Origin: an uncultured Ruminococcus sp.
GTDB taxonomy: Bacteria; Bacillota; Clostridia; Lachnospirales; Lachnospiraceae
NCBI GenBank assembly: GCA_900066355.1
Contig: FMEL01000017.1
Span: 11,935 to 75,934, forward strand
Length of the DNA stretch: 64,000 nt
Direction: 5' to 3'
In this document: one piece after another, positions 1-64,000 of the stretch
How positions within the stretch are numbered: position 1 is the first letter of the stretch
Layout: each line of letters begins with the position of its first letter
Program-made: the position numbers and the translations under genes
The notes under the pieces: generated by a model
Told to the model about the DNA's origin: nothing
The model's input: the letters and a program-made list of their open reading frames with translations, nothing else
The model's database searches: none

Positions 1-215
1 AAGCGGGAGTAGTGCTGCATACACCTATCTCTGCATTTGGCGGAGAAAAGGACGGTGAAGCGGATGAGAGTGCAATCTGTGAATGGGGAAAGTATACGGA
101 TAATGATTTTGACTACCGAATATTTCCGGGAGGGCATTTTTATCTGCGGGATTACGAAGACGAAGTAATAAGTGAGGTTGAGAGACCGCTTCAGGGAATG
201 AAAAATGGAGGTTAA
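1..215 (+). CDS. Type II (editing) thioesterase, C-terminal fragment; 5' end lies outside the window
   Basis: The frame is open to the window edge. ...PISAFGGEKDGEADES..W..YTDNDFDYRIFPGGHFYL resembles the C-terminal catalytic-His (GGHF) end of PchC/YbtT/GrsT-type TEII. It overlaps the next NRPS accessory gene by 11 nt. Confidence 0.6.
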   Translation, partial: AGVVLHTPISAFGGEKDGEADESAICEWGKYTDNDFDYRIFPGGHFYLRDYEDEVISEVERPLQGMKNGG

Positions 216-903
216 ACGATGCGGGGAGAAGGAATTTCTGTCAGCAGACAAACTTCGTATCCGTGAAAATGAGATACATATATGGTGCATCTGTTGGCCG
301 GAAATGACAGATTTCTGGAAGAATCATGAATATATCCTGAGTGAGCAGGAGTCGGAGCAAGCCGGAAAGTTCCGCTTTCCTGAAGACAGGATGCGTTATA
401 TTGCCGGGAAACTTATCGTGCGAATTCTCTTGAAAAGATACTTAGATGTGGAAACAGTTGATTTTTCTGTCAATGAACTGGGTAAGCCTTATCATAAAGA
501 AATCGCAGGAAAGCAGACAGTCAATTTTAATATTTCGCATTCGGGGGAATTCATACTGGAGGGATTCGCTGTCGGAATGGATATCGGAGTGGATGTGCAG
601 GAAATGGCAGGATGCCCGGATTACAGGGAGATAGCCGGGAATTTCTATACGGCAGAAGAAGCGGAAGATGTAATAAATGAGGGACCGGAACTGTTTTTCC
701 AGTATTGGGCGGCGAAAGAAGCGTATGTAAAAGCGATCGGTATTGGATTGGGAAGAGGAATGGATTTCTTCTCTGTCAGAAACGGGGAAATTACAGAAAA
801 AGGCAGGAAAGGCCAGGGATGGCATTTGTATCCAGTAAAGATTGAGGGATATGCTGCGTATGTGGCGGCGCATAAGAAAGGAGACAAATCAAATGAGTTA
901 TAA
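205..903 (+). CDS. Sfp-type 4'-phosphopantetheinyl transferase
   Basis: 232-aa ORF with PPTase motifs GMDIGVDVQEM and WAAKEAYVKAIG (W-x-x-KE-A-x-x-K). It sits inside the NRPS operon. Confidence 0.8.
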   Translation: MEVKRCGEKEFLSADKLRIRENEIHIWCICWPEMTDFWKNHEYILSEQESEQAGKFRFPEDRMRYIAGKLIVRILLKRYLDVETVDFSVNELGKPYHKEIAGKQTVNFNISHSGEFILEGFAVGMDIGVDVQEMAGCPDYREIAGNFYTAEEAEDVINEGPELFFQYWAAKEAYVKAIGIGLGRGMDFFSVRNGEITEKGRKGQGWHLYPVKIEGYAAYVAAHKKGDKSNEL

Positions 904-2482
904 GAAGGATATGAGCAAATACGAGCATCTGGAAGGATGGGAACGATGCGGCTTTGGAGAGCAGCTTGATAAGTGGGCGGAAAAATATGGAGAAAGAACT
1001 GCGGTCACGGACAGCGAAGACGAGATCAGTTATATGGAATTAAAGCAAAAAGCAGATTGTCTTGCGGCAGCTTTTCTGCGTAAAGGGATTTTAAAGGGAG
1101 ACAAAGTGCTTGTGCAGCTTCCGAATAGGATTTCTTTTGTGATCGTGTTTTTTGCGCTTTCCAAGATTGGGGCGGTGCCAATCATGATGCTGCCGGCCCA
1201 CAGGGAGGCGGAACTGGAAGGAATTATTGAACTGGCAAAGCCGGCCGCTTATATTGTGGTGGAGAAATATCTGGGATTTTCATATGTGCCGATGGCAAAT
1301 GCGATGAAAGAGAAATATTCATGTATCCGGCATATATTTGTAGATAGCGAATCCGGGGATATCAGTGGAATGATTGCGGAAACGTGTGGAGAAAATGGAG
1401 CATTTCCGGCTGTGGATGGGTATGAAACGGCGGTGCTTTTGCTGTCCGGCGGGACGACAGGGGTTCCGAAACTAATTCCGCGCACCCATACGGATTATAT
1501 GTATAATGCCCGCATGTCCGCGAAGAGATGCCGCTTGGATAGCAGTGACGTTTATCTGGCGTCTCTTCCGGTAGCTCATAATTTCCCATTATGCTGCCCG
1601 GGGCTTTTAGGCACGCTGGACGTGGGAGGAAAAGTTGTGCTTGCGTCTGCGACCAGCCCAGATGATATCCTTGACGCAATTACAGAGGAAGGTGTCACGA
1701 TAACGGCATTGGTTCCTGCTATGGTTACTGTGTGCATGGAAATGCTGGAATGGGATGAAGATTATGATATATCCAGCCTGCGGATTTTGCAGGTGGGCGG
1801 CGCAATGCTGGAAGATTCCCTTGCGGATAAGATCATTGAAGAATGGCCGTGTAAACTGATGCAGGTATTTGGTACGGCGGAGGGGCTACTGTCCTTTACT
1901 AGCCCGGAGGATGAAGGTTCCCTGATCGCAAGATGTCAGGGAACTCCGGTGTCTCCTGCGGATGAAGTGAAGATTGTGGATGAAGAAGATAAGGCCGTAC
2001 CGGAAGGAGTTTTTGGGGAATTATTATCCAGAGGCCCGTATACGATTGATGGTTATTATATGGCGGAGGAAGCAAATAAAAAGAGCTTTACGCCGGACGG
2101 GTTTTACCGGACGGGCGATAAAGCTATGTGGACGAAAGACAGAAGGTTACGTTTGGGCGGGAGAATCAAAGAGCAGATTAACCGCGCCGGAGAAAAGATC
2201 ATGCCTTCAGAGATTGAAGCTTACCTTTGCAGGCATTCGAAAATCAAAGAGGCAGCCGTTGTCGGCGTTCCGGATGAAACCCTTGGAAACCGGATATGTG
2301 CATTCCTTGTGACCGATGATGAAGCCGGGATCGATTTGCAGGAAATCCACAGGTTCCTGCGGGAAATAGGCGTTGCGGCGTATAAAATGCCGGATCAGAT
2401 AGAACGGGTAGAGACATGGCCGCTGACCAGCGTAGGAAAAATAGATAAGAAAGCATTAGAACGGATGGCGCAGGAAAAATAG
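893..2482 (+). CDS. Aryl acid (salicylate-type) AMP ligase, PchD/YbtE/DhbE family
   Basis: Track ORF is 842-2482. I moved the start to ATG 893, which follows AAGGAG at 878-883. Motifs: LLLSGGTTGVPKLIPRTH, YRTGD, GRIKEQINRAGEKI, SVGKIDKK. The pocket HNFPLCC contrasts with HNYPLSS recalled for DhbE. Confidence 0.85.
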   Translation: MSYKKDMSKYEHLEGWERCGFGEQLDKWAEKYGERTAVTDSEDEISYMELKQKADCLAAAFLRKGILKGDKVLVQLPNRISFVIVFFALSKIGAVPIMMLPAHREAELEGIIELAKPAAYIVVEKYLGFSYVPMANAMKEKYSCIRHIFVDSESGDISGMIAETCGENGAFPAVDGYETAVLLLSGGTTGVPKLIPRTHTDYMYNARMSAKRCRLDSSDVYLASLPVAHNFPLCCPGLLGTLDVGGKVVLASATSPDDILDAITEEGVTITALVPAMVTVCMEMLEWDEDYDISSLRILQVGGAMLEDSLADKIIEEWPCKLMQVFGTAEGLLSFTSPEDEGSLIARCQGTPVSPADEVKIVDEEDKAVPEGVFGELLSRGPYTIDGYYMAEEANKKSFTPDGFYRTGDKAMWTKDRRLRLGGRIKEQINRAGEKIMPSEIEAYLCRHSKIKEAAVVGVPDETLGNRICAFLVTDDEAGIDLQEIHRFLREIGVAAYKMPDQIERVETWPLTSVGKIDKKALERMAQEK

Positions 2483-2496
2483 AAGGAGACAGAATC

Positions 2497-5400
2497 ATGG
2501 AATATATAGAGATAAAGGAACAGATCAAACAAAAGCTGCCGGTAGCCAGAGATTTGGGGGATTCCGAAAATCTGCTGGAGCTTGGGCTTTCATCCCTGAC
2601 GATCATGCGTCTGGTAAACCAGTGGAGAAAACAGGGGGTTAAGGTTTCATTCGGTTCATTGATGGAAAATCCTACCCTTGAAGGCTGGTGGGCGCTGATC
2701 CAGCGCAGCATGAAGAAAAAAGCGGGCAAAAAACGGGCGCAAAAATCTAAGATAACGCCGGAAAAGGATATGAAACAGCCGTTTCCTTTAACAGACGTAC
2801 AGTATGCATATTGGGTTGGCAGGGATGAAGAACAGGCTCTTGGAGGAATAGACTGTCATGCGTATTTAGAGTTTGATGGGGGAAATATAGATCCGGAGCG
2901 TCTGGAAAAAGCATGGAATGTGCTGCAGTATCATCATCCCATGCTGCGTGCCTGCTTTTTGGAAGATGGGACACAGAAAATCCTGGATAAGCCGTATTGT
3001 GAAAAAATAAAGGTTCATGATTTTTCACGGATGTCATCTGAGGAAGCAGAGGCAATGGCAGTATCTGTCAGAGAACGTTTATCCCATCGGAAGCTAAAGA
3101 TCGAGGAAGGCGAAGTGGCAGGAATAGAGCTTACGCTTTTTCCTGAAAATAGGGCACGCATGCACGTGGATATGGCACTTTTGGTTGCCGATGTACAGAG
3201 TTTGCAGATCTTATTGAGGGATTTGGCGGCTGCCTATCGCGGAGAAAGCCTTCCGGCAGAATCAAAAGGGTGGAATTTTGCTTCTTATCTGGAACGGCAG
3301 AAAGAGGAAGATAAGGAAGAGAGAAACAATGCAGAAGGATACTGGAAAAAACGCTTGGAGCATTTGCCGAAAGGGCCAGGCCTGCCACTGGCAAAACGGC
3401 CGCAGGAAGTGACAAAGACTGTATTCAACCGCAGGATTGTAAGGATTGGCAAGGAAGAGTGGGCTCATCTGCAAGTACGGGCAAAGGAATACCAGACAAC
3501 TCCGGCAATGGTTCTTCTTACTGCATATGCAACGGTTTTGGAACGGTGGAGCAGGAATCATCGTTTCCTTATTAATATTCCATTTTTTAACCGGAAAACA
3601 GAGCAGCAGGGATTGGAAGACGTGATAGCAGATTTCACTACACTGTTATTGCTGGAGATTGACTGCGAAGGGAATCCGACGTTTGCAGAATTGCTAGACA
3701 GGATTCAGAAGCAGCTCCATGAGGATATGAAGTATACGGCATATTCCGGCGTGCAAGTCCAGAGAGACCTTGCACAGATGTATGGAGACGCATCGGCAGT
3801 GGCGCCGGTTGTTTTTGCCTGCAATCTGGGAACGCCGTTGGTAAATGATACGTTCCGGAAAGAACTGGGGCAGTTTTCCTATATGATTTCCCAAACGCCG
3901 CAGGTGTGGAATGACTTCCAGAGTTATGAAGATGAAAATGGCGTACAGCTTACATGGGACAGCGTGGATAAGTTATTCCCGGAGAATATGATCCCGGATA
4001 TGCTGGAGTGTTTTGAGAATCTTCTGCATGAATTGGGAAAGAAGGACTGGAATCAGCGATTTGATGTGCTTCCTGAAAAAAGAAAAAGAGAAATTGAAGA
4101 TACAGCGCGTACAAGAGTGCCGGAGCGTGTGGAATGCCTGCATTGGGCTGTTATGAACCATGCGGAAGTTTGCCCGGAAGATATTGCGCTTATTGATGCG
4201 GGAAGCGGAAGATCGGTTTCCTATGGGGAATTAAAAGCACGGGCGACAGCAGTGGCGGCAGGGATTTCAGAAAAGGATATTAAGGGAGTCCCGGTTGCAC
4301 TTACCCTGCCGCGCGGGATAGAACAGATCGAGACGGCATTAGGAATTTTGCTTTCCGGAAATTCATACCTTCCGGTCAGCTTAAGCCAGCCTAAAGATCG
4401 GAGAGCGTTAATCCATGAGAAGACGGGAGTCCGCTATGTGGTCACGAATCGGGAATTATCCGAAAAACTGGACTGGCCGGAAGGTACGGAAATCCTTGTG
4501 ATGGAAGGTATGGAAGAGGGACAGGAAAATGTGAGACTGCCAGAGGTGTCGCCGAAGGACAGCGCCTATATCATCATGACGTCAGGCTCTACAGGTGTTC
4601 CGAAGGGTGTAGAGATTGCGCATGAAAGCGCATGGAATACGGTTCAGGATATTAATGAAAAGTACCATGTGACAAGTGCAGATCGGGCGCTGGCTGTATC
4701 AGCTATGGATTTTGACCTGTCGGTATATGATGTTTTTGGAATTCTAGGCGCAGGAGGAACATTGGTATTGCTTCCAGAGCAGGAGAGAAGGAATGCGGAT
4801 TACTGGCTGGAACAAGTGTTGAAATATCAGATTACCGTTTGGAATTCAGTGCCGGTGCTTCTGGATATGCTTTTGATACGGGCGGAATCCATGAAACAGA
4901 AACTGCCGATCAGGGCGGTTATGCTTTCCGGAGATTGGATTGGGATGGATCTCCCGCAGAGGGTTGCGGCATGGACAGAGGATTGCCAGTTTGTCGCTAT
5001 GGGAGGAGCTACAGAGGCAAGTATCTGGTCCAATTATCAGAATGTTACCCTGCCGATGCCGAAAAACTGGAAATCTATTCCTTATGGAAAGCCACTCAGA
5101 TATCAGGCATATCGTGTTGTGGATGAGTATGGAAGGGATTGCCCTTACTGGGCAGAAGGCGAACTCTGGATTGGCGGTTTTGGTGTAGCAAAAGGATATA
5201 GGGGAGATTCTGCGCTTACGGGGCAGAAATTTATCACAGATCAGTATGGAAGATGGTATCGGACCGGTGATCTCGGAAGAATCTGGGATGATGAGACAAT
5301 TGAATTTTTGGGAAGAAAAGACCATCAGGTAAAGATCCGTGGACACAGGATTGAATTGGGAGAAATTGAACATGCTATTCAGGAGTTTCCGGGTGTGGCT

Positions 5401-7038
5401 CATGCAGTTGTTGATACAGTTAGTGATGGTCATGGCAATAAAACGCTGGCTGCTTATATCGGAGCGCCGCTGCAGGAAGATTCTAAAGTTACAACGTATT
5501 TGTACGGCACAGATATCTTTGGCGGGGGCTGGAAAGAACTGAAGGATGATGTCAGCAATTGGCAGATGCAGCAGGAACGGAAGACAGCATACAAAAATTT
5601 CCTTGCCTATGCAGACCAGAGATGTGTACAGCTTATGCTGGAGACACTCATAGAGTTAGGCGTTTTTGTATCAGAGAAGGAAGTTCTTTCGCAGAAGGAA
5701 ATTTTTGAAAAAGGGAGCATTACGGAAACACAGAAGAATACTGTGGCAAGATGGTTGGAAATTTTAAAGAAGGAAGGAATCCTGAGAGAAGAGGACGGCA
5801 GACTATCGCGTACCGGGAAGGAAGTAGCTGTACCGGAAAAAGCTGGAGATGCGGAAACGTATTTTAAGAAACTGAAGCCGTATCTGAAGCATATGGTTAC
5901 TGGGAATGAAGTTCCGCTGGATGTATTTTATCAGAAAGATTCGGCGCTGGCTCCGAATATGTTGCTTCGGAGGATTCCGGGTTACGAGGAGACCGTGGAA
6001 AGACTGGTGCAGGAATTAAAACTTCTGATAGAAGGGCGCAGGAAAGAACCACTCCAGATTATAGAGATTGGGACAAGGGATGCTGCAATTACAAGACAGA
6101 TTTTAAATGTGCTGGAAGATGTAAGTGTGGCGTATACATATGTGGATTCTTCAAAATATTTTCTGCAGGAAGCGGAGAAAGAGCTTGCGGGATATGAAAG
6201 AGTCGAGTTTGAAATGCTGAATCTGGAAGAAAGCATGGACAAGCAGCAGATGGCTCTGCATAGTTATGACGTCGTGATATCGGTAAATGCTTTGCATAGA
6301 AATATTGACGCTGTGGATGCGGTAAAGAAAGTAGCGGAATTACTGAAGCCAAATGGGATATTGTTAATGACAGATCTTGTGGTAAGGACATATCTTCAGG
6401 AGCTTACAGCAACTTTTTTGGAAAATGGTTTCGCAGATATTCGGGACAAGAGAAAAGAAGCGGGGATGGTTACCCCAGATTGTCTGCTGTGGAGAGAATG
6501 CTTATCAGAGGCAGGATTAGGCCAGGACATTGTTGTAACAGAAGAATATGGGAGATGTATATGCTGCAGTAGGCAGCAGGCATCTGTCTTGTCCTATTAT
6601 GATGGAGCACTTAGGGAATATCTGTCGGAAAAGCTGCCGGAGTATATGGTTCCCCAAAACTATCATTTTATGGCACAGCTTCCAACATTGTCCAATGGAA
6701 AGATTAACCGGAAAAAATTACGGGAAGATTTTAAAGAAGAAACTTCGGTTATCAGATTTTCAAAAGCAGTAACGGAGACAGAAGAAAAACTTTTGGATAT
6801 TTGGAAACGAATGTTTGGTTATGAAAATTTAGGGACTGAAGATAATTATTTTGTTTTAGGTGGTGATTCATTAATAGCAACCAAATTGATTTCAGATATT
6901 CAGAAAGAATTTGGCTGTAAAATTATGATTAGTGATATTTTTGAAAATGTTACGATAAAATTATTGGCTCAAAAGATAGATTTAGTAAGACAAAATGTCA
7001 TTATGGAAGATATCGAGATGGAGTGTGGAGAAATTTAA
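2497..7038 (+). CDS. NRPS 1: ArCP - Cy - A(Cys-type, with about 370-aa methyltransferase-fold insert) - PCP (PchE/HMWP2-like)
   Basis: 1513 aa. Carrier motif LGLSSLT. Cy domain: FPLTDVQYAYWVGR and LLVADVQS. A domain: YIIMTSGSTGVPKGV, FDLSVYD, WNSVP, GGATEASIWS, YRTGD, GRKDHQVKIRGHRIELGEIE. An insert with IIEIGTRDAAIT and LLKPNGILLMTDL sits before A10 (NGKINRKKL). Terminal PCP: LGGDSLIATK. Confidence 0.9.
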   Translation: MEYIEIKEQIKQKLPVARDLGDSENLLELGLSSLTIMRLVNQWRKQGVKVSFGSLMENPTLEGWWALIQRSMKKKAGKKRAQKSKITPEKDMKQPFPLTDVQYAYWVGRDEEQALGGIDCHAYLEFDGGNIDPERLEKAWNVLQYHHPMLRACFLEDGTQKILDKPYCEKIKVHDFSRMSSEEAEAMAVSVRERLSHRKLKIEEGEVAGIELTLFPENRARMHVDMALLVADVQSLQILLRDLAAAYRGESLPAESKGWNFASYLERQKEEDKEERNNAEGYWKKRLEHLPKGPGLPLAKRPQEVTKTVFNRRIVRIGKEEWAHLQVRAKEYQTTPAMVLLTAYATVLERWSRNHRFLINIPFFNRKTEQQGLEDVIADFTTLLLLEIDCEGNPTFAELLDRIQKQLHEDMKYTAYSGVQVQRDLAQMYGDASAVAPVVFACNLGTPLVNDTFRKELGQFSYMISQTPQVWNDFQSYEDENGVQLTWDSVDKLFPENMIPDMLECFENLLHELGKKDWNQRFDVLPEKRKREIEDTARTRVPERVECLHWAVMNHAEVCPEDIALIDAGSGRSVSYGELKARATAVAAGISEKDIKGVPVALTLPRGIEQIETALGILLSGNSYLPVSLSQPKDRRALIHEKTGVRYVVTNRELSEKLDWPEGTEILVMEGMEEGQENVRLPEVSPKDSAYIIMTSGSTGVPKGVEIAHESAWNTVQDINEKYHVTSADRALAVSAMDFDLSVYDVFGILGAGGTLVLLPEQERRNADYWLEQVLKYQITVWNSVPVLLDMLLIRAESMKQKLPIRAVMLSGDWIGMDLPQRVAAWTEDCQFVAMGGATEASIWSNYQNVTLPMPKNWKSIPYGKPLRYQAYRVVDEYGRDCPYWAEGELWIGGFGVAKGYRGDSALTGQKFITDQYGRWYRTGDLGRIWDDETIEFLGRKDHQVKIRGHRIELGEIEHAIQEFPGVAHAVVDTVSDGHGNKTLAAYIGAPLQEDSKVTTYLYGTDIFGGGWKELKDDVSNWQMQQERKTAYKNFLAYADQRCVQLMLETLIELGVFVSEKEVLSQKEIFEKGSITETQKNTVARWLEILKKEGILREEDGRLSRTGKEVAVPEKAGDAETYFKKLKPYLKHMVTGNEVPLDVFYQKDSALAPNMLLRRIPGYEETVERLVQELKLLIEGRRKEPLQIIEIGTRDAAITRQILNVLEDVSVAYTYVDSSKYFLQEAEKELAGYERVEFEMLNLEESMDKQQMALHSYDVVISVNALHRNIDAVDAVKKVAELLKPNGILLMTDLVVRTYLQELTATFLENGFADIRDKRKEAGMVTPDCLLWRECLSEAGLGQDIVVTEEYGRCICCSRQQASVLSYYDGALREYLSEKLPEYMVPQNYHFMAQLPTLSNGKINRKKLREDFKEETSVIRFSKAVTETEEKLLDIWKRMFGYENLGTEDNYFVLGGDSLIATKLISDIQKEFGCKIMISDIFENVTIKLLAQKIDLVRQNVIMEDIEMECGEI

Positions 7039-7162
7039 CATTGTCAAATCTGTTTTTTAGTATATTTCATAATGAAAAATAGCTCGCATTTTTAGGGGCA
7101 AATTACGAGTATTAGATATTGAGGAGTGTAACTTGTCCCTATTTTATTGAGAAGGTGAGAAA

Positions 7163-9373
7163 ATGAGAAAATTAAAGTCACTTGTATGTGGTAGTAAGTT
7201 TGGACAATTTTATATAGATGCTATTAGTAAGATGAAAGAGTGCGTGGAATTCATAGGCATTTTTTCTAATGGAAGTGAACGATCAAGGCTATGTGCTGAA
7301 AAATATAATGTTAATTTATATACATCGATAGATAAAATCCCAGAGGATATAGACATTGTATTTATTGCTGTCAGAACGGGTGTAATGGGAGGTGATGGAA
7401 GTGAACTGGCATTAAAATTTTTGTCTAAAGGTATTCATGTATTCATTGAACAGCCTATTCATATAGACGAGATGAAAAAATGTGTAAAATGTTCAATTGA
7501 GAAGGGGGTATTTTTTCATGTAGCAAATTTTTATAAGTACATGGACACTGTTCATAAATACATTGAGTGCTCTAAAGGGCTGTTGAGGAAAAATGAAATA
7601 TTGTCAATAGAATGTGCTTGTGCTAATCAAGTTATATATAGTCTACTGGACAATATTTTGAGAATTTTCAGGGAAAAGGCAAGATTTTCGATTGAAAATT
7701 TTTGGATACAAAATCAAGATTTTTTTATTGCTTCAGGTAGTATTAACGATATACCGTTGAGTATTAAAGTATATAATTCTGTAAATACAGTCGATTCTGA
7801 TAGTTATTGCTATTATTTACAACAGATAAATATTTATACATCGGAAGGAATGCTTTTCATGGTTGATGTTAATGGACCGATTATTTGGAAACCGCAATTT
7901 CGAGCTGCTCATGACTTATTTATCAAGAAGGGGGATGAATTAGATCAGAAGATATTTGACAGTAAAATGTACTGGTATGAGTCAGAAAGTGAGTTGAGCT
8001 ATAAAGATATTTTTTGCAAAAAATGGATAGATGCTATAAAAAAAGAAATTAAAGAATTTATAGATAATATTTATTTTGAAAAAATGACGGAATATCGTCG
8101 GAAAATTCAAAGTGAAATTGTAATTCCCAGTATATGGGGGCTTATAACTCAAAAGATTGGCTACCCAAGATTGTATCAAAATGCAAATCATGCAGTTGAT
8201 TTAAATAACTATGTTTTAGATTTTTTTGAAGAAAAAAACACCTTTTTAAATGATTCACTAGAAATCAAAAAAACTGCAAACAATATTGACTTTTATTTGG
8301 AACCAGATATTACATATGGTTATGTTGAAGAAGCAAAACATATAATGAATATCGCATGTTTGGAGTCTATTTCATACAAACTGTACGAGGCGACTGGGGA
8401 GAAGGAGAATATATCAATAACAGAAATTGTAAGTTGCTTAAAGGTGGCAGATTCAAATATGCATATTTTACAAAGGTGGCTTAATGCTTTAAGTGAAAAT
8501 GGATATATAGAATGTAATGCTGGGAAAATTAAATGGAAAAAGAAAAATACAAGTATATGTGAGAAAGACAATTGGAAAATTGTGTCTGATAAGTGGGTTG
8601 GAAAATTATCAGGAGAACATGTCATTAATTATTATTTAAAACATATTGAAAAAATGGAAGCTTTGTTATCAGGAGAAATGAATGCTGCGTTATTATTGTT
8701 TCCGGAAGGAACAATAGAGTTAGCTAATTGTTTCTATAGAGAAAATTTAATGGAAAAATATCTTGCATATTGTATAGAAAAGATTCTTTCATTCGCTATA
8801 GAACATACTAAAAAAGATAAAATTAGGATATTAGAATTGGGAGCAGGAACAGGAGCAACAACAGACAGAATATTAAAGGTTCTTGAAAATTCAACTAAAA
8901 AAATAGCATATATTTATTCTGATATTACAAAATATTTTCTCAATTTTGCTGCTCAAAAGTACCAGGGAAAAGAAGAATTAGAGTATAAGGTGATAAATAT
9001 TGATTCTAACTTAAGTGACCAGGGAATTGCTGAAGAGAGTGTGGACATTGTCATAGCTGCTGGAATGATGAATAATGCTGTCAATACGGATTATTCTATG
9101 AGACAAATCATATGCAGCTTAGTACATGGCGGTATTGCTCTTATTGCTGAGCCAGTGGGAGAGAATTATGAGTTAATGTTATCACAATCATTTATGATGA
9201 GCCGGCCAACAGATGCAAGGGAAGTATGTAATGAAACTTTTTTGAAAATGGAGGAATGGAAAGAAGTTTTTTGGGGTTGCGGAATAAGTGAAAGAGAGTT
9301 AGTGGTAGTGCCAAGTGATACTAGTCCATTAGCACCATTAAATCAAAAGTTATTTATTATAAGGAAGGAATAA
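7163..9373 (+). CDS. Fusion protein: Irp3/PchG-like thiazolinyl imine reductase (N-terminal) + class I SAM methyltransferase (C-terminal)
   Basis: 736 aa. The N-terminus (LVCGSKFGQFYIDAI..GSERSRLCAEKYNVNLYTS..DIVFIAVRTGVMGGDGSELALKFLSKGIHVFIEQPIH) resembles Irp3(YbtU)/PchG as I recall them. The C-terminus has RILELGAGTGATTDRIL, DIVIAAGMMNN and GGIALIAEP, and is colinear with the MT-fold insert of NRPS 1. Confidence 0.7.
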   Translation: MRKLKSLVCGSKFGQFYIDAISKMKECVEFIGIFSNGSERSRLCAEKYNVNLYTSIDKIPEDIDIVFIAVRTGVMGGDGSELALKFLSKGIHVFIEQPIHIDEMKKCVKCSIEKGVFFHVANFYKYMDTVHKYIECSKGLLRKNEILSIECACANQVIYSLLDNILRIFREKARFSIENFWIQNQDFFIASGSINDIPLSIKVYNSVNTVDSDSYCYYLQQINIYTSEGMLFMVDVNGPIIWKPQFRAAHDLFIKKGDELDQKIFDSKMYWYESESELSYKDIFCKKWIDAIKKEIKEFIDNIYFEKMTEYRRKIQSEIVIPSIWGLITQKIGYPRLYQNANHAVDLNNYVLDFFEEKNTFLNDSLEIKKTANNIDFYLEPDITYGYVEEAKHIMNIACLESISYKLYEATGEKENISITEIVSCLKVADSNMHILQRWLNALSENGYIECNAGKIKWKKKNTSICEKDNWKIVSDKWVGKLSGEHVINYYLKHIEKMEALLSGEMNAALLLFPEGTIELANCFYRENLMEKYLAYCIEKILSFAIEHTKKDKIRILELGAGTGATTDRILKVLENSTKKIAYIYSDITKYFLNFAAQKYQGKEELEYKVINIDSNLSDQGIAEESVDIVIAAGMMNNAVNTDYSMRQIICSLVHGGIALIAEPVGENYELMLSQSFMMSRPTDAREVCNETFLKMEEWKEVFWGCGISERELVVVPSDTSPLAPLNQKLFIIRKE

Positions 9374-9379
9374 TACGCT

Positions 9380-12300
9380 ATGGATGCAAATAATTTAAAA
9401 AAGGCTTTTGAACTTTTTGTAAAATTGCAGGATAAGAAAGTAAAACTTAGTAATGTTGATGGAAAAATAAAATATAGAGCGCCGTCAGGAATTATGACAA
9501 ATGAAGTCATAGAGGAAATAAGAAAATGTAAAAATGAACTTCTGACAATTATTAATTGTACCGAGCATCCAGAAAAACTATGGAAAGGAAAGCAAGGAGA
9601 CAGTTTTCCATTAACAGATGTACAGTCTGCGTATTTGATTGGAAGAAAAAATATTTTTCAATATGGAAATGCAGCGTGCCACATTTATATGGAGGTTGAG
9701 TATTCTGAATTGGATTCTCAGCGTGTAGAGGAAGTGTGGAATATTCTAATTAATCGACATCCTATGCTGCGAGTAATCTTTAGTGATACAGGAATTCAAA
9801 AAATTTTAAGAGATACTCCTTGGTATACGTTGTATACAAATCGCAACATAACATATACGCAAGAAACTTTGCAAACTGAATTAGGACATAAAATATATGA
9901 TGCTTCAAAATGGCCTATGTTTGATATAGGGTGTGTATCTGGTCACAATAAGGCTATTCTGGGTATTTCTATCGATTTTATGATAGCGGATTGGGCAAGC
10001 ATATGGATATTAATAGACGAATTTGAAAAGTTATATCAAAATCCAACGGCTTCATTACCTAGAATTGAATACAATTTTAGTGATTATATATACTGTGAAA
10101 AAGTAAAGAAGTATACACCAAAATATTTTTCTGATCGTGAATATTGGATAGAACGCTTAGCTGAGTTTCCTGAAAAACCGGATCTCCCTATTATTAATGC
10201 TGTTGAGAATATTGATAAAAATGTTATATTTAAAAGATACAAATTTGTTGTTGAAAAAAACAAGTGGAAAACTATACAATTGATTTCTAGTAAGATGGGA
10301 TTGACAAGTTCTGCTGTTATTTTATCTGCATACGCTATGGTTATTTCAAAATGGAGTACCAACAAAAAATTTGTTATGAATTTAACGACTTTAAATAGAA
10401 ACAGTTATGAAAGCAAAGTAAATAATATTGTTGGGGATTTTACTTCAATAAATTTGTTGGCAGTTGATTTCTCAATTCAGAAGAGTTTTAGAGAATACGT
10501 GAAACAAATTCAGCAACAATTATTAACAGATATGGAACATAAGTTTTTTTCTGGTGTTGAAGTATTACGTGAATTGTCTCAAGGCAAAGAGAATATTATC
10601 ATGCCATATGTATTTACTAGTGGAATTGGAGTGATCCGGAATACTAAGAAAGAAGGTTACCATGGTAAATATTATCAAAATGGTATTTCTCAAACTCCAC
10701 AGGTGTTTATTGATTGTCAAGTGTTTGATCAGGACGATGAGTTATTAATAAATTGGGATGTGCGAGAAGGAATTTTTTTGCCTGAGGTTATAGATGAAAT
10801 GTTTTTAATGTTTCAAGATTTAATTTGCAATTTTTTGATTGACGCAGAAAATTGGAATGTAGAAAAGGTGACTGCTATATTAAATAAAAACATTAAAATT
10901 AGTAAGAAAAAATATGATTTGCCGAGTGGCTTGTTGTATTCTTCTATTTTGGAAATGGCAGAATTATGTCCCGAAAAAGAAGCAGTTCAAGATGAAAATG
11001 AAATATGGTCTTTCAGTAAATTAGTAAGAAAAAGCTGGTTCGTTCAAAATAAACTTCAACAGGAAGGGTGCATTCCAGGAGATCTTGTGGGGATTTTTAT
11101 GCCAAAATCAAACTATCAAATAGCAAGTGTTCTTGGCGTTTTAATGAACGGATGCACATATGTACCGATAGATATTCAACAACCTAAGAAACGCATAAAT
11201 GAAATTATTGAACAGGCGGGAATAAAATATGTTTTGATAAGTAGTTGTAGCAAGATAGAGTTAATGTTTTTAGATGTTAAGTACATTTATGCAGACAAAC
11301 AAAACAATGAAATAATTACAAAACAAATTCCGCAAGTCCCCAATAGCAGCATAGCGTATGTTATTTTTACATCTGGGAGTACGGGAAAACCTAAGGGGGT
11401 TGCTATTTCTCATTTGTCTGCATTGAATACAATATATTATGTAAATAAAATGCTGAATATTTCCACTAATGATATAGTTTTTGGAGTATCTCGATTAAGT
11501 TTTGACTTATCAGTTTATGACATATTTGGAATTTTGTCGGCAGGAGGAAAATTGTTCTTACCTGATGAAAACAGAATTGCAGATCCTTCTTATTTATTTG
11601 AGACGATAGTGAAACAAAAAATTACTGTATGGAATTCTGTTCCAGCCATAATGCAGATGATTCTGGAATACAGAGAAAATGAAAAAAGAACGGAACAGTT
11701 TAACATAAGGTGCTCATTGCTGTCTGGTGATTGGATACCGCTCACTTTGCCAGAAAGATTAATCTCTGCTTGTATGGAAAAAACACGGGTAATTAGTTTA
11801 GGTGGAGCAACAGAAGCAGCAATTTGGTCAATATATTATGAATATGAATACCTTTTTGATGAATGGAAAAGTATACCATATGGAAAAGCTCTTCCAAATC
11901 AAGAAGTTTATGTATTGGATAGTAAAAAAGAAATATGCCCGTTGGGTGCTGTTGGAGATATTTTCATTTCTGGTATAGGATTGGCAAAAGGGTATTTAAA
12001 TGAACCGCTACTAACCGAGAAAGCATTTATTATGGTAAATGGAGAAAGAATGTATGATACAGGTGATAAAGGAAAATATTTAGAAGATGGAAATATTGAA
12101 TTTTTAGGTCGGCGTGATACTCAAGTAAAATTGAATGGATTTAGGGTTGAGTTAGGAGAAATCGAGGCTAATATAGAAAAAATTAAATCCGTTAAATATG
12201 CTGCAGTTTTGTGTAGAGAAAAGGGACGAGAAAAAAGAGTAATTGCATATGTTGAACCGCAGCCATCTGAATTTACGGAAGATTTTAGCCTATATGTATT

Positions 12301-13651
12301 AAATGAGTTAAAACGAATGCTTCCGGCATATATGATTCCATACAATATACGTGTAATGAAATTGCCATTAACATCTAATGGTAAAATTGACAGAAAATAT
12401 CTTAAAAATATAGAAATTGTAGAGGATAAAAAAGAGGCAGATACGAAAAACACAATAAATAATGATTCATCTACTTATTTTCCGATAAAAGAGATATGGT
12501 GTAAATTGCTACAGAGAAGCGATATTAGACCAGATTCGGATTTGCGTAGTTTTGGAGCAGATTCTTTGATTATGGCACAAGCAGTTGGAAAAATACGGAA
12601 TTTTTTAAAAGAAAGTGGGAGTCAATGTGATGTACCGTTTGATATATTGCTGAAACAGACGATTAATTCCCCGACTTTGAGTGAGATAGTTTCATACATA
12701 GATCAAATTATTTTAAAAAAAGAAGTGAATAGCAGATATGAAGATGCTGAGGTAAATGAGGAAGAACTTGGCAAGCTAAAAATTCATAAAAAAGGGAAAG
12801 AAGATAAATTAGTTGTGATTTTCCACGCTGGCTTGGGATCGATTGATGAATTTTTACCATTTATACAAGGTCTATGTAATGAAGAAAAGGGGACTATTGT
12901 TAGTATAGCATTAAATAATGTAAAGCAATATTTAGATTTTTATGCAGGGCATTTATATGAGAGTGTTGCTGATAAATATACAAAAATTATACTTGACTTA
13001 GGCTATGATAAAATACAACTTATTGGACATTGTGTTGGCGGAATGATAGCTTTTGAGGTTGCAAAAAATATGATGGATAAGGGAGTTGATGTTATTGATG
13101 TCTCTCTGATTGATAGTATACCAGGGAAATATAGTATTGAGGATGAGGTAGTAATGGAACTAATGTTTTTACCTATGGTAAATATAACGTATCCTGTGTT
13201 GGCGGAATATCAATTAAATGAGCGGGAATTATATGAATATATGGATGAGAAATTTGGAAAATATACAGGAATAGAACAGAAATCTAAAAATAAAGTAGAA
13301 GAATACATAAATGGTCTTCGGGAGATTGAGAAAGAGGAAAGAATAAGACTGTATATAAACAGTGTATCGAAAAATATGCCAATTCAAATGTTTGTCTATT
13401 TATTTGATATATTCAAACAAAGTACAAATGGAGCTATATATAAACCTATACCATATTTAGGTGATATTCGTTTATTTATAGCAGAAGATACAGAGAAAAT
13501 TGTATTCCATCGAAGTGAAGAAGTTATAAATTTTTGGAGAGAAAATTGCATTGGTGATGTTACTGTTATTATGATTCCTGGAAATCATCTTACATGTTTT
13601 ACTGATGTAAACAATATTCAGAAGTTAGTAAATAAGATTACAGAGAAATAG
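9380..13651 (+). CDS. NRPS 2: TubC_N-like docking - Cy - A(Cys-type) - PCP - TE (PchF-like but without embedded MT)
   Basis: 1423 aa. Docking region: VKLSNVDGKIKYRAPSGIMTNEVIEEIRKCKNELL. Cy: FPLTDVQSAYLIGR and DFMIADWAS. A: YVIFTSGSTGKPKGV, FDLSVYD, LLSGDW, GGATEAAIWS, GRRDTQVKLNGFRVELGEIE, NGKIDRKYL. PCP: FGADSLIMAQ. TE: GHCVGG and GNH. Confidence 0.9.
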   Translation: MDANNLKKAFELFVKLQDKKVKLSNVDGKIKYRAPSGIMTNEVIEEIRKCKNELLTIINCTEHPEKLWKGKQGDSFPLTDVQSAYLIGRKNIFQYGNAACHIYMEVEYSELDSQRVEEVWNILINRHPMLRVIFSDTGIQKILRDTPWYTLYTNRNITYTQETLQTELGHKIYDASKWPMFDIGCVSGHNKAILGISIDFMIADWASIWILIDEFEKLYQNPTASLPRIEYNFSDYIYCEKVKKYTPKYFSDREYWIERLAEFPEKPDLPIINAVENIDKNVIFKRYKFVVEKNKWKTIQLISSKMGLTSSAVILSAYAMVISKWSTNKKFVMNLTTLNRNSYESKVNNIVGDFTSINLLAVDFSIQKSFREYVKQIQQQLLTDMEHKFFSGVEVLRELSQGKENIIMPYVFTSGIGVIRNTKKEGYHGKYYQNGISQTPQVFIDCQVFDQDDELLINWDVREGIFLPEVIDEMFLMFQDLICNFLIDAENWNVEKVTAILNKNIKISKKKYDLPSGLLYSSILEMAELCPEKEAVQDENEIWSFSKLVRKSWFVQNKLQQEGCIPGDLVGIFMPKSNYQIASVLGVLMNGCTYVPIDIQQPKKRINEIIEQAGIKYVLISSCSKIELMFLDVKYIYADKQNNEIITKQIPQVPNSSIAYVIFTSGSTGKPKGVAISHLSALNTIYYVNKMLNISTNDIVFGVSRLSFDLSVYDIFGILSAGGKLFLPDENRIADPSYLFETIVKQKITVWNSVPAIMQMILEYRENEKRTEQFNIRCSLLSGDWIPLTLPERLISACMEKTRVISLGGATEAAIWSIYYEYEYLFDEWKSIPYGKALPNQEVYVLDSKKEICPLGAVGDIFISGIGLAKGYLNEPLLTEKAFIMVNGERMYDTGDKGKYLEDGNIEFLGRRDTQVKLNGFRVELGEIEANIEKIKSVKYAAVLCREKGREKRVIAYVEPQPSEFTEDFSLYVLNELKRMLPAYMIPYNIRVMKLPLTSNGKIDRKYLKNIEIVEDKKEADTKNTINNDSSTYFPIKEIWCKLLQRSDIRPDSDLRSFGADSLIMAQAVGKIRNFLKESGSQCDVPFDILLKQTINSPTLSEIVSYIDQIILKKEVNSRYEDAEVNEEELGKLKIHKKGKEDKLVVIFHAGLGSIDEFLPFIQGLCNEEKGTIVSIALNNVKQYLDFYAGHLYESVADKYTKIILDLGYDKIQLIGHCVGGMIAFEVAKNMMDKGVDVIDVSLIDSIPGKYSIEDEVVMELMFLPMVNITYPVLAEYQLNERELYEYMDEKFGKYTGIEQKSKNKVEEYINGLREIEKEERIRLYINSVSKNMPIQMFVYLFDIFKQSTNGAIYKPIPYLGDIRLFIAEDTEKIVFHRSEEVINFWRENCIGDVTVIMIPGNHLTCFTDVNNIQKLVNKITEK

Positions 13652-13667
13652 TATCCGAAATAATTAG

Positions 13668-13994
13668 GTGAATCAATACAATAAGGAGAATGATTACTCC
13701 GATTTCTTCGGAGCCACTTGTCCGGACTTATATGCTAACACCAGATACAACCTGTACCTACGCATGGACAAACTGATGAAAAACCATCTCATGTTCCTGC
13801 ATGACAGAAGGGTTCCGACAAGTAATAATGAAGCCGAGAGACAGCTTCGCAACTATAAAAGAAAGCAAAAGCAGGTCGTGTCCTTCCGGAGTAACCAAAG
13901 CCACGATTATCTCTGTAAAAGCATGAGCATGCTGGTTGTGATGCGACAAAATGAAAGTAACCTCTTTGATAGAGTATCCAGGATTCTGGATTAA
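13668..13994 (+). pseudogene. DDE transposase C-terminal remnant (IS66-like)
   Basis: 108-aa ORF with no N-terminal catalytic region. LMFLHDRRVPTSNNEAERQLRNYKRKQKQVVSFRS fits the F-L-x4-VP-x-(T/D)NNxAER-x-LR C-terminal pattern of IS66-type transposases. A matching IS end follows at 14059-14070. Confidence 0.55.
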
Positions 13995-14057
13995 GAAGAG
14001 CCAGTGGTTTTGACTGATTACAGTTTACACCACCGGCTTTTCTTAATCAAGTTCGCA

Positions 14058-14070
14058 CCTGAACAGTAAC
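14058..14070 (+). repeat. Probable right terminal inverted repeat of the IS66-like remnant
   Basis: CCTGAACAGTAAC lies about 75 nt after the transposase stop. Its reverse complement starts GTTAC. The last 12 nt match 11/12 with the end of the 27-bp mini-elements at 57677-57703 and 60377-60403. Confidence 0.5.
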
Positions 14071-14178
14071 ATAAACAACACGCATACTTCAAAATTCAAA
14101 AAACATCCATGGACTGCGGCCATGAAAATATGCTATACTAACTGTGGTTTACTTATGCTAATCAGGGAGAAAATACAA

Positions 14179-15150
14179 ATGAGCGAACAGCAATTTACAG
14201 ACTTTTTTGACCCGGAAATTCAAAAAATTGTCAGCGAAGATGGCTGCTCCATTTACAGAATGAAAAATGTAACTGGGGAGGGTGTTATCACTCGCTATGA
14301 AATTCTTCCGGGTATTGAATTATTCTATAATGATTTTCACATGAGCGATGGACAGAATCAAAACAAGCTTCCGCACTCTGATGTACTTGAAATCAATCAT
14401 TGCCGGGAGGGACGTTTTGAATGCGAATTTGCTAATGGAGATTATCAGTATGTCGGTGCTGGCGATCTTGCAATTAACCGCCTGACAAACGAAACTACAT
14501 CAACTTACTTTCCGTTGTCGCATTATCACGGCATTTCTATTACCATTGATCTGCCTACGGCAGATCAAACTATGAAGCGGATAGAAAGTGTGATTGGAGG
14601 TCTGAATATAGATGTCTTTTCGATTGCAGATAAGTTTTGCAAGAATGATACCTGCATTGTATTAAGAACTCAAAGCGAAATTGAACATATTTTTTCGGAA
14701 CTTTATCGGGTGGAGCCTCGGATGATCGCTTACTATTTAAAAGTGAAAGTGTTGGAATTGCTGATGTTTCTGAATCAGGTTTCGCTTCAGGATTACCAGG
14801 AAGAACGAAGATATTTTGCAAGAAATCAAGTACAAACAATAAAGAAAATGCAGGAATATATGACAGCTGATCTTCGCAACCATTATACTTTGCAGGAGTT
14901 ATCAGAAAAATTTGAAATTCCTCTTACCTCAATGAAGGTTTGCTTCAAGGGCGTTTATGGGTGTTCTATTTATGCTTATATGAAATCCTATCGTATGCAG
15001 GCTGCCACGATCTTGCTTCGGGATACTTCTGACAGCATAACAGAAATTGCGGCTAAAATGGGATACGATAATCCAAGTAAATTTTCCGAAGTATTCAAAA
15101 AGGAATTTGGAGAACTGCCTTCCGAGTTCCGAAAAAAGTTGTCCAAATAG
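14179..15150 (+). CDS. AraC/XylS-family transcriptional regulator (PchR/YbtA-like position)
   Basis: Track ORF is 14122-15150. I moved the start to ATG 14179, which follows AGGGAG. The C-terminal double HTH reads ...YTLQELSEKFEIPLTSMKVCFKGVYG...ITEIAAKMGYDNPSKFSEVFKKEFGELPSEFR. There is a roughly 190-aa N-terminal ligand-type domain. Confidence 0.85.
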   Translation: MSEQQFTDFFDPEIQKIVSEDGCSIYRMKNVTGEGVITRYEILPGIELFYNDFHMSDGQNQNKLPHSDVLEINHCREGRFECEFANGDYQYVGAGDLAINRLTNETTSTYFPLSHYHGISITIDLPTADQTMKRIESVIGGLNIDVFSIADKFCKNDTCIVLRTQSEIEHIFSELYRVEPRMIAYYLKVKVLELLMFLNQVSLQDYQEERRYFARNQVQTIKKMQEYMTADLRNHYTLQELSEKFEIPLTSMKVCFKGVYGCSIYAYMKSYRMQAATILLRDTSDSITEIAAKMGYDNPSKFSEVFKKEFGELPSEFRKKLSK

Positions 15151-15225
15151 AGGATGTTTGGTCTTTTTAGAGTGGCGGCAAAATACCAGATACAATATAC
15201 TATCATCTGTACTAGCAGATGATTT

Positions 15226-15253
15226 AAGAGCGTCGTGCAGACGCTCTTTTTTT
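15226..15253 (+). terminator. Rho-independent terminator after the AraC gene
   Basis: AGAGCGTC-GTGCA-GACGCTCT forms an 8-bp stem followed by a run of 8 T. Confidence 0.8.
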
Positions 15254-15260
15254 TGAATAG

Positions 15261-15278
15261 AGGTTAGATTGTTCTAAC
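15261..15278. promoter_or_regulatory. Palindrome GGTTAGA-TTGT-TCTAACC just upstream of the importer RBS
   Basis: The 7-bp arms are preceded by AATAGA. A related AATAGAGGTT...GGTTAGA-N6-TAACC sequence recurs at 20232-20259 upstream of the ABC half-transporter genes. Confidence 0.35.
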
Positions 15279-15297
15279 CCGCGAAGGAGTCGGTATT

Positions 15298-16239
15298 ATG
15301 AAACGGGATATGAGAAAATATATCCTACGGAAACTGGTTGAGCTGATATTTACTTTATTGTTTGTAACTCTACTGTCTTTCTTGCTGATGAGACTGTCAT
15401 CCGTTGATCCAGCCACAGCTTATGCAAAGAGGATGATCGGAAACCCCACAGCGGAACAGATTGAAAAGATTCGGATTCAGTTGGGGTTTGATAAACCATT
15501 GCTTGTCCAGTATGGCCGTTGGGTATGGGACTTACTGCATTTTGATTTAGGCGTTTCTTTGGCAAATGGACATGATGTTTGGACGGATATTGCCACAGCC
15601 TTTCCGAAAACGCTTGGAATTGTAGCTCTGGCATCTATCTTTCAGGTTGTTTTCATTGTAATCGTTAGTTGTATTGCCTTTTTACTTCCCTGGAAACTTC
15701 CGAAAAAGGCAGTCAGGCTTTTGTGCATTTTGGGTGTGTCCATACCCTCTTTCTATTTGGCAACCGTTTATCTGGATTATTTTGCTGTTCAAAAGTCATT
15801 AATTTCTGTGGCAGGAAATACAACCCTACTCAGCTACATATCTCCGGCAATCTGCATTGGCGTATTCGGGGCTTCTTTCTATACGCCGCTTCTGATGGAT
15901 GCTCTGGAGCATGAAAGCAACGAGGATTACGCATTTTATGCCCGTTGCCGTGGGCTTTCGGAAAAAAGGCTTTTGCTGTGCCATTTTATTCCGCGGGCAG
16001 CGATGGGTTTAGTTCCAAACTTTTTACAAAGCATTGGTTTGGCACTGGCTAACGCAACGGTGATTGAATCCATTTTTTCAATTCCGGGATTTGGTTATCT
16101 GATTGTAAACCATGTGCTTGATCGCGATACTCCCATGATACACGCCGAGGTGTTTTTTCTGGCGCTGGCGATTGCTCTTTGCAACATTGCCGCTGACTTG
16201 GTGCAGTGGGCAATCGGGCGTAAAAAGGGGGTGGCGTAA
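15298..16239 (+). CDS. ABC importer permease, NikB/DppB/OppB family
   Basis: 313 aa, multi-TM. The N-terminus YILRKLVELIFTLLFVTLLSFLLMRL..DP is typical of the peptide/nickel permease family. Confidence 0.85.
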   Translation: MKRDMRKYILRKLVELIFTLLFVTLLSFLLMRLSSVDPATAYAKRMIGNPTAEQIEKIRIQLGFDKPLLVQYGRWVWDLLHFDLGVSLANGHDVWTDIATAFPKTLGIVALASIFQVVFIVIVSCIAFLLPWKLPKKAVRLLCILGVSIPSFYLATVYLDYFAVQKSLISVAGNTTLLSYISPAICIGVFGASFYTPLLMDALEHESNEDYAFYARCRGLSEKRLLLCHFIPRAAMGLVPNFLQSIGLALANATVIESIFSIPGFGYLIVNHVLDRDTPMIHAEVFFLALAIALCNIAADLVQWAIGRKKGVA

Positions 16240-17040
16240 ATGAAAACGAAGCGTTTTCGAAAATGGTGTGCGATTTTCATTCCAACCCTTGTGATTATTT
16301 TCTTTTTTGCCGGATTTTTATTTGCACCCAACGATCCAATGAAATCAAACTTGTTGGAGAGATATGCTGATCCCAGCGCAGAATATCCGTTTGGTACGGA
16401 TGCTTTAGGGCACTGCATTCTGTCACGGATTCTTTATGGTGGCTGGACAACGCTGGGGATTGTATTAGGAGGCTCTCTTATTGTTTTTCTGCTTGGCACT
16501 GTTATCGGAATGGTGACAAGCCGGGCCATTATGAAAGAAAATGCACTTATTGATGGCCTGATTAACGCTGTTACAGCCATTCCCCCGATTGCGTATTTAA
16601 TTGTGTTTATTGGAGCCTGGGGCAGCGGAGCGAAAACTACTCTTGTCGCGCTCACTGTGTCTTACATTTTGAGATACATAAAACTGGTTCGTACCCGTAC
16701 CGACATGGAAATGGGAAAAGCTTATGTCATGTGTGCAATCGCTTCCGGCGCTTCAAAGCTCAGAATCATGCTGATTCATATTTTCCCGAATTTGATTGCC
16801 GAAATGATTCGCTTTCTGTGCCTTTCCTGTGCGGATATGATTTTGGCTATTACCGGATTTTCCTTTATTGGATTAGGGCTTGGTGATAATGTAGTAGATT
16901 GGGGAAGTATGATTTTAGACGCAAGGGGTGCTTTGGTTCTTCACCCGACCATGATTCTCTATCCAATAGGGGCGGTAATTTTATCGACACTCTGCTTTAA
17001 CGTCATTGGCAGGCAGTTGACAACGAAGGAGGCAGAGTGA
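16240..17040 (+). CDS. ABC importer permease, NikC/DppC/OppC family
   Basis: 266 aa, multi-TM. It abuts the preceding permease gene, and its stop overlaps the next gene's start (GTGATG). Confidence 0.85.
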   Translation: MKTKRFRKWCAIFIPTLVIIFFFAGFLFAPNDPMKSNLLERYADPSAEYPFGTDALGHCILSRILYGGWTTLGIVLGGSLIVFLLGTVIGMVTSRAIMKENALIDGLINAVTAIPPIAYLIVFIGAWGSGAKTTLVALTVSYILRYIKLVRTRTDMEMGKAYVMCAIASGASKLRIMLIHIFPNLIAEMIRFLCLSCADMILAITGFSFIGLGLGDNVVDWGSMILDARGALVLHPTMILYPIGAVILSTLCFNVIGRQLTTKEAE

Positions 17041-17831
17041 TGTTAAAAATTGAACAGTTAGATGTCAAGGAACGGTCAGGCCGCTACCTTCTGAAAGACA
17101 TATCTATGGAAATTCCTGCAGGCCATGTGATTGGACTTACAGGTAAAAGCGGCTCTGGAAAAACAACTTTGCTGCGGAGCATTTTGGGGATGCTTCACAC
17201 AAGCTGTCATATTGATGCCGGGAAAATTTTGTTGGACGATATAGATTTATCACATCTTTCCCGCAAGTCACATCGTGAGCTTTGTGGGAAGAAGCTTGGA
17301 TTTATCCCCCAGAACCCTATGACGGCTTTTGACAGCCGATTAAAAATCGGTTATCAGATGCGGGAAACCTTTGTCAATCGTTTGCATTTGAATACAAGTG
17401 AAGCAACTGACCTGGCGAAAGAGAAACTGGTTTCCGTAAATCTAAAAGACACGGATCGGATTTTGGGTGCGTATCCGTCTGAACTATCAGGCGGAATGCT
17501 ACAACGAGTAGCTGCGGCAATCTTATTGGGAATGTCGCCGGATTATGTTTTAGCCGATGAACCAACCGCTGCATTGGATGAAGAAAACAGGGATTTATTG
17601 CTTCTCATCATGCAGGAGCAAATGAAGGACAAAGGCATATTATTTGTATCCCATGATGTGGCCGCACTTAAAAACTTATGTCAGAACGTTTATGTTCTGG
17701 GAGCCGGAAAAATTATTGAGCATGGAACGATGGATAAACTCTTGTCAAGTCCGCAGACAGACTGGATGAAACAATTTTCCGCGTTGAGCCATAGGGAAAG
17801 TCGGGGTGAATGGAAATGGGAGAAATTGTAA
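17037..17831 (+). CDS. ABC importer ATPase (NikD/DppD-like)
   Basis: Walker A GKSGSGKTT, signature LSGGMLQRV, Walker B VLADEPT. ATG 17040 is an equally likely start. Confidence 0.85.
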   Translation: MMLKIEQLDVKERSGRYLLKDISMEIPAGHVIGLTGKSGSGKTTLLRSILGMLHTSCHIDAGKILLDDIDLSHLSRKSHRELCGKKLGFIPQNPMTAFDSRLKIGYQMRETFVNRLHLNTSEATDLAKEKLVSVNLKDTDRILGAYPSELSGGMLQRVAAAILLGMSPDYVLADEPTAALDEENRDLLLLIMQEQMKDKGILFVSHDVAALKNLCQNVYVLGAGKIIEHGTMDKLLSSPQTDWMKQFSALSHRESRGEWKWEKL

Positions 17832-18547
17832 TCCAGAATGTAAATCAGGTATATCATAATGTGAACCAGGGAGATTTTAATGCGCTTTCGGACATCAACC
17901 TCCACCTTTGTAAAGGTGAAAGTCTTGCTATTGAGGGAGAAAGCGGATCGGGAAAAAGCACGCTGGCAAGACTTCTGATCGGCATTGAGAAACCAACTTC
18001 TGGCAAAATATTACTGGATGGTGAAGATATAACCTGTTGGAATTATCGAACATGGAAACAGCACCGTAAAAAAATACAGGCTGTTTTTCAGGATTCTTCC
18101 GGCACTTTAAATCCTGCCAGGTCTGCATACGCAAATGTAGAAGAAGCACTGGTGAACTTAACTGATAAGAAAAGAGCCGAAAGAAAAAAACATATTTTAG
18201 ATTTGATGGATGCCGTACACATGGATTATGGGCTTTTGGAAACGCCTGTCCGTCAGCTTTCGGGCGGCGAACAGAGGCGGCTCTCTTTGCTTCGGGCGAT
18301 TGCCGTGGAACCTGATTACTTAATCATGGATGAAGTGACCAGCGGGCTTGACCTGATTTCGGCGGATGCCGTACTTACTTTAGTAGAGAACTTTGTGAAG
18401 CTATCCGGCAGCTCCTGCATTTTCATTACGCATAGCAGAAAGGACGCAATGCGTATTGCAAATCGGATTATCATCATGCGGGAGGGACGGATCGCCGAGC
18501 AAGGCTATCTAATAGATCAATTATCAAACCAGAAAGGACAAGGATAA
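17810..18547 (+). CDS. ABC importer ATPase (NikE/DppF-like)
   Basis: Walker A GESGSGKST, signature LSGGEQRRL, Walker B LIMDEVTS. Confidence 0.85.
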   Translation: MEMGEIVIQNVNQVYHNVNQGDFNALSDINLHLCKGESLAIEGESGSGKSTLARLLIGIEKPTSGKILLDGEDITCWNYRTWKQHRKKIQAVFQDSSGTLNPARSAYANVEEALVNLTDKKRAERKKHILDLMDAVHMDYGLLETPVRQLSGGEQRRLSLLRAIAVEPDYLIMDEVTSGLDLISADAVLTLVENFVKLSGSSCIFITHSRKDAMRIANRIIIMREGRIAEQGYLIDQLSNQKGQG

Positions 18548-18548
18548 C

Positions 18549-20162
18549 ATGAAACAGATTTACAAGAAACTTCTCGCCGCTGTATTGGGCGTGAGTATGC
18601 TTCTGTCTATGGTCGGCTGTGGTCAGAATGATACCTCCGATCAGACGCAGACTGGCGGTGAAAACGAAGCGAAGGTACTGACGATCGTCACGGCTAAGGA
18701 ATTGGACAGCCTTACGACACTGACCATGAACAAGGAAAACAATATTGCCTGTGGCCTGGTCTATGAGACTTTAGTCGCCTATGAGGACGGGGAAATTGTT
18801 CCCGAACTGGCCGAGGAATGGGGATGGGATGAGACAAATACTGTCCTTACCTTTAAGCTCCGTCAGGATGTTGCTTTTACAGATGGAGCCGCTTTTAATG
18901 CGGAAAGCGTAAAGAAAATTCTGGACTTTGACCGTTCCAACCCTAATTTTAGCGGTATCAAGGGCATTTACAACATTGAAAGCGTAGAGGTTGTTGACGA
19001 ATACACGGTGGCCGTTCATTATGCTGCCCCTTGCTTCTCTTATATCAATGACTTCTGCTTCCAGAATGTTGCTGGTATGATGTCCCCGAATGTGTTTGAA
19101 GCTGAAAACTTCCAGACATTCACAGATGTTGTCGGCACTGGTCCATACATCCGCGAAGAAATGATTTCCGGTGACTGCACCCGTTTTGTCAGAAATGAAA
19201 ACTATTGGGGCGAAGCTCCTTACTATGATGAAGTTGTCATAAAGTATATCCCGGAGGCATCTTCCAGACTTCAGGCATTACAGACTGGTGAGGTTGACCT
19301 GATTTACGGTGCTGACCTTCTCAGCTATGATGACTATAATCAGGCTCTTTCTCTGGATGGGATCGAGGGCGCAATCAATGATGGAAATACCCTGACCCGG
19401 AACCTGGTTCTGAATGCGACCAGCGAAATTTTGAGCGATCTTAAGGTTCGCCAGGCGATTGCATACGCTGTCAATAAGGAAGAAATCACCAAGGGCCTGA
19501 CCTATGGATACGAAACTCCGGCCACCAGCCTGTTTGCACCCGGAGCGCCCTACACAGACATTACTTATAACAGCACATGGAGCTATGATCTGGATAAAGC
19601 AAATGCACTTCTGGATGAAGCTGGATGGGTGATGAATGAAAGCACTGGTATCCGTGAAAAAGATGGACAGCAGCTTTCCCTGAATTACACCTATTGGACT
19701 GATCTTTCTCTTGCACAGGACATGGCTCTTGCAATTAAGACCCAGCTTGCAGAGGTTGGTATTGACGTAACCACTACCGGCCAGGATCAGATGACCTGGT
19801 GGACCGAAGGCGTTGCAGGAAATTATGACATTACAACATGGAATACAGAAGGGTCTTATACTGAACCGCACAAGTTCCTGCAGGAATCCCTCGGTGCTGA
19901 TCCTCATGCTATTTCCTTGCAGGCACTTGAGGATTTCCAGAGCTATTCGGATGCGGTAAATGCGTTCTCCACCTCTGCTGATCCCGAAGTGGTTCAGAGT
20001 GCGATTGCTACTGCACTGAATGTTTCCAACGACAATGTGATTGACCTTCCGATCTCCTATTCTAAGGATCTGGTTGTATATAATTCCTCCAAAATCGCCG
20101 GATATACTTTCTCCAGCGTGCCACAGTTCTTTGAGATCGATAACGTACAGCCTGCGGAATAA
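18549..20162 (+). CDS. Family-5 solute-binding lipoprotein (NikA/OppA/DppA-like)
   Basis: 537 aa. It has a signal peptide with the lipobox LSMVGC. The size and the ...LVYETLV...ELAE.W... pattern fit SBP family 5. Confidence 0.8.
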   Translation: MKQIYKKLLAAVLGVSMLLSMVGCGQNDTSDQTQTGGENEAKVLTIVTAKELDSLTTLTMNKENNIACGLVYETLVAYEDGEIVPELAEEWGWDETNTVLTFKLRQDVAFTDGAAFNAESVKKILDFDRSNPNFSGIKGIYNIESVEVVDEYTVAVHYAAPCFSYINDFCFQNVAGMMSPNVFEAENFQTFTDVVGTGPYIREEMISGDCTRFVRNENYWGEAPYYDEVVIKYIPEASSRLQALQTGEVDLIYGADLLSYDDYNQALSLDGIEGAINDGNTLTRNLVLNATSEILSDLKVRQAIAYAVNKEEITKGLTYGYETPATSLFAPGAPYTDITYNSTWSYDLDKANALLDEAGWVMNESTGIREKDGQQLSLNYTYWTDLSLAQDMALAIKTQLAEVGIDVTTTGQDQMTWWTEGVAGNYDITTWNTEGSYTEPHKFLQESLGADPHAISLQALEDFQSYSDAVNAFSTSADPEVVQSAIATALNVSNDNVIDLPISYSKDLVVYNSSKIAGYTFSSVPQFFEIDNVQPAE

Positions 20163-20231
20163 ATATAATCCAATGTCTAAATGGAGTGTTTAACGCCCTA
20201 TCAGAGTGGCAGAAAATAGCCGAATAGATAT

Positions 20232-20272
20232 AATAGAGGTTGGTTAGAAGTGTTTAACCAATCTCTATTTTT
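20232..20272 (+). terminator. Long AT-rich hairpin plus T-run between the SBP gene and the ABC half-transporter genes (terminator or attenuator)
   Basis: AATAGAGGTTGGTTA (20232-20246) pairs with TAACCAATCTCTATT (20255-20269) over 15 bp with one G-T. A TTT run follows, and the RBS of the next gene starts at 20276. Confidence 0.55.
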
Positions 20273-20293
20273 ATGAAAAGGAGCGTATGTGAA

Positions 20294-22033
20294 ATGGACA
20301 AGAAAGATAATCCCATGTCCAGACTGATGGAACTTGCCGCTCCATATAAGGGTGAATATGTTCTTTCAGTGATTTTGGCAATCCTGGGTGTTGCCGCCGG
20401 ATTGCTGCCGTTTTTTGCAGTTTCAAAAATTGTGATTCTCTTGATGGATGGAGAGACATCTGTGTCCGTCTATATGGAGTGGTGTCTGATTGCGGGAATT
20501 GGTTTCCTTGGGAAAGTATGCTTTGCAAATTTCTCTACTTTAGTTTCCCATACGGCCACTTTCGCAACTCTGGCGGAGATCCGCCTGAAACTAGCAGATA
20601 AACTTACCAGGGTTCCGATGGGCTATATGATTAACACCCCATCGGGAGAATTAAAAAATGTCTTGGTAGATCGTGTGGAGGGAATGGAAACGACCCTTGC
20701 GCATTTAGTACCGGAGCTGACAGCGAATCTCTGTATTCCGATTTGTATTCTGATTTACCTACTGTTTTTGGATTGGAGAATGGCGCTGGCTGCATTGATT
20801 ACCCTGCCGATTGGTATGTTGTGCTATAAGGGAATGGCAAATGGATATGAAGAAAAATTCCAGGGTCTTATTATGCGCATGCGTAAAATGACCAGCACTG
20901 TGGTTGAGTATATCGGCGGAATAGAAGTCATTAAGGCGTTTAATCAGTCTGCTAATTCTTACCAGAAATATTCAGATGCCGTTGAAGATAATGCGGCCTA
21001 TGCTGTGAACTGGATGAAAAGCGTGCAGCTTTACAAATCCATGCTTGTTACAATCTGGCCCAGTGTGTTAGTGTGTGTTCTTCCTATTGGCTGTGTCCTG
21101 TACCGGAACGGGAGCCTGAGCGTTCCGGCATTTGTTACCTGTATCGTGCTGTCATTGGGTATTATCACACCAATTTTAAATGCCATGAACTTTACGGACA
21201 GCATTTCTCAAATGAAATCAGTAGTCGGGGAATTGTGCGCCGTATTGGATGAAAAAGAACTGGATCGCCCGGAAACGCCGGTGTCTATTCATTCTTCCAA
21301 TATTGTGTTAGAAAACGTCAGCTTTTCGTATGAAAGCGAAAAGCCATTGCTAAAAAATATCAACCTTTCTATTCCAGAAAACAGCATTACCGCTTTTGTC
21401 GGTCCCAGTGGCGGCGGCAAGTCTACCATTACGAAGCTGATTGCGGGATTTTGGGATGTAACAAACGGAACTGTCAAGTTAGACGGAACAGATATTCGCA
21501 AAATTCCGTTGTCACAGCTTATGGATAACATCGCTTATATTTCACAGGACAACTATCTTTTTGACGAAACTGTTTTAGAAAATATCCGTATGGGAAAACC
21601 ATCCGCAACGGATGAAGAAGTATATCAGGCTGCCAGAGATTGTGGCTGCTATGATTTCATTCTGAATCTGGAAAATGGATTCCATACAGTTGTCGGAGGT
21701 GCAGGAGGTCACTTGTCGGGCGGTGAGCGCCAGAGAATTGCGATTGCCCGCGCTGTACTGAAAAATGCGCCGATTGTTATTCTTGACGAGGCAACCGCTT
21801 ACATTGACGCCGAGAATGAAGCCTTAATTCAAGAGGCAATGGCAAAAGTGATTGCCGGGAAAACCGTTCTGATGATTGCGCACCGTCTTTCTACGATTAC
21901 CGATGCAGATAAAATTGTTGTCATAAAAGATGGGCAGATTATTGACGAAGGAACACATGAAAACTTATTGACTTCCTGTACGCTCTATCAGGAAATGTGG
22001 AAAGCGCACATGGACACAAAAGATGTGGCGTAG
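20294..22033 (+). CDS. ABC half-transporter (fused TMD-NBD), PchH/YbtP/IrtA-like
   Basis: Track ORF is 20273-22033. ATG 20294 has a better spacing to AAAGGAG at 20277-20283. It has an N-terminal 6-TM domain, Walker A GPSGGGKST, signature LSGGERQRI and Walker B ILDEAT. Confidence 0.85.
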   Translation: MDKKDNPMSRLMELAAPYKGEYVLSVILAILGVAAGLLPFFAVSKIVILLMDGETSVSVYMEWCLIAGIGFLGKVCFANFSTLVSHTATFATLAEIRLKLADKLTRVPMGYMINTPSGELKNVLVDRVEGMETTLAHLVPELTANLCIPICILIYLLFLDWRMALAALITLPIGMLCYKGMANGYEEKFQGLIMRMRKMTSTVVEYIGGIEVIKAFNQSANSYQKYSDAVEDNAAYAVNWMKSVQLYKSMLVTIWPSVLVCVLPIGCVLYRNGSLSVPAFVTCIVLSLGIITPILNAMNFTDSISQMKSVVGELCAVLDEKELDRPETPVSIHSSNIVLENVSFSYESEKPLLKNINLSIPENSITAFVGPSGGGKSTITKLIAGFWDVTNGTVKLDGTDIRKIPLSQLMDNIAYISQDNYLFDETVLENIRMGKPSATDEEVYQAARDCGCYDFILNLENGFHTVVGGAGGHLSGGERQRIAIARAVLKNAPIVILDEATAYIDAENEALIQEAMAKVIAGKTVLMIAHRLSTITDADKIVVIKDGQIIDEGTHENLLTSCTLYQEMWKAHMDTKDVA

Positions 22034-22044
22034 GAGGTGCGAAG

Positions 22045-23775
22045 ATGATAAAGACATTAAGCAAGATTTATCAGTTTTCAGGGAAAATGCAGGGGACAAT
22101 GAAAAAAGCTATCCTTTTTTCTGTCCTGCACTCCCTTTTTGATATGATGTCCTTTGGAGCATTAGCCATGGTTTTTTCGGGTTTAACAGACGGTTTTACT
22201 ACGTCTATGATCTGGATGATATTTGGAATCACCCTGGCAAGTATGCTGCTTAAAATTTATTGCAGCTACATTTCAGATTTCGGCAAGGTGCAAATTGGAT
22301 ATTTTATGTGCGCGGAGAAACGGATTCATATTGGAGATCGCATGAAATATATGCCGATGGGGTATTTCAACGATCACAATTTGGGGAATTTGACTTCTGT
22401 CGTCACTACGACTATGGGCGATATTGAAAATAATGCGTCCATGGTGCTAACCAACATATTAGGCGGCTATATCCATGCAGCGATTATTACTATTGTTATG
22501 CTCTGTATCGACTGGCGGATCGGACTGACGATTTTGTGCGGGATTCTGCTTTTTACATGGTGCATCGGCCGGTTACAGAAAAAATCGGAAACGGTTTCGC
22601 CACAAAGACAGCAGGCCCAGGAGACTCTCGTTTCTAATGTACTGGAATACGTTCAAGGGATGCTGATTGTAAAATCCTTTAATCTCGGTCAAAATTCCAA
22701 TAGCAAAATGAGACAGGCAATTCTGGACAGCAAGGATAAAAATCTGAAATTAGAGCGTACATTCGTCCCTTACAATATGCTGCAACAAATCATTCTCTAC
22801 GGAACAAGTATTCTTGTTATAGTGGAGGGGTTGTACTTTTACCTGAATGGAACGATGGCGCTTTCCATTTGCCTGCTTATGACAGTAGCATCATTTATGC
22901 TCTTTAGTCAGCTTCAGTCGGCGGGGAATACTTCCTCTCTCCTGCGGTTACTGGATGTTTCGATTGACAAGGTAAACGAAATTGATAACACGCCCGTTAT
23001 GGACGAACATGGTAAACCTATTAATCCCCCAAATTATAATATTGTTTTTGATGATGTTTCTTTTTCCTATGGAGAACACAAGATTCTGGATCATGTGAGC
23101 CTCTCTATTCCCGAAAAAACCGTAACGGCTATTGTTGGTCCGTCCGGTGCCGGAAAAAGTACGCTTTGTAACCTAATCGCTCGATTCTGGGATGTTGACG
23201 ATGGAAAAATTACAATCGGCGGTATAGATGTTCGAGATTACACACTGGACAGTCTGCTCACCAATATCAGTGAGGTATTCCAGAAGGTATATCTTTTTGC
23301 TGATACCATAGAAAATAATATCAAATTCGGCAATCCAGCGGCTTCCCATAACGAAGTTGTAAAAGCAGCTCAAAAGGCGTGCTGCCATGATTTTATTATG
23401 AGTCTGCCTGATGGCTACGACACCGTTATTGGTGAGGGAGGCGCTACATTGTCCGGTGGTGAAAAACAACGGATTTCGATTGCCAGAGCAATCTTGAAAG
23501 ACGCTCCTATCATCATTTTAGACGAAGCTACATCAAGTGTTGATCCAGAGAATGAAAATCTTCTGATGGGCGCTATTTCAGAGCTGACGAAGAATAAAAC
23601 GGTTATTATGATAGCTCATCGGCTAAAAACAGTCAGAAATGCGGATCAGATTTTTGTATTGTCAGGTGGTCACATTGTTCAGACAGGCAAACATGAGGAT
23701 TTGATAAGGCAGCCTGGTATTTATGCAGATTTCATTGGTATTCGTAAGAAAGCGATTGGATGGAAATTGAGATAA
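22045..23775 (+). CDS. ABC half-transporter (fused TMD-NBD), PchI/YbtQ/IrtB-like
   Basis: Track ORF is 21997-23775. I moved the start to ATG 22045, which follows TAGGAGG. Walker A GPSGAGKST, signature LSGGEKQRI, Walker B ILDEATS. Confidence 0.85.
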   Translation: MIKTLSKIYQFSGKMQGTMKKAILFSVLHSLFDMMSFGALAMVFSGLTDGFTTSMIWMIFGITLASMLLKIYCSYISDFGKVQIGYFMCAEKRIHIGDRMKYMPMGYFNDHNLGNLTSVVTTTMGDIENNASMVLTNILGGYIHAAIITIVMLCIDWRIGLTILCGILLFTWCIGRLQKKSETVSPQRQQAQETLVSNVLEYVQGMLIVKSFNLGQNSNSKMRQAILDSKDKNLKLERTFVPYNMLQQIILYGTSILVIVEGLYFYLNGTMALSICLLMTVASFMLFSQLQSAGNTSSLLRLLDVSIDKVNEIDNTPVMDEHGKPINPPNYNIVFDDVSFSYGEHKILDHVSLSIPEKTVTAIVGPSGAGKSTLCNLIARFWDVDDGKITIGGIDVRDYTLDSLLTNISEVFQKVYLFADTIENNIKFGNPAASHNEVVKAAQKACCHDFIMSLPDGYDTVIGEGGATLSGGEKQRISIARAILKDAPIIILDEATSSVDPENENLLMGAISELTKNKTVIMIAHRLKTVRNADQIFVLSGGHIVQTGKHEDLIRQPGIYADFIGIRKKAIGWKLR

Positions 23776-23926
23776 GAGCTCCTACTTCCAGAGTAGTACG
23801 GACAGTTCGCTTCTCTATATAGACCATTGCAGGGAGGGACAGATCGAAAATGTTATACATTTGGTTATGTGCCACATTATACATTAAGAAAAAATGAGAT
23901 TGGAACTTTGGGAAGAGTCAGAAGAA

Positions 23927-23959
23927 GATGAATGAGGGCACAAAGTGCCCTCATTCATC
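23927..23959. terminator. Perfect 15-bp-stem hairpin between convergent genes (overlaps the relaxase stop codon)
   Basis: GATGAATGAGGGCAC-AAA-GTGCCCTCATTCATC. The relaxase stop (reverse complement of 23951-23953) lies in the right arm. Confidence 0.55.
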
Positions 23960-25330
23960 TCTCGAGATAGGTACTGATTCTCGTTTTGTCTGAAGTGAAT
24001 CGGATTTTACATTTGGAGTATACATCAAAGCAATGAAATTCTGCTGGATGATATCTAGTGTCTTCTGTTTTTTCTGTAATTCCTGTTTTTCGCGGACAGT
24101 AGCTGCCTGTTCAGATTCAAGATTTTCAATCCGTTTTTGGATTTTATTAGAGCTTGGGATTTTGGTAACACCGAGATCCTGAAGCTCTTTTTTTAGTGAA
24201 TCGTGGAGCTGGTATTCTGCCTGATGCTTGGTTCGGTATGCTTTTGGATTTTTAGCAGATCTGCAATCTTCAATCACTTTACGGCAAAGCCGGTAAGAAT
24301 CACAGTGTTTCTGAATGATTTTCTGTGTGCTCAGCTCACTGTTGATTTGCGTTATTCTCTGCTCAGCCGCTTTAACAGAAGCATTAACATCAGAAAGATG
24401 CTGCTGGAAATCTTCATAATTCAGTAGGTTATTTTCGGAAAGATAGTTGAAGGTGCGGGCCGCCTCTTTCAAATTATTGAGCTTTGCCCATCGTTCAAAT
24501 CCTTCTCGATTGCCGGTTGTAACATACGTGGAGATATTGATATACAGGCGGGCTTCTCTGGACAGATGCTTTGGAGCTTTTACTTTGCTACGATTTTTTG
24601 CCAGGCGGATGCGAACATTTTCTTCGGAATAATAGCTTCCGAGAGATTTCATATAAGTGAAGTTTTTCTGCTCTGGTGCACGGAAGGACAGGTGCTTTCC
24701 TTGGCGGATTTCATATCCGGCTAACTGCATCTTTTGCAGAAATTCCTCATAGTTGATGGAAGCCCAGATTGCCTTATCAACCGCAACACGTAGCTTGGCT
24801 TTCCAACTGGTGCCACGATGATATTCCATGTTCTCTTTATAGCTTTTGCCTTTTTCTCCGATTGGCATACTGGTGGTAAGTCCGTTTTCATGGCAGATAC
24901 GATTACTGATCCGGCAGAGTTTATGGTAGCTCCGCTTATTGGAAACATACTTGTGATGATCAACAAAGCTTGCAGCGTTGAAGATGATGTGATTGTGAAT
25001 ATGATTTTTGTCAACGTGGGTGCTGATCACATACTCATATTTTCCTTTTAGTACTTCATCTGCGAATTGCTGTCCTAAGCGATGGGCGGTTTCGGCATCA
25101 ACTTCTCCAGGTTTGAACGACTGGATCAGATGAAATGCCAGGTTATCACCTTTATCCATTCCATTCTTTTTTGCCATTTCTCTAGTCATAGAAAATTCAA
25201 GATCTGCAGTTTCCGGGGAACAGCCAAAACTGGAAACTAACAGTTTTTCTTCTGTTTTATCTGGATTTGTGATGTAGTCCAGAGCTTTCTTGTCTGTTAC
25301 TTTAATGGGGAAGATCTTAAGATACGCCAT
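23951..25330 (-). CDS. MobA/VirD2-family relaxase (relaxase/mobilisation nuclease domain)
   Basis: 459 aa. It has the histidine triad HVDKNHIHNHIIFN, the N-terminus MAYLKIFPIKVTDKKALDYITNPDKT typical of this relaxase family, and a coiled-coil C-terminus. Confidence 0.85.
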   Translation of the reverse strand: MAYLKIFPIKVTDKKALDYITNPDKTEEKLLVSSFGCSPETADLEFSMTREMAKKNGMDKGDNLAFHLIQSFKPGEVDAETAHRLGQQFADEVLKGKYEYVISTHVDKNHIHNHIIFNAASFVDHHKYVSNKRSYHKLCRISNRICHENGLTTSMPIGEKGKSYKENMEYHRGTSWKAKLRVAVDKAIWASINYEEFLQKMQLAGYEIRQGKHLSFRAPEQKNFTYMKSLGSYYSEENVRIRLAKNRSKVKAPKHLSREARLYINISTYVTTGNREGFERWAKLNNLKEAARTFNYLSENNLLNYEDFQQHLSDVNASVKAAEQRITQINSELSTQKIIQKHCDSYRLCRKVIEDCRSAKNPKAYRTKHQAEYQLHDSLKKELQDLGVTKIPSSNKIQKRIENLESEQAATVREKQELQKKQKTLDIIQQNFIALMYTPNVKSDSLQTKRESVPISRDE

Positions 25331-25620
25331 AATTCTTTCACCATCTCTTTCAATTCTTGCATTTCTTCCGGATATAGATCTCCGGTGGTATTTACCTTTT
25401 TTGCAATCTGGTTGATATTTACACCAATCTTGTGCATTTCCTCATACTGTTTCTTCAGTGGAGTGGTATCTGTGTTGACGATGTAACCGTCGATTGCCAT
25501 TTTGCGAAGATAAGCTCCCATGTTTTTGGTCTTTGATTCAATCATCTTTCTACGGATAAGCTTCCGTTCTTCTTCTGTGACATAGAAATGGATTTCTTTG
25601 CTTCTCTTTCTTTCAGCCAT
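25297..25620 (-). CDS. MobC-type relaxosome accessory protein
   Basis: 107 aa. RKRSKEIHFYVTEEERKLIRRKM is a ribbon-helix-helix-like start. It lies immediately upstream of the relaxase and overlaps it. Confidence 0.75.
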   Translation of the reverse strand: MAERKRSKEIHFYVTEEERKLIRRKMIESKTKNMGAYLRKMAIDGYIVNTDTTPLKKQYEEMHKIGVNINQIAKKVNTTGDLYPEEMQELKEMVKELWRILRSSPLK

Positions 25621-25674
25621 TGGCGTGTTCTCCTTTCTGAGAAGGTAGTAGTATCGTTGCTTTCAGCTTTTTTC

Positions 25675-25729
25675 AATTTAGGGCAGGGTTCCCTAAATTG
25701 GGATTTCCCGGAAGTGTATCCTCACTTCC
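25675..25729. other. Candidate oriT inverted repeats upstream of mobC
   Basis: AATTTAGGG-CAGGGTT-CCCTAAATT (25675-25699) and GGAAGTG-TATCCT-CACTTCC (25710-25729) both lie in the mobC leader region. Confidence 0.4.
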
Positions 25730-25869
25730 TGTCCTTGCTGTTTTACCCCTCTATTAGTTAAAGTCAGGAGAACCGGAAAAATGCAAAAGAATTTGGCAGG
25801 TAGTATGGGATACGAAAATGTGGTATGATTATGGGCAGGATATCAGAAAAATCAGGAGTTGAATAGATT

Positions 25870-26244
25870 GTGAAGAAAGAAGAAATTTTTGAATATGTGC
25901 AGAAACAGTATGGCACAATGCCGGAATATTTATGGAGTAAACTATCGGACAGTGCAGTACTTCGACATAAAAATGGGAAATGGTATGCAGTGATCATGAC
26001 GGTTGAAAAATCGAAACTGGGATTAGAGGGAAATGATCTGGTTGAAATCATGGATGTAAAGTGCGATCCAGAAATGACCAGCATGATTATTCAGACTTAT
26101 GGATTTTTACCAGGATACCATATGAATAAACAGCACTGGGTCACGATTTTACTGGATGGTTCAGTCAGTGAAGCGAAGATATTGGACTTTTTGGATATGA
26201 GCTATGACCTGATTGACGGAGCAGACAGAAAGGAAGAAAAATGA
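25870..26244 (+). CDS. MmcQ/YjbR-family protein
   Basis: 124 aa with a GTG start. IFEYVQKQYGTMPEYLWSKLSDSAVLRHKNGKWYAVIM... matches the YjbR/MmcQ family pattern. Confidence 0.7.
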   Translation: MKKEEIFEYVQKQYGTMPEYLWSKLSDSAVLRHKNGKWYAVIMTVEKSKLGLEGNDLVEIMDVKCDPEMTSMIIQTYGFLPGYHMNKQHWVTILLDGSVSEAKILDFLDMSYDLIDGADRKEEK

Positions 26245-26675
26245 GAACAGCGATAGTATACGCATCTGTGCATCATGGAAATACAGAAAAATTAGTAAAG
26301 AGGATCGCAGAAGAATGTCAGGTGGATTTGATTGATGCTGTGAAACAGCCAGATGCAGACCTGAGCAGTTATGATATGATTGGGTTTGCATCAGGAATCT
26401 ATTTTTCAAAGTTTCATCAGTCGATATTGGAATTTGCAGAGAAGAATCTACCGGACGACAAAAAGATATTTCTGATCTGTACTTATGGCGGGAGTGCTAA
26501 TTATAAAACCATAGAGCAGATTTTGGATAAAAGACATGCCAGTGTGGTTGGAAAATTTGGCTGTAAAGGGTATGACACATTCGGACCATTTAAACTGGTT
26601 GGAGGTATTGCTAAAGACCATCCGAATGAAGAAGATATGAAAAACGCAGCGGACTTCGTAAAAGGATTACACTGA
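26241..26675 (+). CDS. Flavodoxin-family protein
   Basis: 144 aa. IVYASVHHGNTEKL (FMN phosphate loop-like) and IGFASGIY. It has an ATGA overlap with the previous gene. Confidence 0.7.
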   Translation: MRTAIVYASVHHGNTEKLVKRIAEECQVDLIDAVKQPDADLSSYDMIGFASGIYFSKFHQSILEFAEKNLPDDKKIFLICTYGGSANYKTIEQILDKRHASVVGKFGCKGYDTFGPFKLVGGIAKDHPNEEDMKNAADFVKGLH

Positions 26676-26688
26676 TTTTTGAGTAAAA

Positions 26689-26720
26689 GGAAAACCGGGG
26701 ATTTTACTCCTCGGTTTTCT
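26689..26720. terminator. Hairpin between convergent genes
   Basis: GGAAAACCGGGGA / TCCTCGGTTTTCT form an imperfect stem of about 13 bp with the loop TTTTAC. Confidence 0.45.
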
Positions 26721-26733
26721 GGCAGTTGTGTTT

Positions 26734-26934
26734 CTAGTCTTCAACCTGAAAAATATCTTCTACAGGCACTTTCAGGTAATGTGCCAGCCGGATTGCAATC
26801 TCAAGAGAGGGATTACGTTCTCCACGTTCGATGCGGCCTATAGTCTGGCTGCAGGAACCTATGGCTTCAGCCAAATCTGCTTGAATGAGATTCCGTTCTT
26901 CACGAATATCTTTTAGTGTATTATTGATTGCCAT
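26734..26934 (-). CDS. XRE-family HTH regulator (Cro/CI-like, 66 aa)
   Basis: LKDIREERNLIQADLAEAIGSCSQTIGRIERGERNPSLEIAIRLAHYL. Confidence 0.85.
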   Translation of the reverse strand: MAINNTLKDIREERNLIQADLAEAIGSCSQTIGRIERGERNPSLEIAIRLAHYLKVPVEDIFQVED

Positions 26935-26990
26935 TCAATCACTTCCTTTGCTTATTGTTATCAGCAGGATCATGAACCTGCTGTTGAAAT

Positions 26991-27722
26991 CTAATGAAAT
27001 CCCGGAATTTCTGCACCTTTGCATTTCCCGATTACTTTTCCAAAAATCTTAAAAGAGTCAGATTCCAAAACCTGGATAGGACGATATTTTTGATTTAAAG
27101 AAATCAGATAAACACCATCTGGCTCATCGTGTAATTCCTTGATGTAAGTATTGCCGTTGAGATAGAAGATTCCAATTTCACCATTAGCAAGAGAATCTTT
27201 TTTCTGAATCCATGCAACATCGTCTGTATGATAAAGTGGCTCCATACTGTCACCGGAAATCCGTACACCAAAGTCAGTCTGCTCAGGAGCAAGGTATCCT
27301 ACATCATAGGTTTCTTTTACAGAATCCTCCAGGTAATTTCCAGTACCAGCAGAAACTGGTTCCCAGGTAATTTCTACAGGATGATGGAATGGGATAATTT
27401 TTGCAGACAGTGGAGAAAACTTTTTAGAAGCTTTCAAAATATCAGCAAATTCAATCAATTTATTTCTGCCTTCTTCATTCAATCCACTCATAATGTTATA
27501 TGGGTTTTCTCCAAAGAAGGATTCATATATATCTTCGATATCAAGTAACTGGCAAAGTGTCAGGAAAACATGTAAAGCTGGTTCTCGTGCATTGGTCTCC
27601 CATTTGGAGAGTGCTTTTGTAGTGACCTGAATACCTTCCTGAGAAAGCAGGTCTACAAGATATGATTGAGAGTATCCTTTCTTTTTTCTATTTTCTGCTA
27701 ATATTTCCCCGAAATCACGCAT
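26991..27722 (-). CDS. CI/LexA-like repressor: XRE HTH + S24 peptidase domain
   Basis: 243 aa. The N-terminal HTH is NRKKKGYSQSYLVDLLSQEGIQVTTKALSKWE. The C-terminus has VRISGDSMEPLY (catalytic Ser) and GEIGIFYLNGNTYIKEL. It is divergent from the polymerase gene. Confidence 0.8.
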   Translation of the reverse strand: MRDFGEILAENRKKKGYSQSYLVDLLSQEGIQVTTKALSKWETNAREPALHVFLTLCQLLDIEDIYESFFGENPYNIMSGLNEEGRNKLIEFADILKASKKFSPLSAKIIPFHHPVEITWEPVSAGTGNYLEDSVKETYDVGYLAPEQTDFGVRISGDSMEPLYHTDDVAWIQKKDSLANGEIGIFYLNGNTYIKELHDEPDGVYLISLNQKYRPIQVLESDSFKIFGKVIGKCKGAEIPGFH

Positions 27723-27916
27723 TTGTTCGCCTCATTTCTATTTGAATTTTCTATATGCATTATACCGTATGTTAGAAATAAAATCAACAACAATCTCCAA
27801 AATGGAGAAAATACAACCAAGATGTTACTTGACTATCTCCGGAATGTCGATATATACTAAACATACAAAAATTGATAAGACATCATGTTGAAGGAAACAG
27901 CTGGGAGGTAAAAAGT

Positions 27917-29164
27917 TTGAGTGAGCGTGTGATCCTGCATAGTGATATGAACTGTTTTTATGCCAGTGTAGAAATGCTGCATCATCCGGAATTTGCCGGA
28001 ATGCCGCTGGCAGTCGGTGGCGATCCGGAAGCCAGACATGGGATTGTGCTGACAGCAAATTATATTGCAAAGCAAAAAGGTGTAAAGACCGGAATGGCAT
28101 TATGGCAGGCAAAACAGATTTGTCCGAAAATCATATTTGTACCACCACGGATGGATTTGTATTTGAGATTTTCAAAGATGGCAAGAGAAATCTATTCGGA
28201 GTATACGGACAAGATCGAGCCATATGGAATTGATGAAGCCTGGCTGGATGTATCGGACAGCAGAAATCTGAAAGGAAGCGGAATGACGATTGCAAGAGAA
28301 ATCAGCCATCGGATTAAATACGAATTGGGTGTAACGGTAAGTATTGGAATTTCCTGGAATAAGATTTATGCGAAACTTGGTTCAGATTATAAAAAGCCGG
28401 ATGCAATCACAGAGTTTAATCGAGAAAATTATAAAGACAGGATATGGCAGCTTCCAGCGTCAGATTTGCTTTATGTCGGAAGACAGACAAATAAGAAATT
28501 GCAAAAACTTGGAATCCGGACAATCGGGCAACTTGCGGAATCAGACGAAAAGTTGTTAGAGAGTCATTTTGGAAAAATAGGAAATGTATTATGGGCTTTC
28601 GCAAATGGCTGGGATGAAGATCCGGTTTGCAAGGAAGGATATGAAGCACCAGTAAAGTCGATAGGTAATAGCACTACAACACCGAGAGATCTGGAAAATG
28701 ATCTGGATGTATGGATCATTCAAATAGCATTGGCAGAAAGTGTAGCTGCACGATTGCGGAAACATGGATTTAAATGCAAAACAGTAGAAATTACAGTTCG
28801 AGATAATGGATTGTATAGTTTTTCCAGACAGATACATTTACGACAGCCAACGAATATTACAAACGAGATTGTAACTGCAGCATTTCAGCTATTTAAAGAT
28901 AATTACAAATGGGAATATCCCATTAGAAGCCTGGGAATCCGAGCTGCGGATCTTGTGTTAGATGATATTCCCGTGCAGTTGGATTTATTTGGAAATCAGG
29001 AGAAAAAGGAAAAGTTAGAGAAGCTGGATCGTACTGTAGATGAGATCAGACGACGGTTTGGTTATTTCAGTATACAGCGAGCGGCAATGTATCAGGATAA
29101 AGTCTTATCCCACTTAGACGCTGGTACGCACACGATCCATCCACACAGTTATTTTCATGGGTAA
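27917..29164 (+). CDS. Y-family DNA polymerase (DinB/UmuC/ImpB family)
   Basis: Track ORF is 27872-29164. TTG 27917 is 8 nt after GGGAGG. ILHSDMNCFYASVE is the hallmark N-terminus, and SIDEAWLDV-like IDEAWLDVS is present. Confidence 0.85.
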   Translation: MSERVILHSDMNCFYASVEMLHHPEFAGMPLAVGGDPEARHGIVLTANYIAKQKGVKTGMALWQAKQICPKIIFVPPRMDLYLRFSKMAREIYSEYTDKIEPYGIDEAWLDVSDSRNLKGSGMTIAREISHRIKYELGVTVSIGISWNKIYAKLGSDYKKPDAITEFNRENYKDRIWQLPASDLLYVGRQTNKKLQKLGIRTIGQLAESDEKLLESHFGKIGNVLWAFANGWDEDPVCKEGYEAPVKSIGNSTTTPRDLENDLDVWIIQIALAESVAARLRKHGFKCKTVEITVRDNGLYSFSRQIHLRQPTNITNEIVTAAFQLFKDNYKWEYPIRSLGIRAADLVLDDIPVQLDLFGNQEKKEKLEKLDRTVDEIRRRFGYFSIQRAAMYQDKVLSHLDAGTHTIHPHSYFHG

Positions 29165-29178
29165 TTGGAGGGATAGAT

Positions 29179-29391
29179 TTGAAAAAAGCATTAACCAGAA
29201 AACAGAAAGAAAGTTATCAATGTATTTTGGATTATACGAAGGAGCATGGATATCCGCCGACAGTACGGGAATTTGGAAAATTGATCGGGGTGAAATCAAC
29301 ATCATCAGCATTTTCCAGAATCAAGCAGTTGGAGTTAAATGGATATATCCGCAGAATCCCGGCATCGCCAAGAGCAATTGAGATTTTATAG
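29179..29391 (+). CDS. LexA N-terminal DNA-binding domain only (70 aa, no hinge or peptidase)
   Basis: LTRKQKESYQCILDYTKEHGYPPTVREFGKLIGVKSTSSAFSRIKQLELNGYIRRIPASPRAIEIL then a stop. It is colinear with the LexA winged-helix domain up to PRAIEI(L). TTG start. Confidence 0.7.
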   Translation: MKKALTRKQKESYQCILDYTKEHGYPPTVREFGKLIGVKSTSSAFSRIKQLELNGYIRRIPASPRAIEIL

Positions 29392-29403
29392 TGAGGTGTC
29401 GGC

Positions 29404-29643
29404 ATGAACAAAGTATATGTAGATGTAGTAGCAGAGTTTCGTAAAGACGGACAGCTGGTTCCCATATTTTTTACATGGGAGGATGGAAGAAAGTATAGCA
29501 TTGACAGAATTTTGAAAATCGAGCGATGCGCCAGCAGAAAGGCAGGCGGTGTAGGAATGATGTACACCTGTATGATACAGGGGCAGGAAAGCCACTTGTT
29601 TTACGAAGTGGATAAATGGTTTATGGAGAGAAAAACAGCATAA
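29404..29643 (+). CDS. Hypothetical protein (79 aa) co-transcribed with the polymerase/LexA-NTD genes
   Basis: An ORF of protein-like composition, spaced tightly after the LexA-NTD gene. I recognise no motif. Confidence 0.5.
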   Translation: MNKVYVDVVAEFRKDGQLVPIFFTWEDGRKYSIDRILKIERCASRKAGGVGMMYTCMIQGQESHLFYEVDKWFMERKTA

Positions 29644-29884
29644 GGAGAGATTGGTATAGACGATATTATTTGGATTATTAACCGGCAGGGATAGTCACTT
29701 TCCCTTTATATTCCTGCAGGTTTTACATAAGAAGAGGGATTCCGGTCAGCAAAGGCAGCTCCCACAATGCCTTTTGGATATCCGCTTCTGCAAGTTATAG
29801 TAAGTAATTGCTTCCCATCAAAATCATGGGGAAAGCGAACTGGTCTGAAAGACCGCCAGTTAGTGTGATGATGATAAGGAGATT

Positions 29885-30466
29885 TTGAAACTGATGACAG
29901 ACAGAGATTATGCAATTAAATCAATGAAAGAAATTACCTTCCAGATGGCAAGTCATGCACAGGATTATCTGGAAGTTACAATCGAAAGACATTATACTGA
30001 TATTAAAGAATTGATGACAAGCTATCAGAAATTGATTTTGGAAAATCAGATTGTGTTAGAAGAACTGGATATGGAATGCCAGGAGAAAATCAATGAAGAC
30101 ATGGCATATGCATTGAGTTATCTGAGCATTTATAACAACCAGCTGAATGTGCCAAAGATGCACCGGGAGATGAATAATCTGATGATTATTTATGGATTGT
30201 CGGACATGATCTATCGGGGAATGACTTTAGTGAAGTTCTATGCACCGAATGGTGTGATGCTCAGTGAAATCCTTCATTCCTGTTTTTGCAGTCATTATAA
30301 TAAGACAGATGTGGAAGTGCAGCAGGAGTTAGGAATAGGCAGGACTTCTTTTTATAAAATGAAGAAGCAGGCACTTGGGTATTTAGGATTTTATTTTTAT
30401 GAGATCGTGGTACCGCAGGCAAAGGATAAAAGATTTAAACCGTCACTGGGCGTTGAGGAAGAGTAG
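29885..30466 (+). CDS. Hypothetical protein with a C-terminal HTH (ArpU/sigma region-4-like)
   Basis: 193 aa. The C-terminus VEVQQELGIGRTSFYKMKKQALGYLG looks like an HTH. The start is uncertain (TTG 29885 or ATG 29894). Confidence 0.45.
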   Translation: MKLMTDRDYAIKSMKEITFQMASHAQDYLEVTIERHYTDIKELMTSYQKLILENQIVLEELDMECQEKINEDMAYALSYLSIYNNQLNVPKMHREMNNLMIIYGLSDMIYRGMTLVKFYAPNGVMLSEILHSCFCSHYNKTDVEVQQELGIGRTSFYKMKKQALGYLGFYFYEIVVPQAKDKRFKPSLGVEEE

Positions 30467-30475
30467 GTGAGTAAT

Positions 30476-30847
30476 ATGAGATACGAAGATTCGATGAAAG
30501 GTGTAGCTGATCAGATAATCAAAGAACAGCAGCGAGCCAGTAAAATTAAAAACAATCCAGAAGAGTTCCATTGGCATGACGAATATGCAACGTTGAATTT
30601 CTTTCGGTTTATCTGCAAAAATATCGGTAACTTGGGAAATGGAGAAATTGAAAAAATGGTCACACGCTTAAAGAGCATAGATCAGAAAGCAGTGGAAAAC
30701 CATGTGAATGGTGCTATTTGGGCATTTGATTATGATAAGATGTTCTGTGTATTGATGGAAAATGAAATTTGCCGAAAGGTGTGTGAAAAGAATAAATATA
30801 ATAGTTGGACGAAGCTGATTGGACAGTATTGTATTTCAATGGCTTAA
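30476..30847 (+). CDS. Hypothetical protein
   Basis: Track ORF is 30467-30847 with a GTG start. ATG 30476 follows AGGTGAG. No recognised motif. Confidence 0.45.
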   Translation: MRYEDSMKGVADQIIKEQQRASKIKNNPEEFHWHDEYATLNFFRFICKNIGNLGNGEIEKMVTRLKSIDQKAVENHVNGAIWAFDYDKMFCVLMENEICRKVCEKNKYNSWTKLIGQYCISMA

Positions 30848-30855
30848 AGATAAAG

Positions 30856-30893
30856 AAAGTTGCTGGAGAGAAAAAATATTCTCCAGCAACTTT
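30856..30893. terminator. Bidirectional hairpin terminator
   Basis: AAAGTTGCTGGAGA / TCTCCAGCAACTTT form a perfect 14-bp stem between convergent genes. Confidence 0.7.
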
Positions 30894-30923
30894 GTCTTTG
30901 ATGAATAAAGATCAATTTTTTAT

Positions 30924-31163
30924 TTAACTATTCTCACTATTATTTGATTCAGTGATTTTTTTCTTCTTTGGAGAAACCAGTTTGTGACCGGAATAAATGG
31001 ACATGCCCATACAAAGCAATGAAGAATAGGCAAAGTATTTATGTGCAGTCATAGATTTTTTGATTCCAGAATAAATGCATCCCAACATACAGAAAAGTGC
31101 GCCTAAGGACCAGTATTTATGTGATTTCATGATTTGATACCTCCTTTGATTTAACTGATTCAA
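30924..31163 (-). CDS. Small membrane protein (2 TM, internal duplication)
   Basis: 79 aa. HKYWSLGALFCMLGCIYSG and HKYFAYSSLLCMGMSIYSG are repeated hydrophobic segments. Confidence 0.5.
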   Translation of the reverse strand: MNQLNQRRYQIMKSHKYWSLGALFCMLGCIYSGIKKSMTAHKYFAYSSLLCMGMSIYSGHKLVSPKKKKITESNNSENS

Positions 31164-31309
31164 TCATAACGCTTTTTTACGAAAATGCAAAGAAAAACTT
31201 TGAATATAGTTCTGTAGAATTAGAACTTGGTTTTGCGATTCTGTATATTTAAGATATTCACAAGTATACTAAATTCAGAACGATTATTCGTTCTGGAGGA
31301 GGTGTTACG

Positions 31310-31627
31310 ATGGATTTGAAAGCAGTAGGACAGCGAATCAAATCAGCACGAGAAGCAAAAAATCTCACGCAAGAGGAACTGGCTGCATTAGTAAATTTAA
31401 GTCCGACGCATGTGAGTGTAATAGAGAGAGGCTTGAAAGTTACAAAATTGGATACCTTTGTTGCAATTGCAAATGCATTAGATGTTTCTGCAGATACTCT
31501 TTTGATTGATGTTGTGGCACATTCAGTTACAGGTGTTACCAATGAGCTGGCAGAGAAAATAGAAAAACTTCCGATCAAAGAGCAGAAAAAAATTATCAAA
31601 GTAATCCATACATTATTGGAAGAATAA
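31310..31627 (+). CDS. XRE-family HTH regulator
   Basis: 105 aa. VGQRIKSAREAKNLTQEELAALVNLSPTHVSVIERGLKVTKLDTFVAIANAL. Confidence 0.85.
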   Translation: MDLKAVGQRIKSAREAKNLTQEELAALVNLSPTHVSVIERGLKVTKLDTFVAIANALDVSADTLLIDVVAHSVTGVTNELAEKIEKLPIKEQKKIIKVIHTLLEE

Positions 31628-31641
31628 TATGACAAAACTAG

Positions 31642-31668
31642 GAAGAGCAAGTAGCTCTTCTTTTTTTT
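31642..31668 (+). terminator. Rho-independent terminator
   Basis: GAAGAGC-AAGTA-GCTCTTC followed by 8 T. Confidence 0.8.
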
Positions 31669-31779
31669 GCCCCTTTATCCAGCTTTAAGTTGTAAAGTGT
31701 CTTTTCATGACAATAGAAATATGCTAAATTAGTTCTATAGAACAAGATATAATTCTACCTGTATATTGGAGGAAAATGA

Positions 31780-31992
31780 ATGAGAGAGAAAACTATTTAT
31801 GAGAAGATTGCAGAAAAGTACAACACAACACCAGAAGAGGTACGCAGAGAAATGCAGATAGCCATAGATGCAGGATTTGATAATCCCGATCCGGCTGTGC
31901 AGGAAGAATGGAAGAAAATGACACTTAAAGGAGACAGACCTACACCGGAAGAAGTAGTCAATTACGCAGTAAAACAATTTAAAGGAAATTAA
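31780..31992 (+). CDS. Small protein resembling the Spo0A C-terminal DNA-binding half
   Basis: 70 aa. IYEKIAEKYNTTPEEVRREMQIAID...DRPTPEEVVNYAVKQ compares with B. subtilis Spo0A [25 protein letters not shown]...AKPTNSEFIAMVADK, recalled from memory. Confidence 0.55.
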   Translation: MREKTIYEKIAEKYNTTPEEVRREMQIAIDAGFDNPDPAVQEEWKKMTLKGDRPTPEEVVNYAVKQFKGN

Positions 31993-31999
31993 TGAAAAT

Positions 32000-32431
32000 A
32001 TGAAGAAAAAGATAATTGCAGTGATAACAGGAGCAGTGATCTTGATAATTGCTGCAGGAAGTATTTATGGGAAATCTGAATCTGGTCATAAGGAAGGCGA
32101 ACCGGATGTAGTTGGAACATTTTCCGTAAATCGAGATGAAAATATTACAGTGGTGGCTAACCGGGGACATATCGGGGATAAAGAAGCTTTTGCAAGAGAA
32201 CTTTTGCAGATGTACAAGGATGATTCATTTTATTCGACAAAATTCTCCACAGACAGGGGATATGCGACGAGCCTTGATATGAACATCTATTTATGGAAAG
32301 AGGATATTGAAGATGGGGAATCGGTAATGACAGCCGAATATAGACCTGTAGAATACGGAAAGGACTATGATGTAGTCAATAATCCTGATAAATTTCAACT
32401 ATATATAGATGGAAAAGAAGCAGAAGAATAA
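32000..32431 (+). CDS. Hypothetical membrane-anchored or secreted protein
   Basis: 143 aa with an N-terminal hydrophobic segment, KIIAVITGAVILIIAAGSIYG. Confidence 0.5.
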   Translation: MKKKIIAVITGAVILIIAAGSIYGKSESGHKEGEPDVVGTFSVNRDENITVVANRGHIGDKEAFARELLQMYKDDSFYSTKFSTDRGYATSLDMNIYLWKEDIEDGESVMTAEYRPVEYGKDYDVVNNPDKFQLYIDGKEAEE

Positions 32432-32583
32432 CACGGTGAACTTTTTATACTGAAATATGTACGATTCCAATAATGATATGAACTTATGGGAATATATTGC
32501 GGATACTTTGTGAACTTTATCCTGATACAATGATTATGCTGATGAAAGAAGGCATAGATAACTGAATACAAGAAAGAGACGAA

Positions 32584-32622
32584 AGCCTCAGTAGTTAAGA
32601 AAAAACTACTGGGGCTTTTTTT
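32584..32622 (+). terminator. Rho-independent terminator
   Basis: AGCCTCAGTAGTT / AACTACTGGGGCT form a 13-bp stem (one G-T) followed by 7 T. Confidence 0.85.
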
Positions 32623-32757
32623 CGTGCCTGAATTTCTCAGCCAATAACTGCGGGCGTATCCCGGCAGGATAAAGGCGGAGCAGGCATGATCCTAAACAGA
32701 GGTCCGCCTTCTGGATTTGAAACGAGCAACAAGATTTCAAATTCAGGAGGAACGGAT

Positions 32758-33231
32758 ATGTATATTGAACACCCATATTTTTACGAAGGAAAGTATTACG
32801 CAAATATTGATGGAGAAATGATCGAGATTACAAAAGAAGTTGCGTATGCGATGAATAATTTTTACAGAAGCAGCAAGGCAAAAAAAGTTGAGATTAAGAA
32901 TGAACTGGGTGAGGTTGTGGATAAGATGCTGAGAGAAGTACCTTACAGCGGTCAGTCTATTGATGGAGAAGGCTTCATGATTGAGGATTTTCCAGATCTG
33001 AACTGTGATGTGGAGCACTGTGTACTGACAAAAATGGAACAGCAGGATATTCACACAGTGATCTATCAACTGAACTCAGAGGAACGCATGATTATTTATG
33101 GCATTTTCTTTGAAAACAAGACACAGACACAGATGGCGGAAATTATGGGGATTTCCAGACAGATGCTGTCATACAAGCTGAAATCCACTCTTAATAAGAT
33201 GCGTGAAATGTATATGAATAAATTTTTTTAA
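32758..33231 (+). CDS. Sigma-70 region-4-like HTH protein (Tn916 Orf7-like element regulator)
   Basis: Track ORF is 32686-33231. I moved the start to ATG 32758, which follows CAGGAGG. The C-terminus is TQTQMAEIMGISRQMLSYKLKSTLNKMRE. Confidence 0.6.
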   Translation: MYIEHPYFYEGKYYANIDGEMIEITKEVAYAMNNFYRSSKAKKVEIKNELGEVVDKMLREVPYSGQSIDGEGFMIEDFPDLNCDVEHCVLTKMEQQDIHTVIYQLNSEERMIIYGIFFENKTQTQMAEIMGISRQMLSYKLKSTLNKMREMYMNKFF

Positions 33232-33239
33232 AAAATTTT

Positions 33240-33790
33240 TCAAAATCTTTTGCATCTGCCAAAGTCATTTGACTTTAGTAATTAGAGGAAGTTAAAGGAC
33301 TTCCTAAAATGAACCATGATAACTGAATATCCAATAATAACTGACGTGACATTTCATACAGTGAGCACGAGGAAGATGCCGCTATAGGATTATAAGACGT
33401 AAAAACCTTTTTAGAGCTAATAATGCTGCGAAAAAGCACTGACCAAAGCCAGTCGGCAGACTGGTGATGCGATGACATGTGTGAGATGCGATACACTTGC
33501 AGACCCTGAGAAGTCTGTAACTGGTAAACCTATGAACTGCTGGAGCCTGGAAACGAGAGTTTTTTGGTTGTGGTCCGGAGTGTAGCATCCGGACAGGTTA
33601 TTATTCCCTTCCTGCAGATGTAGGAGTAACGATTCGGGGTATCGAGGATAAATAGAATCGAGCGAGCACTGTTTAATAATCAAATTGGCTATAGAGGTTA
33701 TGCGGCAGAGCTTTCCGTCTTGGAAAGGAACTCTGCCGTATTCCTGTGGAGCCAATATAGCGCTATGAATGCTTTACAAATAAAAAAAGA
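33240..33790. ncRNA. Candidate structured non-coding region (unclassified; strand unknown)
   Basis: About 570 nt lack a credible ORF between two + strand genes. Hairpins lie at 33261-33276, 33286-33305, 33449-33464, 33573-33594, 33630-33660 and 33703-33738 (a 14-bp bipartite stem with a 3-nt bulge). GATGCGAT is repeated directly at 33466 and 33485. Confidence 0.3.
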
Positions 33791-33805
33791 TTGGAGAGAT
33801 GACAA

Positions 33806-34186
33806 GTGACGATTCGAAGAGGAGATATCTTATGGGCGGATCTCGGTATGTTCCCGACAACTTCGGTTCAGGGTGGAGTAAGACCGGTGATCGTAGTAAG
33901 TAACAACAAAGCTAATACATACAGTTCAGTCATTACAGTAGTTCCGCTGACGTCAAGAATATATAAGAAGCGGTATTTACCAACACATGTATTTATCAGT
34001 AAATACGATATGATAGGGATCCGAAAAGGAAGCCTGGCATTGGCTGAACAGGTTATGAGCATTTCTACAAAATGTATTATTGAGAAATGCGGAAGAGTAA
34101 ATAAGTGGAGCCTGGATCGGGTACTGAAAGCAGTACGGATTCAGATGGGAATGGAAGGAGAAGGGCATGACTGCGGAAGAATATAG
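33806..34186 (+). CDS. PemK/MazF-family toxin-fold protein
   Basis: 126 aa with a GTG start 7 nt after GGAGAG. RGDILWADLG...GGVRPVIVVSNN...VITVVPLTS is the MazF/PemK pattern. Confidence 0.8.
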   Translation: MTIRRGDILWADLGMFPTTSVQGGVRPVIVVSNNKANTYSSVITVVPLTSRIYKKRYLPTHVFISKYDMIGIRKGSLALAEQVMSISTKCIIEKCGRVNKWSLDRVLKAVRIQMGMEGEGHDCGRI

Positions 34187-34415
34187 AAACTATCTGGAAA
34201 CGGATTTTGATGATGTGGATCTGAAGGAATTGAAGGATATCCGAAAAATAAGGATTGACCGGAATCAGACGAAGGAAAAAAGAATAGCTCAATATCTCAG
34301 ACAGGTGGGAAATCCCTATCTTGTCTGTATAGGAAATGTAAAAGTGAAAATAAGGTTTGCAAACAATGGAGTATCTTTTGAAGATGCATTTGAGGAACTT
34401 TTGCTTTCTGTATAA
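34167..34415 (+). CDS. Small conserved hypothetical protein (82 aa), translationally coupled to the MazF-like gene
   Basis: It overlaps the previous gene by 20 nt and follows GGAGAAGGG. LRQVGNPYLVCIGNVKVKIRF resembles a small family I recall next to serine recombinases (possibly DUF6870; unverified). Confidence 0.5.
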   Translation: MTAEEYRNYLETDFDDVDLKELKDIRKIRIDRNQTKEKRIAQYLRQVGNPYLVCIGNVKVKIRFANNGVSFEDAFEELLLSV

Positions 34416-34554
34416 AAAGTGATGGTAAAATCTGAAGAGTTATGTTAATATGGAAACGAGGAATTCAGGACTCCTCATTCATATCAGGACAAAATCGACT
34501 CACCCTCTGGGTTTTACCAATGTTGATGGAAAGGTAAAACTAAGGAGGATGAAG

Positions 34555-36252
34555 ATGAATCAAATTAACAATTCAAAGAAAATCTATCATGCAGCCATTT
34601 ATGTTCGTTTATCGAAAGAAGATGGCGATGTTGCTACTGCTGGAAAGCGTGAAAGCAACAGTATCTCAAATCAGAAAGATCTGATAAAAAATTTCCTAAA
34701 AGATAAAAAGGATATAGTTGTTGTATCAGAACGGGTGGATGACGGTTACAGCGGTTCTAATTTTGAACGTCCTGCATTTCAGATGATGCTGGAAGATATC
34801 AAAAAAGGAATTGTGGATTGTGTCGTTGTAAAAGACCTTTCCCGTTTTGGACGTGAGTATATTGATGCCGGAAAATATATCGAAAGATTATTTCCGGCAC
34901 TTGGCGTGCGGTTTATTGCGGTCAATGATCATTATGACAGCCTGGAAGGGAAAAGTCAGGCAGACGAAATCGTAATTCCCTTCAAGAATCTCATTAACGA
35001 TGCATATTGCCGTGACATTTCTATCAAAATAAGAAGCCACCTGGAAGTAAAGAGAAAAAATGGGGAATATATTGGAGCGTTTACACCGTATGGATACCAG
35101 AAAGATTCAGATAATAAAAACAAACTGGTGATAGATGTATATGCGGCAGGTATCGTCAAAGAAATTTACCGCATGAAATTATCAGGTATGAGCCAGACAG
35201 CAATTGCCAATGCATTGAACAAACAGGGTGTTCTTTCACCAATGGAATACAAGCACAGTCTTGGAATAAGGATTCAGGATAATTTTAAAACACACGAACA
35301 GGCAGAATGGAGCGCCATGTCGGTAAAAAGAATCCTTGAAAATGAAGTATACACTGGAACTCTGGTGCAGGGAAAAAGAACAACACCAAACCATAAAGTA
35401 AAAAAATTGATGAAAAAGCCGGAGACAGATTGGGTTAGAATTGAAAAAAACCATAAGGCTATCGTATCAGAACGAGAATTTGCACTGGTGCAGAGATTAT
35501 TAGGGATAGATACAAGGACTTCTCCGAACGAGGAAAAGGTATATCCATTATCTGGACTTGTGGTTTGTGGAGACTGTGGGGCAATGATGATCAAACGGGA
35601 TGTTCCGGCAGGAGGAAAGGTATATGCTTACTATATCTGTTCCAGACATGCGGCTACGAAAGCGTGTGCAGCACACAGAATACCAATGGGTAAACTAGAA
35701 GAAACAGTATTGGAACTGGTAAAAATCCATATTGAAAATATCCTTGATATGAAAAAAATCATGGATTTTATCCATGAAGTACCATTTCAAGAATTGGATA
35801 TAAAAGAACTGGAAATTAGAAAAGAAGCAAAAGAAAAAGAAGCCGTGCGATGCCGGGAGTTAAGAGATTATCTATATGAGGATTTCCGTGAAGGAATCAT
35901 TTCAAAAGAAGATTATAAAGAGCTTCATGACGGGTACACAGAAAAACGGAAAAAAGCCGAGGAAGCAGTCCGAAGCATTGATCAACAGATCAGTGAAGTC
36001 CTGGAATCAAAAAGTGATAAATATCATTGGCTGGATTATTTTGCCGAGCATCAGAATATACAAGAACTTACAAGAACTGTTGCTGTTGAACTGATTGACC
36101 AGATATTGGTATATGACAAAAAACATATTGAAGTCAGATTTAATTTTGATGACTGTTATCAATCCCTGTTACGGCAGATACAGTCGGTGGGATGTGATGT
36201 CAGCACAGGTATGGACGGAAGAATAGAAATTCAAAAGAGGGAGGTCGTATAA
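34555..36252 (+). CDS. Large serine recombinase 1
   Basis: Track ORF is 34450-36252. ATG 34555 follows AAGGAGG. It has AAIYVRLSKEDGD (catalytic Ser), VVKDLSRFGREY, a recombinase domain, the Zn-ribbon CGDCGAMM...YYICS and a coiled coil. Confidence 0.9.
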   Translation: MNQINNSKKIYHAAIYVRLSKEDGDVATAGKRESNSISNQKDLIKNFLKDKKDIVVVSERVDDGYSGSNFERPAFQMMLEDIKKGIVDCVVVKDLSRFGREYIDAGKYIERLFPALGVRFIAVNDHYDSLEGKSQADEIVIPFKNLINDAYCRDISIKIRSHLEVKRKNGEYIGAFTPYGYQKDSDNKNKLVIDVYAAGIVKEIYRMKLSGMSQTAIANALNKQGVLSPMEYKHSLGIRIQDNFKTHEQAEWSAMSVKRILENEVYTGTLVQGKRTTPNHKVKKLMKKPETDWVRIEKNHKAIVSEREFALVQRLLGIDTRTSPNEEKVYPLSGLVVCGDCGAMMIKRDVPAGGKVYAYYICSRHAATKACAAHRIPMGKLEETVLELVKIHIENILDMKKIMDFIHEVPFQELDIKELEIRKEAKEKEAVRCRELRDYLYEDFREGIISKEDYKELHDGYTEKRKKAEEAVRSIDQQISEVLESKSDKYHWLDYFAEHQNIQELTRTVAVELIDQILVYDKKHIEVRFNFDDCYQSLLRQIQSVGCDVSTGMDGRIEIQKREVV

Positions 36253-37953
36253 ATGGCTCGAAAATCAAGAAAAGTAGATTATGTGAATGTTGGAAATAAA
36301 GAAAATTTGGTTACAGAAGCTGAAAACCAGTGTGAAAAAGTTTCACATGCAGCCCTTTATGCAAGGCTTTCTTATGAGAGTGAAAAGAACAGAGAAAGAA
36401 ATACGATAGAAACGCAGATGGTTTTGCTTCATAATTTCGTAAAAGAACAGAAAGATATCGTGGTTGCAAAGGAATATTATGATATATCTAAAACCGGAAC
36501 TAATTTTGAGAGAGATGGTTTTAATGAGATGATGCAGGACATCAAAGAGGGAAATATTGACTGTGTTATTGTTAAAGATCTTTCTAGGCTTGGAAGAAAT
36601 TATGTAGAGGCGGGAAGCTATATTGAAAGAGTGTTCCCATTCTTTAATGTGCGTTTTATTTCGGTGAATGATCATTATGATTCGTTCAGAGATGACATAA
36701 GTCTGCTGATCAGCATGTCAAACGTGTATAATGAGTTTTATTCCAGAGATTTGGCAAAGAAAATAAGAAGTTCATACCGGACGAGCTGGGCAAATGGCGA
36801 ATTTCCTTCCGGTCAGATGGCTTATGGTTATGAAAAAGACAAGGATAATCCTCATCAGCTGATTCCAGATCCAGTAGCAGCACCAGTGGTGAAAAAGATA
36901 TTTCAGTATTTTATTGATGGAATGACTTATGCTGAGATTGCCCGGAAATTAAATGCGGATGGGTATCTCTGCCCGAAAGCCTACAAGCTGGATAAAGCAG
37001 GAAAAGCAAATGAAAAGTCAGCGGCATGGACATGGAGTGGAGGAACAGTCCACAAAATCCTTGAGAATCAATATTATGCCGGTGATAGTGTGCATAATCA
37101 GTTTACCAATGATTCCTGGGCTGCACAGAGACAGAAAATGAATCAGAAAGAAGAATGGATCATTATCAAAAATACCCATGAGGCACTTGTGAGCAGAAAG
37201 GATTTTGATGAGGTACAGGAAAAGATTGGTCATATCGTAAAGCGGGTTAATGAAGCTCGTAAATCAAATGGCAATAATGTAAGAGACTTCAACTTTTTCA
37301 AGCAGAAAATTGTATGTGCAGACTGTGGAAAAACCATGTATTTATATGGGAAAACAAAAGGCAATCATCGTAGGTTTTACTGTGGAAATAATAAGCTCCA
37401 CGGGAAGTGTACGCCACATTCTATCACTGATTTGGAAGTGAATGATTATGTACTGCGTGTGATACGTGCACATATCAATGTATATGTTGAAAATGTAGAT
37501 TTGATTCGGCGGTTGAATCAAAGACAGGAAAGCATTAAAAAATATGATGTGTTTAACAGGGAAATCAAGAAATGCCGGAAAGAACTGGAAAAAGTGGCAG
37601 TACACCGGGAAAGATTGTTTGAGGATTATGTGTGCCGTATTATTGATGCAGAGCAGTATGAAACATTTTCAAAGCAGGATGCGGAAACAGAAAAAGAGAT
37701 CCAGAATAACATGGAAATTTTATTAAAGCATCAGGTTGGATATGAAAAAAATTTTCACACAGAGGAAGAATGGGAAACATTGATCAATAAATACCGCAAT
37801 ACGAGAACGCTGACAAAGGAAATGGTCAATGCTTTTGTAGAAAAAATCGAAATACATGAAAGCGGTTCTATTACGGTACGTTTGGTGTATGATGATATGT
37901 TGGAAGAATTAAGAAAATATGCAAAAGAACGGGAGGCTGAGTTATGCCAGTAA
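36253..37953 (+). CDS. Large serine recombinase 2
   Basis: 566 aa. AALYARLSYESE, IVKDLSRLGRNY, and the Zn-ribbon CADCGKTM...FYCG. Confidence 0.9.
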   Translation: MARKSRKVDYVNVGNKENLVTEAENQCEKVSHAALYARLSYESEKNRERNTIETQMVLLHNFVKEQKDIVVAKEYYDISKTGTNFERDGFNEMMQDIKEGNIDCVIVKDLSRLGRNYVEAGSYIERVFPFFNVRFISVNDHYDSFRDDISLLISMSNVYNEFYSRDLAKKIRSSYRTSWANGEFPSGQMAYGYEKDKDNPHQLIPDPVAAPVVKKIFQYFIDGMTYAEIARKLNADGYLCPKAYKLDKAGKANEKSAAWTWSGGTVHKILENQYYAGDSVHNQFTNDSWAAQRQKMNQKEEWIIIKNTHEALVSRKDFDEVQEKIGHIVKRVNEARKSNGNNVRDFNFFKQKIVCADCGKTMYLYGKTKGNHRRFYCGNNKLHGKCTPHSITDLEVNDYVLRVIRAHINVYVENVDLIRRLNQRQESIKKYDVFNREIKKCRKELEKVAVHRERLFEDYVCRIIDAEQYETFSKQDAETEKEIQNNMEILLKHQVGYEKNFHTEEEWETLINKYRNTRTLTKEMVNAFVEKIEIHESGSITVRLVYDDMLEELRKYAKEREAELCQ

Positions 37954-39518
37954 CAGAATGTATCGCTGTTTATATCAGACTTTCGTCGGAGGATAATGAT
38001 GTAGATGGCAGTATAAAAGCCGAAAGTAACAGTGTCAGTGCACAGAGAATGCTGATAAACGAATTTATCAAAAAACAGGACGAATTTACTAACTGTCCAG
38101 TAGTTGAATATGTAGACGATGGGTACAGTGGTACAAACTTTAACCGTCCTGGCTTTCAGAGGATGATGGAAGATGCAAAAACAGGACGTATAAAAAGTAT
38201 TGTTATAAAGGACTTTTCAAGATTTGGAAGAGATTATCTGGAAGTGGGGAATTATCTGGAAAAAATCCTGCCAGTCCTTGGTATTCGAATTATCTCAATT
38301 AACGATGGCTTTGACAGTATCAATTCCTCTGGTTTTACTGGAGGAATGAGCGTAGCGTTAAAAAATATGCTGAATGCAATGTACAGCAGAGATTTGTCCA
38401 GAAAAGTTCGTTCTGCTATGAAAACACATGCTAAAAACGGTGAATATATGCCGGCTTTTCCCAAATATGGATATATTAAAGATCCAGAAGATAAGCATCA
38501 TCTGGTTATAGACCCAGAAGCGGCTGAAATAGTGAAACTGATATTCACAATGGCGGCAGATGGGAAAACAAAAGGACAGATAGCAAAATATCTGAACGAA
38601 ACCCATGTGCTTACATGCCGGGAGTATATGTGCAGAAAAGGTATAAAAATGCACAGAGAAAACGAAAAAGAAAAGAAACTCTGGTCAGTCACAACAATCT
38701 CAGATATGCTCAAAAATGAAGTGTATCTTGGGAAAATTATTTGGAATAAAAAGAGAGTGGCAAGAACAGGAAGCAATAAATTGGTTTCCAATGATAAAGA
38801 AGAGTGGATTGTTGTAGAAAATGCACATGAACCAATTATATCCGATGAATTATTCCAGAAAGCAAATGAAAAAGCATTTACTAACCAGAAAAGAGTTCTT
38901 ACAAAAAGAGGAGTAGCCTGCCCTATTTTCTTTTGTCCGACCTGTGGAAGAAGACTTGGTTTTACCAGCAGAGAGACTGGGTATCGCTGTATGCAGGCAC
39001 ATATCAGCGGTCTTAGTGGGTGTGTGGAAAGTAAAATGGACAGGAAAGAAGCAGAAGAAACAGTACTGGATGCAGCCAGAAATATGGCACAACTCATTTC
39101 GGAAAATCTTGAGAAAAAGAAAAGTGAATGGCATAAAACAATTTTGAAAGAAGAAAATATCGCAACACTGGAAAGTGAAAAAAAGCGACTCTCGTCAAGA
39201 AAAATGAAACTGTATTCTGATTATCGTTCAGAAGTGTTGGACAAGGAAGGGTATATGGAAGAACTGGAAAAAACGACTTCCCGTATTTCAGAAATCACTT
39301 TGCAGATAGCAGAATTGGAGAATGAGATTGCTACAGCGAAGAAAAAATGTGATGAAGCAACAGAAAAAGAAATGGAAGTAAATGAGATTGCAGCATTGCA
39401 GGATTTTGACAAAATACAGCTGTCAAAGATTATTGAGAAAGTCTTTATTTATGAACCAGGTCGTATGGAGATAAGCTGGAAGATGGATGACATTTTCTAC
39501 AAAGAAGAAAAAGCATAA
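37944..39518 (+). CDS. Large serine recombinase 3
   Basis: 524 aa. AVYIRLSSEDND, VIKDFSRFGRDY, and the Zn-ribbon CPTCGRRL...YRC. It overlaps LSR2 by 10 nt. Confidence 0.9.
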   Translation: MPVTECIAVYIRLSSEDNDVDGSIKAESNSVSAQRMLINEFIKKQDEFTNCPVVEYVDDGYSGTNFNRPGFQRMMEDAKTGRIKSIVIKDFSRFGRDYLEVGNYLEKILPVLGIRIISINDGFDSINSSGFTGGMSVALKNMLNAMYSRDLSRKVRSAMKTHAKNGEYMPAFPKYGYIKDPEDKHHLVIDPEAAEIVKLIFTMAADGKTKGQIAKYLNETHVLTCREYMCRKGIKMHRENEKEKKLWSVTTISDMLKNEVYLGKIIWNKKRVARTGSNKLVSNDKEEWIVVENAHEPIISDELFQKANEKAFTNQKRVLTKRGVACPIFFCPTCGRRLGFTSRETGYRCMQAHISGLSGCVESKMDRKEAEETVLDAARNMAQLISENLEKKKSEWHKTILKEENIATLESEKKRLSSRKMKLYSDYRSEVLDKEGYMEELEKTTSRISEITLQIAELENEIATAKKKCDEATEKEMEVNEIAALQDFDKIQLSKIIEKVFIYEPGRMEISWKMDDIFYKEEKA

Positions 39519-39540
39519 ACGGAATAAGATTGTTCGCAGG

Positions 39541-39572
39541 AGCATCACTGGATGAAAACAGTGGTGCTTTTT
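39541..39572 (+). terminator. Rho-independent terminator of the recombinase operon
   Basis: AGCATCACTG / CAGTGGTGCT form a 10-bp stem (one G-T) followed by TTTTT. Confidence 0.75.
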
Positions 39573-39605
39573 GCGAATTAAAAGCAAATTTTTTTTAGAC
39601 TTATA

Positions 39606-40076
39606 TTGACAAAAGCAGAACTTCTGGCATTGAGTCTTTCAGACTTTGATATGAGTGGTAATCTTTTGCATATCAATAAGACTTATAACCGGATCAGGAA
39701 AAGAGATGTGATTGATACTCCAAAAACAGAAAATTCAGTCCGTACCATTGATATTCCTAATTTTCTTAAAGAAGAGGTGCAGGAGTATGCGAAGAAGCAT
39801 TATGGATTTCCGGAAAATCAGCGGTTATTTCCGATTGTGGCGAGAACACTGCAGAAACGGCTTAAGAAGTATGAAGCATTGACCGGTGTAAAACCAATCA
39901 GAGTGCATGATATCCGTCACAGCCATGTAGCATATCTGATTTATCAGGGTGTAGAGCCACTGATCATCAAGGAAAGACTGGGGCACAAAGATATTCAGAT
40001 GACATTAAACACTTATGGTCACCTGTATCCGTCACAGCAAAAAAAGGTAGCTGAGATGTTGGACAACAAACGTTAA
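39606..40076 (+). pseudogene. Tyrosine recombinase (phage integrase family), 5'-truncated: C-terminal catalytic half only
   Basis: 156 aa. IRVHDIRHSHVAYLIYQG...LGHKDIQMTLNTYGHLYP supplies the H-x-x-R ... H ... Y catalytic motifs. The N-terminal SAM-like domain and first catalytic Arg are absent. An in-frame stop lies 9 codons upstream. Confidence 0.75.
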
Positions 40077-40094
40077 ATATGGAGGAAAAGACAC

Positions 40095-40265
40095 ATGAAA
40101 ACAAAGAAAGTAGTCAGAAAAATATTTGATACGCTCAATTATAGTAAGAAGCTGAAGATAAGTTCCATTTTACCGGATCGAGATTCGGATTATGCGATTC
40201 TTCTTGAATTAGAGGATGGAAGCAAATTTGAAATTATCATTATCCCAACAAGGAGATTCGTATAA
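40095..40265 (+). CDS. Small hypothetical protein (56 aa)
   Basis: Not in the track because it is under 60 aa. The ATG is 8 nt after GGAGGA. Translation: MKTKKVVRKIFDTLNYSKKLKISSILPDRDSDYAILLELEDGSKFEIIIIPTRRFV. Confidence 0.35.
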   Translation: MKTKKVVRKIFDTLNYSKKLKISSILPDRDSDYAILLELEDGSKFEIIIIPTRRFV

Positions 40266-40451
40266 GGAGTGGAACTATGGCTACTAACAGACAAAAAGAA
40301 AAAGCCCAGACAAAATATCTGAGCAAGTTCTCTGATAATCAGATTCACTGATATATCATCTTGGCAGATTCAGTATATCACGAATTGAACGATACAACAA
40401 TTCCCGAATATCTGTTCATCAGAGACTTGTCCGGAGGGGCAGGAGGTAGAA

Positions 40452-41126
40452 GTGACATTATTTGAACAGGTAAAAGAATGTGTGACAGCCAGACAGGCTG
40501 CGGAGCATTACGGGATTAAAGTAAAAAGAAATGGAATGGCGTGTTGTCCGTTTCATAAAGACCGACACCCAAGTATGAAGGCCGATAAAATATATCACTG
40601 CTTTGCATGTGGAGTGGGCGGTGATGCGATAGATTTTACAGCAAGGTTATTTGGAATATCACAGTATGAAGCTGCGAAAAAGATGATAGAAGATTTTGGA
40701 CTGGATATAAAAATCGAAGACAGAAACAAATACAAAAGGATGCACCAAAGCAGGAATACTTTGATATCAAAGAAACCTAAAGTTGTGATGATCAGAGAAA
40801 AACTGGAGCAGTGGTTGAAACATGCAACAGACGTGCTGATCAGATATCTGAAATGGATTCAGTTCTGGAAAGAGATTTACAAACCAGAACCAGATGAAGA
40901 GTGGCACGAATTATTTACGGAGGCATTGGCAAATGAAAGAAAGATAAATGACTATCTGGACGTGCTGATGTTTGGAACAGGAGAAGAGATTGTAGAGTTT
41001 TTCAAGATGAAGAGAAGGGAGGTTGAAAAAATTGAAGAAAGAATTAACGAATATCAGCGAGAAGTCCTTGATGGAATTAGAAGATATTGTGAACGAGGAA
41101 ATGCTTACAACAGAAGATGTCAATAA
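40452..41126 (+). CDS. CHC2 zinc-finger (DnaG-type) primase-like protein
   Basis: 224 aa with a GTG start after AGGAGG. CCPFHKDRHPSMKADKIYHCFACGVGGDAIDF is a CHC2 Zn finger. Confidence 0.75.
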   Translation: MTLFEQVKECVTARQAAEHYGIKVKRNGMACCPFHKDRHPSMKADKIYHCFACGVGGDAIDFTARLFGISQYEAAKKMIEDFGLDIKIEDRNKYKRMHQSRNTLISKKPKVVMIREKLEQWLKHATDVLIRYLKWIQFWKEIYKPEPDEEWHELFTEALANERKINDYLDVLMFGTGEEIVEFFKMKRREVEKIEERINEYQREVLDGIRRYCERGNAYNRRCQ

Positions 41127-42408
41127 TATGTTGGAGCATACGGATAAAGGAAGAACAAAGCAGACAATTAGAAATTGTGTAACCGTACTTCAAAATGATC
41201 CGGTATTGAAAAAAGCGATTAAACGAAATGAACTTTCTGGAAGGATGGACATTGTAAAAGAGGTTCCCTGGGAGCGGAGGAATAACAGTCCTACGGTTAC
41301 AGATACTGATGAAAATAATTTGAAGATGTATCTGGAAGAAAATTATGAACTGACAAGTGAGCGTGTGATCAAAGCAGGAATAGATATTGTTTCCAATGAA
41401 AATAAATATCACCCAATTAGAGATTATCTGGAGAGTCTGGTCTGGGACGGAATTCCAAGAATAGAAAATATGCTTCCACATTTTCTGGGAGCAGAAAAGA
41501 GCAAATATACAATCGGAGTAATGAAAATGCACATGCTGGCAGCGATTTCAAGAATTTATGAACCGGGAATAAAATATGATATTATGTTGTGTTTGGTTGG
41601 GAGTCAGGGAGCCGGAAAGTCCACATTTTTCAAATATCTAGCGATAAAAGAAGAATGGTTCAGCGACAATCTGGATCATTTGGATGATGAAAATATTTAC
41701 AGAAAACTGCAAAATCACTGGATTATCGAAATGGGAGAAATGAAGGCAACTATCACAGCAAAGAATATTGAACAGATAAAATCGTTTCTGAGCAGACAGA
41801 AAGAAACTTATAAAGTACCTTATGAAGTTCACCCGGAAGACAGACCGAGACAGTGTGTATTTTGCGGTACTTCAAATGATTTGAATTTCCTTCCGCTGGA
41901 CAGAACCGGAAACAGAAGATTTGCTCCGGTGATGACAGATATGTCGAAAGCAGAAGTTCATATTCTGGACAATGAGGCAGAGAGCAAAGCCTATATCGAA
42001 CAGGCTTGGGCAGAGGCAATGGTACTGTATCGACAGGGAAATGTGTTCTTAGGATTTACAAAGGAAATTGAGGAAGAGGCAAAGCGTCTGCAGAAAGAAT
42101 TTATGCCGGAAGATACCAATGCCGGAATCATACAGGAATTTCTTGATGACTACGATGACGATTATGTATGTACAAGAATTCTGTTCGATGAAGCGCTACA
42201 TCGAACCGGAGAAATGAAACAGTGGGAAGGTAAAGAAATTGCCAATATTATGAACAATGCGATTGTAGGCTGGAAACCACATGGTACACATCGATTCGGA
42301 AAGGAATATGGAATACAGCGGTCATGGAAACGGATGAAAGATTCGGTGAAGAAAGATAAAGACGGATTTATAGAAGTACCGGAACAGTTGGAAATACCGT
42401 TTGAGTAA
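41023..42408 (+). CDS. VirE/VapE-family P-loop NTPase (phage/plasmid primase-associated)
   Basis: 461 aa. Walker A LVGSQGAGKSTFF and the typical N-terminal TIRNCVTVLQNDP segment. The start is uncertain (TTG 41023/41032 or ATG 41101), and the ORF overlaps the previous gene. Confidence 0.65.
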   Translation: MKKLKKELTNISEKSLMELEDIVNEEMLTTEDVNNMLEHTDKGRTKQTIRNCVTVLQNDPVLKKAIKRNELSGRMDIVKEVPWERRNNSPTVTDTDENNLKMYLEENYELTSERVIKAGIDIVSNENKYHPIRDYLESLVWDGIPRIENMLPHFLGAEKSKYTIGVMKMHMLAAISRIYEPGIKYDIMLCLVGSQGAGKSTFFKYLAIKEEWFSDNLDHLDDENIYRKLQNHWIIEMGEMKATITAKNIEQIKSFLSRQKETYKVPYEVHPEDRPRQCVFCGTSNDLNFLPLDRTGNRRFAPVMTDMSKAEVHILDNEAESKAYIEQAWAEAMVLYRQGNVFLGFTKEIEEEAKRLQKEFMPEDTNAGIIQEFLDDYDDDYVCTRILFDEALHRTGEMKQWEGKEIANIMNNAIVGWKPHGTHRFGKEYGIQRSWKRMKDSVKKDKDGFIEVPEQLEIPFE

Positions 42409-42522
42409 AGATTATTGTAAACGATGTAAACGGAACTTGAAGAAAAAACTTAAAACGTTAACTTTTAAAATCTTTTGAACTCCGTTTACAAATTTCGTTT
42501 ACAGACTGGAAAGGAGCAGAAA

Positions 42523-42753
42523 ATGATGAAACAGGGAAGATTAGGATATAACAGCAGCAATGGAAGATATGGATTATTATCATCAGATTTATGGATTGAT
42601 ACAGGATTTCACTGCGGAGAAGGACTGGAAGTGCTGGTAGATGATGAATGGGTACAGACCAGAATGGAGATGAATCTGGCAAGAGAATGGTATCTGGTGG
42701 GAACACCTTATTGTGGAGATTTGGAATATGTGCAGGCGAGGATACCAGAATAA
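42523..42753 (+). CDS. Small conserved hypothetical protein (DUF5348-like)
   Basis: Track ORF is 42475-42753. I moved the start to ATG 42523, which follows AAGGAG. GRLGYNSSNGRYGLL...FHCGEGLEVLVDDEWVQTRME...WYLVG is the pattern I associate with DUF5348. Confidence 0.5.
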   Translation: MMKQGRLGYNSSNGRYGLLSSDLWIDTGFHCGEGLEVLVDDEWVQTRMEMNLAREWYLVGTPYCGDLEYVQARIPE

Positions 42754-42869
42754 ACAGATCTATGATCCACTTCGGTCGGTGCAGAACAGACGTCCATAAG
42801 GACGTTATGCCCCCGGCAGGGCGCAAGGGGACTTTTGATGGACGGTACGGCTGTCGAAAGTGCTTTTGC

Positions 42870-42940
42870 GTTACTTTTGACAAAAGTAACAAAAGAGGGG
42901 CTTGTCCCCGATACTTCTCGAACTACTAATGTTCGAGAAG
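42870..42940. other. Candidate oriT (RSA-like) hairpins upstream of the MobV relaxase
   Basis: GTTACTTTT-GAC-AAAAGTAAC (42870-42890) and CTTCTCGAAC-TACTAAT-GTTCGAGAAG (42914-42940). More short hairpins lie across 42790-43022. Confidence 0.4.
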
Positions 42941-43050
42941 GTTCCTAAATATCGTATCCGGCGAAAATTTCTTAAATATCGCCATAACTGGCGTAAATAA
43001 AAATTATGTGCCATGTCTGGCACTCGAGTAGAAAAGAGGTGAGAAAATTT

Positions 43051-44373
43051 ATGATGAAACGGACAATCAGTGGCATGATCGGAGCCGGTTCACTGGCTCA
43101 TAACAGACGGGATTTTGTAGCAGAAAATGTAGATCCGGACAGAGTGCAATTGAACATTTGTTATAAGAATGAGAATCTGAAAGAAGTTTATAAGGAACTG
43201 TTTGACGATGCTACGGAGAGATACAATGTCGGGAAAAGAAAGGACCGGCAGATTGCAAATTATTATGAAAAAATCCGACAGAGCAAACAGGAAAAGTTGT
43301 TCCATGAAGTGATATTCCAGATTGGAAATCGAGAGGATATGGCAGTGGGAACAACAGAAGGAAATCTGGCTGTAAAGGTATTGGACGAATATATGAAAGA
43401 TTTCCAGAAGCGGAATCCGACACTTCGGGTATTTAGTTGCTATCTGCATCAGGACGAAGCTACTCCACATCTGCATATCGATTTTGTCCCTTATGTGACC
43501 AACTGGAAGGGAAAAGGAATGGATACTAGAGTTTCACTGAAGCAGGCATTAAAAAGTCTTGGATTTCAAGGCGGAAATAAGCATGATACAGAACTGAATC
43601 AGTGGATAAATCATGAAAAAGAAGTGCTGGCAGAAATCGCAATGCAACGTGGAATTGAATGGGAACAGAAAGGTACACATGAAGAGCATCTGGACGTTTA
43701 TAATTTCAAGAAAAAGGAACGTAAAAAGGAAGTGCAGGAACTGGAGCAGGAAAAAGAAAATCTGACAGCAGAGAACGAAGGATTGATTTCTCAGATTGCG
43801 GACGCAAGGGCAGATATTAAACTACTGGAAGAAGAAAAAATTCAGTTCCAGAAAGATAAAGAAATAGCAGAAAAACGTGCCGAGAACGCAGAAACGGAAT
43901 TGAAAAAACTGGAGGACAGAAGAGAATTCCTGCAACCGGTGATGGATAATGTCAGTAAGGAAATAAAAGAATATGGAATGATCAAAACATTTTTGCCGGA
44001 AGCTACAGCATTGGAACGTGCGGTAACTTATCGGGATAAGAAAATAAAACCCTTGTTCATTGAAATGAAGAATAAAATTGGTGCGATGGCTGCACAGGTT
44101 AAAGAACTTACCAGAGAAAGAGATAAGTGGAAAAGTAAGTTTCAGAAGAAAAAGCAGGAGCACGAGAACACTAAAAAGGAACTGGCAGAAGTTCAGAAGG
44201 ATTATCAGAAATTATCCGGTGAGAAAGAAATATTGCAGGGATTTGCAGACAGATACAATCGACTTTTACGTATGCTGGGGAAAGATATGGTAGAAAGACT
44301 GGTGCAGGACGATATCCGGATGCAGGCGGAACTTGAAGCGAAAAAGCAGAAAGAACAAATGCCGAAAAAATAG
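43051..44373 (+). CDS. MobV/Pre-family relaxase (Tn4451 TnpZ-like)
   Basis: Track ORF is 43006-44373. I moved the start to ATG 43051, which follows GAGGTGAG. HQDEATPHLHIDFVPY is the HxDE...PHxH motif, and the C-terminus is a long coiled coil. Confidence 0.8.
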   Translation: MMKRTISGMIGAGSLAHNRRDFVAENVDPDRVQLNICYKNENLKEVYKELFDDATERYNVGKRKDRQIANYYEKIRQSKQEKLFHEVIFQIGNREDMAVGTTEGNLAVKVLDEYMKDFQKRNPTLRVFSCYLHQDEATPHLHIDFVPYVTNWKGKGMDTRVSLKQALKSLGFQGGNKHDTELNQWINHEKEVLAEIAMQRGIEWEQKGTHEEHLDVYNFKKKERKKEVQELEQEKENLTAENEGLISQIADARADIKLLEEEKIQFQKDKEIAEKRAENAETELKKLEDRREFLQPVMDNVSKEIKEYGMIKTFLPEATALERAVTYRDKKIKPLFIEMKNKIGAMAAQVKELTRERDKWKSKFQKKKQEHENTKKELAEVQKDYQKLSGEKEILQGFADRYNRLLRMLGKDMVERLVQDDIRMQAELEAKKQKEQMPKK

Positions 44374-44469
44374 GCGACCGTATACAATGGGCAAGAGAAC
44401 GAAGTGAAGAACACAATGCACAGATAAAGAAGAACAAAACAAAATACAGAGAAATGGAGTTGTAAGAAT

Positions 44470-44844
44470 ATGAAGAAACAGATTTATGATGAAAAGAACG
44501 GACTGAACTACACACTGCATGGAGATTATTATCTGCCGGATCTGGAAATCAATGAGGAAGAACCCACATATGGGAAATATGGAATAATGCGAAAACAGTT
44601 TCTGAAGGAACACAGGAGTGCCAGGTATCAATATCTGGTACTGACCGGGAAATTGACGGAGCATTTGAATCAGGTCGATAAAGAAGCGAGAGAAAAAGTT
44701 GAAATGCTGGTGGAACAGATGGCTGAGCAGTGGGGCGTGACAGAAAAACTGAAGATGCAGGATCAGATGGAATGGGTTAGGAAAATGAATAATATTCGTA
44801 GCAGAGCAGTAGAGATTATAGATGTAGAATTGATTTGTGTTTAG
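44470..44844 (+). CDS. TnpV-like protein
   Basis: 124 aa. LNYTLHGDYYLPDLEI...YGKYGIMRKQFLKEHRSARYQYLVLTGKLTEHL matches the pattern I recall for Tn4451 TnpV-family proteins. Confidence 0.65.
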   Translation: MKKQIYDEKNGLNYTLHGDYYLPDLEINEEEPTYGKYGIMRKQFLKEHRSARYQYLVLTGKLTEHLNQVDKEAREKVEMLVEQMAEQWGVTEKLKMQDQMEWVRKMNNIRSRAVEIIDVELICV

Positions 44845-44879
44845 GAGGACAAAGCGGCAGATATAATGTTAAAAGTAGT

Positions 44880-44893
44880 TGCGTGCGCACGCA
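44880..44893. promoter_or_regulatory. Perfect 14-bp palindrome TGCGTGCGCACGCA next to a TATAAT box (candidate MarR operator)
   Basis: The sequence is its own reverse complement. TATAAT lies at 44902-44907 and the marR start at 44933. Confidence 0.4.
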
Positions 44894-44932
44894 TATTGTA
44901 TTATAATACTGGTGGTTAGGAGGAATATATCT

Positions 44933-45382
44933 ATGAAACTATTAAAATGGCTTTCAGTAACAGACCGATTTTACAAAATCTATTTGGATAAACAGCTTGC
45001 CCCCTTTGGAATCAACAACAGCCAATATATGTTTTTGATTAAAATCTGTCGTTCGCCTGGCATTTTACAGGATTCTTTAATGGATATGTTTTATGTTCAT
45101 CCGAGCAATATTGTACGGACAGTTGCGGCATTAGAAAAGCAGGGAATGATTATGCGTTCCCCAAATGATAAGGATAAGCGGACGTGTAAGCTGTATCCTA
45201 CGGAACGTGCGCTGTCTGTAATTGATGAGATACAGACGGTATGTGAAAAGACAGAAGCTCTTTTATTGCAAGGCTTCAGGGAATCCGATAAAAACCTCTT
45301 TATTGATTTGCTGATTCAGGCAGGTGAAAATATTACAGCGGAACTCCGTATAGAAAGAAAGGGGGATGAATTTAATGACTGA
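44933..45382 (+). CDS. MarR-family transcriptional regulator
   Basis: Track ORF is 44879-45382. I moved the start to ATG 44933, which follows TAGGAGG. Winged-helix region: LMDMFYVHPSNIVRTVAALEKQGMIMRSPNDKDKRTCKLYPT. Confidence 0.8.
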   Translation: MKLLKWLSVTDRFYKIYLDKQLAPFGINNSQYMFLIKICRSPGILQDSLMDMFYVHPSNIVRTVAALEKQGMIMRSPNDKDKRTCKLYPTERALSVIDEIQTVCEKTEALLLQGFRESDKNLFIDLLIQAGENITAELRIERKGDEFND

Positions 45383-46730
45383 GAATCCCCTAGGATATGA
45401 AAAAATTTCAAAACTGTTGAAAGATTTTGCCATTCCCAGTATTATGGCGTCTCTTGTCGGCTCAATCTACAATATTGTGGATCAGATTTTTATTGGTCAA
45501 GGGGTCGGTTATCTGGGAAATGCAGCAACCAATGTTGCCTACCCGTTCTCTACCATCTGCCTTGCTATTGCACTGCTGGTTGGAATTGGCAGTGCTTCCC
45601 GTGTTTCCCTCTGTCTTGGACGCAAAGAGCCGAAAGCTGCCGCCAAAGCAGCGGGAAATGGTATTGTTCTGATGGGGATTTTCGGAATTATTTATTTATT
45701 GGTTGGTGAAGCTTTTCTGTCTTTGCTCCTAAAGGCATTTGGGGCAACGACAGATGTATTTCCATATGCAAAGCAGTATGCTAGCATAACATTGATTGGA
45801 ATGCCGTTTCTTATTGTAACGAATGGTATGAGCAATTTGATTCGAGCAGATGGAAAACCAAAGTATTCAATGGTTTGCATGGTTATGGGAGCTATTATCA
45901 ATACCATTCTTGACCCTATTTTTATTTTTGCTTGCGATTGGGGGATTGCCGGCGCAGCTTGGGCAACAGTTATTGGGCAAATTTTTTCCTTCATACTCGC
46001 ACTCCGTTATCTATGGCGTTTCCAAACAATCCATTTTGAAAAAGAGTCGTTTTTATTGGACATCAAAGAAAGTATGAAAATTTGCAGCATGGGAATCAGC
46101 AGCAGCTCAAACCAGATTGCAGTTACCGTGATTCAAATCATTCAGTACAATTCGTTGACTTATTACGGCGCATTAACAAAATATGGAACAGATATTCCCT
46201 TAGCTGCTTGCGGAATCGTTATGAAAACAAATGCCATAATCCTTGCGATTGTTGTAGGAATCTCGCAGGGAACACAGCCGATTATCGGCTTCAACTATGG
46301 GGCAAGGCAATACCATCGTGTACGGGAGGCTTACCTGCTTGCGGTAAAATGGAACCTTGTTGTTTCCACAATTGCTTTCATCGCATTTCAATTTTTCCCG
46401 CAATCTATCATTTCGCTATTCGGAGATGGGAACGAGCTGTATTTTGAATTTGCTGTTTTGTTCATGCGTACCTATCTTTTCATGGTGTTGGTAAATGGTG
46501 TGCAGTTGCTTTCTTCCAGTTTTTTTACCGCAATAGGAAAATCGTTAAAAGGTGCTCTGTTGGCATTAACAAGGCAGACCTTTGTGTTGATTCCGCTTAC
46601 CCTGCTGCTCCCGCTTCGTTTCGGAATTATGGGAGTATTGCTTGCGGGACCTGTTGCTGATTTTTCAGCGTTTATGCTATCTGTTGTACTGGTGGGTATA
46701 GAATTAAAAAAACAAAAAAATGACATGTAA
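45366..46730 (+). CDS. MATE-family efflux transporter
   Basis: 454 aa, 12-TM-like. LLKDFAIPSIMASLVGSIYNIVDQIFIGQGVG is a typical MATE N-terminus. Confidence 0.85.
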   Translation: MNLMTENPLGYEKISKLLKDFAIPSIMASLVGSIYNIVDQIFIGQGVGYLGNAATNVAYPFSTICLAIALLVGIGSASRVSLCLGRKEPKAAAKAAGNGIVLMGIFGIIYLLVGEAFLSLLLKAFGATTDVFPYAKQYASITLIGMPFLIVTNGMSNLIRADGKPKYSMVCMVMGAIINTILDPIFIFACDWGIAGAAWATVIGQIFSFILALRYLWRFQTIHFEKESFLLDIKESMKICSMGISSSSNQIAVTVIQIIQYNSLTYYGALTKYGTDIPLAACGIVMKTNAIILAIVVGISQGTQPIIGFNYGARQYHRVREAYLLAVKWNLVVSTIAFIAFQFFPQSIISLFGDGNELYFEFAVLFMRTYLFMVLVNGVQLLSSSFFTAIGKSLKGALLALTRQTFVLIPLTLLLPLRFGIMGVLLAGPVADFSAFMLSVVLVGIELKKQKNDM

Positions 46731-46814
46731 ACAACAGCCCTATGTGAAAACATTCTTTTTCCGCCGTTAAGTAATCAAGAAGCAAAAACTTAAAAACCGT
46801 TGCGATAAATTTTA

Positions 46815-47733
<919 letters not shown>

Positions 47734-47944
47734 CTATCATACAGGGTCACTGCTATATAATCTTGTGATTCGGGAACAGATTTTCTAAAAATGACCATAA
47801 AAATGACAGGGCATGTAACCCTGTCATAAAGTTAGAAATTGTTCCTTCACTTATAGGAGAAATTCGAGGGGATAAACGGAACTGTTTTTTTCTAAACAAT
47901 AGTATGTAAATGTTTACGACAAACTGCGATTTTCCTACGATTCA

Positions 47945-48769
47945 TCATATCTTATTTATCAGTTTTTCTATTAACGAATTCACTTCCTCCGGTGCATCGG
48001 TATTTGAATTATGTCCTGCATTTTTAATCCATGCAATAGGAATTCCAGTATTTTTATGCCATGCATTATTGTAACGAATACAAGAACCGGCATGATCTTT
48101 TTCTCCACATATCAGTTGAGCCGGACAGTTTATCCTGTATGGAAGATTAGTTTCCATTGCTTCTGCCAATATTCTAAAACCATGACCTGCGATTTTGGCA
48201 TATCTTTTTTGGTCACCATCGTAGATCATCATAATATCATGCATTAATTTTCTACCATATTCGGATGTAGCCACACCATTTGTTCCCGTTTTCAATAATG
48301 ATTTCCAAGGATAGTATCTATATACTGGCTCCATTTTTTTCAGAAGCCACAGCTCGATTCCTGTTACATATTTTCTTTGTAAAGGAGCAGAATCAATAGA
48401 AATAAATCCTTTCAGCTTGTTGGGAAATAATTCTGCATACGCTTGACCAACATAACCTCCCATGGATTGTCCTATAATCACTGGATACCGAATGTTTTCC
48501 AAGCTCAAAATATCATCAAGCCATTTCGCTTTATCCGACAAAGAAAAATTAAATTCAAACGGCCAGGATTTTGCATGACCAGGTGCATCCCATACAAAAA
48601 CATTATATATGCCTTCAAAGAATTCAATTTGTTTATCAAATAGTCTATGGTCGGCAGTTAAACCTGGAAGGAAAATCAAGGTTGCTTTTTCTGGATCTTG
48701 TCCCAGATTTATCCAATAATGAATACATCCACTTTGCGTTTTATATATCTTTTCATTCATTGCAAACAC
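47945..48769 (-). CDS. Alpha/beta-fold hydrolase
   Basis: 274 aa. The nucleophile elbow is IIGQSMGGYVG, with LIFLPGLTADHRLF near the N-terminus and GH near the C-terminus. Confidence 0.75.
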   Translation of the reverse strand: MFAMNEKIYKTQSGCIHYWINLGQDPEKATLIFLPGLTADHRLFDKQIEFFEGIYNVFVWDAPGHAKSWPFEFNFSLSDKAKWLDDILSLENIRYPVIIGQSMGGYVGQAYAELFPNKLKGFISIDSAPLQRKYVTGIELWLLKKMEPVYRYYPWKSLLKTGTNGVATSEYGRKLMHDIMMIYDGDQKRYAKIAGHGFRILAEAMETNLPYRINCPAQLICGEKDHAGSCIRYNNAWHKNTGIPIAWIKNAGHNSNTDAPEEVNSLIEKLINKI

Positions 48770-48946
48770 TCTTTCAAATTCAAGTTTTCTTTATTATAGT
48801 ACTGATTAAAACGTGATACAACATATAAGAAGGACGGGACTAAATAAATGTCCTGTCCATATCATTATGCTATGAATATATCAGTTGTCAGGGCTCCAGC
48901 CTATCCGCAAATACAGTTCATAATCACGCTTATCATCAGAAGCTCC

Positions 48947-49193
48947 ATGCGGAAGCGAAACGGCATTTATTATTATGTATATCCGTGTGTGTACCGGGAT
49001 AAAAAACTGACCTGCCTTGCCTATGCAACGTCGAAAAGTCCGTTAGGGCCATTTACTTATCAGGGGATAATTATTGATAATGCCAAATGCGACCCGAAAT
49101 CCTGGAATATACACGGAAGCAGAGCCGGGAACCTATGAAATCAAAGTAACCTGTAAAGGAGATGTGGTACTGCATTCCGTGACCATTCAGTAA
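48947..49193 (+). pseudogene. Glycoside hydrolase fragment (GH43-like), frameshifted remnant
   Basis: NGIYYYVYP...LAYATSKSPLGPFTYQGIIID is GH43-like. A second frame continues to the TAA at 49191-49193. No full-length ORF exists. Confidence 0.35.
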
Positions 49194-49300
49194 AGGAAAT
49201 GCAAACCTATTTTTACAATAAATAACTCAAAACTATAATACGAAAAGAAAAATATATGCTATCTTTATCCAAAAGAGAAAGATTGGCAGGAGGATGAAAC

Positions 49301-51598
49301 ATGGAAACAGCAAAAATAAAAGAATTGGTCTCCAGAATGACTCTGGAGGAGAAAGCATCTTTGTGTTCCGGGCTTGATTTCTGGCACACAAAAGGAGTGG
49401 AACGTCTCGGAATCCCTTCGGAAATGGTCTCAGACGGACCTCACGGACTCCGCAAGCAGGACGATAAAGCAGACCATTTGGGAATCAACGACAGCATTCA
49501 GGCTGTTTGCTTTCCAGCGGGATGTGCAACCGCATCCAGCTTTAACCGTGAGCTGGTGACAAAACTTGGAGAAACACTGGGGGAAGAGTGTCAGGCAGAA
49601 AATGTAAGCACAATCTTAGGCCCGGCTATGAACATTAAGCGTTCCCCGCTGTGCGGACGTAATTTTGAATACTATTCAGAGGACCCACTTGTGTCAACGG
49701 AAATGGCAGGTGCGCTTGTCCACGGCGTCCAGAGCAAACATATCGGAACAAGTCCGAAGCATTTTATGGCAAATAACCAGGAATATCACCGCTTAACAAG
49801 CTCTTCAGAAATGGATGAACGCACCATGCGTGAAATTTACCTTGCTTCTTTTGAAGGAATGGTAAAGAAGGAAAAGCCGTGGACCATTATGAACGCATAC
49901 AACAAGCTGAACGGCACATACCTTTGTGAAAATAAAGAAATGCTCACAGATGTGCTCCGCAAGGAATGGGGATTTGACGGCTATGTAATGACAGACTGGG
50001 GTGCGATGAATGACCGTGTGGAAGCTCTGAAAGCAGGCTGCAATCTGGAAATGCCGTCCTGTGAAGGCGCTACGGATGTGGAAATTGTTGCCGCAGTACA
50101 GGACGGAACACTGGATGAATCTGTACTGGACAAGTCCTGTGAAGAATATTTGAATGTTATTTTCAAATATGAGGAAAACAGAGACAAAAACGCGGTATTT
50201 CAGCATGAAAAAGACCATGAGACAGCCCGGGAAATCGAAGAGGAGTGTATTGTGCTTCTGAAAAATGAGGATGCGCTTCTCCCGTTGTCCGCAGACAAAA
50301 AGGTGGCTTTTATCGGCAAATACGCCGAGGAACCACGCTATCAGGGCGGCGGAAGTTCCCACATCAACAGCTTTAAAACAGAATCTGCAATGGACGCCGT
50401 AGAATTTCTCGCAACTGTAAAAAAGGAAAACATCACATTTGCCAAAGGCTTTGATGATGTTGAGGATAAAGTGGATGAAGCATTGGCTGCAAAAGCCGTA
50501 GAGGCTGCTGCTAATGCGGATGTGGCGGTAATCTTTGCCGGACTGCCGGACAGCTTTGAATCCGAAGGGTATGACCGGAAGCATCTTGGGATGCCGAACT
50601 GCCAGAACGCACTGATTGAAGCGGTGGCGGAAGCACAGCCGAACACCATAGTTGTGCTTCACAACGGCGCTCCGATAGAAATGCCGTGGCTCGGAAAAGT
50701 AAAAGCCGTGCTGGAAGCCTACCTGGGCGGACAGGCTGTGGGCGGCGCAGTGGTCAATGTGCTTTACGGAAATGCAAATCCAAGCGGACGATTGGCGGAA
50801 ACATTCCCACTTCGGATACAGGATACGCCGTGCTATTTGAATTACGGCGGAGAACATGACAAATCGGTTTATTCAGAGGGCGTATTTGTGGGATACCGCT
50901 ATTACACATCCAAAGAAATGGAAGTCCTGTTCCCGTTCGGATACGGATTGTCTTATACGACCTTTTCTTACGGCAATCTTACGGTGGACAAAAAGGAGTT
51001 TAAGGAAAGTGAAAAACTGCTGGTATCCGTAGACGTAACAAATACAGGCGCATGTACAGGAAAGGAAGTCGTACAGCTTTACGTAGCGCCGAAGGGCGGA
51101 ACAATCATCCGCCCGGTACGGGAGTTAAAAGCATTTGAAAAAACAGAACTTGCACCGGGTGAGACAAAAACCGTCACCTTTGAACTTGACAGCAGAGCCT
51201 ATGCATACTGGAATACGGAAATCCATGACTGGCATGTGGAGACCGGAGCCTATGAAATCCAGATTTGCCGGAATGCACAGGAAGTGCTTCTGTCAGAGGA
51301 AGTACAGGTAGAATCAGAAACCGTCCTGCCGAAAGTGTATACCCTCAATTCCACAATGGGAGAAATCATGGCAGACCCGAAAGGAAAAGCCATATTGGAA
51401 CAGGCAATGGGTGAAATGGAAGGAATGGACGGCGAGAGTACAGAGGAACAGATGCAGGATGATTCCGGAGTGATCAACGACGAAATGATGGCGGCAATGA
51501 TGGAAGCCATGCCGCTCAGACAGATGCTGAGTTTTGTACCGGGAGTGACAAAGGAAGCACTGAACCAGCTTGTTGCAGCGCTAAACGCAGCAGAATAA
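49301..51598 (+). CDS. GH3 beta-glucosidase (BglX-like; canonical domain order, Fn3-like C-terminus)
   Basis: 765 aa. SDGPHGLR, the KHF motif, GYVMTDWGA (nucleophile Asp), then an alpha/beta sandwich and an Fn3-like domain (VQLYV). Confidence 0.85.
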   Translation: METAKIKELVSRMTLEEKASLCSGLDFWHTKGVERLGIPSEMVSDGPHGLRKQDDKADHLGINDSIQAVCFPAGCATASSFNRELVTKLGETLGEECQAENVSTILGPAMNIKRSPLCGRNFEYYSEDPLVSTEMAGALVHGVQSKHIGTSPKHFMANNQEYHRLTSSSEMDERTMREIYLASFEGMVKKEKPWTIMNAYNKLNGTYLCENKEMLTDVLRKEWGFDGYVMTDWGAMNDRVEALKAGCNLEMPSCEGATDVEIVAAVQDGTLDESVLDKSCEEYLNVIFKYEENRDKNAVFQHEKDHETAREIEEECIVLLKNEDALLPLSADKKVAFIGKYAEEPRYQGGGSSHINSFKTESAMDAVEFLATVKKENITFAKGFDDVEDKVDEALAAKAVEAAANADVAVIFAGLPDSFESEGYDRKHLGMPNCQNALIEAVAEAQPNTIVVLHNGAPIEMPWLGKVKAVLEAYLGGQAVGGAVVNVLYGNANPSGRLAETFPLRIQDTPCYLNYGGEHDKSVYSEGVFVGYRYYTSKEMEVLFPFGYGLSYTTFSYGNLTVDKKEFKESEKLLVSVDVTNTGACTGKEVVQLYVAPKGGTIIRPVRELKAFEKTELAPGETKTVTFELDSRAYAYWNTEIHDWHVETGAYEIQICRNAQEVLLSEEVQVESETVLPKVYTLNSTMGEIMADPKGKAILEQAMGEMEGMDGESTEEQMQDDSGVINDEMMAAMMEAMPLRQMLSFVPGVTKEALNQLVAALNAAE

Positions 51599-51616
51599 AC
51601 ATACAGATCTACAAAA

Positions 51617-51663
51617 AAATACCGGAACAGGGGATTCAAGTTTCCTCTGTCCCGGTATTTTTC
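51617..51663. terminator. Bidirectional terminator between convergent genes
   Basis: A roughly 17-bp imperfect stem (AAATACCGGAACAGGGGA / TCCTCTGTCCCGGTATTT) is flanked by an A-run and a T-run. Confidence 0.8.
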
Positions 51664-51709
51664 TAGGACCACCAGGTGTCAGGCATTATTAAATTTCCTA
51701 ACTCAAAAA

Positions 51710-53077
51710 TTATTTAACAAACAACTCCCGCAGTGCTTTTCGGAATTCGAAGAAGAACAGTACTGCAGTGAATGTGACCGCCAAGAAGTCTGCAATCGGC
51801 TCAGCCATATACACAGCCATTGTCTGGTTGCTATGTAAGATTGCCGGCATGATGTAGATCAACGGAATGAGAAGGATGAATTTTCTCATAACTGCAACGA
51901 TGATCGATGCTTTAGCTCTTCCGATAGATGTAAATGTCATCTGGCAGGCAATCTGGATACCGAACATAAACAGACATGCCAGATAGATGCGCAGCGCTTT
52001 TGCAGTAAATGCAAGCAATGTGGCATCGGAGGTGAACATTCCTGCAAATACCTGCGGGAAGATCATGACGCAGAGCCACAGGAAAACGGAGTATGTCAGA
52101 CTGACCTTCAAAAGAAGTTTAAAGGCAGATTTGACACGATCCACATTTTTGGCTCCGTAGTTGTAGCTGATGATCGGCTGTGAACCTTGTCCGACTCCCT
52201 GCAGCGGAAGCATGGCAAACTGCATAACACTTGTCAGGATTGTCATTGCACCAACTGCGATATCTCCACCGTATTTCAAAAGAGAAGAGTTGAAACAAAC
52301 GGAGATGATACTTTCACTTGCCTGCATCACAAAGATGGAAGAACCGAGAGCGAGTGAAGGCAGGATAATCTTAGACTGAAGTTTCATATTGCAAACTTTC
52401 AGTTTCAATGTTGTCTTTTTTCCAAACAGGAACGTCAGAACCCAGATGCAGGAGCAGGCCTGAGAAATAACAGTGGCAAGGGCAGCACCGCGGACTCCGA
52501 GTCCAAATCCAAAGATGAAGATCGGATCCAGGATAATATTGGTAACAGCACCGATCAATACGGAGAGCATACCGGTTTTGGCAAATCCCTGAGCTGTGAT
52601 AAACGCGTTCATTCCAAGTGTGAGTTGTACAAAAAGCGTTCCGATAGCGTAAATGTTCATATAGGAAACAGCATATTCAATCGTGTTCTCACTTGCTCCA
52701 AAAGAAAGCAGGAAAGTCCGGTTTCCAATCAGAAGCACGATAGTAAGGATCGCAGATATGATGAGCTGTGTGAGAAAACAGTTGCCGAGGGTTTTCTCAG
52801 CAGACTCTGTATCTCTCTGTCCCATGAAAATAGATGCGCGCGGGGCCCCACCGTTTCCGACAAGGGCAGCGAATGCCGCTACGATCATGATCAGTGGCAT
52901 ACAAACACCTACGCCGGTCAGTGCAAGAGCACCTACATTTGGAATGTGACCAATGTAGATACGGTCTACGATATTGTAAAGCATGTTGATCATCTGTGCT
53001 GCAACGGTAGGCAGTGCCAGACGCAATAACAATTTACCGATAGGTTCGGTTCCTAAAAAATTCTTGTTCTCGTTCAT
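51710..53077 (-). CDS. MATE-family efflux transporter
   Basis: 455 aa. LLLRLALPTVAAQMINMLYNIVDRIYIGH is a MATE N-terminus. Confidence 0.85.
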   Translation of the reverse strand: MNENKNFLGTEPIGKLLLRLALPTVAAQMINMLYNIVDRIYIGHIPNVGALALTGVGVCMPLIMIVAAFAALVGNGGAPRASIFMGQRDTESAEKTLGNCFLTQLIISAILTIVLLIGNRTFLLSFGASENTIEYAVSYMNIYAIGTLFVQLTLGMNAFITAQGFAKTGMLSVLIGAVTNIILDPIFIFGFGLGVRGAALATVISQACSCIWVLTFLFGKKTTLKLKVCNMKLQSKIILPSLALGSSIFVMQASESIISVCFNSSLLKYGGDIAVGAMTILTSVMQFAMLPLQGVGQGSQPIISYNYGAKNVDRVKSAFKLLLKVSLTYSVFLWLCVMIFPQVFAGMFTSDATLLAFTAKALRIYLACLFMFGIQIACQMTFTSIGRAKASIIVAVMRKFILLIPLIYIMPAILHSNQTMAVYMAEPIADFLAVTFTAVLFFFEFRKALRELFVK

Positions 53078-53098
53078 TTCTCATTCTTCCTTTACAAA

Positions 53099-53554
53099 TT
53101 ATTTGTCTGAGTTCTGTTGCTGCATTTTGAATGCATTTTTTGCATTTTCCATCAGTTTCCGGTTCAAAAATTCCAGCTGCTCTTCCTCTTCTTTGGAAAA
53201 ACCATGGAAAAGCTCTGTACGGAATGTCTCCTTTATCGTATCAATCTCATTCGTGATTGGAATTGCATCCGGAAGCAGCTCAAGATGAATCCTTCGCCGG
53301 TCATTTTCATCCGGAATCCGTTTCAGTAAAGATTTTTGAATCAGCAGTTCTACAGCCTGAGAGACATTTCCCTTGGAAAGCATCCGTAGTTCTACGATGT
53401 CAGCAGCTGTGTCACGACCCGGATTATTATAGAGAAAACTGATGATCGTTGTCTCAATCAATGTCAGCTTATGCCGTCTGCATATTTCTTTCAGCATACA
53501 TTCGTACAGTTTGTTCAGTTGCCGGAATTGTACAAGAAAATGGGTTGAATTCAT
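53099..53554 (-). CDS. MarR-family transcriptional regulator
   Basis: 151 aa. Winged helix: DTAADIVELRMLSKGNVSQAVELLIQKSLLKRIPDENDRRRIHL. It lies upstream of the MATE gene on the same strand. Confidence 0.8.
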   Translation of the reverse strand: MNSTHFLVQFRQLNKLYECMLKEICRRHKLTLIETTIISFLYNNPGRDTAADIVELRMLSKGNVSQAVELLIQKSLLKRIPDENDRRRIHLELLPDAIPITNEIDTIKETFRTELFHGFSKEEEEQLEFLNRKLMENAKNAFKMQQQNSDK

Positions 53555-53811
53555 TATCCAAAACTCCTTTTGTGTTCAGATACAGAATGATTCGATTGAG
53601 TTCAACCAAAATGTATCACAGAACAGTTTTAAATAAAACAGTTCTAAAAAGAACTTTTAATTGTAATCATACGCACAAAAAGAGATTTGTCAAGAATAAT
53701 TTGAAAAATTGTGTTACAAAATTATAATAATAAATTTATATTTATAATACGGAATACTCTTCAACTGTTAGAATAGTAAAAAAATGAACAAGCTGCATTA
53801 GGGAGGTCCGA

Positions 53812-56289
53812 ATGAAAAAAATATCTTTAAACAAGAATTGGCAGTTTGCCAAAGGAACCATAACAATGATGGAGTTAATGATGGGAGACGCAGGAAATAT
53901 AGAAAATATTGATTTGCCCCATGATGCCATGATTTATCAGGAAAGAACTCCGGCAACTGCGAATGCACATCAGACAGGATTTTATCCGGGCGGTGAATAT
54001 ACATACATGAAAAAGTGGGAGATTCCGGAAGCGTGGAGGGGATGTACAGTTGTTTTGGAATTTGAAGGTGTTGCAGATACCTGCCGTATTTATATGAACG
54101 GGGATCTTGTAACAGAGCATGTGAATCCATATACAGGTATTTTTGCAGACGTCAGCGGTTATCTGAAGTATGGCCAGGAAAATGAACTGAAAGTAGAAGT
54201 ATGCAGTATAGAGCAGTCCAGCCGCTGGTATAGTGGTGCGGGGTTATACCGTTCTGTGTATGCATGGGTGGGAAAGACTGTGCATATTCCTGCCCAGGGG
54301 GTGCGTGTTACAACAAGAGAAGCTGACTGTGAGGCGGCAGTCGTGGAAGTAGAGGTTCCAATCTGTAATCGGGGAATGGTTTCCGAAACGGTACAGGTGG
54401 AAATTACATTGACCGGACCGAATGGGGCAGAAGCAGCCGCAGAGCACATACCGGTAACTGTTTTTGGAGAAAGCACGCAGATGTGCTGTCAGTGTTTGCT
54501 TGTAGAGCATCCTGCATTGTGGAGTGATGAAACACCAAATCTATACTCCTGCCGGATTACAATTTCTGAGGATGAAAATCCGATAGACAGTGTAAATATT
54601 TCAACAGGAATCCGTACACTTCGGCTGAATGCAAAACATGGTCTGTTGGTGAACGGTAAACCAACGAAACTGAGGGGGACTTGTATTCACCATGATAATG
54701 GGATTATCGGAGCGGCAACATTTCCAGATGCGGAGTATCGGCGTTGCCGCCAGATGAAGGAAGCCGGATTTAACGCTCTTCGAAGTGCACATCATCCGAT
54801 GAGTAAGGCAATGCTGGATGCCTGTGATAAGCTGGGCGTGTTGGTGATGGATGAACTGAGTGATATGTGGACTCGGACAAAGAATCCCCATGACTATGCA
54901 AATTATTTTCCGACACATTGGAAGCAGGATGTGTGGGACATGGTGGAAAAAGACTATAATCATCCATGCGTGATTTTGTACTCGACCGGAAATGAGATTC
55001 CGGAGGCGGGCACTCAAAAAGGGGCAGAATGGAATCGGAGGATTCATGCAGAAATGAAACGGCTGGATGCCACACGCTATACGACGAACGGAATCAATGG
55101 TCTGATGGCAGGAAATGACCGAATGGGCGAAATTATGTGCCAGGCTACAGGGATGACTCCGGAGCAGCTTGAAGCGATGCAGCAGCCGGATGAGCAGAAG
55201 CGTGGAGGCGCAGATGAAATCAATGGGATGGCTGAGGTTATGGTGGGACCGCTGGCAGATGCGATTGCCACCAGTCCGATTCTGGAAGAAATGATAGGAG
55301 AATTTGCTGCGGCAAATGACATTGCCGGATATAATTATCTGACGGCATTACATGAAGAAGATCACATACGTCATCCGAATCGGGTTGTGCTTGGCACAGA
55401 GACTTTTCCGGCGGACATTGTTCATTTGTGGGATATCGTAAAGCGCAATCCACATGTGTTAGGAGACTTTACATGGACCGGATATGATTATCTGGGAGAG
55501 GCCGGATGCGGTATATTCCATTATAATGGAGGAGTGAATTTTTCAGCGCATTGGCCGGACAGACTGGCAGGTATCGGTGACATTGATATTCTTGGTGATC
55601 GTAAACCAATCAGTTATCTACGGCAGGCAGTATTTGGAATTGGCCATGCACCATCTATCGGTGTACTTCGGATGGATAAGGCAGGAATTGAAGTCGGAAA
55701 AACACCGTGGATGTGGAAGGATAACCTTGCAAGCTGGACATGGCCGGGATATGAAGGGGAAACAGCAAGTGTGGATGTTTATGCCAATGCAGATGAGGCA
55801 GAACTGTTCTTGAATGGGGAAAGTCTGGGACGAAAGTCGATTGGCGGAGTATATGTTGTGACGTATGAGGTACCTTATCATCCGGGAAAGCTAGAGGCAG
55901 TCAGTTATCTGAACGGAGTGGAGGCAGGCCGGGCTGTCTTACAGACAGCAGGGAAAGCGGTGAAGCTTAAGGTTGAAGCCGACCGGAATGAACTTCCTGC
56001 TGACGGAGAAAGTCTTACTTTCGTAAAAATCAGACTGGAAGACGCAGCAGGAAATTTCAATCGTCGGGAAAGTGCAGCAGTTACAATTAAAGTAGAGGGA
56101 TGTGCTGCATTGCAGGGATTCGGAAGTGCAGACCCGAGCTGCGAAGGAAGTTACCAGTCTCATACATGGAATACCTATGACGGCAGTGTAATGGCAGTAA
56201 TCCGGGCTGCAAAATGTTCGGGGAAGGCAGTCGTAACCATTTCAGCGGTAAATTTTGCAGAAGAAAAACTCGTTCTGAACATCAAATAG
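53812..56289 (+). CDS. GH2-family glycosidase (beta-galactosidase/beta-glucuronidase-like)
   Basis: 825 aa. It has an N-terminal sugar-binding domain (LNKNWQFAKG), a TIM barrel with NALRSAHHP and NHPCVILYSTGNEIPE (acid/base Glu), and C-terminal Ig-like domains. Confidence 0.8.
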   Translation: MKKISLNKNWQFAKGTITMMELMMGDAGNIENIDLPHDAMIYQERTPATANAHQTGFYPGGEYTYMKKWEIPEAWRGCTVVLEFEGVADTCRIYMNGDLVTEHVNPYTGIFADVSGYLKYGQENELKVEVCSIEQSSRWYSGAGLYRSVYAWVGKTVHIPAQGVRVTTREADCEAAVVEVEVPICNRGMVSETVQVEITLTGPNGAEAAAEHIPVTVFGESTQMCCQCLLVEHPALWSDETPNLYSCRITISEDENPIDSVNISTGIRTLRLNAKHGLLVNGKPTKLRGTCIHHDNGIIGAATFPDAEYRRCRQMKEAGFNALRSAHHPMSKAMLDACDKLGVLVMDELSDMWTRTKNPHDYANYFPTHWKQDVWDMVEKDYNHPCVILYSTGNEIPEAGTQKGAEWNRRIHAEMKRLDATRYTTNGINGLMAGNDRMGEIMCQATGMTPEQLEAMQQPDEQKRGGADEINGMAEVMVGPLADAIATSPILEEMIGEFAAANDIAGYNYLTALHEEDHIRHPNRVVLGTETFPADIVHLWDIVKRNPHVLGDFTWTGYDYLGEAGCGIFHYNGGVNFSAHWPDRLAGIGDIDILGDRKPISYLRQAVFGIGHAPSIGVLRMDKAGIEVGKTPWMWKDNLASWTWPGYEGETASVDVYANADEAELFLNGESLGRKSIGGVYVVTYEVPYHPGKLEAVSYLNGVEAGRAVLQTAGKAVKLKVEADRNELPADGESLTFVKIRLEDAAGNFNRRESAAVTIKVEGCAALQGFGSADPSCEGSYQSHTWNTYDGSVMAVIRAAKCSGKAVVTISAVNFAEEKLVLNIK

Positions 56290-56310
56290 AAAGATGCCCC
56301 GCCTGATATA

Positions 56311-57510
56311 TTAGTAGATTTTGTGGGTCTGATTCCGATACTGTGTCGGAGTCAGACCATATTTTTTCTTAAATACAGTCTGAAAGTAAGACTGACTGGA
56401 AAAACAAAGATAGTTACTGATTTCGCTTAATGTCTTATCCGAATATGTCAGGAGACTTTTTGCCTCTTCCAGCTTACACCGCATAATGAAGCTGCAGACA
56501 TCGAAGCCGAGCTCTTTTTTGAACTTGTTTGTCAAATAAGAGCGGCTTCTTCCGATATGCTCAGCTACATCGCCAACCTGAATGGATTCGTTGATGTGGT
56601 GAGTAATAAACTGAATACACTCAAATATTTCCAGAGACATTCCCTGAGGAATTTTATTTTGCGAAACCCGTTCCGTAAAATCAATCAGCATAGAATAAGA
56701 CAAGGTTTCAATGTGGGAAATATTCTGCAGCTTTTCACATTCACGGATATATACATCGGCAAGCTGGTAAGCCTGTTCCATATCCATTCCTCCGGCAATG
56801 GCACTTCTTGTAACAATTGCAACAGTTGTAATGAAAACATTCTTTTCCTGCCGGAGGGAGTTGTCAGCCATAAGACCACCCGATAATTCGGAGGGGGTGT
56901 TTAACAATGTTTTCATTTTTTCGACGTCTCCATTTTGAATATACTGCAGAAGTTTCTGTTCAAACTGGTAGGTATTATGAAAATGCTGTTCTTCCTTTGC
57001 ATTCATCACCTGATTGGAATGTACATTGGAAAACTCGCTGATGCTGCTTGTGTTTTCCAGATTAAAATGCTGTCCAACAGAAATATATTCATCGTTGAAA
57101 CACAGGTGAAGCCAGGCAAGTGTCTGGAGAAACTGGTTAAAGGAAATCTGAGGAATATTGACCAGAAATTGGAGTATATCCGGTTTGTGTTCCTGACTGA
57201 TTGCCCATTCCTGCATGAAAGTGCGAAGTGTAAGATCTGAAATAGGTGTGCTGAATACAGGGCCAATGATGATTACGCAATCAGCATGCTCCGGCTTTAT
57301 ATAACCATAATAGCCGAAGGACTGCGAGATAAAATAGTCCGGGTTTTTTGTGAAATGTCGGAAACCGGACAGGATGCCTTTAAAAACAGACGGATCTTCC
57401 AAAATCGAAGGAAAGGAACAGTCATTGTCGGGTGAAGCGTGGTAATAGCCAATCGGTATGGAGGTTGATGCATAAAATAATTCACAAAATGCCTTTAAAT
57501 CAGTAATCAT
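56311..57510 (-). CDS. AraC-family transcriptional regulator
   Basis: 399 aa. The C-terminal double HTH is VGDVAEHIGRSRSYLTNKFKKELG...LSEISNYLCFSSQSYFQTVFKKKYGLTPTQYR. It is divergent from the GH3 gene. Confidence 0.85.
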   Translation of the reverse strand: MITDLKAFCELFYASTSIPIGYYHASPDNDCSFPSILEDPSVFKGILSGFRHFTKNPDYFISQSFGYYGYIKPEHADCVIIIGPVFSTPISDLTLRTFMQEWAISQEHKPDILQFLVNIPQISFNQFLQTLAWLHLCFNDEYISVGQHFNLENTSSISEFSNVHSNQVMNAKEEQHFHNTYQFEQKLLQYIQNGDVEKMKTLLNTPSELSGGLMADNSLRQEKNVFITTVAIVTRSAIAGGMDMEQAYQLADVYIRECEKLQNISHIETLSYSMLIDFTERVSQNKIPQGMSLEIFECIQFITHHINESIQVGDVAEHIGRSRSYLTNKFKKELGFDVCSFIMRCKLEEAKSLLTYSDKTLSEISNYLCFSSQSYFQTVFKKKYGLTPTQYRNQTHKIY

Positions 57511-57611
57511 GGAAGACTCCTCCAGGTAAAACCGTACTTTTAAACTCTCTTTGAAATGGATGTAATACTAATTATAAGGTGTTCTATTTATAAAAACAAG
57601 GACAAAATTGA

Positions 57612-57634
57612 AATATTGTAATCAATATTGTAAT
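57612..57634. promoter_or_regulatory. Tandem direct repeat AATATTGTAAT x2 (12-bp period) in the araC/GH3 divergent region
   Basis: The two copies, 57612-57622 and 57624-57634, are identical. Direct repeats are typical AraC-type binding sites. Confidence 0.3.
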
Positions 57635-57668
57635 ACAAAAATTATATGGTTTGATATTTTATTTTATA

Positions 57669-57711
57669 GATAACTCGTAACTGTGAGGGTACTGAACAGT
57701 TACGATAACTC
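57669..57711 (+). mobile_element. 27-bp TIR mini-element (core 57677-57703) flanked by the 8-bp direct repeat GATAACTC
   Basis: GATAACTC[GTAACTGTGAGGGTACTGAACAGTTAC]GATAACTC. The 8-nt terminal inverted repeats are GTAACTGT/ACAGTTAC. Confidence 0.65.
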
Positions 57712-57740
57712 AATGAAAGTATTTAAAAGGAGAACTCAAC

Positions 57741-60380
57741 ATGGGAATGGAAGATTTTTGGGAACAGCTTCCGACAGGAAAAGAAGATAAACCATTGCTT
57801 TTTGAAATGGGACCGCTGGAGTACGATTTTCATGATATTGACGGATTGTATTTTATGCTGGATCGTCGACTATCCGGCTGTCTGCTTATGATGTGGGCAA
57901 AGCCGATGAATCCGGATATTCAGGGAACCGTCACCTTAGATAGCAGGGTGGTATCCGGCTGTATCAACCAATATATGGAAGTTATGGGAAATATGTGGGT
58001 GCTTGGAATTCCGCTTCGGGGACTTGTGACAGAGTACGGTCGGGAATATCAACTTCACGTGGAAGGTTTTGTGGACATGGATGGGAATGAGATGAATCCG
58101 CAGGATTTTACGGTCAGAGGTGTGGAAAAAGTGAAACCGAAGCCGGAAGATGCAGCACATGAACAGATTGCACTGGAAGCCGCCAGGGAGGGAATCGTTC
58201 TTTTGAAAAATGAGGCGGAAGTTCTTCCACTGAAGAAGGGAACGGTATTGAATCTGTTTGGCAGAGGTATTCACGAATTTCGTATCGGAGCAGTGGGGGC
58301 AGGCAAAATCAATCCTCGCTACAGTGTTAATTTTGTGGAGGCTGTCAGGGAAGGAGAAGCTTATTCACTGAATGAAGAACTGGTTGAATTTTACGGCTGT
58401 GACAGGGATGAGATACCGGAGGACGAGATGTTGATGCGTGCAAAGAAATTGTCCGATACGGCAATCGTGTTCCTGACACGTGCAGCAGGAGAAAACCAGG
58501 ATGCTTCCACGGCGAAAGGGGAATACTATCTGAGCGAGGCTGAAGAAGCACTTATTGCAAAAGTAACGGATACATTTGCAAAGACAATTGTGGTTTTAAA
58601 TGTCGGATATCCGATTGATGTGACATTTGCAGAAAAGTATGCAGTTGCAGGACTTATATATTCGGGATTTGGTGGAATGCTTGCAGGACCGGCACTTTCG
58701 GATATCCTGAGCGGGGCTGTAAATCCGTCAGGGAAGCTGCCGGATACATGGGCAAAGGATTATTTTGATATTCCGTCGTCGAAAAATTTCTATGACTGTG
58801 TAGATAAAACACGTCTGACAGCAGATGAAAATATATATGTGGATACTTGTTACGAGGAAGACATTTATGTGGGATATCGTTATTTTACAACATTCAGGAA
58901 AAAAGTGGCGTATCCGTTTGGCTACGGATTAAGTTATACAGAGTTTTGTATCAGGCAGGAGAATATTCGATTTGACGGGGAAGTACTGGAACTGGATGTA
59001 TATGTGAAGAATGTCGGGGAAAAAGCCGGAAAAGAAGTTGTTCAGGTTTATGTAGGCAAACCGGAATCAGAACTGGAGCAGCCGGAAAAAGAACTGGTAT
59101 TCTTTGAAAAAACAAAGGAACTGCTTCCGGGAGAGGAACAGAAGATTCCTGTTCATGTTCCGGTGAAAGTATTGACTTCATATTCGGAAGAAAAAGCGGC
59201 GTATATTTTATCAAAAGGATATTACCGTATTTATGTGGGAAACAGTATTGAAGCAGCGGAATGCGGCGGATTCGACGAAGAAGAAACAAGAATAATCAAA
59301 CAGGTAACCAATCTGCTTTGCTGCGATTACAAATTTACAAGATTATCCAAAACAAATCCGGATGATACATGGCCGACAGGAGCGCATTCCGGAGTGGTCA
59401 AAAATAAGTTGACATTTTTGCCTTATGAGAAGAGGAAACATTATCCTGCAAAGTTTGATATGGAGAAACCGGAAGAGAAGGTAACATTTGATGCTGTAAG
59501 AAAAAATCCGTCACGTGCGGCTGAGTTTGTGGCACAGATGTCACCGGAGGAACTTGCCCGCATCAGCATCTGTGCCTCGGCAGGGTGGGGAATGGAAGGT
59601 ATCGGTGAGGCAGGTCGTGTATTTCAGACAGAAGGATATGATTTGCCGGACTTTCCGGTGAGCGATGGAAACAGCGGAGTCAATCTGAACATCAAAAATA
59701 TTGGAATGCCGTCAGGCGTTACAATCTGTGCTTCGTTCAATAAAGAATTATCGGAAGCAATCGGGTGTGTAATCGGGGAAGAAGCGAAGGCATTGGGCAT
59801 GCCGCTGGTTCTTGCACCAGCATTTAATATTCACAGAAATCCGCTAAATGGACGACAGCCGGAATATTTTTCGGAAGATCCGTATTTGTCCGGTGTCATG
59901 GCCGGATTTTATGCAAAAGGATTGGAAGGAGCCGGGATCGGAAGCTGCTATAAACATTTTATCGGGAACAACTGTGAATCTTCCAGAAAGCGAAATCAGA
60001 GTCTGATTTCCGAACGTGCAATCCGGGAAATTTATTTCCGAACTTTTGAATATGCGATGGATGTTCATATGCCAGCCAGCTTTATGACGGCGTATAATGC
60101 GGTAAACGGCTGCCCGACAGCAGCGGATGAAGAACTTCTACAGGGGCTTCTCAGAGAAGAAAATGGGTTTGCCGGTTTTGTAATGACGGATTGGACAACC
60201 TATGACAGTGTAGATGTGGCAGCAATGGTACAGGCGGGAAACTGCTGGATTACGCCGGGCTCTAATGATGATACATATACCGGTCAGATAAAGAAAGGAT
60301 TGGAGAACGGTACCATAGACATGGCAAGACTTCAGGAGAATGTTACCGCTCTGATTCGTACAATGGCAAAATTTTCGTAA
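57741..60380 (+). CDS. GH3-family glycosidase with permuted domain order (sandwich/Fn3-like first, catalytic barrel last)
   Basis: 879 aa. LLKNEAEVLPL and the Fn3-like VQVYVGKP come early. SDGNSGVN, the KHF motif and GFVMTDW (nucleophile motif) sit in the last roughly 300 aa. Confidence 0.8.
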   Translation: MGMEDFWEQLPTGKEDKPLLFEMGPLEYDFHDIDGLYFMLDRRLSGCLLMMWAKPMNPDIQGTVTLDSRVVSGCINQYMEVMGNMWVLGIPLRGLVTEYGREYQLHVEGFVDMDGNEMNPQDFTVRGVEKVKPKPEDAAHEQIALEAAREGIVLLKNEAEVLPLKKGTVLNLFGRGIHEFRIGAVGAGKINPRYSVNFVEAVREGEAYSLNEELVEFYGCDRDEIPEDEMLMRAKKLSDTAIVFLTRAAGENQDASTAKGEYYLSEAEEALIAKVTDTFAKTIVVLNVGYPIDVTFAEKYAVAGLIYSGFGGMLAGPALSDILSGAVNPSGKLPDTWAKDYFDIPSSKNFYDCVDKTRLTADENIYVDTCYEEDIYVGYRYFTTFRKKVAYPFGYGLSYTEFCIRQENIRFDGEVLELDVYVKNVGEKAGKEVVQVYVGKPESELEQPEKELVFFEKTKELLPGEEQKIPVHVPVKVLTSYSEEKAAYILSKGYYRIYVGNSIEAAECGGFDEEETRIIKQVTNLLCCDYKFTRLSKTNPDDTWPTGAHSGVVKNKLTFLPYEKRKHYPAKFDMEKPEEKVTFDAVRKNPSRAAEFVAQMSPEELARISICASAGWGMEGIGEAGRVFQTEGYDLPDFPVSDGNSGVNLNIKNIGMPSGVTICASFNKELSEAIGCVIGEEAKALGMPLVLAPAFNIHRNPLNGRQPEYFSEDPYLSGVMAGFYAKGLEGAGIGSCYKHFIGNNCESSRKRNQSLISERAIREIYFRTFEYAMDVHMPASFMTAYNAVNGCPTAADEELLQGLLREENGFAGFVMTDWTTYDSVDVAAMVQAGNCWITPGSNDDTYTGQIKKGLENGTIDMARLQENVTALIRTMAKFS

Positions 60381-60411
60381 CTGTTCAGTACCCTCACAGT
60401 TACAAATTTTC
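60369..60411 (-). mobile_element. Second, inverted copy of the 27-bp mini-element (core 60377-60403) flanked by the 8-bp direct repeat AAATTTTC
   Basis: AAATTTTC[GTAACTGTTCAGTACCCTCACAGTTAC]AAATTTTC. The core is the exact reverse complement of 57677-57703 and supplies the GH3 stop codon. Confidence 0.65.
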
Positions 60412-60457
60412 ATAGAATAGAAAGAATCAGAAAAACAAAAAGAGAGAGGAAATGCAT

Positions 60458-63205
60458 ATGATTCGTGATTTGACAATAGAATACAGAAAAAATCCGATAG
60501 GAATCGATGAGAAACCACGTTTCTCATGGAAGTTGGAGAGTGAAAAGCAGGATGTTGTGCAGACAAACTACCAGATTCAGGTTGTCAGCGGAGGCCGGCT
60601 TATGTGGGACAGCGGCCGGGTGAAAAGCGACCAATCCGTTCTGGTGCCATATAAGGGTGCTGCATTGAAAGAGATGACTGTTTATCAGGTGCAGGTCAGT
60701 GTATGGGATAATTACGGAGAGCTGGGACAGGTGACAGGAAACTTTGAAACCGGTTTGATGAGAGAAGAAAACTGGAATGCAAAATGGATTACCCATACAC
60801 TTCCGGCTGAAGAGACTGCATGTCCGGTATTTGTCCGCAGCTTTTCTCTGGACAGACCAGTGAAGAGAGCAAGGCTGTATGCGACTGCCTGTGGTGTATA
60901 TGAGGCATTTATTAACGGAAGGAAAACAGGAGACTTGTTCCTGGCTCCGGGCTGGACATCTTATCATCACCGACTGCAGTATCAGACTTATGATATTACG
61001 GAACTCCTGGAAAAAGATAATGAGATTACGGTTACTGTAGGAAACGGGTGGTATAAGGGAGAACTCGGGTTTGATGCAAGACCAAATCTTTACGGCGACA
61101 GAACGGCTTTGCTGGCAATGGTGCGTATCGAGTACGAAGACGGGGAAATTATCTGCATCGGCACTGATACGGACTGGCATGTGGAAACAGGAGAAATTCT
61201 GTTTTCCGAGATTTATCACGGTGAGATACAGGATTATACAAAAGAAAGAAGGCAGGTAGGAAAGGCAGTTCTGTTTGAACATACGGATGATATCGGGCAG
61301 ATTGTGGCGCAGGAATCCGAGCCGGTCCGGGTAACGAAACGGTTTGATGTAAAGGAAAGGATCGTGACTCCAAAAGGAGAATTGGTGTTTGATTTCGGAC
61401 AGAATATGGCAGGACTGGTAGAAATACGACTTCCAAAACTTATTGGAGACAGATTAGTTATTCGATATGCAGAAACACTGGATAAAGATGGAAACTTCTA
61501 TACAGAGAATCTGCGGACGGCAAGATGTACAGATACATTCGTATACGGAGAAAAGCAGGTGGGAATGCTTGTGATGCCGCACTTCACTTTCCACGGATTC
61601 CGTTATATTTGTGTGGAAGGCGCAGGAACGGAAACAGAGGCATCGGATTTTACGGCATGTGCAATGCACACAGACATGCAGCCGACAGGAACATTCACAT
61701 CCGACAACACGTTGGTTAACCAACTGCAGAGTAATATACAGTGGGGACAGAGAGGCAACTTCCTCGATGTTCCGACAGACTGCCCACAGAGAGATGAACG
61801 GTTGGGCTGGACCGGAGATGCACAGGTATTCTGTGGCACAGCCTCCTATAATTTCCACACGGCATTATTTTTCCGAAAATGGCTGCGGGATATGGCAGCA
61901 GAGACCACTCCGGAGTGGGGCGTACCTCATGTTGTTCCGAATATTCTCGGAAATCAGGCGGGAGCAGCGGCATGGAGCGATGCTGCGACAATCATTCCGT
62001 GGACGATTTATAAGGTTTACGGGGATAAAGAGATGCTTGCGGAGCAATTCCCGATGATGAAGAACTGGGTGGATTATATACATGCGAGAGTCTCGAAAAA
62101 CGGATTGTGGCAGAGTGGATTCCAGTATGGAGACTGGCTGGCGCTGGACATAGAATCCGGAAGCACCGACCGGACAGGCGGAACGGACAAATATCTGGTG
62201 GCAAATGCTTATTACGCATATTCGACCAGGATTGTGCGGGATGCTGCGGATGCATTGGGGTATGCAGAGGAAGTAAAAGCATACGGTGACTTATATGAAA
62301 AAATAGTAGAAGCCATTCATGTGGAATACGTGACAAGAAGCGGACGAATGGTCAGTGAGACACAGACAGCCTGTGTGCTGATGCTGTACTTTGACTTGAT
62401 AAAACCGGAATTTCGTAATCGGATTTTGGAGACATTGGAGTTAAATATCGGGGCACACCATAATCATCTGACGACAGGTTTTGTGGGTACACCGTATCTG
62501 TGTCATTGTTTGTCAGAAAACGGTCTTCACGGGTTGGCGGATGAAATCTTTATGAAAGAGGATTTTCCGGGCTGGCTCTATGCAGTAAAGAAAGGCGCAA
62601 CGACAATCTGGGAGCGTTGGAATTCCATTCTGCCAAATGGGGATTTTGACGAATCAGGTATGAACTCCCTGAACCATTATGCGTACGGTTCGATTGGAAG
62701 CTGGTTGTACGAAAAAGTTGCAGGAATACGCTGTATGGAACCGGGATATAAGAAAATACGGATTCAGCCGACGCTGACAAAGGGAATGACAGAGGTGTCC
62801 GCAGCTTATGAATCCATATATGGAACAATCGTAAGTGCATGGAGCTGTAGAGAAGGAAAAATCTGTGTGGATGTGCAGATTCCGGTGAATACAACGGCTG
62901 TTATCCAGCTTCCGGAGAAAGAAGCGGAATTTACGGTTGGTTCCGGCAGATATCATTACGAGTACAAAACGGATACAAATCTGAAATTCGAGAAATATTC
63001 GTTGGAGTCAACACTCGGAGAGTTGGTCGCCGAAGAACTTGGCCGCAATATGTTTGAAGAAATGATGCCGGGAATGCTGGAAGACCCGCTGATTCAGTTT
63101 GCATTGTCCATGACCATATCCGATCTGCTTGTGCAAGATGCGCAGGCAAAGCCAATGTATCTGGCAGTCATTGATGCGCTGAACGCTACAAATTCAAAAT
63201 TATAA
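60458..63205 (+). CDS. GH78 alpha-L-rhamnosidase
   Basis: Track ORF starts at 60452. ATG 60458 has a better RBS spacing. LTIEYRKNPIGID is a typical N-terminus, and VPTDCPQRDERLGWTGDAQVF is the GH78 hallmark. Confidence 0.9.
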   Translation: MIRDLTIEYRKNPIGIDEKPRFSWKLESEKQDVVQTNYQIQVVSGGRLMWDSGRVKSDQSVLVPYKGAALKEMTVYQVQVSVWDNYGELGQVTGNFETGLMREENWNAKWITHTLPAEETACPVFVRSFSLDRPVKRARLYATACGVYEAFINGRKTGDLFLAPGWTSYHHRLQYQTYDITELLEKDNEITVTVGNGWYKGELGFDARPNLYGDRTALLAMVRIEYEDGEIICIGTDTDWHVETGEILFSEIYHGEIQDYTKERRQVGKAVLFEHTDDIGQIVAQESEPVRVTKRFDVKERIVTPKGELVFDFGQNMAGLVEIRLPKLIGDRLVIRYAETLDKDGNFYTENLRTARCTDTFVYGEKQVGMLVMPHFTFHGFRYICVEGAGTETEASDFTACAMHTDMQPTGTFTSDNTLVNQLQSNIQWGQRGNFLDVPTDCPQRDERLGWTGDAQVFCGTASYNFHTALFFRKWLRDMAAETTPEWGVPHVVPNILGNQAGAAAWSDAATIIPWTIYKVYGDKEMLAEQFPMMKNWVDYIHARVSKNGLWQSGFQYGDWLALDIESGSTDRTGGTDKYLVANAYYAYSTRIVRDAADALGYAEEVKAYGDLYEKIVEAIHVEYVTRSGRMVSETQTACVLMLYFDLIKPEFRNRILETLELNIGAHHNHLTTGFVGTPYLCHCLSENGLHGLADEIFMKEDFPGWLYAVKKGATTIWERWNSILPNGDFDESGMNSLNHYAYGSIGSWLYEKVAGIRCMEPGYKKIRIQPTLTKGMTEVSAAYESIYGTIVSAWSCREGKICVDVQIPVNTTAVIQLPEKEAEFTVGSGRYHYEYKTDTNLKFEKYSLESTLGELVAEELGRNMFEEMMPGMLEDPLIQFALSMTISDLLVQDAQAKPMYLAVIDALNATNSKL

Positions 63206-63302
63206 AAATTAAGCTAAAATTAAAATACAGACAAATAGGAATGTGATATTTTAAGCTTACAAGATATCAAGGAAATGTGATACGAAATGAAGGAGGGACA
63301 CA

Positions 63303-64000
63303 ATGAGTAAAAAACCATTAGGAAAGGACAAATTTGGCGTTCAGAAAGTAATGCGCGTGAAGGATTACTTCGGAGATGCTACGGGACAGTTCGCATTGAA
63401 TGCGATGTCCACACTGGTAGGACAGCTTACATACTTCTATACGGATAAGGTTGGCATGGCTGCTGGGGCGATTGCAACAATGTTTATTGTCTGTAAGATT
63501 ATTGACGCATTTACAGACCTGATTATGGGAAATATCATTGACCATACAAAACCGGGAAAAGAAAAATATCGTCCGTGGCTTTTGAAAGCGGGAATTCCGG
63601 CAGGTATTGTAATGGTTCTGATGTTTACGGTGCCGAAAATAGGAGATATGGGACAGATTATTTACGTGACAATAACGAACATTCTTCTGACAGCAGTATT
63701 ATATACGGCAATGGCAATCCCTTATAACTCGCTTATGACCGTTCGTACGAACAGCCAGGAAGAACGAGGCATCATGGGAACATGGAGAGCGGCGACCGGT
63801 TATGTGGCAGGTATGATATTTGCAATCTGTATGATTCCGATTACGAATGCACTGGGCGGAAACCAAAACGCATGGATTAAATTTGGCTTTATCATGGGAA
63901 TTATTGTAATACTGGCAGCCTTGATTTGTTATGCAACAAGCCGTGAGACAGCAACAGAGGCAGGAGCGGTAGTAGAAGCGAAAGAAGAGGATGAAGAAGT
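63303..64000 (+). CDS. GPH-family (MelB/XynP-like) glycoside:cation symporter, 3' end outside the window
   Basis: Not in the track because there is no stop in the window. My own translation: MSKKPLGKDKFGVQKVMRVKDYFGDATGQFALNAMSTLVGQLTYFYTDKVGMAAGAIATMFIVCKIIDAFTDLIMGNIIDHTKPGKEKYRPWLL. This is the D-x-x-T-D...G-x-x-x-D-x-T...G-K-x-R-P-W pattern. Confidence 0.75.
   Translation, partial: MSKKPLGKDKFGVQKVMRVKDYFGDATGQFALNAMSTLVGQLTYFYTDKVGMAAGAIATMFIVCKIIDAFTDLIMGNIIDHTKPGKEKYRPWLLKAGIPAGIVMVLMFTVPKIGDMGQIIYVTITNILLTAVLYTAMAIPYNSLMTVRTNSQEERGIMGTWRAATGYVAGMIFAICMIPITNALGGNQNAWIKFGFIMGIIVILAALICYATSRETATEAGAVVEAKEEDEE

What the first reader, a model, noticed from the sequence alone, without database searches (positions are those of the whole stretch)
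6600..13667. Sharp compositional break inside NRPS1 at the A10/PCP boundary: the assembly line is a natural chimera
I counted G+C by hand in 60-nt lines:
- 30/60 at 2521-2580
- 29/60 at 6601-6660
- 20/60 at 6661-6720
- 22/60 at 6721-6780
- 18/60 at 6781-6840
- 15/60 at 6841-6900
- 15/60 at 9421-9480
- 16/60 at 13561-13620
- 27/60 at 13741-13800

So DNA of about 50% GC switches to about 25-30% GC within the intact NRPS1 ORF. The switch falls around the A10 motif NGKINRKKL (about 6694-6720) and the start of the terminal PCP.

The low-GC tract covers that PCP and its acidic tail (...EDIEMECGEI), the reductase-MT gene and all of NRPS2. It stops within about 20 nt of the NRPS2 stop codon, where a truncated transposase begins.

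The PCP plus C-terminal tail therefore shares its composition with NRPS2, whose N-terminus carries a TubC_N-like docking domain. The carrier/docking interface seems to have travelled with the downstream module. That would be a natural exchange-unit swap at the A|T junction that kept the reading frame.
Basis: seen in the sequence. Interest (0 to 1): 0.72.

Follow-up and report, generated by a model that had tools for sequence, protein, structure and literature searches.

The report
Chimeric gut metallophore synthetase, swapped tail
A peptide-assembly enzyme gene carried on a mobile element of human gut bacteria is a natural splice of two ancestries: a widely shared front half is joined, inside a small carrier domain, to a foreign AT-rich back half, and relatives carry the same front half joined to about ten other back halves.

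Summary
The GC break is real. All nine hand counts are exact, and it is the strongest compositional change point in the 64-kb window. GC3 falls from 0.47 to 0.23 and recovers after the NRPS2 stop codon.

Comparative data show a recombinant. NRPS1 up to nt 5921 is 99% identical to variants of the same conjugative element, found in about 20 Lachnospiraceae species, that carry entirely different downstream assembly-line genes. Nt 5922-6852 is 12% diverged from those variants, and from 6853 divergence is 33% with AT-directed codon changes. NRPS2 has no relative between 50% and 100% identity.

The junction is not at A10|PCP. Relatives also dip in GC across the A10-linker region. The best estimate is 6852/6853, between YF and VLGGDS of the PCP core motif, which is the natural T-domain breakpoint used by XUT engineering. 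Only the downstream-facing half of the carrier and the docking tail travelled with the reductase-MT gene and NRPS2.

About ten distinct low-GC tails share one codon usage. They join the same head at the C-A linker, at this T motif, or at the A8 motif of the second A domain.

The donor was not found, and the direction of transfer is inferred. This is a clean natural example of known NRPS recombination rules.

The parts
205..903 (+). 4'-phosphopantetheinyl transferase, part of the shared head
   Evidence: Pfam ACPS and AASDHPPT_N. 99.6% aa identity to L021.
842..2482 (+). Stand-alone aryl-acid adenylating enzyme (DhbE/YbtE/EqbD-like), part of the shared head
   Evidence: Pfam AMP-binding and AMP-binding_C. 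Best NCBIfam match is DHB-AMP ligase TIGR02275, at 545.7 bits, which is below its equivalog cut-off of 723. 99.3% aa identity to L021.
2497..7038 (+). NRPS1, 1513 aa: ArCP-Cy-A (with a methyltransferase inserted between A8 and A9)-PCP-docking tail. Intact ORF that spans the junctions.
   Evidence: ORF list, Pfam, motifs. The exact protein is on record in 443 blocks of the assembly collection and in isolate genomes.
2497..5921 (+). Zone 1 of NRPS1: the shared head, 99.2% nt identical to type-A variants that carry other tails
   Evidence: Sliding identity. Change point at 5922, support 5906-5922. GC 0.47, GC3 0.47.
5922..6852 (+). Zone 2: segment specific to type B (embedded MT, A9, A10, A-T linker, PCP helix 1). 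It is 12% nt diverged from every type-A variant and its substitutions show no compositional bias.
   Evidence: Type-A variants are 98-99% identical to each other across this stretch. L026 and L042 are identical to the window here.
6694..6720 (+). A10 motif NGKINRKKL (A9 LPEYMVP is at 6634-6654). It lies on the head side of the junction.
   Evidence: Motif search. It falls outside the 2-lnL support interval of the divergence step.
6847..6870 (+). PCP core motif YFVLGGDS (FFxxGGxS). The most likely crossover is between nt 6852 and 6853 (YF|VLGGDS). Ser codon at 6868-6870.
   Evidence: Alignment A1: identical through ...GAAGATAATTATTTT, then AT-rich synonymous codons (GGT GGT GAT TCA TTA ATA against GGG GGA GAC TCG CTG ATT). 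Maximum-likelihood step at 6853.
6853..7038 (+). Zone 3: second half of the PCP (helices 2-4) plus the acidic C-terminal docking tail ...MEDIEMECGEI
   Evidence: GC 0.28, GC3 0.226. 67% nt and 74% aa identity to PCP1 of type A. The tail ends in ...GEI, as does the NRPS1 of L024.
6853..13696 (.). Low-GC cassette of separate ancestry (about 31% GC)
   Evidence: Its codon usage matches that of about ten other tails (r = 0.92-0.96) and not that of the head (r = 0.38).
7163..9373 (+). Fusion of an Irp3/YbtU/PchG-like thiazolinyl imine reductase with a C-terminal methyltransferase (736 aa)
   Evidence: Pfam GFO_IDH_MocA, Irp3-like_C and methyltransferase families. NCBIfam thiazolinyl imide reductase, 206.6 bits, above the cut-off of 188.8. 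PDB matches YbtU 2.6e-24 and CurJ C-MT 1.1e-25.
9380..13651 (+). NRPS2, 1423 aa: TubC_N-type docking domain (nt 9410-9547)-Cy-A-PCP-TE
   Evidence: Pfam. PDB matches BmdB 3e-168 and PchE 5e-139. No relative between 100% and 50% identity in 5.8 billion proteins.
13668..13994 (+). Remnant of an IS66-family transposase (C-terminal end only), at the right edge of the low-GC cassette
   Evidence: Pfam DDE_Tnp_IS66, profile positions 235-280 of 284. GC change point at 13696. Absent between NRPS2 and AraC in L024 and L025.
14122..15150 (+). AraC-family regulator, first gene of the right arm
   Evidence: Pfam HTH_18. 74-76% aa identity to L024 and L025.
15298..20162 (+). Nik/Opp/Cnt-type ABC importer: two permeases, two ATPases and a substrate-binding protein
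   Evidence: Precomputed Pfam BPD_transp_1, ABC_tran, SBP_bac_5. The best NCBIfam matches for the binding protein are NikA and CntA, both below their cut-offs. 72-84% aa identity to L024 and L025. GC3 0.43-0.50.
20273..23775 (+). Pair of ABC exporter half-transporters (YbtPQ/EqbKL-like)
   Evidence: Precomputed Pfam ABC_membrane and ABC_tran. 80-85% aa identity to L024 and L025.
23951..25330 (-). MobA/VirD2-type relaxase of the conjugative element that carries the cluster
   Evidence: Pfam Relaxase, 1.1e-36. 84% nt identity to the corresponding gene of L023.

Best explanation
The window carries a pyochelin/equibactin-type aryl-thiazoline metallophore cluster as cargo of a conjugative element of human-gut Lachnospiraceae. 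It is a mosaic made by recombination between diverged homologous clusters.

The segment from the middle of the NRPS1 carrier domain (about nt 6853, at the FFxxGGxS core motif) to the NRPS2 stop codon (about 13651-13696) is a cassette of separate, low-GC ancestry. It contains the second half of the PCP, the C-terminal docking tail, the reductase-methyltransferase gene, and NRPS2 with its matching N-terminal docking domain. It replaces the corresponding part of a resident cluster whose head and transport arm have host-like composition.

The crossover joined homologous positions of two PCPs that are 74% identical in protein, so the reading frame was kept. The half of the carrier that contacts its own A domain stayed with the head. 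The half that must serve the downstream Cy domain came in with that domain, together with the docking peptide. The docking interaction itself is inferred.

A later homologous exchange, with its edge at 5906-5922, put the currently circulating head (99% identical across many species) in front of it.

Shown here: the composition steps, the identity steps, the different nearest relatives, the intact motifs, and the recurrence of the pattern with other tails. Inferred: the direction of transfer, the order of events, the docking cognacy, and that the product is made.
For: Composition:
- GC3 drops from 0.47 to 0.23 and returns to 0.43-0.50.
- The change points have LLR 72 and 22, against shuffle maxima of 16 and 10.
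- Tail RSCU correlates at r = 0.32-0.55 with the window's other gene sets (head, right arm, remaining genes).

Relatedness:
- Window 1-5921 is 98-100% nt identical to L021, L022, L023 and L027, whose downstream genes are different: a 2558-aa two-module NRPS plus an 1805-aa NRPS, a 2434-aa form with a TE, and others.
- A three-segment model places divergence steps at 5922 and 6853, with rates 0.8%, 12.5% and 32.8%. It gains 13.8 lnL over a single step.
- After 6852 the substitutions are AT-directed (31 against 6). Before 6655 they are balanced (44 against 37).
- Alignment A1 shows the protein conserved while codons switch at YF|VLGGDS.
- After about 6980 the window cannot be aligned to type-A variants.
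- NRPS2's best hit other than itself is 50% identical.

The cassette is an island:
- Against L024, the window's transport genes are 76-85% identical, but NRPS2 is 48% and the reductase-MT 45%.
- L024 against L025 gives 69% for NRPS2 and 62% for the reductase-MT, with transport genes at 74-87%.
- An IS66 remnant sits at the right edge.

Low GC is not intrinsic to these genes: L024, L025, L054, L050 and L051 are compositionally uniform.

Recurrence:
- 22 related loci long enough to judge have a GC change point inside gene 1.
- There are about ten or eleven distinct tails with shared codon usage (r = 0.87-0.96).
- They join the head at the end of the A8 motif of the second A domain (alignment A2), at the C-A linker WNQRFDV (L048), or about 45 aa into Cy2 (L022).

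Not an assembly artefact: the same arrangement is found in [Ruminococcus] faecis JCM 15917, in three other NCBI genome assemblies, and in hundreds of metagenome assemblies.

Docking: the C-terminal ...EMECGEI resembles ...DMDSGEI of L024, whose NRPS2 docking domain is the homologue of the window's.
Against: - No donor was found, so neither parent of the 6853 junction is in hand. NRPS2 has nothing between 50% and 100% identity. A 62-aa query covering the PCP half and tail found only fragments of itself. The metagenome scan returned only the same element.
- The 2-lnL support for the junction is 6752-6855. A crossover earlier in the PCP, in helix 1, cannot be excluded. The reference used is itself 12% diverged across zone 2.
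- Composition alone cannot show which piece moved.
- L053 is a distant relative whose head and A3-type tail are both about 53-69% identical to those of L027. It also has a head/tail GC3 step (0.41-0.47 against 0.27-0.31). A single recent acquisition does not easily explain that.
- Function of the hybrid is untested. The head's Cy1 motif has Ala in place of the first Asp, and decayed deletion variants exist (L017, L023).
Confidence: 0.8

Rival explanations
1. The junction is where the first reader placed it, at the A10 motif or the A-T linker (a whole-T exchange; fusion site I of the XUT work). The entire PCP would then have come with the downstream cassette.
For: The GC change point is at 6655, support 6638-6731. 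Divergence in 6655-6852 is slightly higher than in 5920-6655 (15.2% against 11.7%), and substitutions there lean towards AT (17 against 10).
Against: Type-A relatives show the same GC dip in 6655-6852 (0.355 against 0.320) and recover afterwards, so most of that decline belongs to the coding sequence itself. The divergence step has its maximum at 6853, and its 2-lnL support (6752-6855) excludes A10 at 6694-6720. Codon switching is visibly abrupt at YF|VLGGDS.
Confidence: 0.12
2. The direction is the reverse. A family of diverse, natively low-GC clusters already existed, and a single higher-GC head (thioesterase to NRPS1) swept through them by recombination at conserved motifs. The head would then be the incoming piece in each variant.
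For: Heads are 94-100% identical across about 20 species, while tails are mutually unalignable. This means many recent joins to one head. Complete clusters of the same architecture with uniformly low GC exist (L024 and L025). All tails share one codon usage.
Against: In the window, and visibly in L021 and L022, the regulator and transport genes to the right of the tail have host-like GC again, so the low-GC part is an island. Codon usage of the head matches the rest of the window, including host glycosidase genes (r = 0.80), whereas the tail does not (r = 0.55). The right arm and the cassette relate differently to L024. The two readings are not fully exclusive: both require the same junctions.
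Confidence: 0.25
3. No transfer took place. The compositional step would be maintained within one lineage by selection or a local mutational or recombinational bias acting on the downstream biosynthetic genes.
For: L053, a distant relative, shows a head/tail GC3 step with head and tail similarly diverged from those of L027. Every variant on the conjugative element shows a low-GC tail.
Against: The step coincides with a step in relatedness, and beyond it homology to sister elements that are 99% identical upstream is lost entirely. Amino acids are conserved while synonymous codons switch. Homologous tails in L024, L025 and L054 have the same composition as their heads. NRPS2 has no close relatives, while the head has thousands.
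Confidence: 0.04
4. The arrangement is an assembly chimera of two organisms' contigs.
For: None beyond the sharpness of the break.
Against: An identical arrangement with intact ORFs occurs in isolate genomes: [Ruminococcus] faecis JCM 15917 (L042), and GCA_900066345.1, GCA_018736225.1 and GCA_020564005.1 at 99.9% nt identity. It also occurs in contigs from many independent metagenome assemblies.
Confidence: 0.01

Closest known systems
Natural T-domain recombination breakpoint and XUT exchange units (Bozhueyuek et al., bioRxiv 10.1101/2022.12.02.518901; later published in Science 2024 according to my own knowledge)
   Same: The breakpoint lies in the conserved FFxxGGxS core motif of the carrier domain, around the two glycines. 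[quoted passage not shown] Fragments of very different GC content are joined.
   Different: In that work the breakpoint was inferred statistically from phylogenetic hidden Markov models on Xenorhabdus/Photorhabdus and other NRPSs, and then engineered. Here a single junction is visible nucleotide by nucleotide, because the two sides differ by 0.24 in GC3. It is in a terminal PCP that hands over in trans through a docking pair, in Cy-type modules of gut Firmicutes.
Equibactin locus (eqbA-N) on ICESe2 of Streptococcus equi (PMC3672683)
   Same: A yersiniabactin-like aryl-capped thiazoline NRPS carried by a conjugative element of a Firmicute. It has a stand-alone aryl-AMP ligase, a PPTase, Cy domains, a thiazoline reductase and a pair of ABC exporters, and no salicylate synthase in the locus (window).
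   Different: EqbE and EqbG are HMWP2/HMWP1-like, with a single A domain serving three PCPs. The window has two Cy-A-PCP modules (PchE/PchF-like), a reductase-MT fusion and a Nik/Opp-type importer. The paper was read only by term search, and no head/tail mosaic appears in the passages read. Sequence identity to the Eqb proteins was not measured here.
Pyochelin synthetase PchD/PchE/PchF/PchG of Pseudomonas aeruginosa
   Same: Same assembly logic: aryl-AMP ligase, ArCP-Cy-A-PCP, Cy-A-PCP-TE, and a separate thiazolinyl reductase. PchE (PDB 7EMY) matches NRPS2 at 5e-139. Sources name relatives of NRPS2 'pyochelin synthetase'.
   Different: According to my own knowledge, PchF carries its N-methyltransferase inside the A domain. 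Here NRPS2 has none, and the MT is fused to the reductase. NRPS1 has an embedded MT. The subunits are linked by a TubC_N-type docking domain. There are no pchA/pchB salicylate genes.
Putative siderophore cluster on conjugative transposon 023_CTn1 of Clostridioides difficile RT023 (PMC6814731)
   Same: Same gene set on a conjugative transposon shared with gut commensals: thioesterase, PPTase, DHB-AMP ligase, two NRPSs (one annotated as PchF-like), saccharopine dehydrogenase-like protein and thiazolinyl imide reductase. antiSMASH calls it equibactin-like. It resembles variant L022.
   Different: It is described only as annotated cargo. The paper was read only by term search, and no recombination or compositional analysis appears in the passages read. 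It was not compared with the window at sequence level here.
Pyoverdine locus diversity in Pseudomonas aeruginosa (my own knowledge: Smith et al. 2005, J Bacteriol)
   Same: Alternative NRPS modules and matching uptake genes at one locus within a population, with atypical codon usage. This is interpreted as diversification of a public-good metallophore. Here the type-A and type-B variants also differ in importer (ECF type against Nik/Opp type).
   Different: That locus is chromosomal and is found in one species. Here the locus is cargo on a conjugative element spread across genera, and the junctions are mapped to specific core motifs. Diversifying selection was not tested here.

Membership tests
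Aryl-capped thiazoline NRPS metallophore clusters (pyochelin / yersiniabactin / equibactin type) | Stand-alone aryl-acid adenylating enzyme plus an N-terminal aryl carrier domain on the first NRPS | tested here: met
   The 546-aa AMP-binding protein has DHB-AMP ligase as its best NCBIfam match (545.7 bits, below the equivalog cut-off of 723, so the substrate is not assigned). NRPS1 has two PP-binding stretches, one of them N-terminal.
Aryl-capped thiazoline NRPS metallophore clusters (pyochelin / yersiniabactin / equibactin type) | Heterocyclisation (Cy) domains: FPLTxxQ start, DxxxxDxxS in place of HHxxxDG | tested here: inconclusive
   FPLTDVQ is present in both NRPSs and HHxxxDG is absent from both. 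NRPS2 has DFMIADWAS. NRPS1 has ALLVADVQS, lacking the first Asp, while distant relatives have DLLVADVQS. The closest PDB matches are the Cy-A-T protein BmdB, PchE and the HMWP2 Cy domain.
Aryl-capped thiazoline NRPS metallophore clusters (pyochelin / yersiniabactin / equibactin type) | Thiazolinyl imine reductase (PchG/Irp3/YbtU) | tested here: met
   NCBIfam TIGR01761, 206.6 bits, above the cut-off of 188.8. Pfam Irp3-like_C. PDB YbtU 2.6e-24.
Aryl-capped thiazoline NRPS metallophore clusters (pyochelin / yersiniabactin / equibactin type) | Cys-specific A domains | not tested
   Specificity codes were not extracted.
Aryl-capped thiazoline NRPS metallophore clusters (pyochelin / yersiniabactin / equibactin type) | Salicylate or DHB synthesis genes in the cluster | tested here: not met
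   None was seen among the genes of window 1-24000 or in the 10 kb upstream in L001-L010. Equibactin also lacks them and needs supplied salicylate, so this feature is not universal.
Aryl-capped thiazoline NRPS metallophore clusters (pyochelin / yersiniabactin / equibactin type) | A metal-chelating product is made and taken up | not testable with these tools
   Only gene content is available: a Nik/Cnt-like binding-protein importer and a pair of ABC exporters.
Natural NRPS recombinants with a T-domain (XUT-type) breakpoint | Two sides of one T domain have different evolutionary histories | tested here: met
   Identity to type-A sister elements is 87.5% before nt 6853 and 67% after it. Upstream of 5922 identity is 99%, and the downstream genes are unrelated. 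NRPS2 and the head have different nearest relatives.
Natural NRPS recombinants with a T-domain (XUT-type) breakpoint | Breakpoint at or next to the FFxxGGxS core motif | tested here: met
   The maximum-likelihood estimate is 6853, which is YF|VLGGDS. The support interval 6752-6855 still allows helix 1 of the same domain.
Natural NRPS recombinants with a T-domain (XUT-type) breakpoint | Both parental sequences identified | tested here: not met
   The parent lineage of the head is represented by relatives that are 12% diverged. The low-GC donor was not found.
Natural NRPS recombinants with a T-domain (XUT-type) breakpoint | The hybrid synthetase is active | not testable with these tools
   Indirect only: ORFs and core motifs are intact, and the arrangement is conserved at 99.9-100% in several species and hundreds of metagenomes.
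TubC_N (beta-hairpin) docking pairs between NRPS subunits | N-terminal TubC_N domain on the downstream subunit | tested here: met
   PF18563, 31.9 bits against a cut-off of 26, aa 11-56 of NRPS2.
TubC_N (beta-hairpin) docking pairs between NRPS subunits | Cognate short C-terminal peptide on the upstream subunit that binds the docking domain | not testable with these tools
   An acidic tail ...MEDIEMECGEI is present and resembles ...DMDSGEI of L024. Binding was not tested.

The most novel reading that the evidence does not exclude
The conjugative-element family acts as a natural combinatorial system. One conserved initiation head (thioesterase, PPTase, aryl ligase, ArCP-Cy-A...) circulates among many gut Lachnospiraceae and is repeatedly recombined with a pool of low-GC downstream cassettes. 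The joins occur at a handful of conserved motifs: the C-A linker, the T core motif and A8. Each cassette brings its own docking pair, and the matching uptake genes also differ between type-A and type-B variants. The result would be a population-level library of different metallophores, plausibly driven by competition over a shared public good. The window would be one member whose junction happens to be readable at nucleotide resolution.
Probability: 0.4. Interest if true: 0.8.

Novelty: new member of a known kind. Interest (0 to 1): 0.6.

Why it matters
Most evidence for where nature cuts and rejoins NRPS assembly lines is statistical. Here the two sides of a junction differ so much in codon usage that the crossover can be read directly. 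It falls at the carrier-domain core motif that engineers have adopted as a fusion site. It keeps the upstream-facing half of the carrier with its A domain and moves the downstream-facing half together with the next module and its docking pair.

Sister elements give further natural junctions on the same head, at the C-A linker and at A8. Together they form a set of natural test cases for the exchange-unit rules.

The elements are common in human gut metagenomes and cross genus boundaries. The tails probably encode different metallophores in an ecosystem where siderophores of anaerobic Firmicutes are barely characterised.

Tried and rejected
- Megablast of both halves against the plasmid collection found nothing.
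- Search for the donor of the low-GC cassette failed:
  - the protein search with NRPS2 gave nothing between 50% and 100% identity;
  - a 62-aa query covering the PCP half and docking tail found only fragments of itself;
  - a metagenome scan with a reductase-MT alignment returned three loci that are all the same element. L056 looked like an 85% relative but is 99.7% nt identical with frameshifts.
- Idea that type B arose from the 2558-aa type A by deletion between PCP1 and PCP2: rejected. The window's PCP and tail are 79% identical to PCP1 but only 34% to PCP2, and NRPS2 is only 36-37% identical to the type-A modules.
- Idea that low GC is intrinsic to tail genes: rejected, because L024, L025, L054, L050 and L051 are compositionally uniform.
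- Taking the GC change point (6655) as the junction: rejected after seeing the same dip in L021.
- The ORF lengths first computed from the match starts of the genome-contig loci were wrong, because the matches began upstream of the gene. They were redone with a start-codon probe.
- Two literature searches for a prior description of the gut Lachnospiraceae cluster were uninformative. A further search on the single term 'equibactin' led to two genome announcements with an antiSMASH 'equibactin' hit (one opened) and to the C. difficile 023_CTn1 paper.

Full report
**1. The observation**

GC is 0.42-0.51 up to nt 6600, 0.27-0.39 from 6900 to 13500, and 0.37-0.49 afterwards. Likelihood change points lie at 6655 (support 6638-6731, LLR 72.4) and 13696 (support 13635-13740, LLR 21.6). 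In 1000 block shuffles the highest LLRs were 15.8 and 10.0. These are the two strongest change points anywhere in the 64-kb window.

Third-position GC shows the contrast most clearly:

| Segment | GC3 |
|---|---|
| Head | 0.47-0.50 |
| Reductase-MT | 0.25 |
| NRPS2 | 0.235 |
| Regulator and transport genes to the right | 0.38-0.50 |

Codon usage of the tract correlates at r = 0.32-0.55 with the window's other gene sets (head, right arm, remaining genes), which correlate at r = 0.75-0.80 with each other.

The annotations in the finding are also correct:
- NRPS1, intact, 2497-7038: ArCP-Cy-A with an embedded methyltransferase, then PCP.
- A10 NGKINRKKL at 6694-6720.
- An Irp3-like reductase fused to a methyltransferase, 7163-9373.
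- NRPS2, 9380-13651: TubC_N docking domain-Cy-A-PCP-TE.
- An IS66 transposase remnant starting 17 nt after the NRPS2 stop.

**2. Where the window comes from**

The exact NRPS1 and NRPS2 proteins are on record in 443 and 387 blocks of the assembly collection. Most are human-gut metagenome assemblies, and four are NCBI genome assemblies. A scan of species-representative genomes found the same first gene at 94-100% protein identity in about 20 Lachnospiraceae species. These include Dorea, Blautia, Hominiventricola, Sellimonas, Faecalicatena and Fusicatenibacter. [Ruminococcus] faecis JCM 15917 carries the window's own arrangement.

The cluster is cargo of a conjugative element:
- Upstream, outside the window, lie a 2560-aa SNF2-type helicase protein, a YodL-LPD polyvalent protein and an Agr-like quorum-sensing cassette.
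- Downstream, in the window, lie a relaxase, a LexA-like/Y-family polymerase pair and three tandem serine recombinases.

**3. The head has many close relatives with different tails; the tail has none**

The best hits to NRPS1 are not 1513-aa proteins. They are 2434-2562-aa proteins that are 93-96% identical over 99% of the query. Their contigs show the same upstream backbone and the same thioesterase-PPTase-aryl ligase genes, but different downstream genes:
- L021: a 2558-aa two-module NRPS, an 1805-aa NRPS, a separate Irp3-like reductase and a carrier-reductase protein.
- L027: the 2558-aa NRPS followed by six further genes, including a 2160-aa NRPS.
- L022 (Mediterraneibacter sp.): a 2434-aa form ending in a TE.
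- L023: a truncated 1479-aa form.

NRPS2 is the opposite case. Apart from copies of itself, its best hit in 5.8 billion proteins is 50% identical.

**4. Mapping the boundaries**

The window was aligned with four type-A variants (L021, L022, L023, L027) and a second type-B copy (L026). Identity to type A changes along the sequence as follows:

| Window coordinates | Identity to type A |
|---|---|
| up to about 5900 | 98-100% |
| 5900-6750 | 85-91% |
| about 6790-6930 | 72% |
| after about 6980 | not alignable |

Across 5900-7030 the type-A variants are 98-99% identical to each other. The two type-B copies are identical to each other from 5900 on, while their heads match different type-A haplotypes.

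A three-segment likelihood model puts the steps at 5922 (support 5906-5922) and 6853 (support 6752-6855). The mismatch rates are 0.8%, 12.5% and 32.8%. The model gains 13.8 lnL over a single step.

**5. Why the junction is not at A10**

Over 6655-6852, the type-A reference L021 also falls to GC 0.355, against 0.320 in the window. It then recovers to 0.43, whereas the window falls further to 0.25. This stretch encodes A10, the A-T linker and helix 1 of the PCP, and it is AT-rich in both lineages.

The direction of the differences tells the same story:

| Region | Window AT where L021 has GC | Window GC where L021 has AT |
|---|---|---|
| 5920-6655 | 44 | 37 |
| 6852-6995 | 31 | 6 |

Alignment A1 shows identity through ...GAA GAT AAT TAT TTT (E D N Y F, ending at 6852). 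After that the protein is nearly the same but is written in AT-rich codons: GTT TTA GGT GGT GAT TCA TTA ATA GCA in the window against AGC CTT GGG GGA GAC TCG CTG ATT GCC in type A.

The most likely crossover is therefore between YF and VLGGDS of the PCP core motif FFxxGGxS. The phosphopantetheine serine is on the tail side.

This is the boundary that Bozhueyuek et al. inferred as a natural recombination site 'around two conserved glycine residues' and used as XUT fusion sites III and IV. [quoted passage not shown]

**6. Nature of the low-GC PCP half**

Its protein is 74-79% identical to PCP1 of type A and only 34% identical to PCP2. The donor's first NRPS was therefore a diverged homologue of the same module. 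The exchange was between homologous positions, which explains why the frame was kept. This also rules out a simple PCP1-PCP2 deletion from type A.

The C-terminal tail ...EMECGEI resembles ...DMDSGEI at the end of the NRPS1 of L024. That cluster's NRPS2 carries the homologous docking domain. This is consistent with the tail peptide and the docking domain being a cognate pair that moved together. That they bind is an inference.

**7. The low-GC tract is an island**

L024 and L025 are clusters with exactly the window's architecture: single-module NRPS1, reductase-MT fusion, docking-Cy-A-PCP-TE, AraC, Nik/Opp-type importer and an ABC exporter pair. Their composition is nearly uniform, with GC3 0.27-0.35.

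| Comparison | Transport and regulator genes | NRPS2 | Reductase-MT |
|---|---|---|---|
| Window vs L024 | 74-85% | 48% | 45% |
| L024 vs L025 | 74-87% | 69% | 62% |

The middle block therefore has a different history from the right arm as well as from the head. Its right edge carries a truncated IS66 remnant that is absent from L024 and L025.

The simplest reading is a double exchange that replaced the downstream biosynthetic genes of a resident cluster. A later homologous exchange, ending at 5906-5922, then brought in the currently circulating head. The order and direction of these events are inferred.

**8. The pattern recurs**

Twenty-two related loci long enough to judge have a GC change point inside gene 1. 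The tails fall into about ten or eleven sequence types. All have GC 31-34% and GC3 0.23-0.28. Their codon usage is almost identical (r = 0.87-0.96), and it correlates at only r = 0.35-0.46 with the head.

The junctions differ by variant:
- Six type-A tails diverge from one another exactly at the end of the A8 motif (GYRVELGEIE) of the second A domain (alignment A2).
- L048 (Blautia intestinalis) switches at the C-A linker, after WNQRFDV.
- L022 switches about 45 aa into Cy2.

More distant relatives such as L054, and the Pseudobutyrivibrio loci, are compositionally uniform.

**9. What remains unexplained**

The donor was not found.

L053 has a head and an A3-type tail that are both 53-69% identical to those of L027. 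It also shows a GC3 step, 0.41-0.47 against 0.27-0.31. Either the joins recur between the same kinds of partners, or something maintains the difference over time. I cannot tell which.

Composition favours the tail as the foreign piece: the head and the right arm resemble the host genes of the window. A sweep of one head through pre-existing low-GC clusters is not excluded, however.

**10. What the cluster probably does**

By gene content it is a pyochelin/equibactin-type pathway. An aryl acid is activated by the stand-alone ligase and loaded on the ArCP. Two Cy-A-PCP modules add and cyclise what are presumably cysteines. The Irp3-like reductase reduces one thiazoline, methyltransferases decorate the product, and the TE releases it. 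The Nik/Cnt-like importer and the ABC exporter pair move it across the membrane.

No salicylate or DHB synthase is present. The same is true of equibactin, whose production needs supplied salicylate. The substrates and the product are predictions.

**11. Comparison with what is known, and verdict**

Natural recombination within T domains, A subdomains and C-A linkers is established. Equibactin-like clusters on conjugative elements of Firmicutes, including gut species, have been noted as annotations. My limited literature searches found no description of this head/tail mosaic or of its junctions.

The finding is real and its core interpretation is right. The junction is about 130-160 nt further downstream than proposed, inside the carrier domain. 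I rate it a new member of a known kind. It is of above-average interest because the junction is unusually legible, because it coincides with an engineering fusion site, and because the same head carries about ten alternative tails in a common human-gut mobile element.

Noticed in passing
window 13031-13033 (NRPS2 aa 1218, motif GHCVGG at aa 1216-1221): The terminal thioesterase has Cys where the usual GxSxG serine nucleophile sits. The same GxCxGG motif is present in the homologous TEs of L024, L025, L021 and L022, so it is a feature of the family.
   Followed up: partly
window 3175-3201 (NRPS1 aa 227-235): The Cy1 core motif reads ALLVADVQS, with the first Asp of DxxxxDxxS replaced by Ala. 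This is so in the window and in P0001, whereas relatives that are 50-67% identical have DLL(V/I)ADVQS. It is unclear whether Cy1 of the circulating head is fully active.
   Followed up: partly
L017 (GCA_900066335.1, FMEU01000005.1), equivalent to window 7426 onward: A decayed variant. Everything from the thioesterase to the middle of the reductase domain is missing, and the element backbone (YodL-LPD gene, with a group II intron reverse transcriptase upstream) abuts a 504-aa methyltransferase remnant followed by an intact NRPS2. It is 99.99% identical to the window from 7426 to 23651.
   Followed up: partly
L023 (ENA ERZ28583552), NRPS gene 10001-14440: A type-A deletion form. The first NRPS follows type A to aa 1388, then continues into a short fragment of a condensation domain and stops at 1479 aa. 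No downstream NRPS remains.
   Followed up: no
window 18549-20162: The importer's substrate-binding protein is most similar to nickel NikA and to staphylopine-dependent CntA models (319 and 236 bits, both below their cut-offs), not to classical ferric-siderophore binders. The metal targeted may not be iron. Type-A variants instead use an ECF-type (Trep_Strep/CbiQ) importer.
   Followed up: partly
L001-L010, 4002-6875 (just upstream of window position 1): An Agr-like quorum-sensing cassette (LytTR response regulator, histidine kinase, a 52-aa ORF in the AgrD position, AgrB) sits directly upstream of the thioesterase gene in all variants. This suggests density-dependent control of the cluster.
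   Followed up: no
window 34450-39518: Three tandem large serine recombinase genes (600, 566 and 524 aa), probably the integration module at the end of the conjugative element.
   Followed up: no
window 40452-48769 and change point at 49326: A second small mobilisable unit (CHC2 primase, VapE-like protein, Mob_Pre relaxase, MatE, resolvase) lies between the recombinases and the host glycoside-hydrolase genes. The third-strongest GC change point of the window (49326) marks the start of the host GH3 gene.
   Followed up: no
window 26991-29164: A LexA-like S24 peptidase gene is divergently paired with a Y-family (ImpB/UmuC) polymerase gene inside the element.
   Followed up: no
L056 (VOFG01000389.1): This metagenome contig is the same element at 99.7% nt identity but with many frameshifts that split every long gene. 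It is probably a sequencing or assembly error rather than decay. In the protein-level scan it looked like an 85% relative.
   Followed up: yes
L053 (ENA ERZ15234849), gene 1 at 10001-17665 and tail at 17658-27665: A distant relative (head 64-66% aa identity) whose A3-type tail is 53-69% identical to the tail of L027. It nevertheless shows a head/tail GC3 step. Identity between the two drops to 38% just after the A8 junction.
   Followed up: partly

What the first reader, a model, noticed from the sequence alone, without database searches (positions are those of the whole stretch)
57669..60411. Two inverted 27-bp TIR mini-elements, each with its own 8-bp target-site-duplication-like repeat, bracket the whole permuted-GH3 gene
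The left copy is GATAACTC[GTAACTGTGAGGGTACTGAACAGTTAC]GATAACTC (57669-57711), about 30 nt upstream of the start codon. The right copy is AAATTTTC[GTAACTGTTCAGTACCCTCACAGTTAC]AAATTTTC (60369-60411).

- The two 27-nt cores are exact reverse complements of each other.
- Each core has 8-nt terminal inverted repeats around an asymmetric 11-nt centre.
- Each core is flanked by a different perfect 8-bp direct repeat, which is the signature of transpositional insertion.

Removing the core plus one repeat at the right site restores ...GCA AAA TTT TCA TAG. That gives the same ...AKFS-stop as the present ...TTT TCG TAA, whose stop codon is supplied by the element.

The core end CTGAACAGTTAC matches 11/12 with CTGAACAGTAAC at 14059-14070, the expected right IR of the IS66-like remnant. 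As I recall, 8-bp duplications and IRs starting GTAA are IS66-family hallmarks.

A 27-bp IR-IR element is far smaller than usual MITEs. Two inverted copies around a 2.7-kb gene could have several consequences:
- a cassette that is mobilised in trans;
- whole-gene inversion relative to the upstream promoter;
- matched hairpins at both mRNA ends, or 27-bp long-range pairing between the 5' and 3' ends of the mRNA.
Basis: partly seen in the sequence, partly recalled or inferred. Interest (0 to 1): 0.72.

Follow-up and report, generated by a model that had tools for sequence, protein, structure and literature searches.

The report
Two tiny transposon remnants flank gene
The two 27-bp inverted sequences around this gut-bacterial sugar-degrading gene are separate insertion scars of a small, previously undescribed mobile-element family, present in some strains and absent in others, with no sign that they move or flip the gene.

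Summary
An exact 27-mer lies at 57677-57703 and its exact reverse complement at 60377-60403. Each is flanked by its own perfect 8-bp direct repeat.

The 27-mer is the right-end module of a 133-143 bp MITE family that is widespread in Lachnospiraceae. The MITE has 12-14 bp terminal inverted repeats starting GTAAC and makes 8-bp duplications. Its ends match IS66-family elements. In at least 122 copies from 48 genomes, 54 are full MITEs and 23 are solo 27-mers, all with 7-8/8 duplications.

Strains of the same Blautia species show precise empty sites at both positions. An intermediate haplotype has the right site filled and the left site empty. So these were two independent, sequential insertions, and the gene was already in place.

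I found no inverted-gene junction and no cassette behaviour, and the protein is unchanged.

Solos are concentrated in genomes whose MITE left end is identical to the module's inner arm (p=7e-5). This favours collapse of a full MITE by deletion between direct octamers, as in Tn10 'nearly precise excision'. Direct transposition of the 27-bp unit is not excluded.

Verdict: a real, newly characterised MITE family with an unusual solo derivative. The functional speculations are unsupported.

The parts
57669..57676 (.). Left target-site duplication, copy 1 (GATAACTC)
   Evidence: Empty-site strains L132-135, L149 and L157-160 have a single GATAACTC here.
57677..57703 (+). Left solo 27-mer, the right-end module of the MITE family. 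It consists of inner arm GTAACTGT, spacer, and terminal TACTGAACAGTTAC. It lies 37 nt upstream of the GH3 ATG.
   Evidence: The nhmmer hit covers only MITE profile positions 104-134.
57704..57711 (.). Left target-site duplication, copy 2 (GATAACTC)
57741..60380 (+). Domain-permuted GH3 beta-glucosidase gene. It is bracketed by the elements but is not part of them. The last codon TCG and the stop TAA are completed by the right element.
   Evidence: The same gene in the same synteny without the elements is seen.
60369..60376 (.). Right target-site duplication, copy 1 (AAATTTTC)
   Evidence: Empty sites read ...GGCAAAATTTTCATAGAATAG.
60377..60403 (-). Right solo 27-mer, the exact reverse complement of the left copy. 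It was inserted first.
   Evidence: L149 has this site filled and the left site empty.
60404..60411 (.). Right target-site duplication, copy 2 (AAATTTTC). It contains the ancestral last-codon base, followed by the ancestral TAG stop.
13668..14070 (+). IS66-family transposase C-terminal remnant (13668-13994), a subterminal hairpin, and the right terminus ...CACCTGAACAGTAAC (14059-14070). It is a related lineage, not the direct parent.

Best explanation
**What it is.** Each 27-mer is a solo copy of the right-end module of a non-autonomous element (MITE, 133-143 bp) that IS66-family transposases mobilise in Lachnospiraceae.
- The full MITE reads: left end GTAACT[G/A]TTCAG, then a roughly 100-bp body with two covarying hairpins, then the module GTAACTGT-GAGGG-TACTGAACAGTTAC.
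- The module's inner octamer is a direct copy of the MITE's left terminus.

**History at this locus.** This is shown by population haplotypes.
- The GH3 gene was already in place.
- An element first inserted into the last codon of GH3, duplicating AAATTTTC.
- A second element later inserted in the opposite orientation into the 5' leader or promoter region, duplicating GATAACTC.
- Both targets fit the family's preference for AT-rich 8-mers starting GA.
- The filled right site also spread to another allele background by homologous recombination.

**How the solos formed (inferred, about 0.5).** A full MITE inserted and then collapsed by slipped-strand deletion between the two direct GTAACTGT octamers. 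The intervening hairpins would assist this. The result is the 27-bp palindromic stub plus both duplication copies, which is the same logic as Tn10 'nearly precise excision'.

**Consequences.** The insertions are selectively near-neutral. The protein is unchanged, because the element's GTAA supplies TCG-TAA in place of TCA-TAG. The inverted pairing around one gene is a by-product of two nearby insertions, not a device for moving or inverting the gene.

**Confidence.** The figure of 0.85 refers to the general claim: two independent IS66-type MITE-family insertions, polymorphic, with no cassette and no inversion. The collapse sub-mechanism alone I put at about 0.5.
For: - **Family and duplications:** searches give 122 exact copies in 48 genomes. 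Of these, 54 are full MITEs and 23 are solos, all with 7-8/8 duplications of different sequence.
- **Target preference:** one search shows the same oriented preference in solos and MITEs (position 1 G in 33/60, position 2 A in 48/60). Both window sites fit it.
- **IS66 link:**
  - The window remnant terminus matches at 11/12.
  - L152 1327-2753 is a 1,427-bp element encoding a PF03050 protein (E=4.5e-23). It has a roughly 25-bp TIR, an 8/8 duplication, and terminal 12 nt identical to the MITE left end.
  - PMC11946415 gives the IS66 hallmarks: IR starting GTAAGCG and 8-bp direct repeats.
- **Independent, sequential insertions:**
  - Empty/empty: L132-135 and L157-160.
  - Left empty, right filled: L149, which is only 9/2637 nt from the window allele.
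  - Filled/filled: the window and L119-127.
  - Relatives at 80% aa identity lack both elements, and L129 ends ...TTTTCATAG.
- **Recombination patch:**
- **Collapse model:**
  - Solos are enriched where the MITE left end equals the inner arm. There are 16 solos to 17 MITEs in 12 genomes, against 2 to 33 in 18 genomes with GTAACTAT left ends (Fisher p=7e-5).
  - The right terminus, and hence transposase recognition of the octamer, is the same in both groups.
  - The MITE body folds into two hairpins, and 16/40 predicted pairs show compensatory changes.
- **General pattern:** sister subfamilies keep the same three-site architecture and also give solos.
Against: - No full-MITE state was seen at either site in about 30 contigs of this species.
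- No full MITE occurs in the 64-kb window.
- The left insertion arose within only about 0.3% nucleotide divergence. A two-step history would have to be fast.
- Blautia genomes sampled mostly carry the GTAACTAT-type MITE, which rarely yields solos.
- No active transposase with exactly these ends was found in this species. The related IS66 genes recovered are mostly truncated.
- Copies within one genome are not independent, so the p-value is optimistic.
Confidence: 0.85

Rival explanations
1. The 27-bp module transposes directly. The IS66-type transposase treats the inner GTAACTGT as a left end and the outer ...ACAGTTAC as a right end. It moves the 27-bp unit itself, so each site went from empty to solo in one step. 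The left copy may be a local hop from the right copy.
For: - Both window sites show only empty and solo states in about 30 contigs. The second insertion is very recent and lies 2.7 kb from the first.
- The inner arm co-varies with the left and right termini across three subfamilies. This suggests it is a real transposase-recognised site.
- The 27-mer is invariant while MITE bodies diverge.
- One full MITE (L058) has the module's centre flipped yet keeps perfect duplications. This hints that 8 terminal bp may suffice.
Against: - From general knowledge of DDE transpososomes, two ends only 27 bp apart cannot easily be brought together. No element this small is known to move.
- Solos are 15-fold depleted in genomes whose MITE left end is GTAACTAT, although the octamer GTAACTGT and its complement at the right terminus are the same there. 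Homology-dependent deletion predicts this pattern, and transposase choice of ends does not.
Confidence: 0.33
2. The two inverted copies form a composite, trans-mobilisable cassette that brought in or can move the GH3 gene.
For: Two inverted ends bracket exactly one gene.
Against: - Each copy has its own, different duplication, and no shared outer duplication exists.
- The gene occupies the same synteny (GH2, AraC, GH3, rhamnosidase, MFS) without either element, both in the same species and in relatives at 80% identity.
- The intermediate right-only haplotype shows the ends arrived at different times.
Confidence: 0.02
3. The pair is an inversion switch. Recombination between the 27-bp inverted repeats flips the GH3 gene relative to its promoter.
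For: The inverted repeats are exact, 27 bp long and 2.7 kb apart.
Against: - The junction unique to the inverted state gave 0 hits, while the normal right junction gave 5 in the same collection.
- All 9 contigs shown of the 24 read for the identical protein, plus L136-137, have the normal order.
- No recombinase gene lies nearby. The neighbours are AraC, GH2, rhamnosidase and MFS.
- The denominators are small, so rare inversion is not excluded.
Confidence: 0.03
4. The insertions have been co-opted as RNA elements. They could act as hairpins at the 5' and 3' ends of the GH3 message, or as a 27-bp 5'-3' duplex (an RNase III target) that tunes GH3 expression or uncouples it from the downstream rhamnosidase gene. 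This would explain the very high frequency of the filled/filled haplotype.
For: - Predicted hairpins are -9.4 and -6.8 kcal/mol (z about -3.2).
- The intermolecular duplex is -48.3 kcal/mol.
- The filled/filled allele is by far the most common in public assemblies: 5048 index blocks against a handful for empty alleles.
Against: - No promoter could be placed, so it is unknown whether the left copy is transcribed.
- There is no terminator-like tail and no Rfam match.
- Allele frequency can reflect clonal success or hitch-hiking.
- Other solos sit in unrelated contexts.
Confidence: 0.1
5. The 27-mer is a REP-like or terminator-like palindrome family that spreads without target duplication, and the flanking 8-mers are coincidental.
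For: It is a short imperfect palindrome, mostly intergenic and multi-copy.
Against: - Perfect 8-bp duplications of unrelated sequence flank 16 solos and 42 MITEs.
- Empty sites carry exactly one copy of the 8-mer.
- The palindrome is the end of a TIR element with IS66-type termini.
Confidence: 0.01

Closest known systems
Bacterial MITEs derived from IS elements (for example Correia/NEMIS in Neisseria, RUP in Streptococcus pneumoniae, Nezha in cyanobacteria); recalled from general knowledge
   Same: - The 133-143 bp parent element is small and non-coding.
- It has terminal inverted repeats, fixed-length target duplications and many copies per genome.
- It shows presence/absence polymorphism and has ends that match a transposase-encoding IS.
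   Different: - The ends are IS66-type. I found no published IS66-derived MITE of this sequence.
- The right end carries an extra inward-facing copy of the left terminus, which co-varies across subfamilies.
- The family produces abundant 27-bp solo derivatives that keep both duplication copies.
IS66 family insertion sequences (PF03050 DDE transposase; IR starting GTAA..., 8-bp direct repeats; PMC11946415)
   Same: - Termini start GTAAC and duplications are 8 bp.
- The terminal 12 nt are identical to an IS66-family element (L152) and match the IS66 remnant in the same window at 11/12.
- A subterminal hairpin lies next to the right end in both.
   Different: - The window elements encode nothing and are 27 bp long.
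- The canonical IS66 IR is GTAAGCG..., whereas here it is GTAACTGTTCAG.
- No full-length active parent was recovered in this species.
Tn10 'nearly precise excision' remnants (Ross, Swan & Kleckner 1979; Foster et al. 1981; cited in the bibliography of bioRxiv 10.1101/2023.06.07.543989)
   Same: - Deletion between short direct repeats near the two ends of an inverted-repeat element.
- It leaves a small palindromic stub with both target duplication copies intact.
- It does not need the transposase and is helped by hairpin formation.
   Different: - The Tn10 remnant is 50 bp and comes from a 9.3-kb composite transposon in laboratory selections.
- Here the stub is 27 bp from a roughly 135-bp MITE, seen as natural polymorphism.
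- The full-element intermediate has not been observed at these sites.
REP/BIME elements and their RAYT transposases
   Same: Short, intergenic, imperfect palindromes in many copies, often in inverted pairs.
   Different: REPs do not make target-site duplications and are linked to Y1 (RAYT) transposases. These copies have 8-bp duplications and DDE/IS66-type termini.

Membership tests
MITE (non-autonomous TIR element) | Short, no transposase ORF, terminal inverted repeats | tested here: met
   The parent element is 133-143 bp with a 12-14 bp TIR, GTAACTGTTCAGTA / TACTGAACAGTTAC. The solo is 27 bp with 8-bp arms.
MITE (non-autonomous TIR element) | Fixed-length target-site duplication of variable sequence | tested here: met
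   There are 42 MITEs and 16 solos with perfect 8-bp duplications, plus 12 and 7 with 7/8, all of different sequence.
MITE (non-autonomous TIR element) | Multi-copy, with presence/absence polymorphism and precise empty sites | tested here: met
   At least 122 copies occur in 48 genomes. Precise empty sites exist for both window copies in same-species strains.
MITE (non-autonomous TIR element) | Ends match those of an autonomous IS | tested here: met
   L152 1327-2753 encodes an IS66-family protein and has an 8/8 duplication. Its terminal 12 nt are identical to the MITE left-end variant GTAACTATTCAG.
IS66-family-derived element | 8-bp direct repeats and IR starting GTAA | tested here: met
   The family hallmarks are taken from PMC11946415.
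IS66-family-derived element | Mobilised in trans by an IS66-family (TnpC) transposase | not testable with these tools
   This rests only on sequence similarity of the ends. No active cognate transposase was found in this species.
Nearly-precise-excision-type remnant | The stub equals the element minus the DNA between two short direct repeats near its ends, with both duplication copies kept | tested here: met
   GTAACTGT lies at MITE positions 1-8 and again 27 bp from the right end. The solo is exactly that deletion product, and both duplication copies are retained.
Nearly-precise-excision-type remnant | Dependence on identity of the direct repeats | tested here: met
   There are 16 solos to 17 MITEs where the left end is GTAACTGT, against 2 to 33 where it is GTAACTAT (p=7e-5). 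Copies within a genome are not independent.
Nearly-precise-excision-type remnant | The full element occupies the same site in ancestors or sister strains | tested here: inconclusive
   No full MITE was seen at either window site in about 30 contigs. No orthologous MITE/solo pair was found among species representatives.
Composite transposon / mobilisable cassette | One shared outer duplication; cargo absent from the empty site; ends acquired together | tested here: not met
   The two copies have separate duplications. The gene is present in empty/empty strains and in relatives. A right-only intermediate exists.
Invertible DNA segment (inverton) | Both orientations in populations and a nearby recombinase | tested here: not met
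   There were 0 inverted junctions against 5 normal. All assemblies have the normal orientation. No recombinase is among the neighbours. The denominators are small.
REP/BIME | No target-site duplication | tested here: not met
   8-bp duplications and single-copy empty sites are seen.
Known structured RNA family (Rfam) | Match to a curated covariance model | tested here: not met
   There were no matches with E<0.1 for the window region or for two MITE representatives.

The most novel reading that the evidence does not exclude
The 27-bp module is itself a mobile unit and would be the smallest transposable DNA known. It would be moved by an IS66-family transposase that uses the inward-facing octamer and the outer terminus as its two ends. 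This would imply a transpososome that can act on ends only 27 bp apart. It would also explain why the inner arm co-varies with both termini in every subfamily.
Probability: 0.3. Interest if true: 0.75.

Novelty: new variant of a known kind. Interest (0 to 1): 0.5.

Why it matters
- **New element family in common gut bacteria.** It defines a MITE family in abundant human-gut Lachnospiraceae (Blautia, Ventrimonas and others) that does not appear in the literature I could search. The family links to the poorly understood IS66 family, whose transposition mechanism is still unknown.
- **A handle on IS66 end recognition.** The three-site end architecture (left end, inward copy, right end, all co-varying) and the 27-bp solos with intact duplications give a concrete way to study what an IS66 transposase recognises.
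- **A natural excision example.** The solos may also be a natural case of nearly precise excision.
- **Practical uses.** The 35-bp presence/absence sites are clean strain markers for a very common gut Blautia. Such stubs can also be mis-annotated or can break assemblies.
- **For the GH3 gene itself** the finding is essentially neutral.

Tried and rejected
**Searches for an autonomous parent**
- Long-range TIR pairs in 0.9 Mb of fetched loci: none.
- tblastn of the IS66 remnant against those loci: only a self hit.
- Large ORFs next to 22 'other' copies: no transposase.
- Two protein searches from the remnant returned almost only truncated IS66 fragments. L139-146 and L153-155 are remnants. Only L152 gave a bounded element.

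**Searches for an orthologous full-MITE versus solo pair**
- Flank BLAST among 122 copies gave three orthologous pairs, none informative.
- No full-MITE state at the window sites appeared.

**Inversion**
- The metagenome scan for the inverted junction found nothing.
- The control scan shows the collection holds only 5 normal junctions, so the negative result is weak on its own.

**Other databases and scans**
- Rfam: no match.
- Plasmid collection: no match.
- Phage collection: only unannotated virome contigs.
- Literature: no paper contains the sequences or describes a Lachnospiraceae or IS66 MITE of this type.
- The promoter scan could not place the GH3 promoter, so I could not say whether the left copy is transcribed.

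**Considered and dropped**
- IS200/IS605-type hairpin ends, and IS110/IS1111 targeting of the 27-mer. The larger element has TIRs and duplications, which those families lack.
- Chance proximity. For 10-40 random copies in a roughly 3.6-Mb genome, 0.08-1.3 pairs within 3 kb are expected. The bracket alone is therefore not significant.
Full report
**1.

- The 27-mer GTAACTGTGAGGGTACTGAACAGTTAC is at 57677-57703. Its exact reverse complement is at 60377-60403.
- No further copy with up to three mismatches occurs in the window, and none appears in shuffled sequence.
- GATAACTC flanks the left copy on both sides. AAATTTTC flanks the right copy on both sides.
- Between them lies one ORF, 57741-60380 (879 aa). 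It is a GH3 enzyme with its domains in permuted order.
- The gene ends ...TTT TCG TAA, with the G and the TAA supplied by the element.

**2. The 27-mer belongs to a large repeat family**

Almost all are Lachnospiraceae, including Blautia, Ventrimonas, Lacrimispora and many MAGs.
- About 70% of the 122 copies share a conserved sequence on one side.
- That sequence is the body of a 133-143 bp element. It starts GTAACT[G/A]TTCAGTA and ends with the 27-mer, so its TIR is 12-14 bp.
- Counts: 54 such MITEs have 7-8/8 flanking duplications, 23 copies are solo 27-mers with 7-8/8 duplications, and 45 are at contig ends or decayed.
- The duplicated 8-mers all differ but share an oriented preference. Position 1 is G in 33/60 and position 2 is A in 48/60, and the rest is AT-rich. 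Solos and MITEs show the same preference, and both window sites fit it.

**3. Family assignment: IS66-type**

- The window holds an IS66-family transposase remnant at 13668-13994 (PF03050).
- Related remnants in three unrelated contexts lose homology exactly after ...CTGAACAGTAAC. That is therefore the true IS terminus, and it matches the MITE terminus at 11/12.
- L152 1327-2753 is a 1,427-bp element that encodes a 351-aa PF03050 protein (E=4.5e-23). It has roughly 25-bp TIRs and a perfect 8-bp duplication (TTTTTTTG). Its terminal 12 nt, GTAACTATTCAG, are identical to the Blautia-type MITE left end.
- IS66 hallmarks (IR starting GTAA..., 8-bp direct repeats) are as stated in PMC11946415.
- No paper in the searchable library contains these sequences or describes such a MITE.

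**4. History at this locus**

The GH3 protein is annotated as Blautia obeum / multispecies Clostridia.

| Haplotype (left, right) | Loci | Source |
|---|---|---|
| filled, filled | window, L119-127 | |
| empty, filled | L149 | |
| empty, empty | L132-135, L157-160 | |
| variant upstream, filled | L136, L137 (L138 partial) | |
| variant upstream, empty | L131 | |

- Nine contigs with the identical protein all carry both elements in the same orientation.
- Alleles about 1.5% different in nucleotides are precisely empty at both sites. They have one copy of each 8-mer and lack exactly 35 bp.
- L149 has the right site filled and the left site empty. It differs from the window allele at only 9/2637 positions. 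So the right insertion came first and the left one later.
- L136 and L137 carry the filled right site on a different allele background. This is explained by a patch of about 400 bp identical to the window haplotype, that is, by homologous recombination.
- Relatives at 80% aa identity keep the synteny (GH2, AraC, GH3, rhamnosidase, MFS) without either element. One of them ends ...TTTTCATAG, like the predicted empty site.
- The elements therefore did not bring in the gene and do not behave as a unit.

**5.

- *Cassette:* contradicted by section 4.
- *Inversion:*
  - The junction unique to an inverted gene gave 0 hits, while the normal right junction gave 5 in the same collection.
  - All assemblies examined have the normal order, and no recombinase is nearby.
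  - The denominators are small, so rare inversion is not excluded.
- *RNA hairpins or 5'-3' pairing:*
  - The hairpins are modest (-9.4 and -6.8 kcal/mol). A 27-bp duplex would be very stable (-48.3 kcal/mol).
  - The promoter could not be placed, there is no terminator tail, and nothing matches Rfam.
  - This stays untested speculation.
- *Chance proximity:* two copies within 3 kb is not improbable if the genome holds tens of copies.

**6. How a 27-bp solo arises**

- The module's inner octamer, GTAACTGT, is a direct copy of the MITE's left terminus. It is also the inverted complement of the outer terminus.
- MITE copies found through their body alone, without selecting on the 27-mer, show that sister subfamilies keep this architecture with three-way co-variation:
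  - left GTAACAGTTCAG with module GTAACAGTTCAG-CTTGT-CTAAACTGTTAC;
  - left GTTACTGTTCAC with module GTTGCTGT-GAACGGA-GTGAACAGTAAC.
- A solo of the third type with a 7/8 duplication also exists, along with older, mutated type-i solos.
- Two routes fit these facts:
  - (a) A full MITE inserts and then collapses by deletion between the two direct octamers, across a body that folds into two hairpins. Of 40 predicted pairs, 16 show compensatory changes. This is the logic of Tn10 nearly precise excision.
  - (b) The transposase uses the inner and outer sites as two ends and moves the 27-bp unit itself.
- The best discriminator I could compute is the ratio of solos to MITEs by genome type:
  - Solos are common where the MITE left end is GTAACTGT: 16 solos to 17 MITEs in 12 genomes.
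  - Solos are rare where it is GTAACTAT: 2 to 33 in 18 genomes (Fisher p=7e-5).
  - The octamer and the right terminus are the same in both groups. Transposase recognition should therefore not differ, whereas homology-dependent deletion should. This favours (a).
- Against (a):
  - No full-MITE state was seen at either window site in about 30 contigs.
  - The second insertion is very recent.
- My estimates are about 0.5 for (a) and about 0.3 for (b). The general claim (two independent IS66-type MITE-family insertions, polymorphic, with no cassette and no inversion) I put at about 0.85.

**7. Verdict**

- The feature is real and the transposon reading is right.
- It is not an exotic gene-flipping or gene-moving device.
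- Its value lies in the newly characterised MITE family, its unusual three-site right end, and the 27-bp duplication-flanked stubs.

Noticed in passing
L001 5039-5181, L063 ~933-1065 and about 50 other loci (not in the window): The body of the 133-143 bp MITE is highly diverged between subfamilies but keeps two hairpins through compensatory changes (16 of 40 predicted pairs). The second hairpin is followed by a T-run. There is no Rfam match. It may be a structured RNA or ssDNA element, or a terminator carried by the MITE.
   Followed up: partly
L058 5620-5752: This is a complete MITE with a perfect AAATAAAT duplication, but the 11-bp centre of its 27-mer is inverted relative to the rest. That suggests loop inversion between the 8-bp arms. 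It is one case in about 75.
   Followed up: partly
window 57640-57668; L121-123, L126: A 5-bp indel polymorphism (ATTTTATTTTATAG versus ATTTTATAG) lies immediately upstream of the left insertion site within the filled/filled haplotype.
   Followed up: no
L131, L136, L137, L138 (upstream of GH3): In some strains the whole region upstream of GH3, up to 24 nt before the RBS, is replaced by unrelated sequence. A DDE_Tnp_1 transposase gene lies nearby instead of the AraC regulator.
   Followed up: no
window 57612-57640: A tandem direct repeat, ATATTGTAATCA / ATATTGTAATAC, lies between the divergent AraC-family regulator gene (56311-57510, minus strand) and GH3. It is a candidate operator and is conserved in the empty-site strains.
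   Followed up: no
L153-L155 3501-4290; L144-146; L139-143: Truncated IS66-family transposase fragments (128-238 aa) with intact right termini are conserved at fixed positions in many assemblies. They lie next to Eco57I-like, PDDEXK, relaxase or PIN genes. Full-length genes of this lineage were almost never recovered.
   Followed up: partly
L152 278-1307 and 1327-2753: Two IS66-family elements sit tail-to-tail only 19 bp apart. One ends ...CTGTACAGTAAC and the other ends ...CTGAATAGTTAC.
   Followed up: partly
phage collection MT839053.1, MT839183.1, MT835858.1 (L156) and three others: MITE copies and one solo 27-mer (6/8 duplication, just after a terminator hairpin) occur on unannotated human-faecal virome contigs. 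This is a possible route for spread between genera.
   Followed up: partly
L003, L014, L015, L017, L022, L092 (Ventrimonas faecis contig ends): Many contigs of this isolate assembly break about 46-50 bp inside the MITE. The family is therefore abundant enough there to fragment the assembly.
   Followed up: no
window 57741-60380: The GH3 protein has its Pfam domains in permuted order (Glyco_hydro_3_C, Fn3-like, Glyco_hydro_3 N-terminal domain). The identical sequence is extremely common in human-gut assemblies (5048 index blocks).
   Followed up: no
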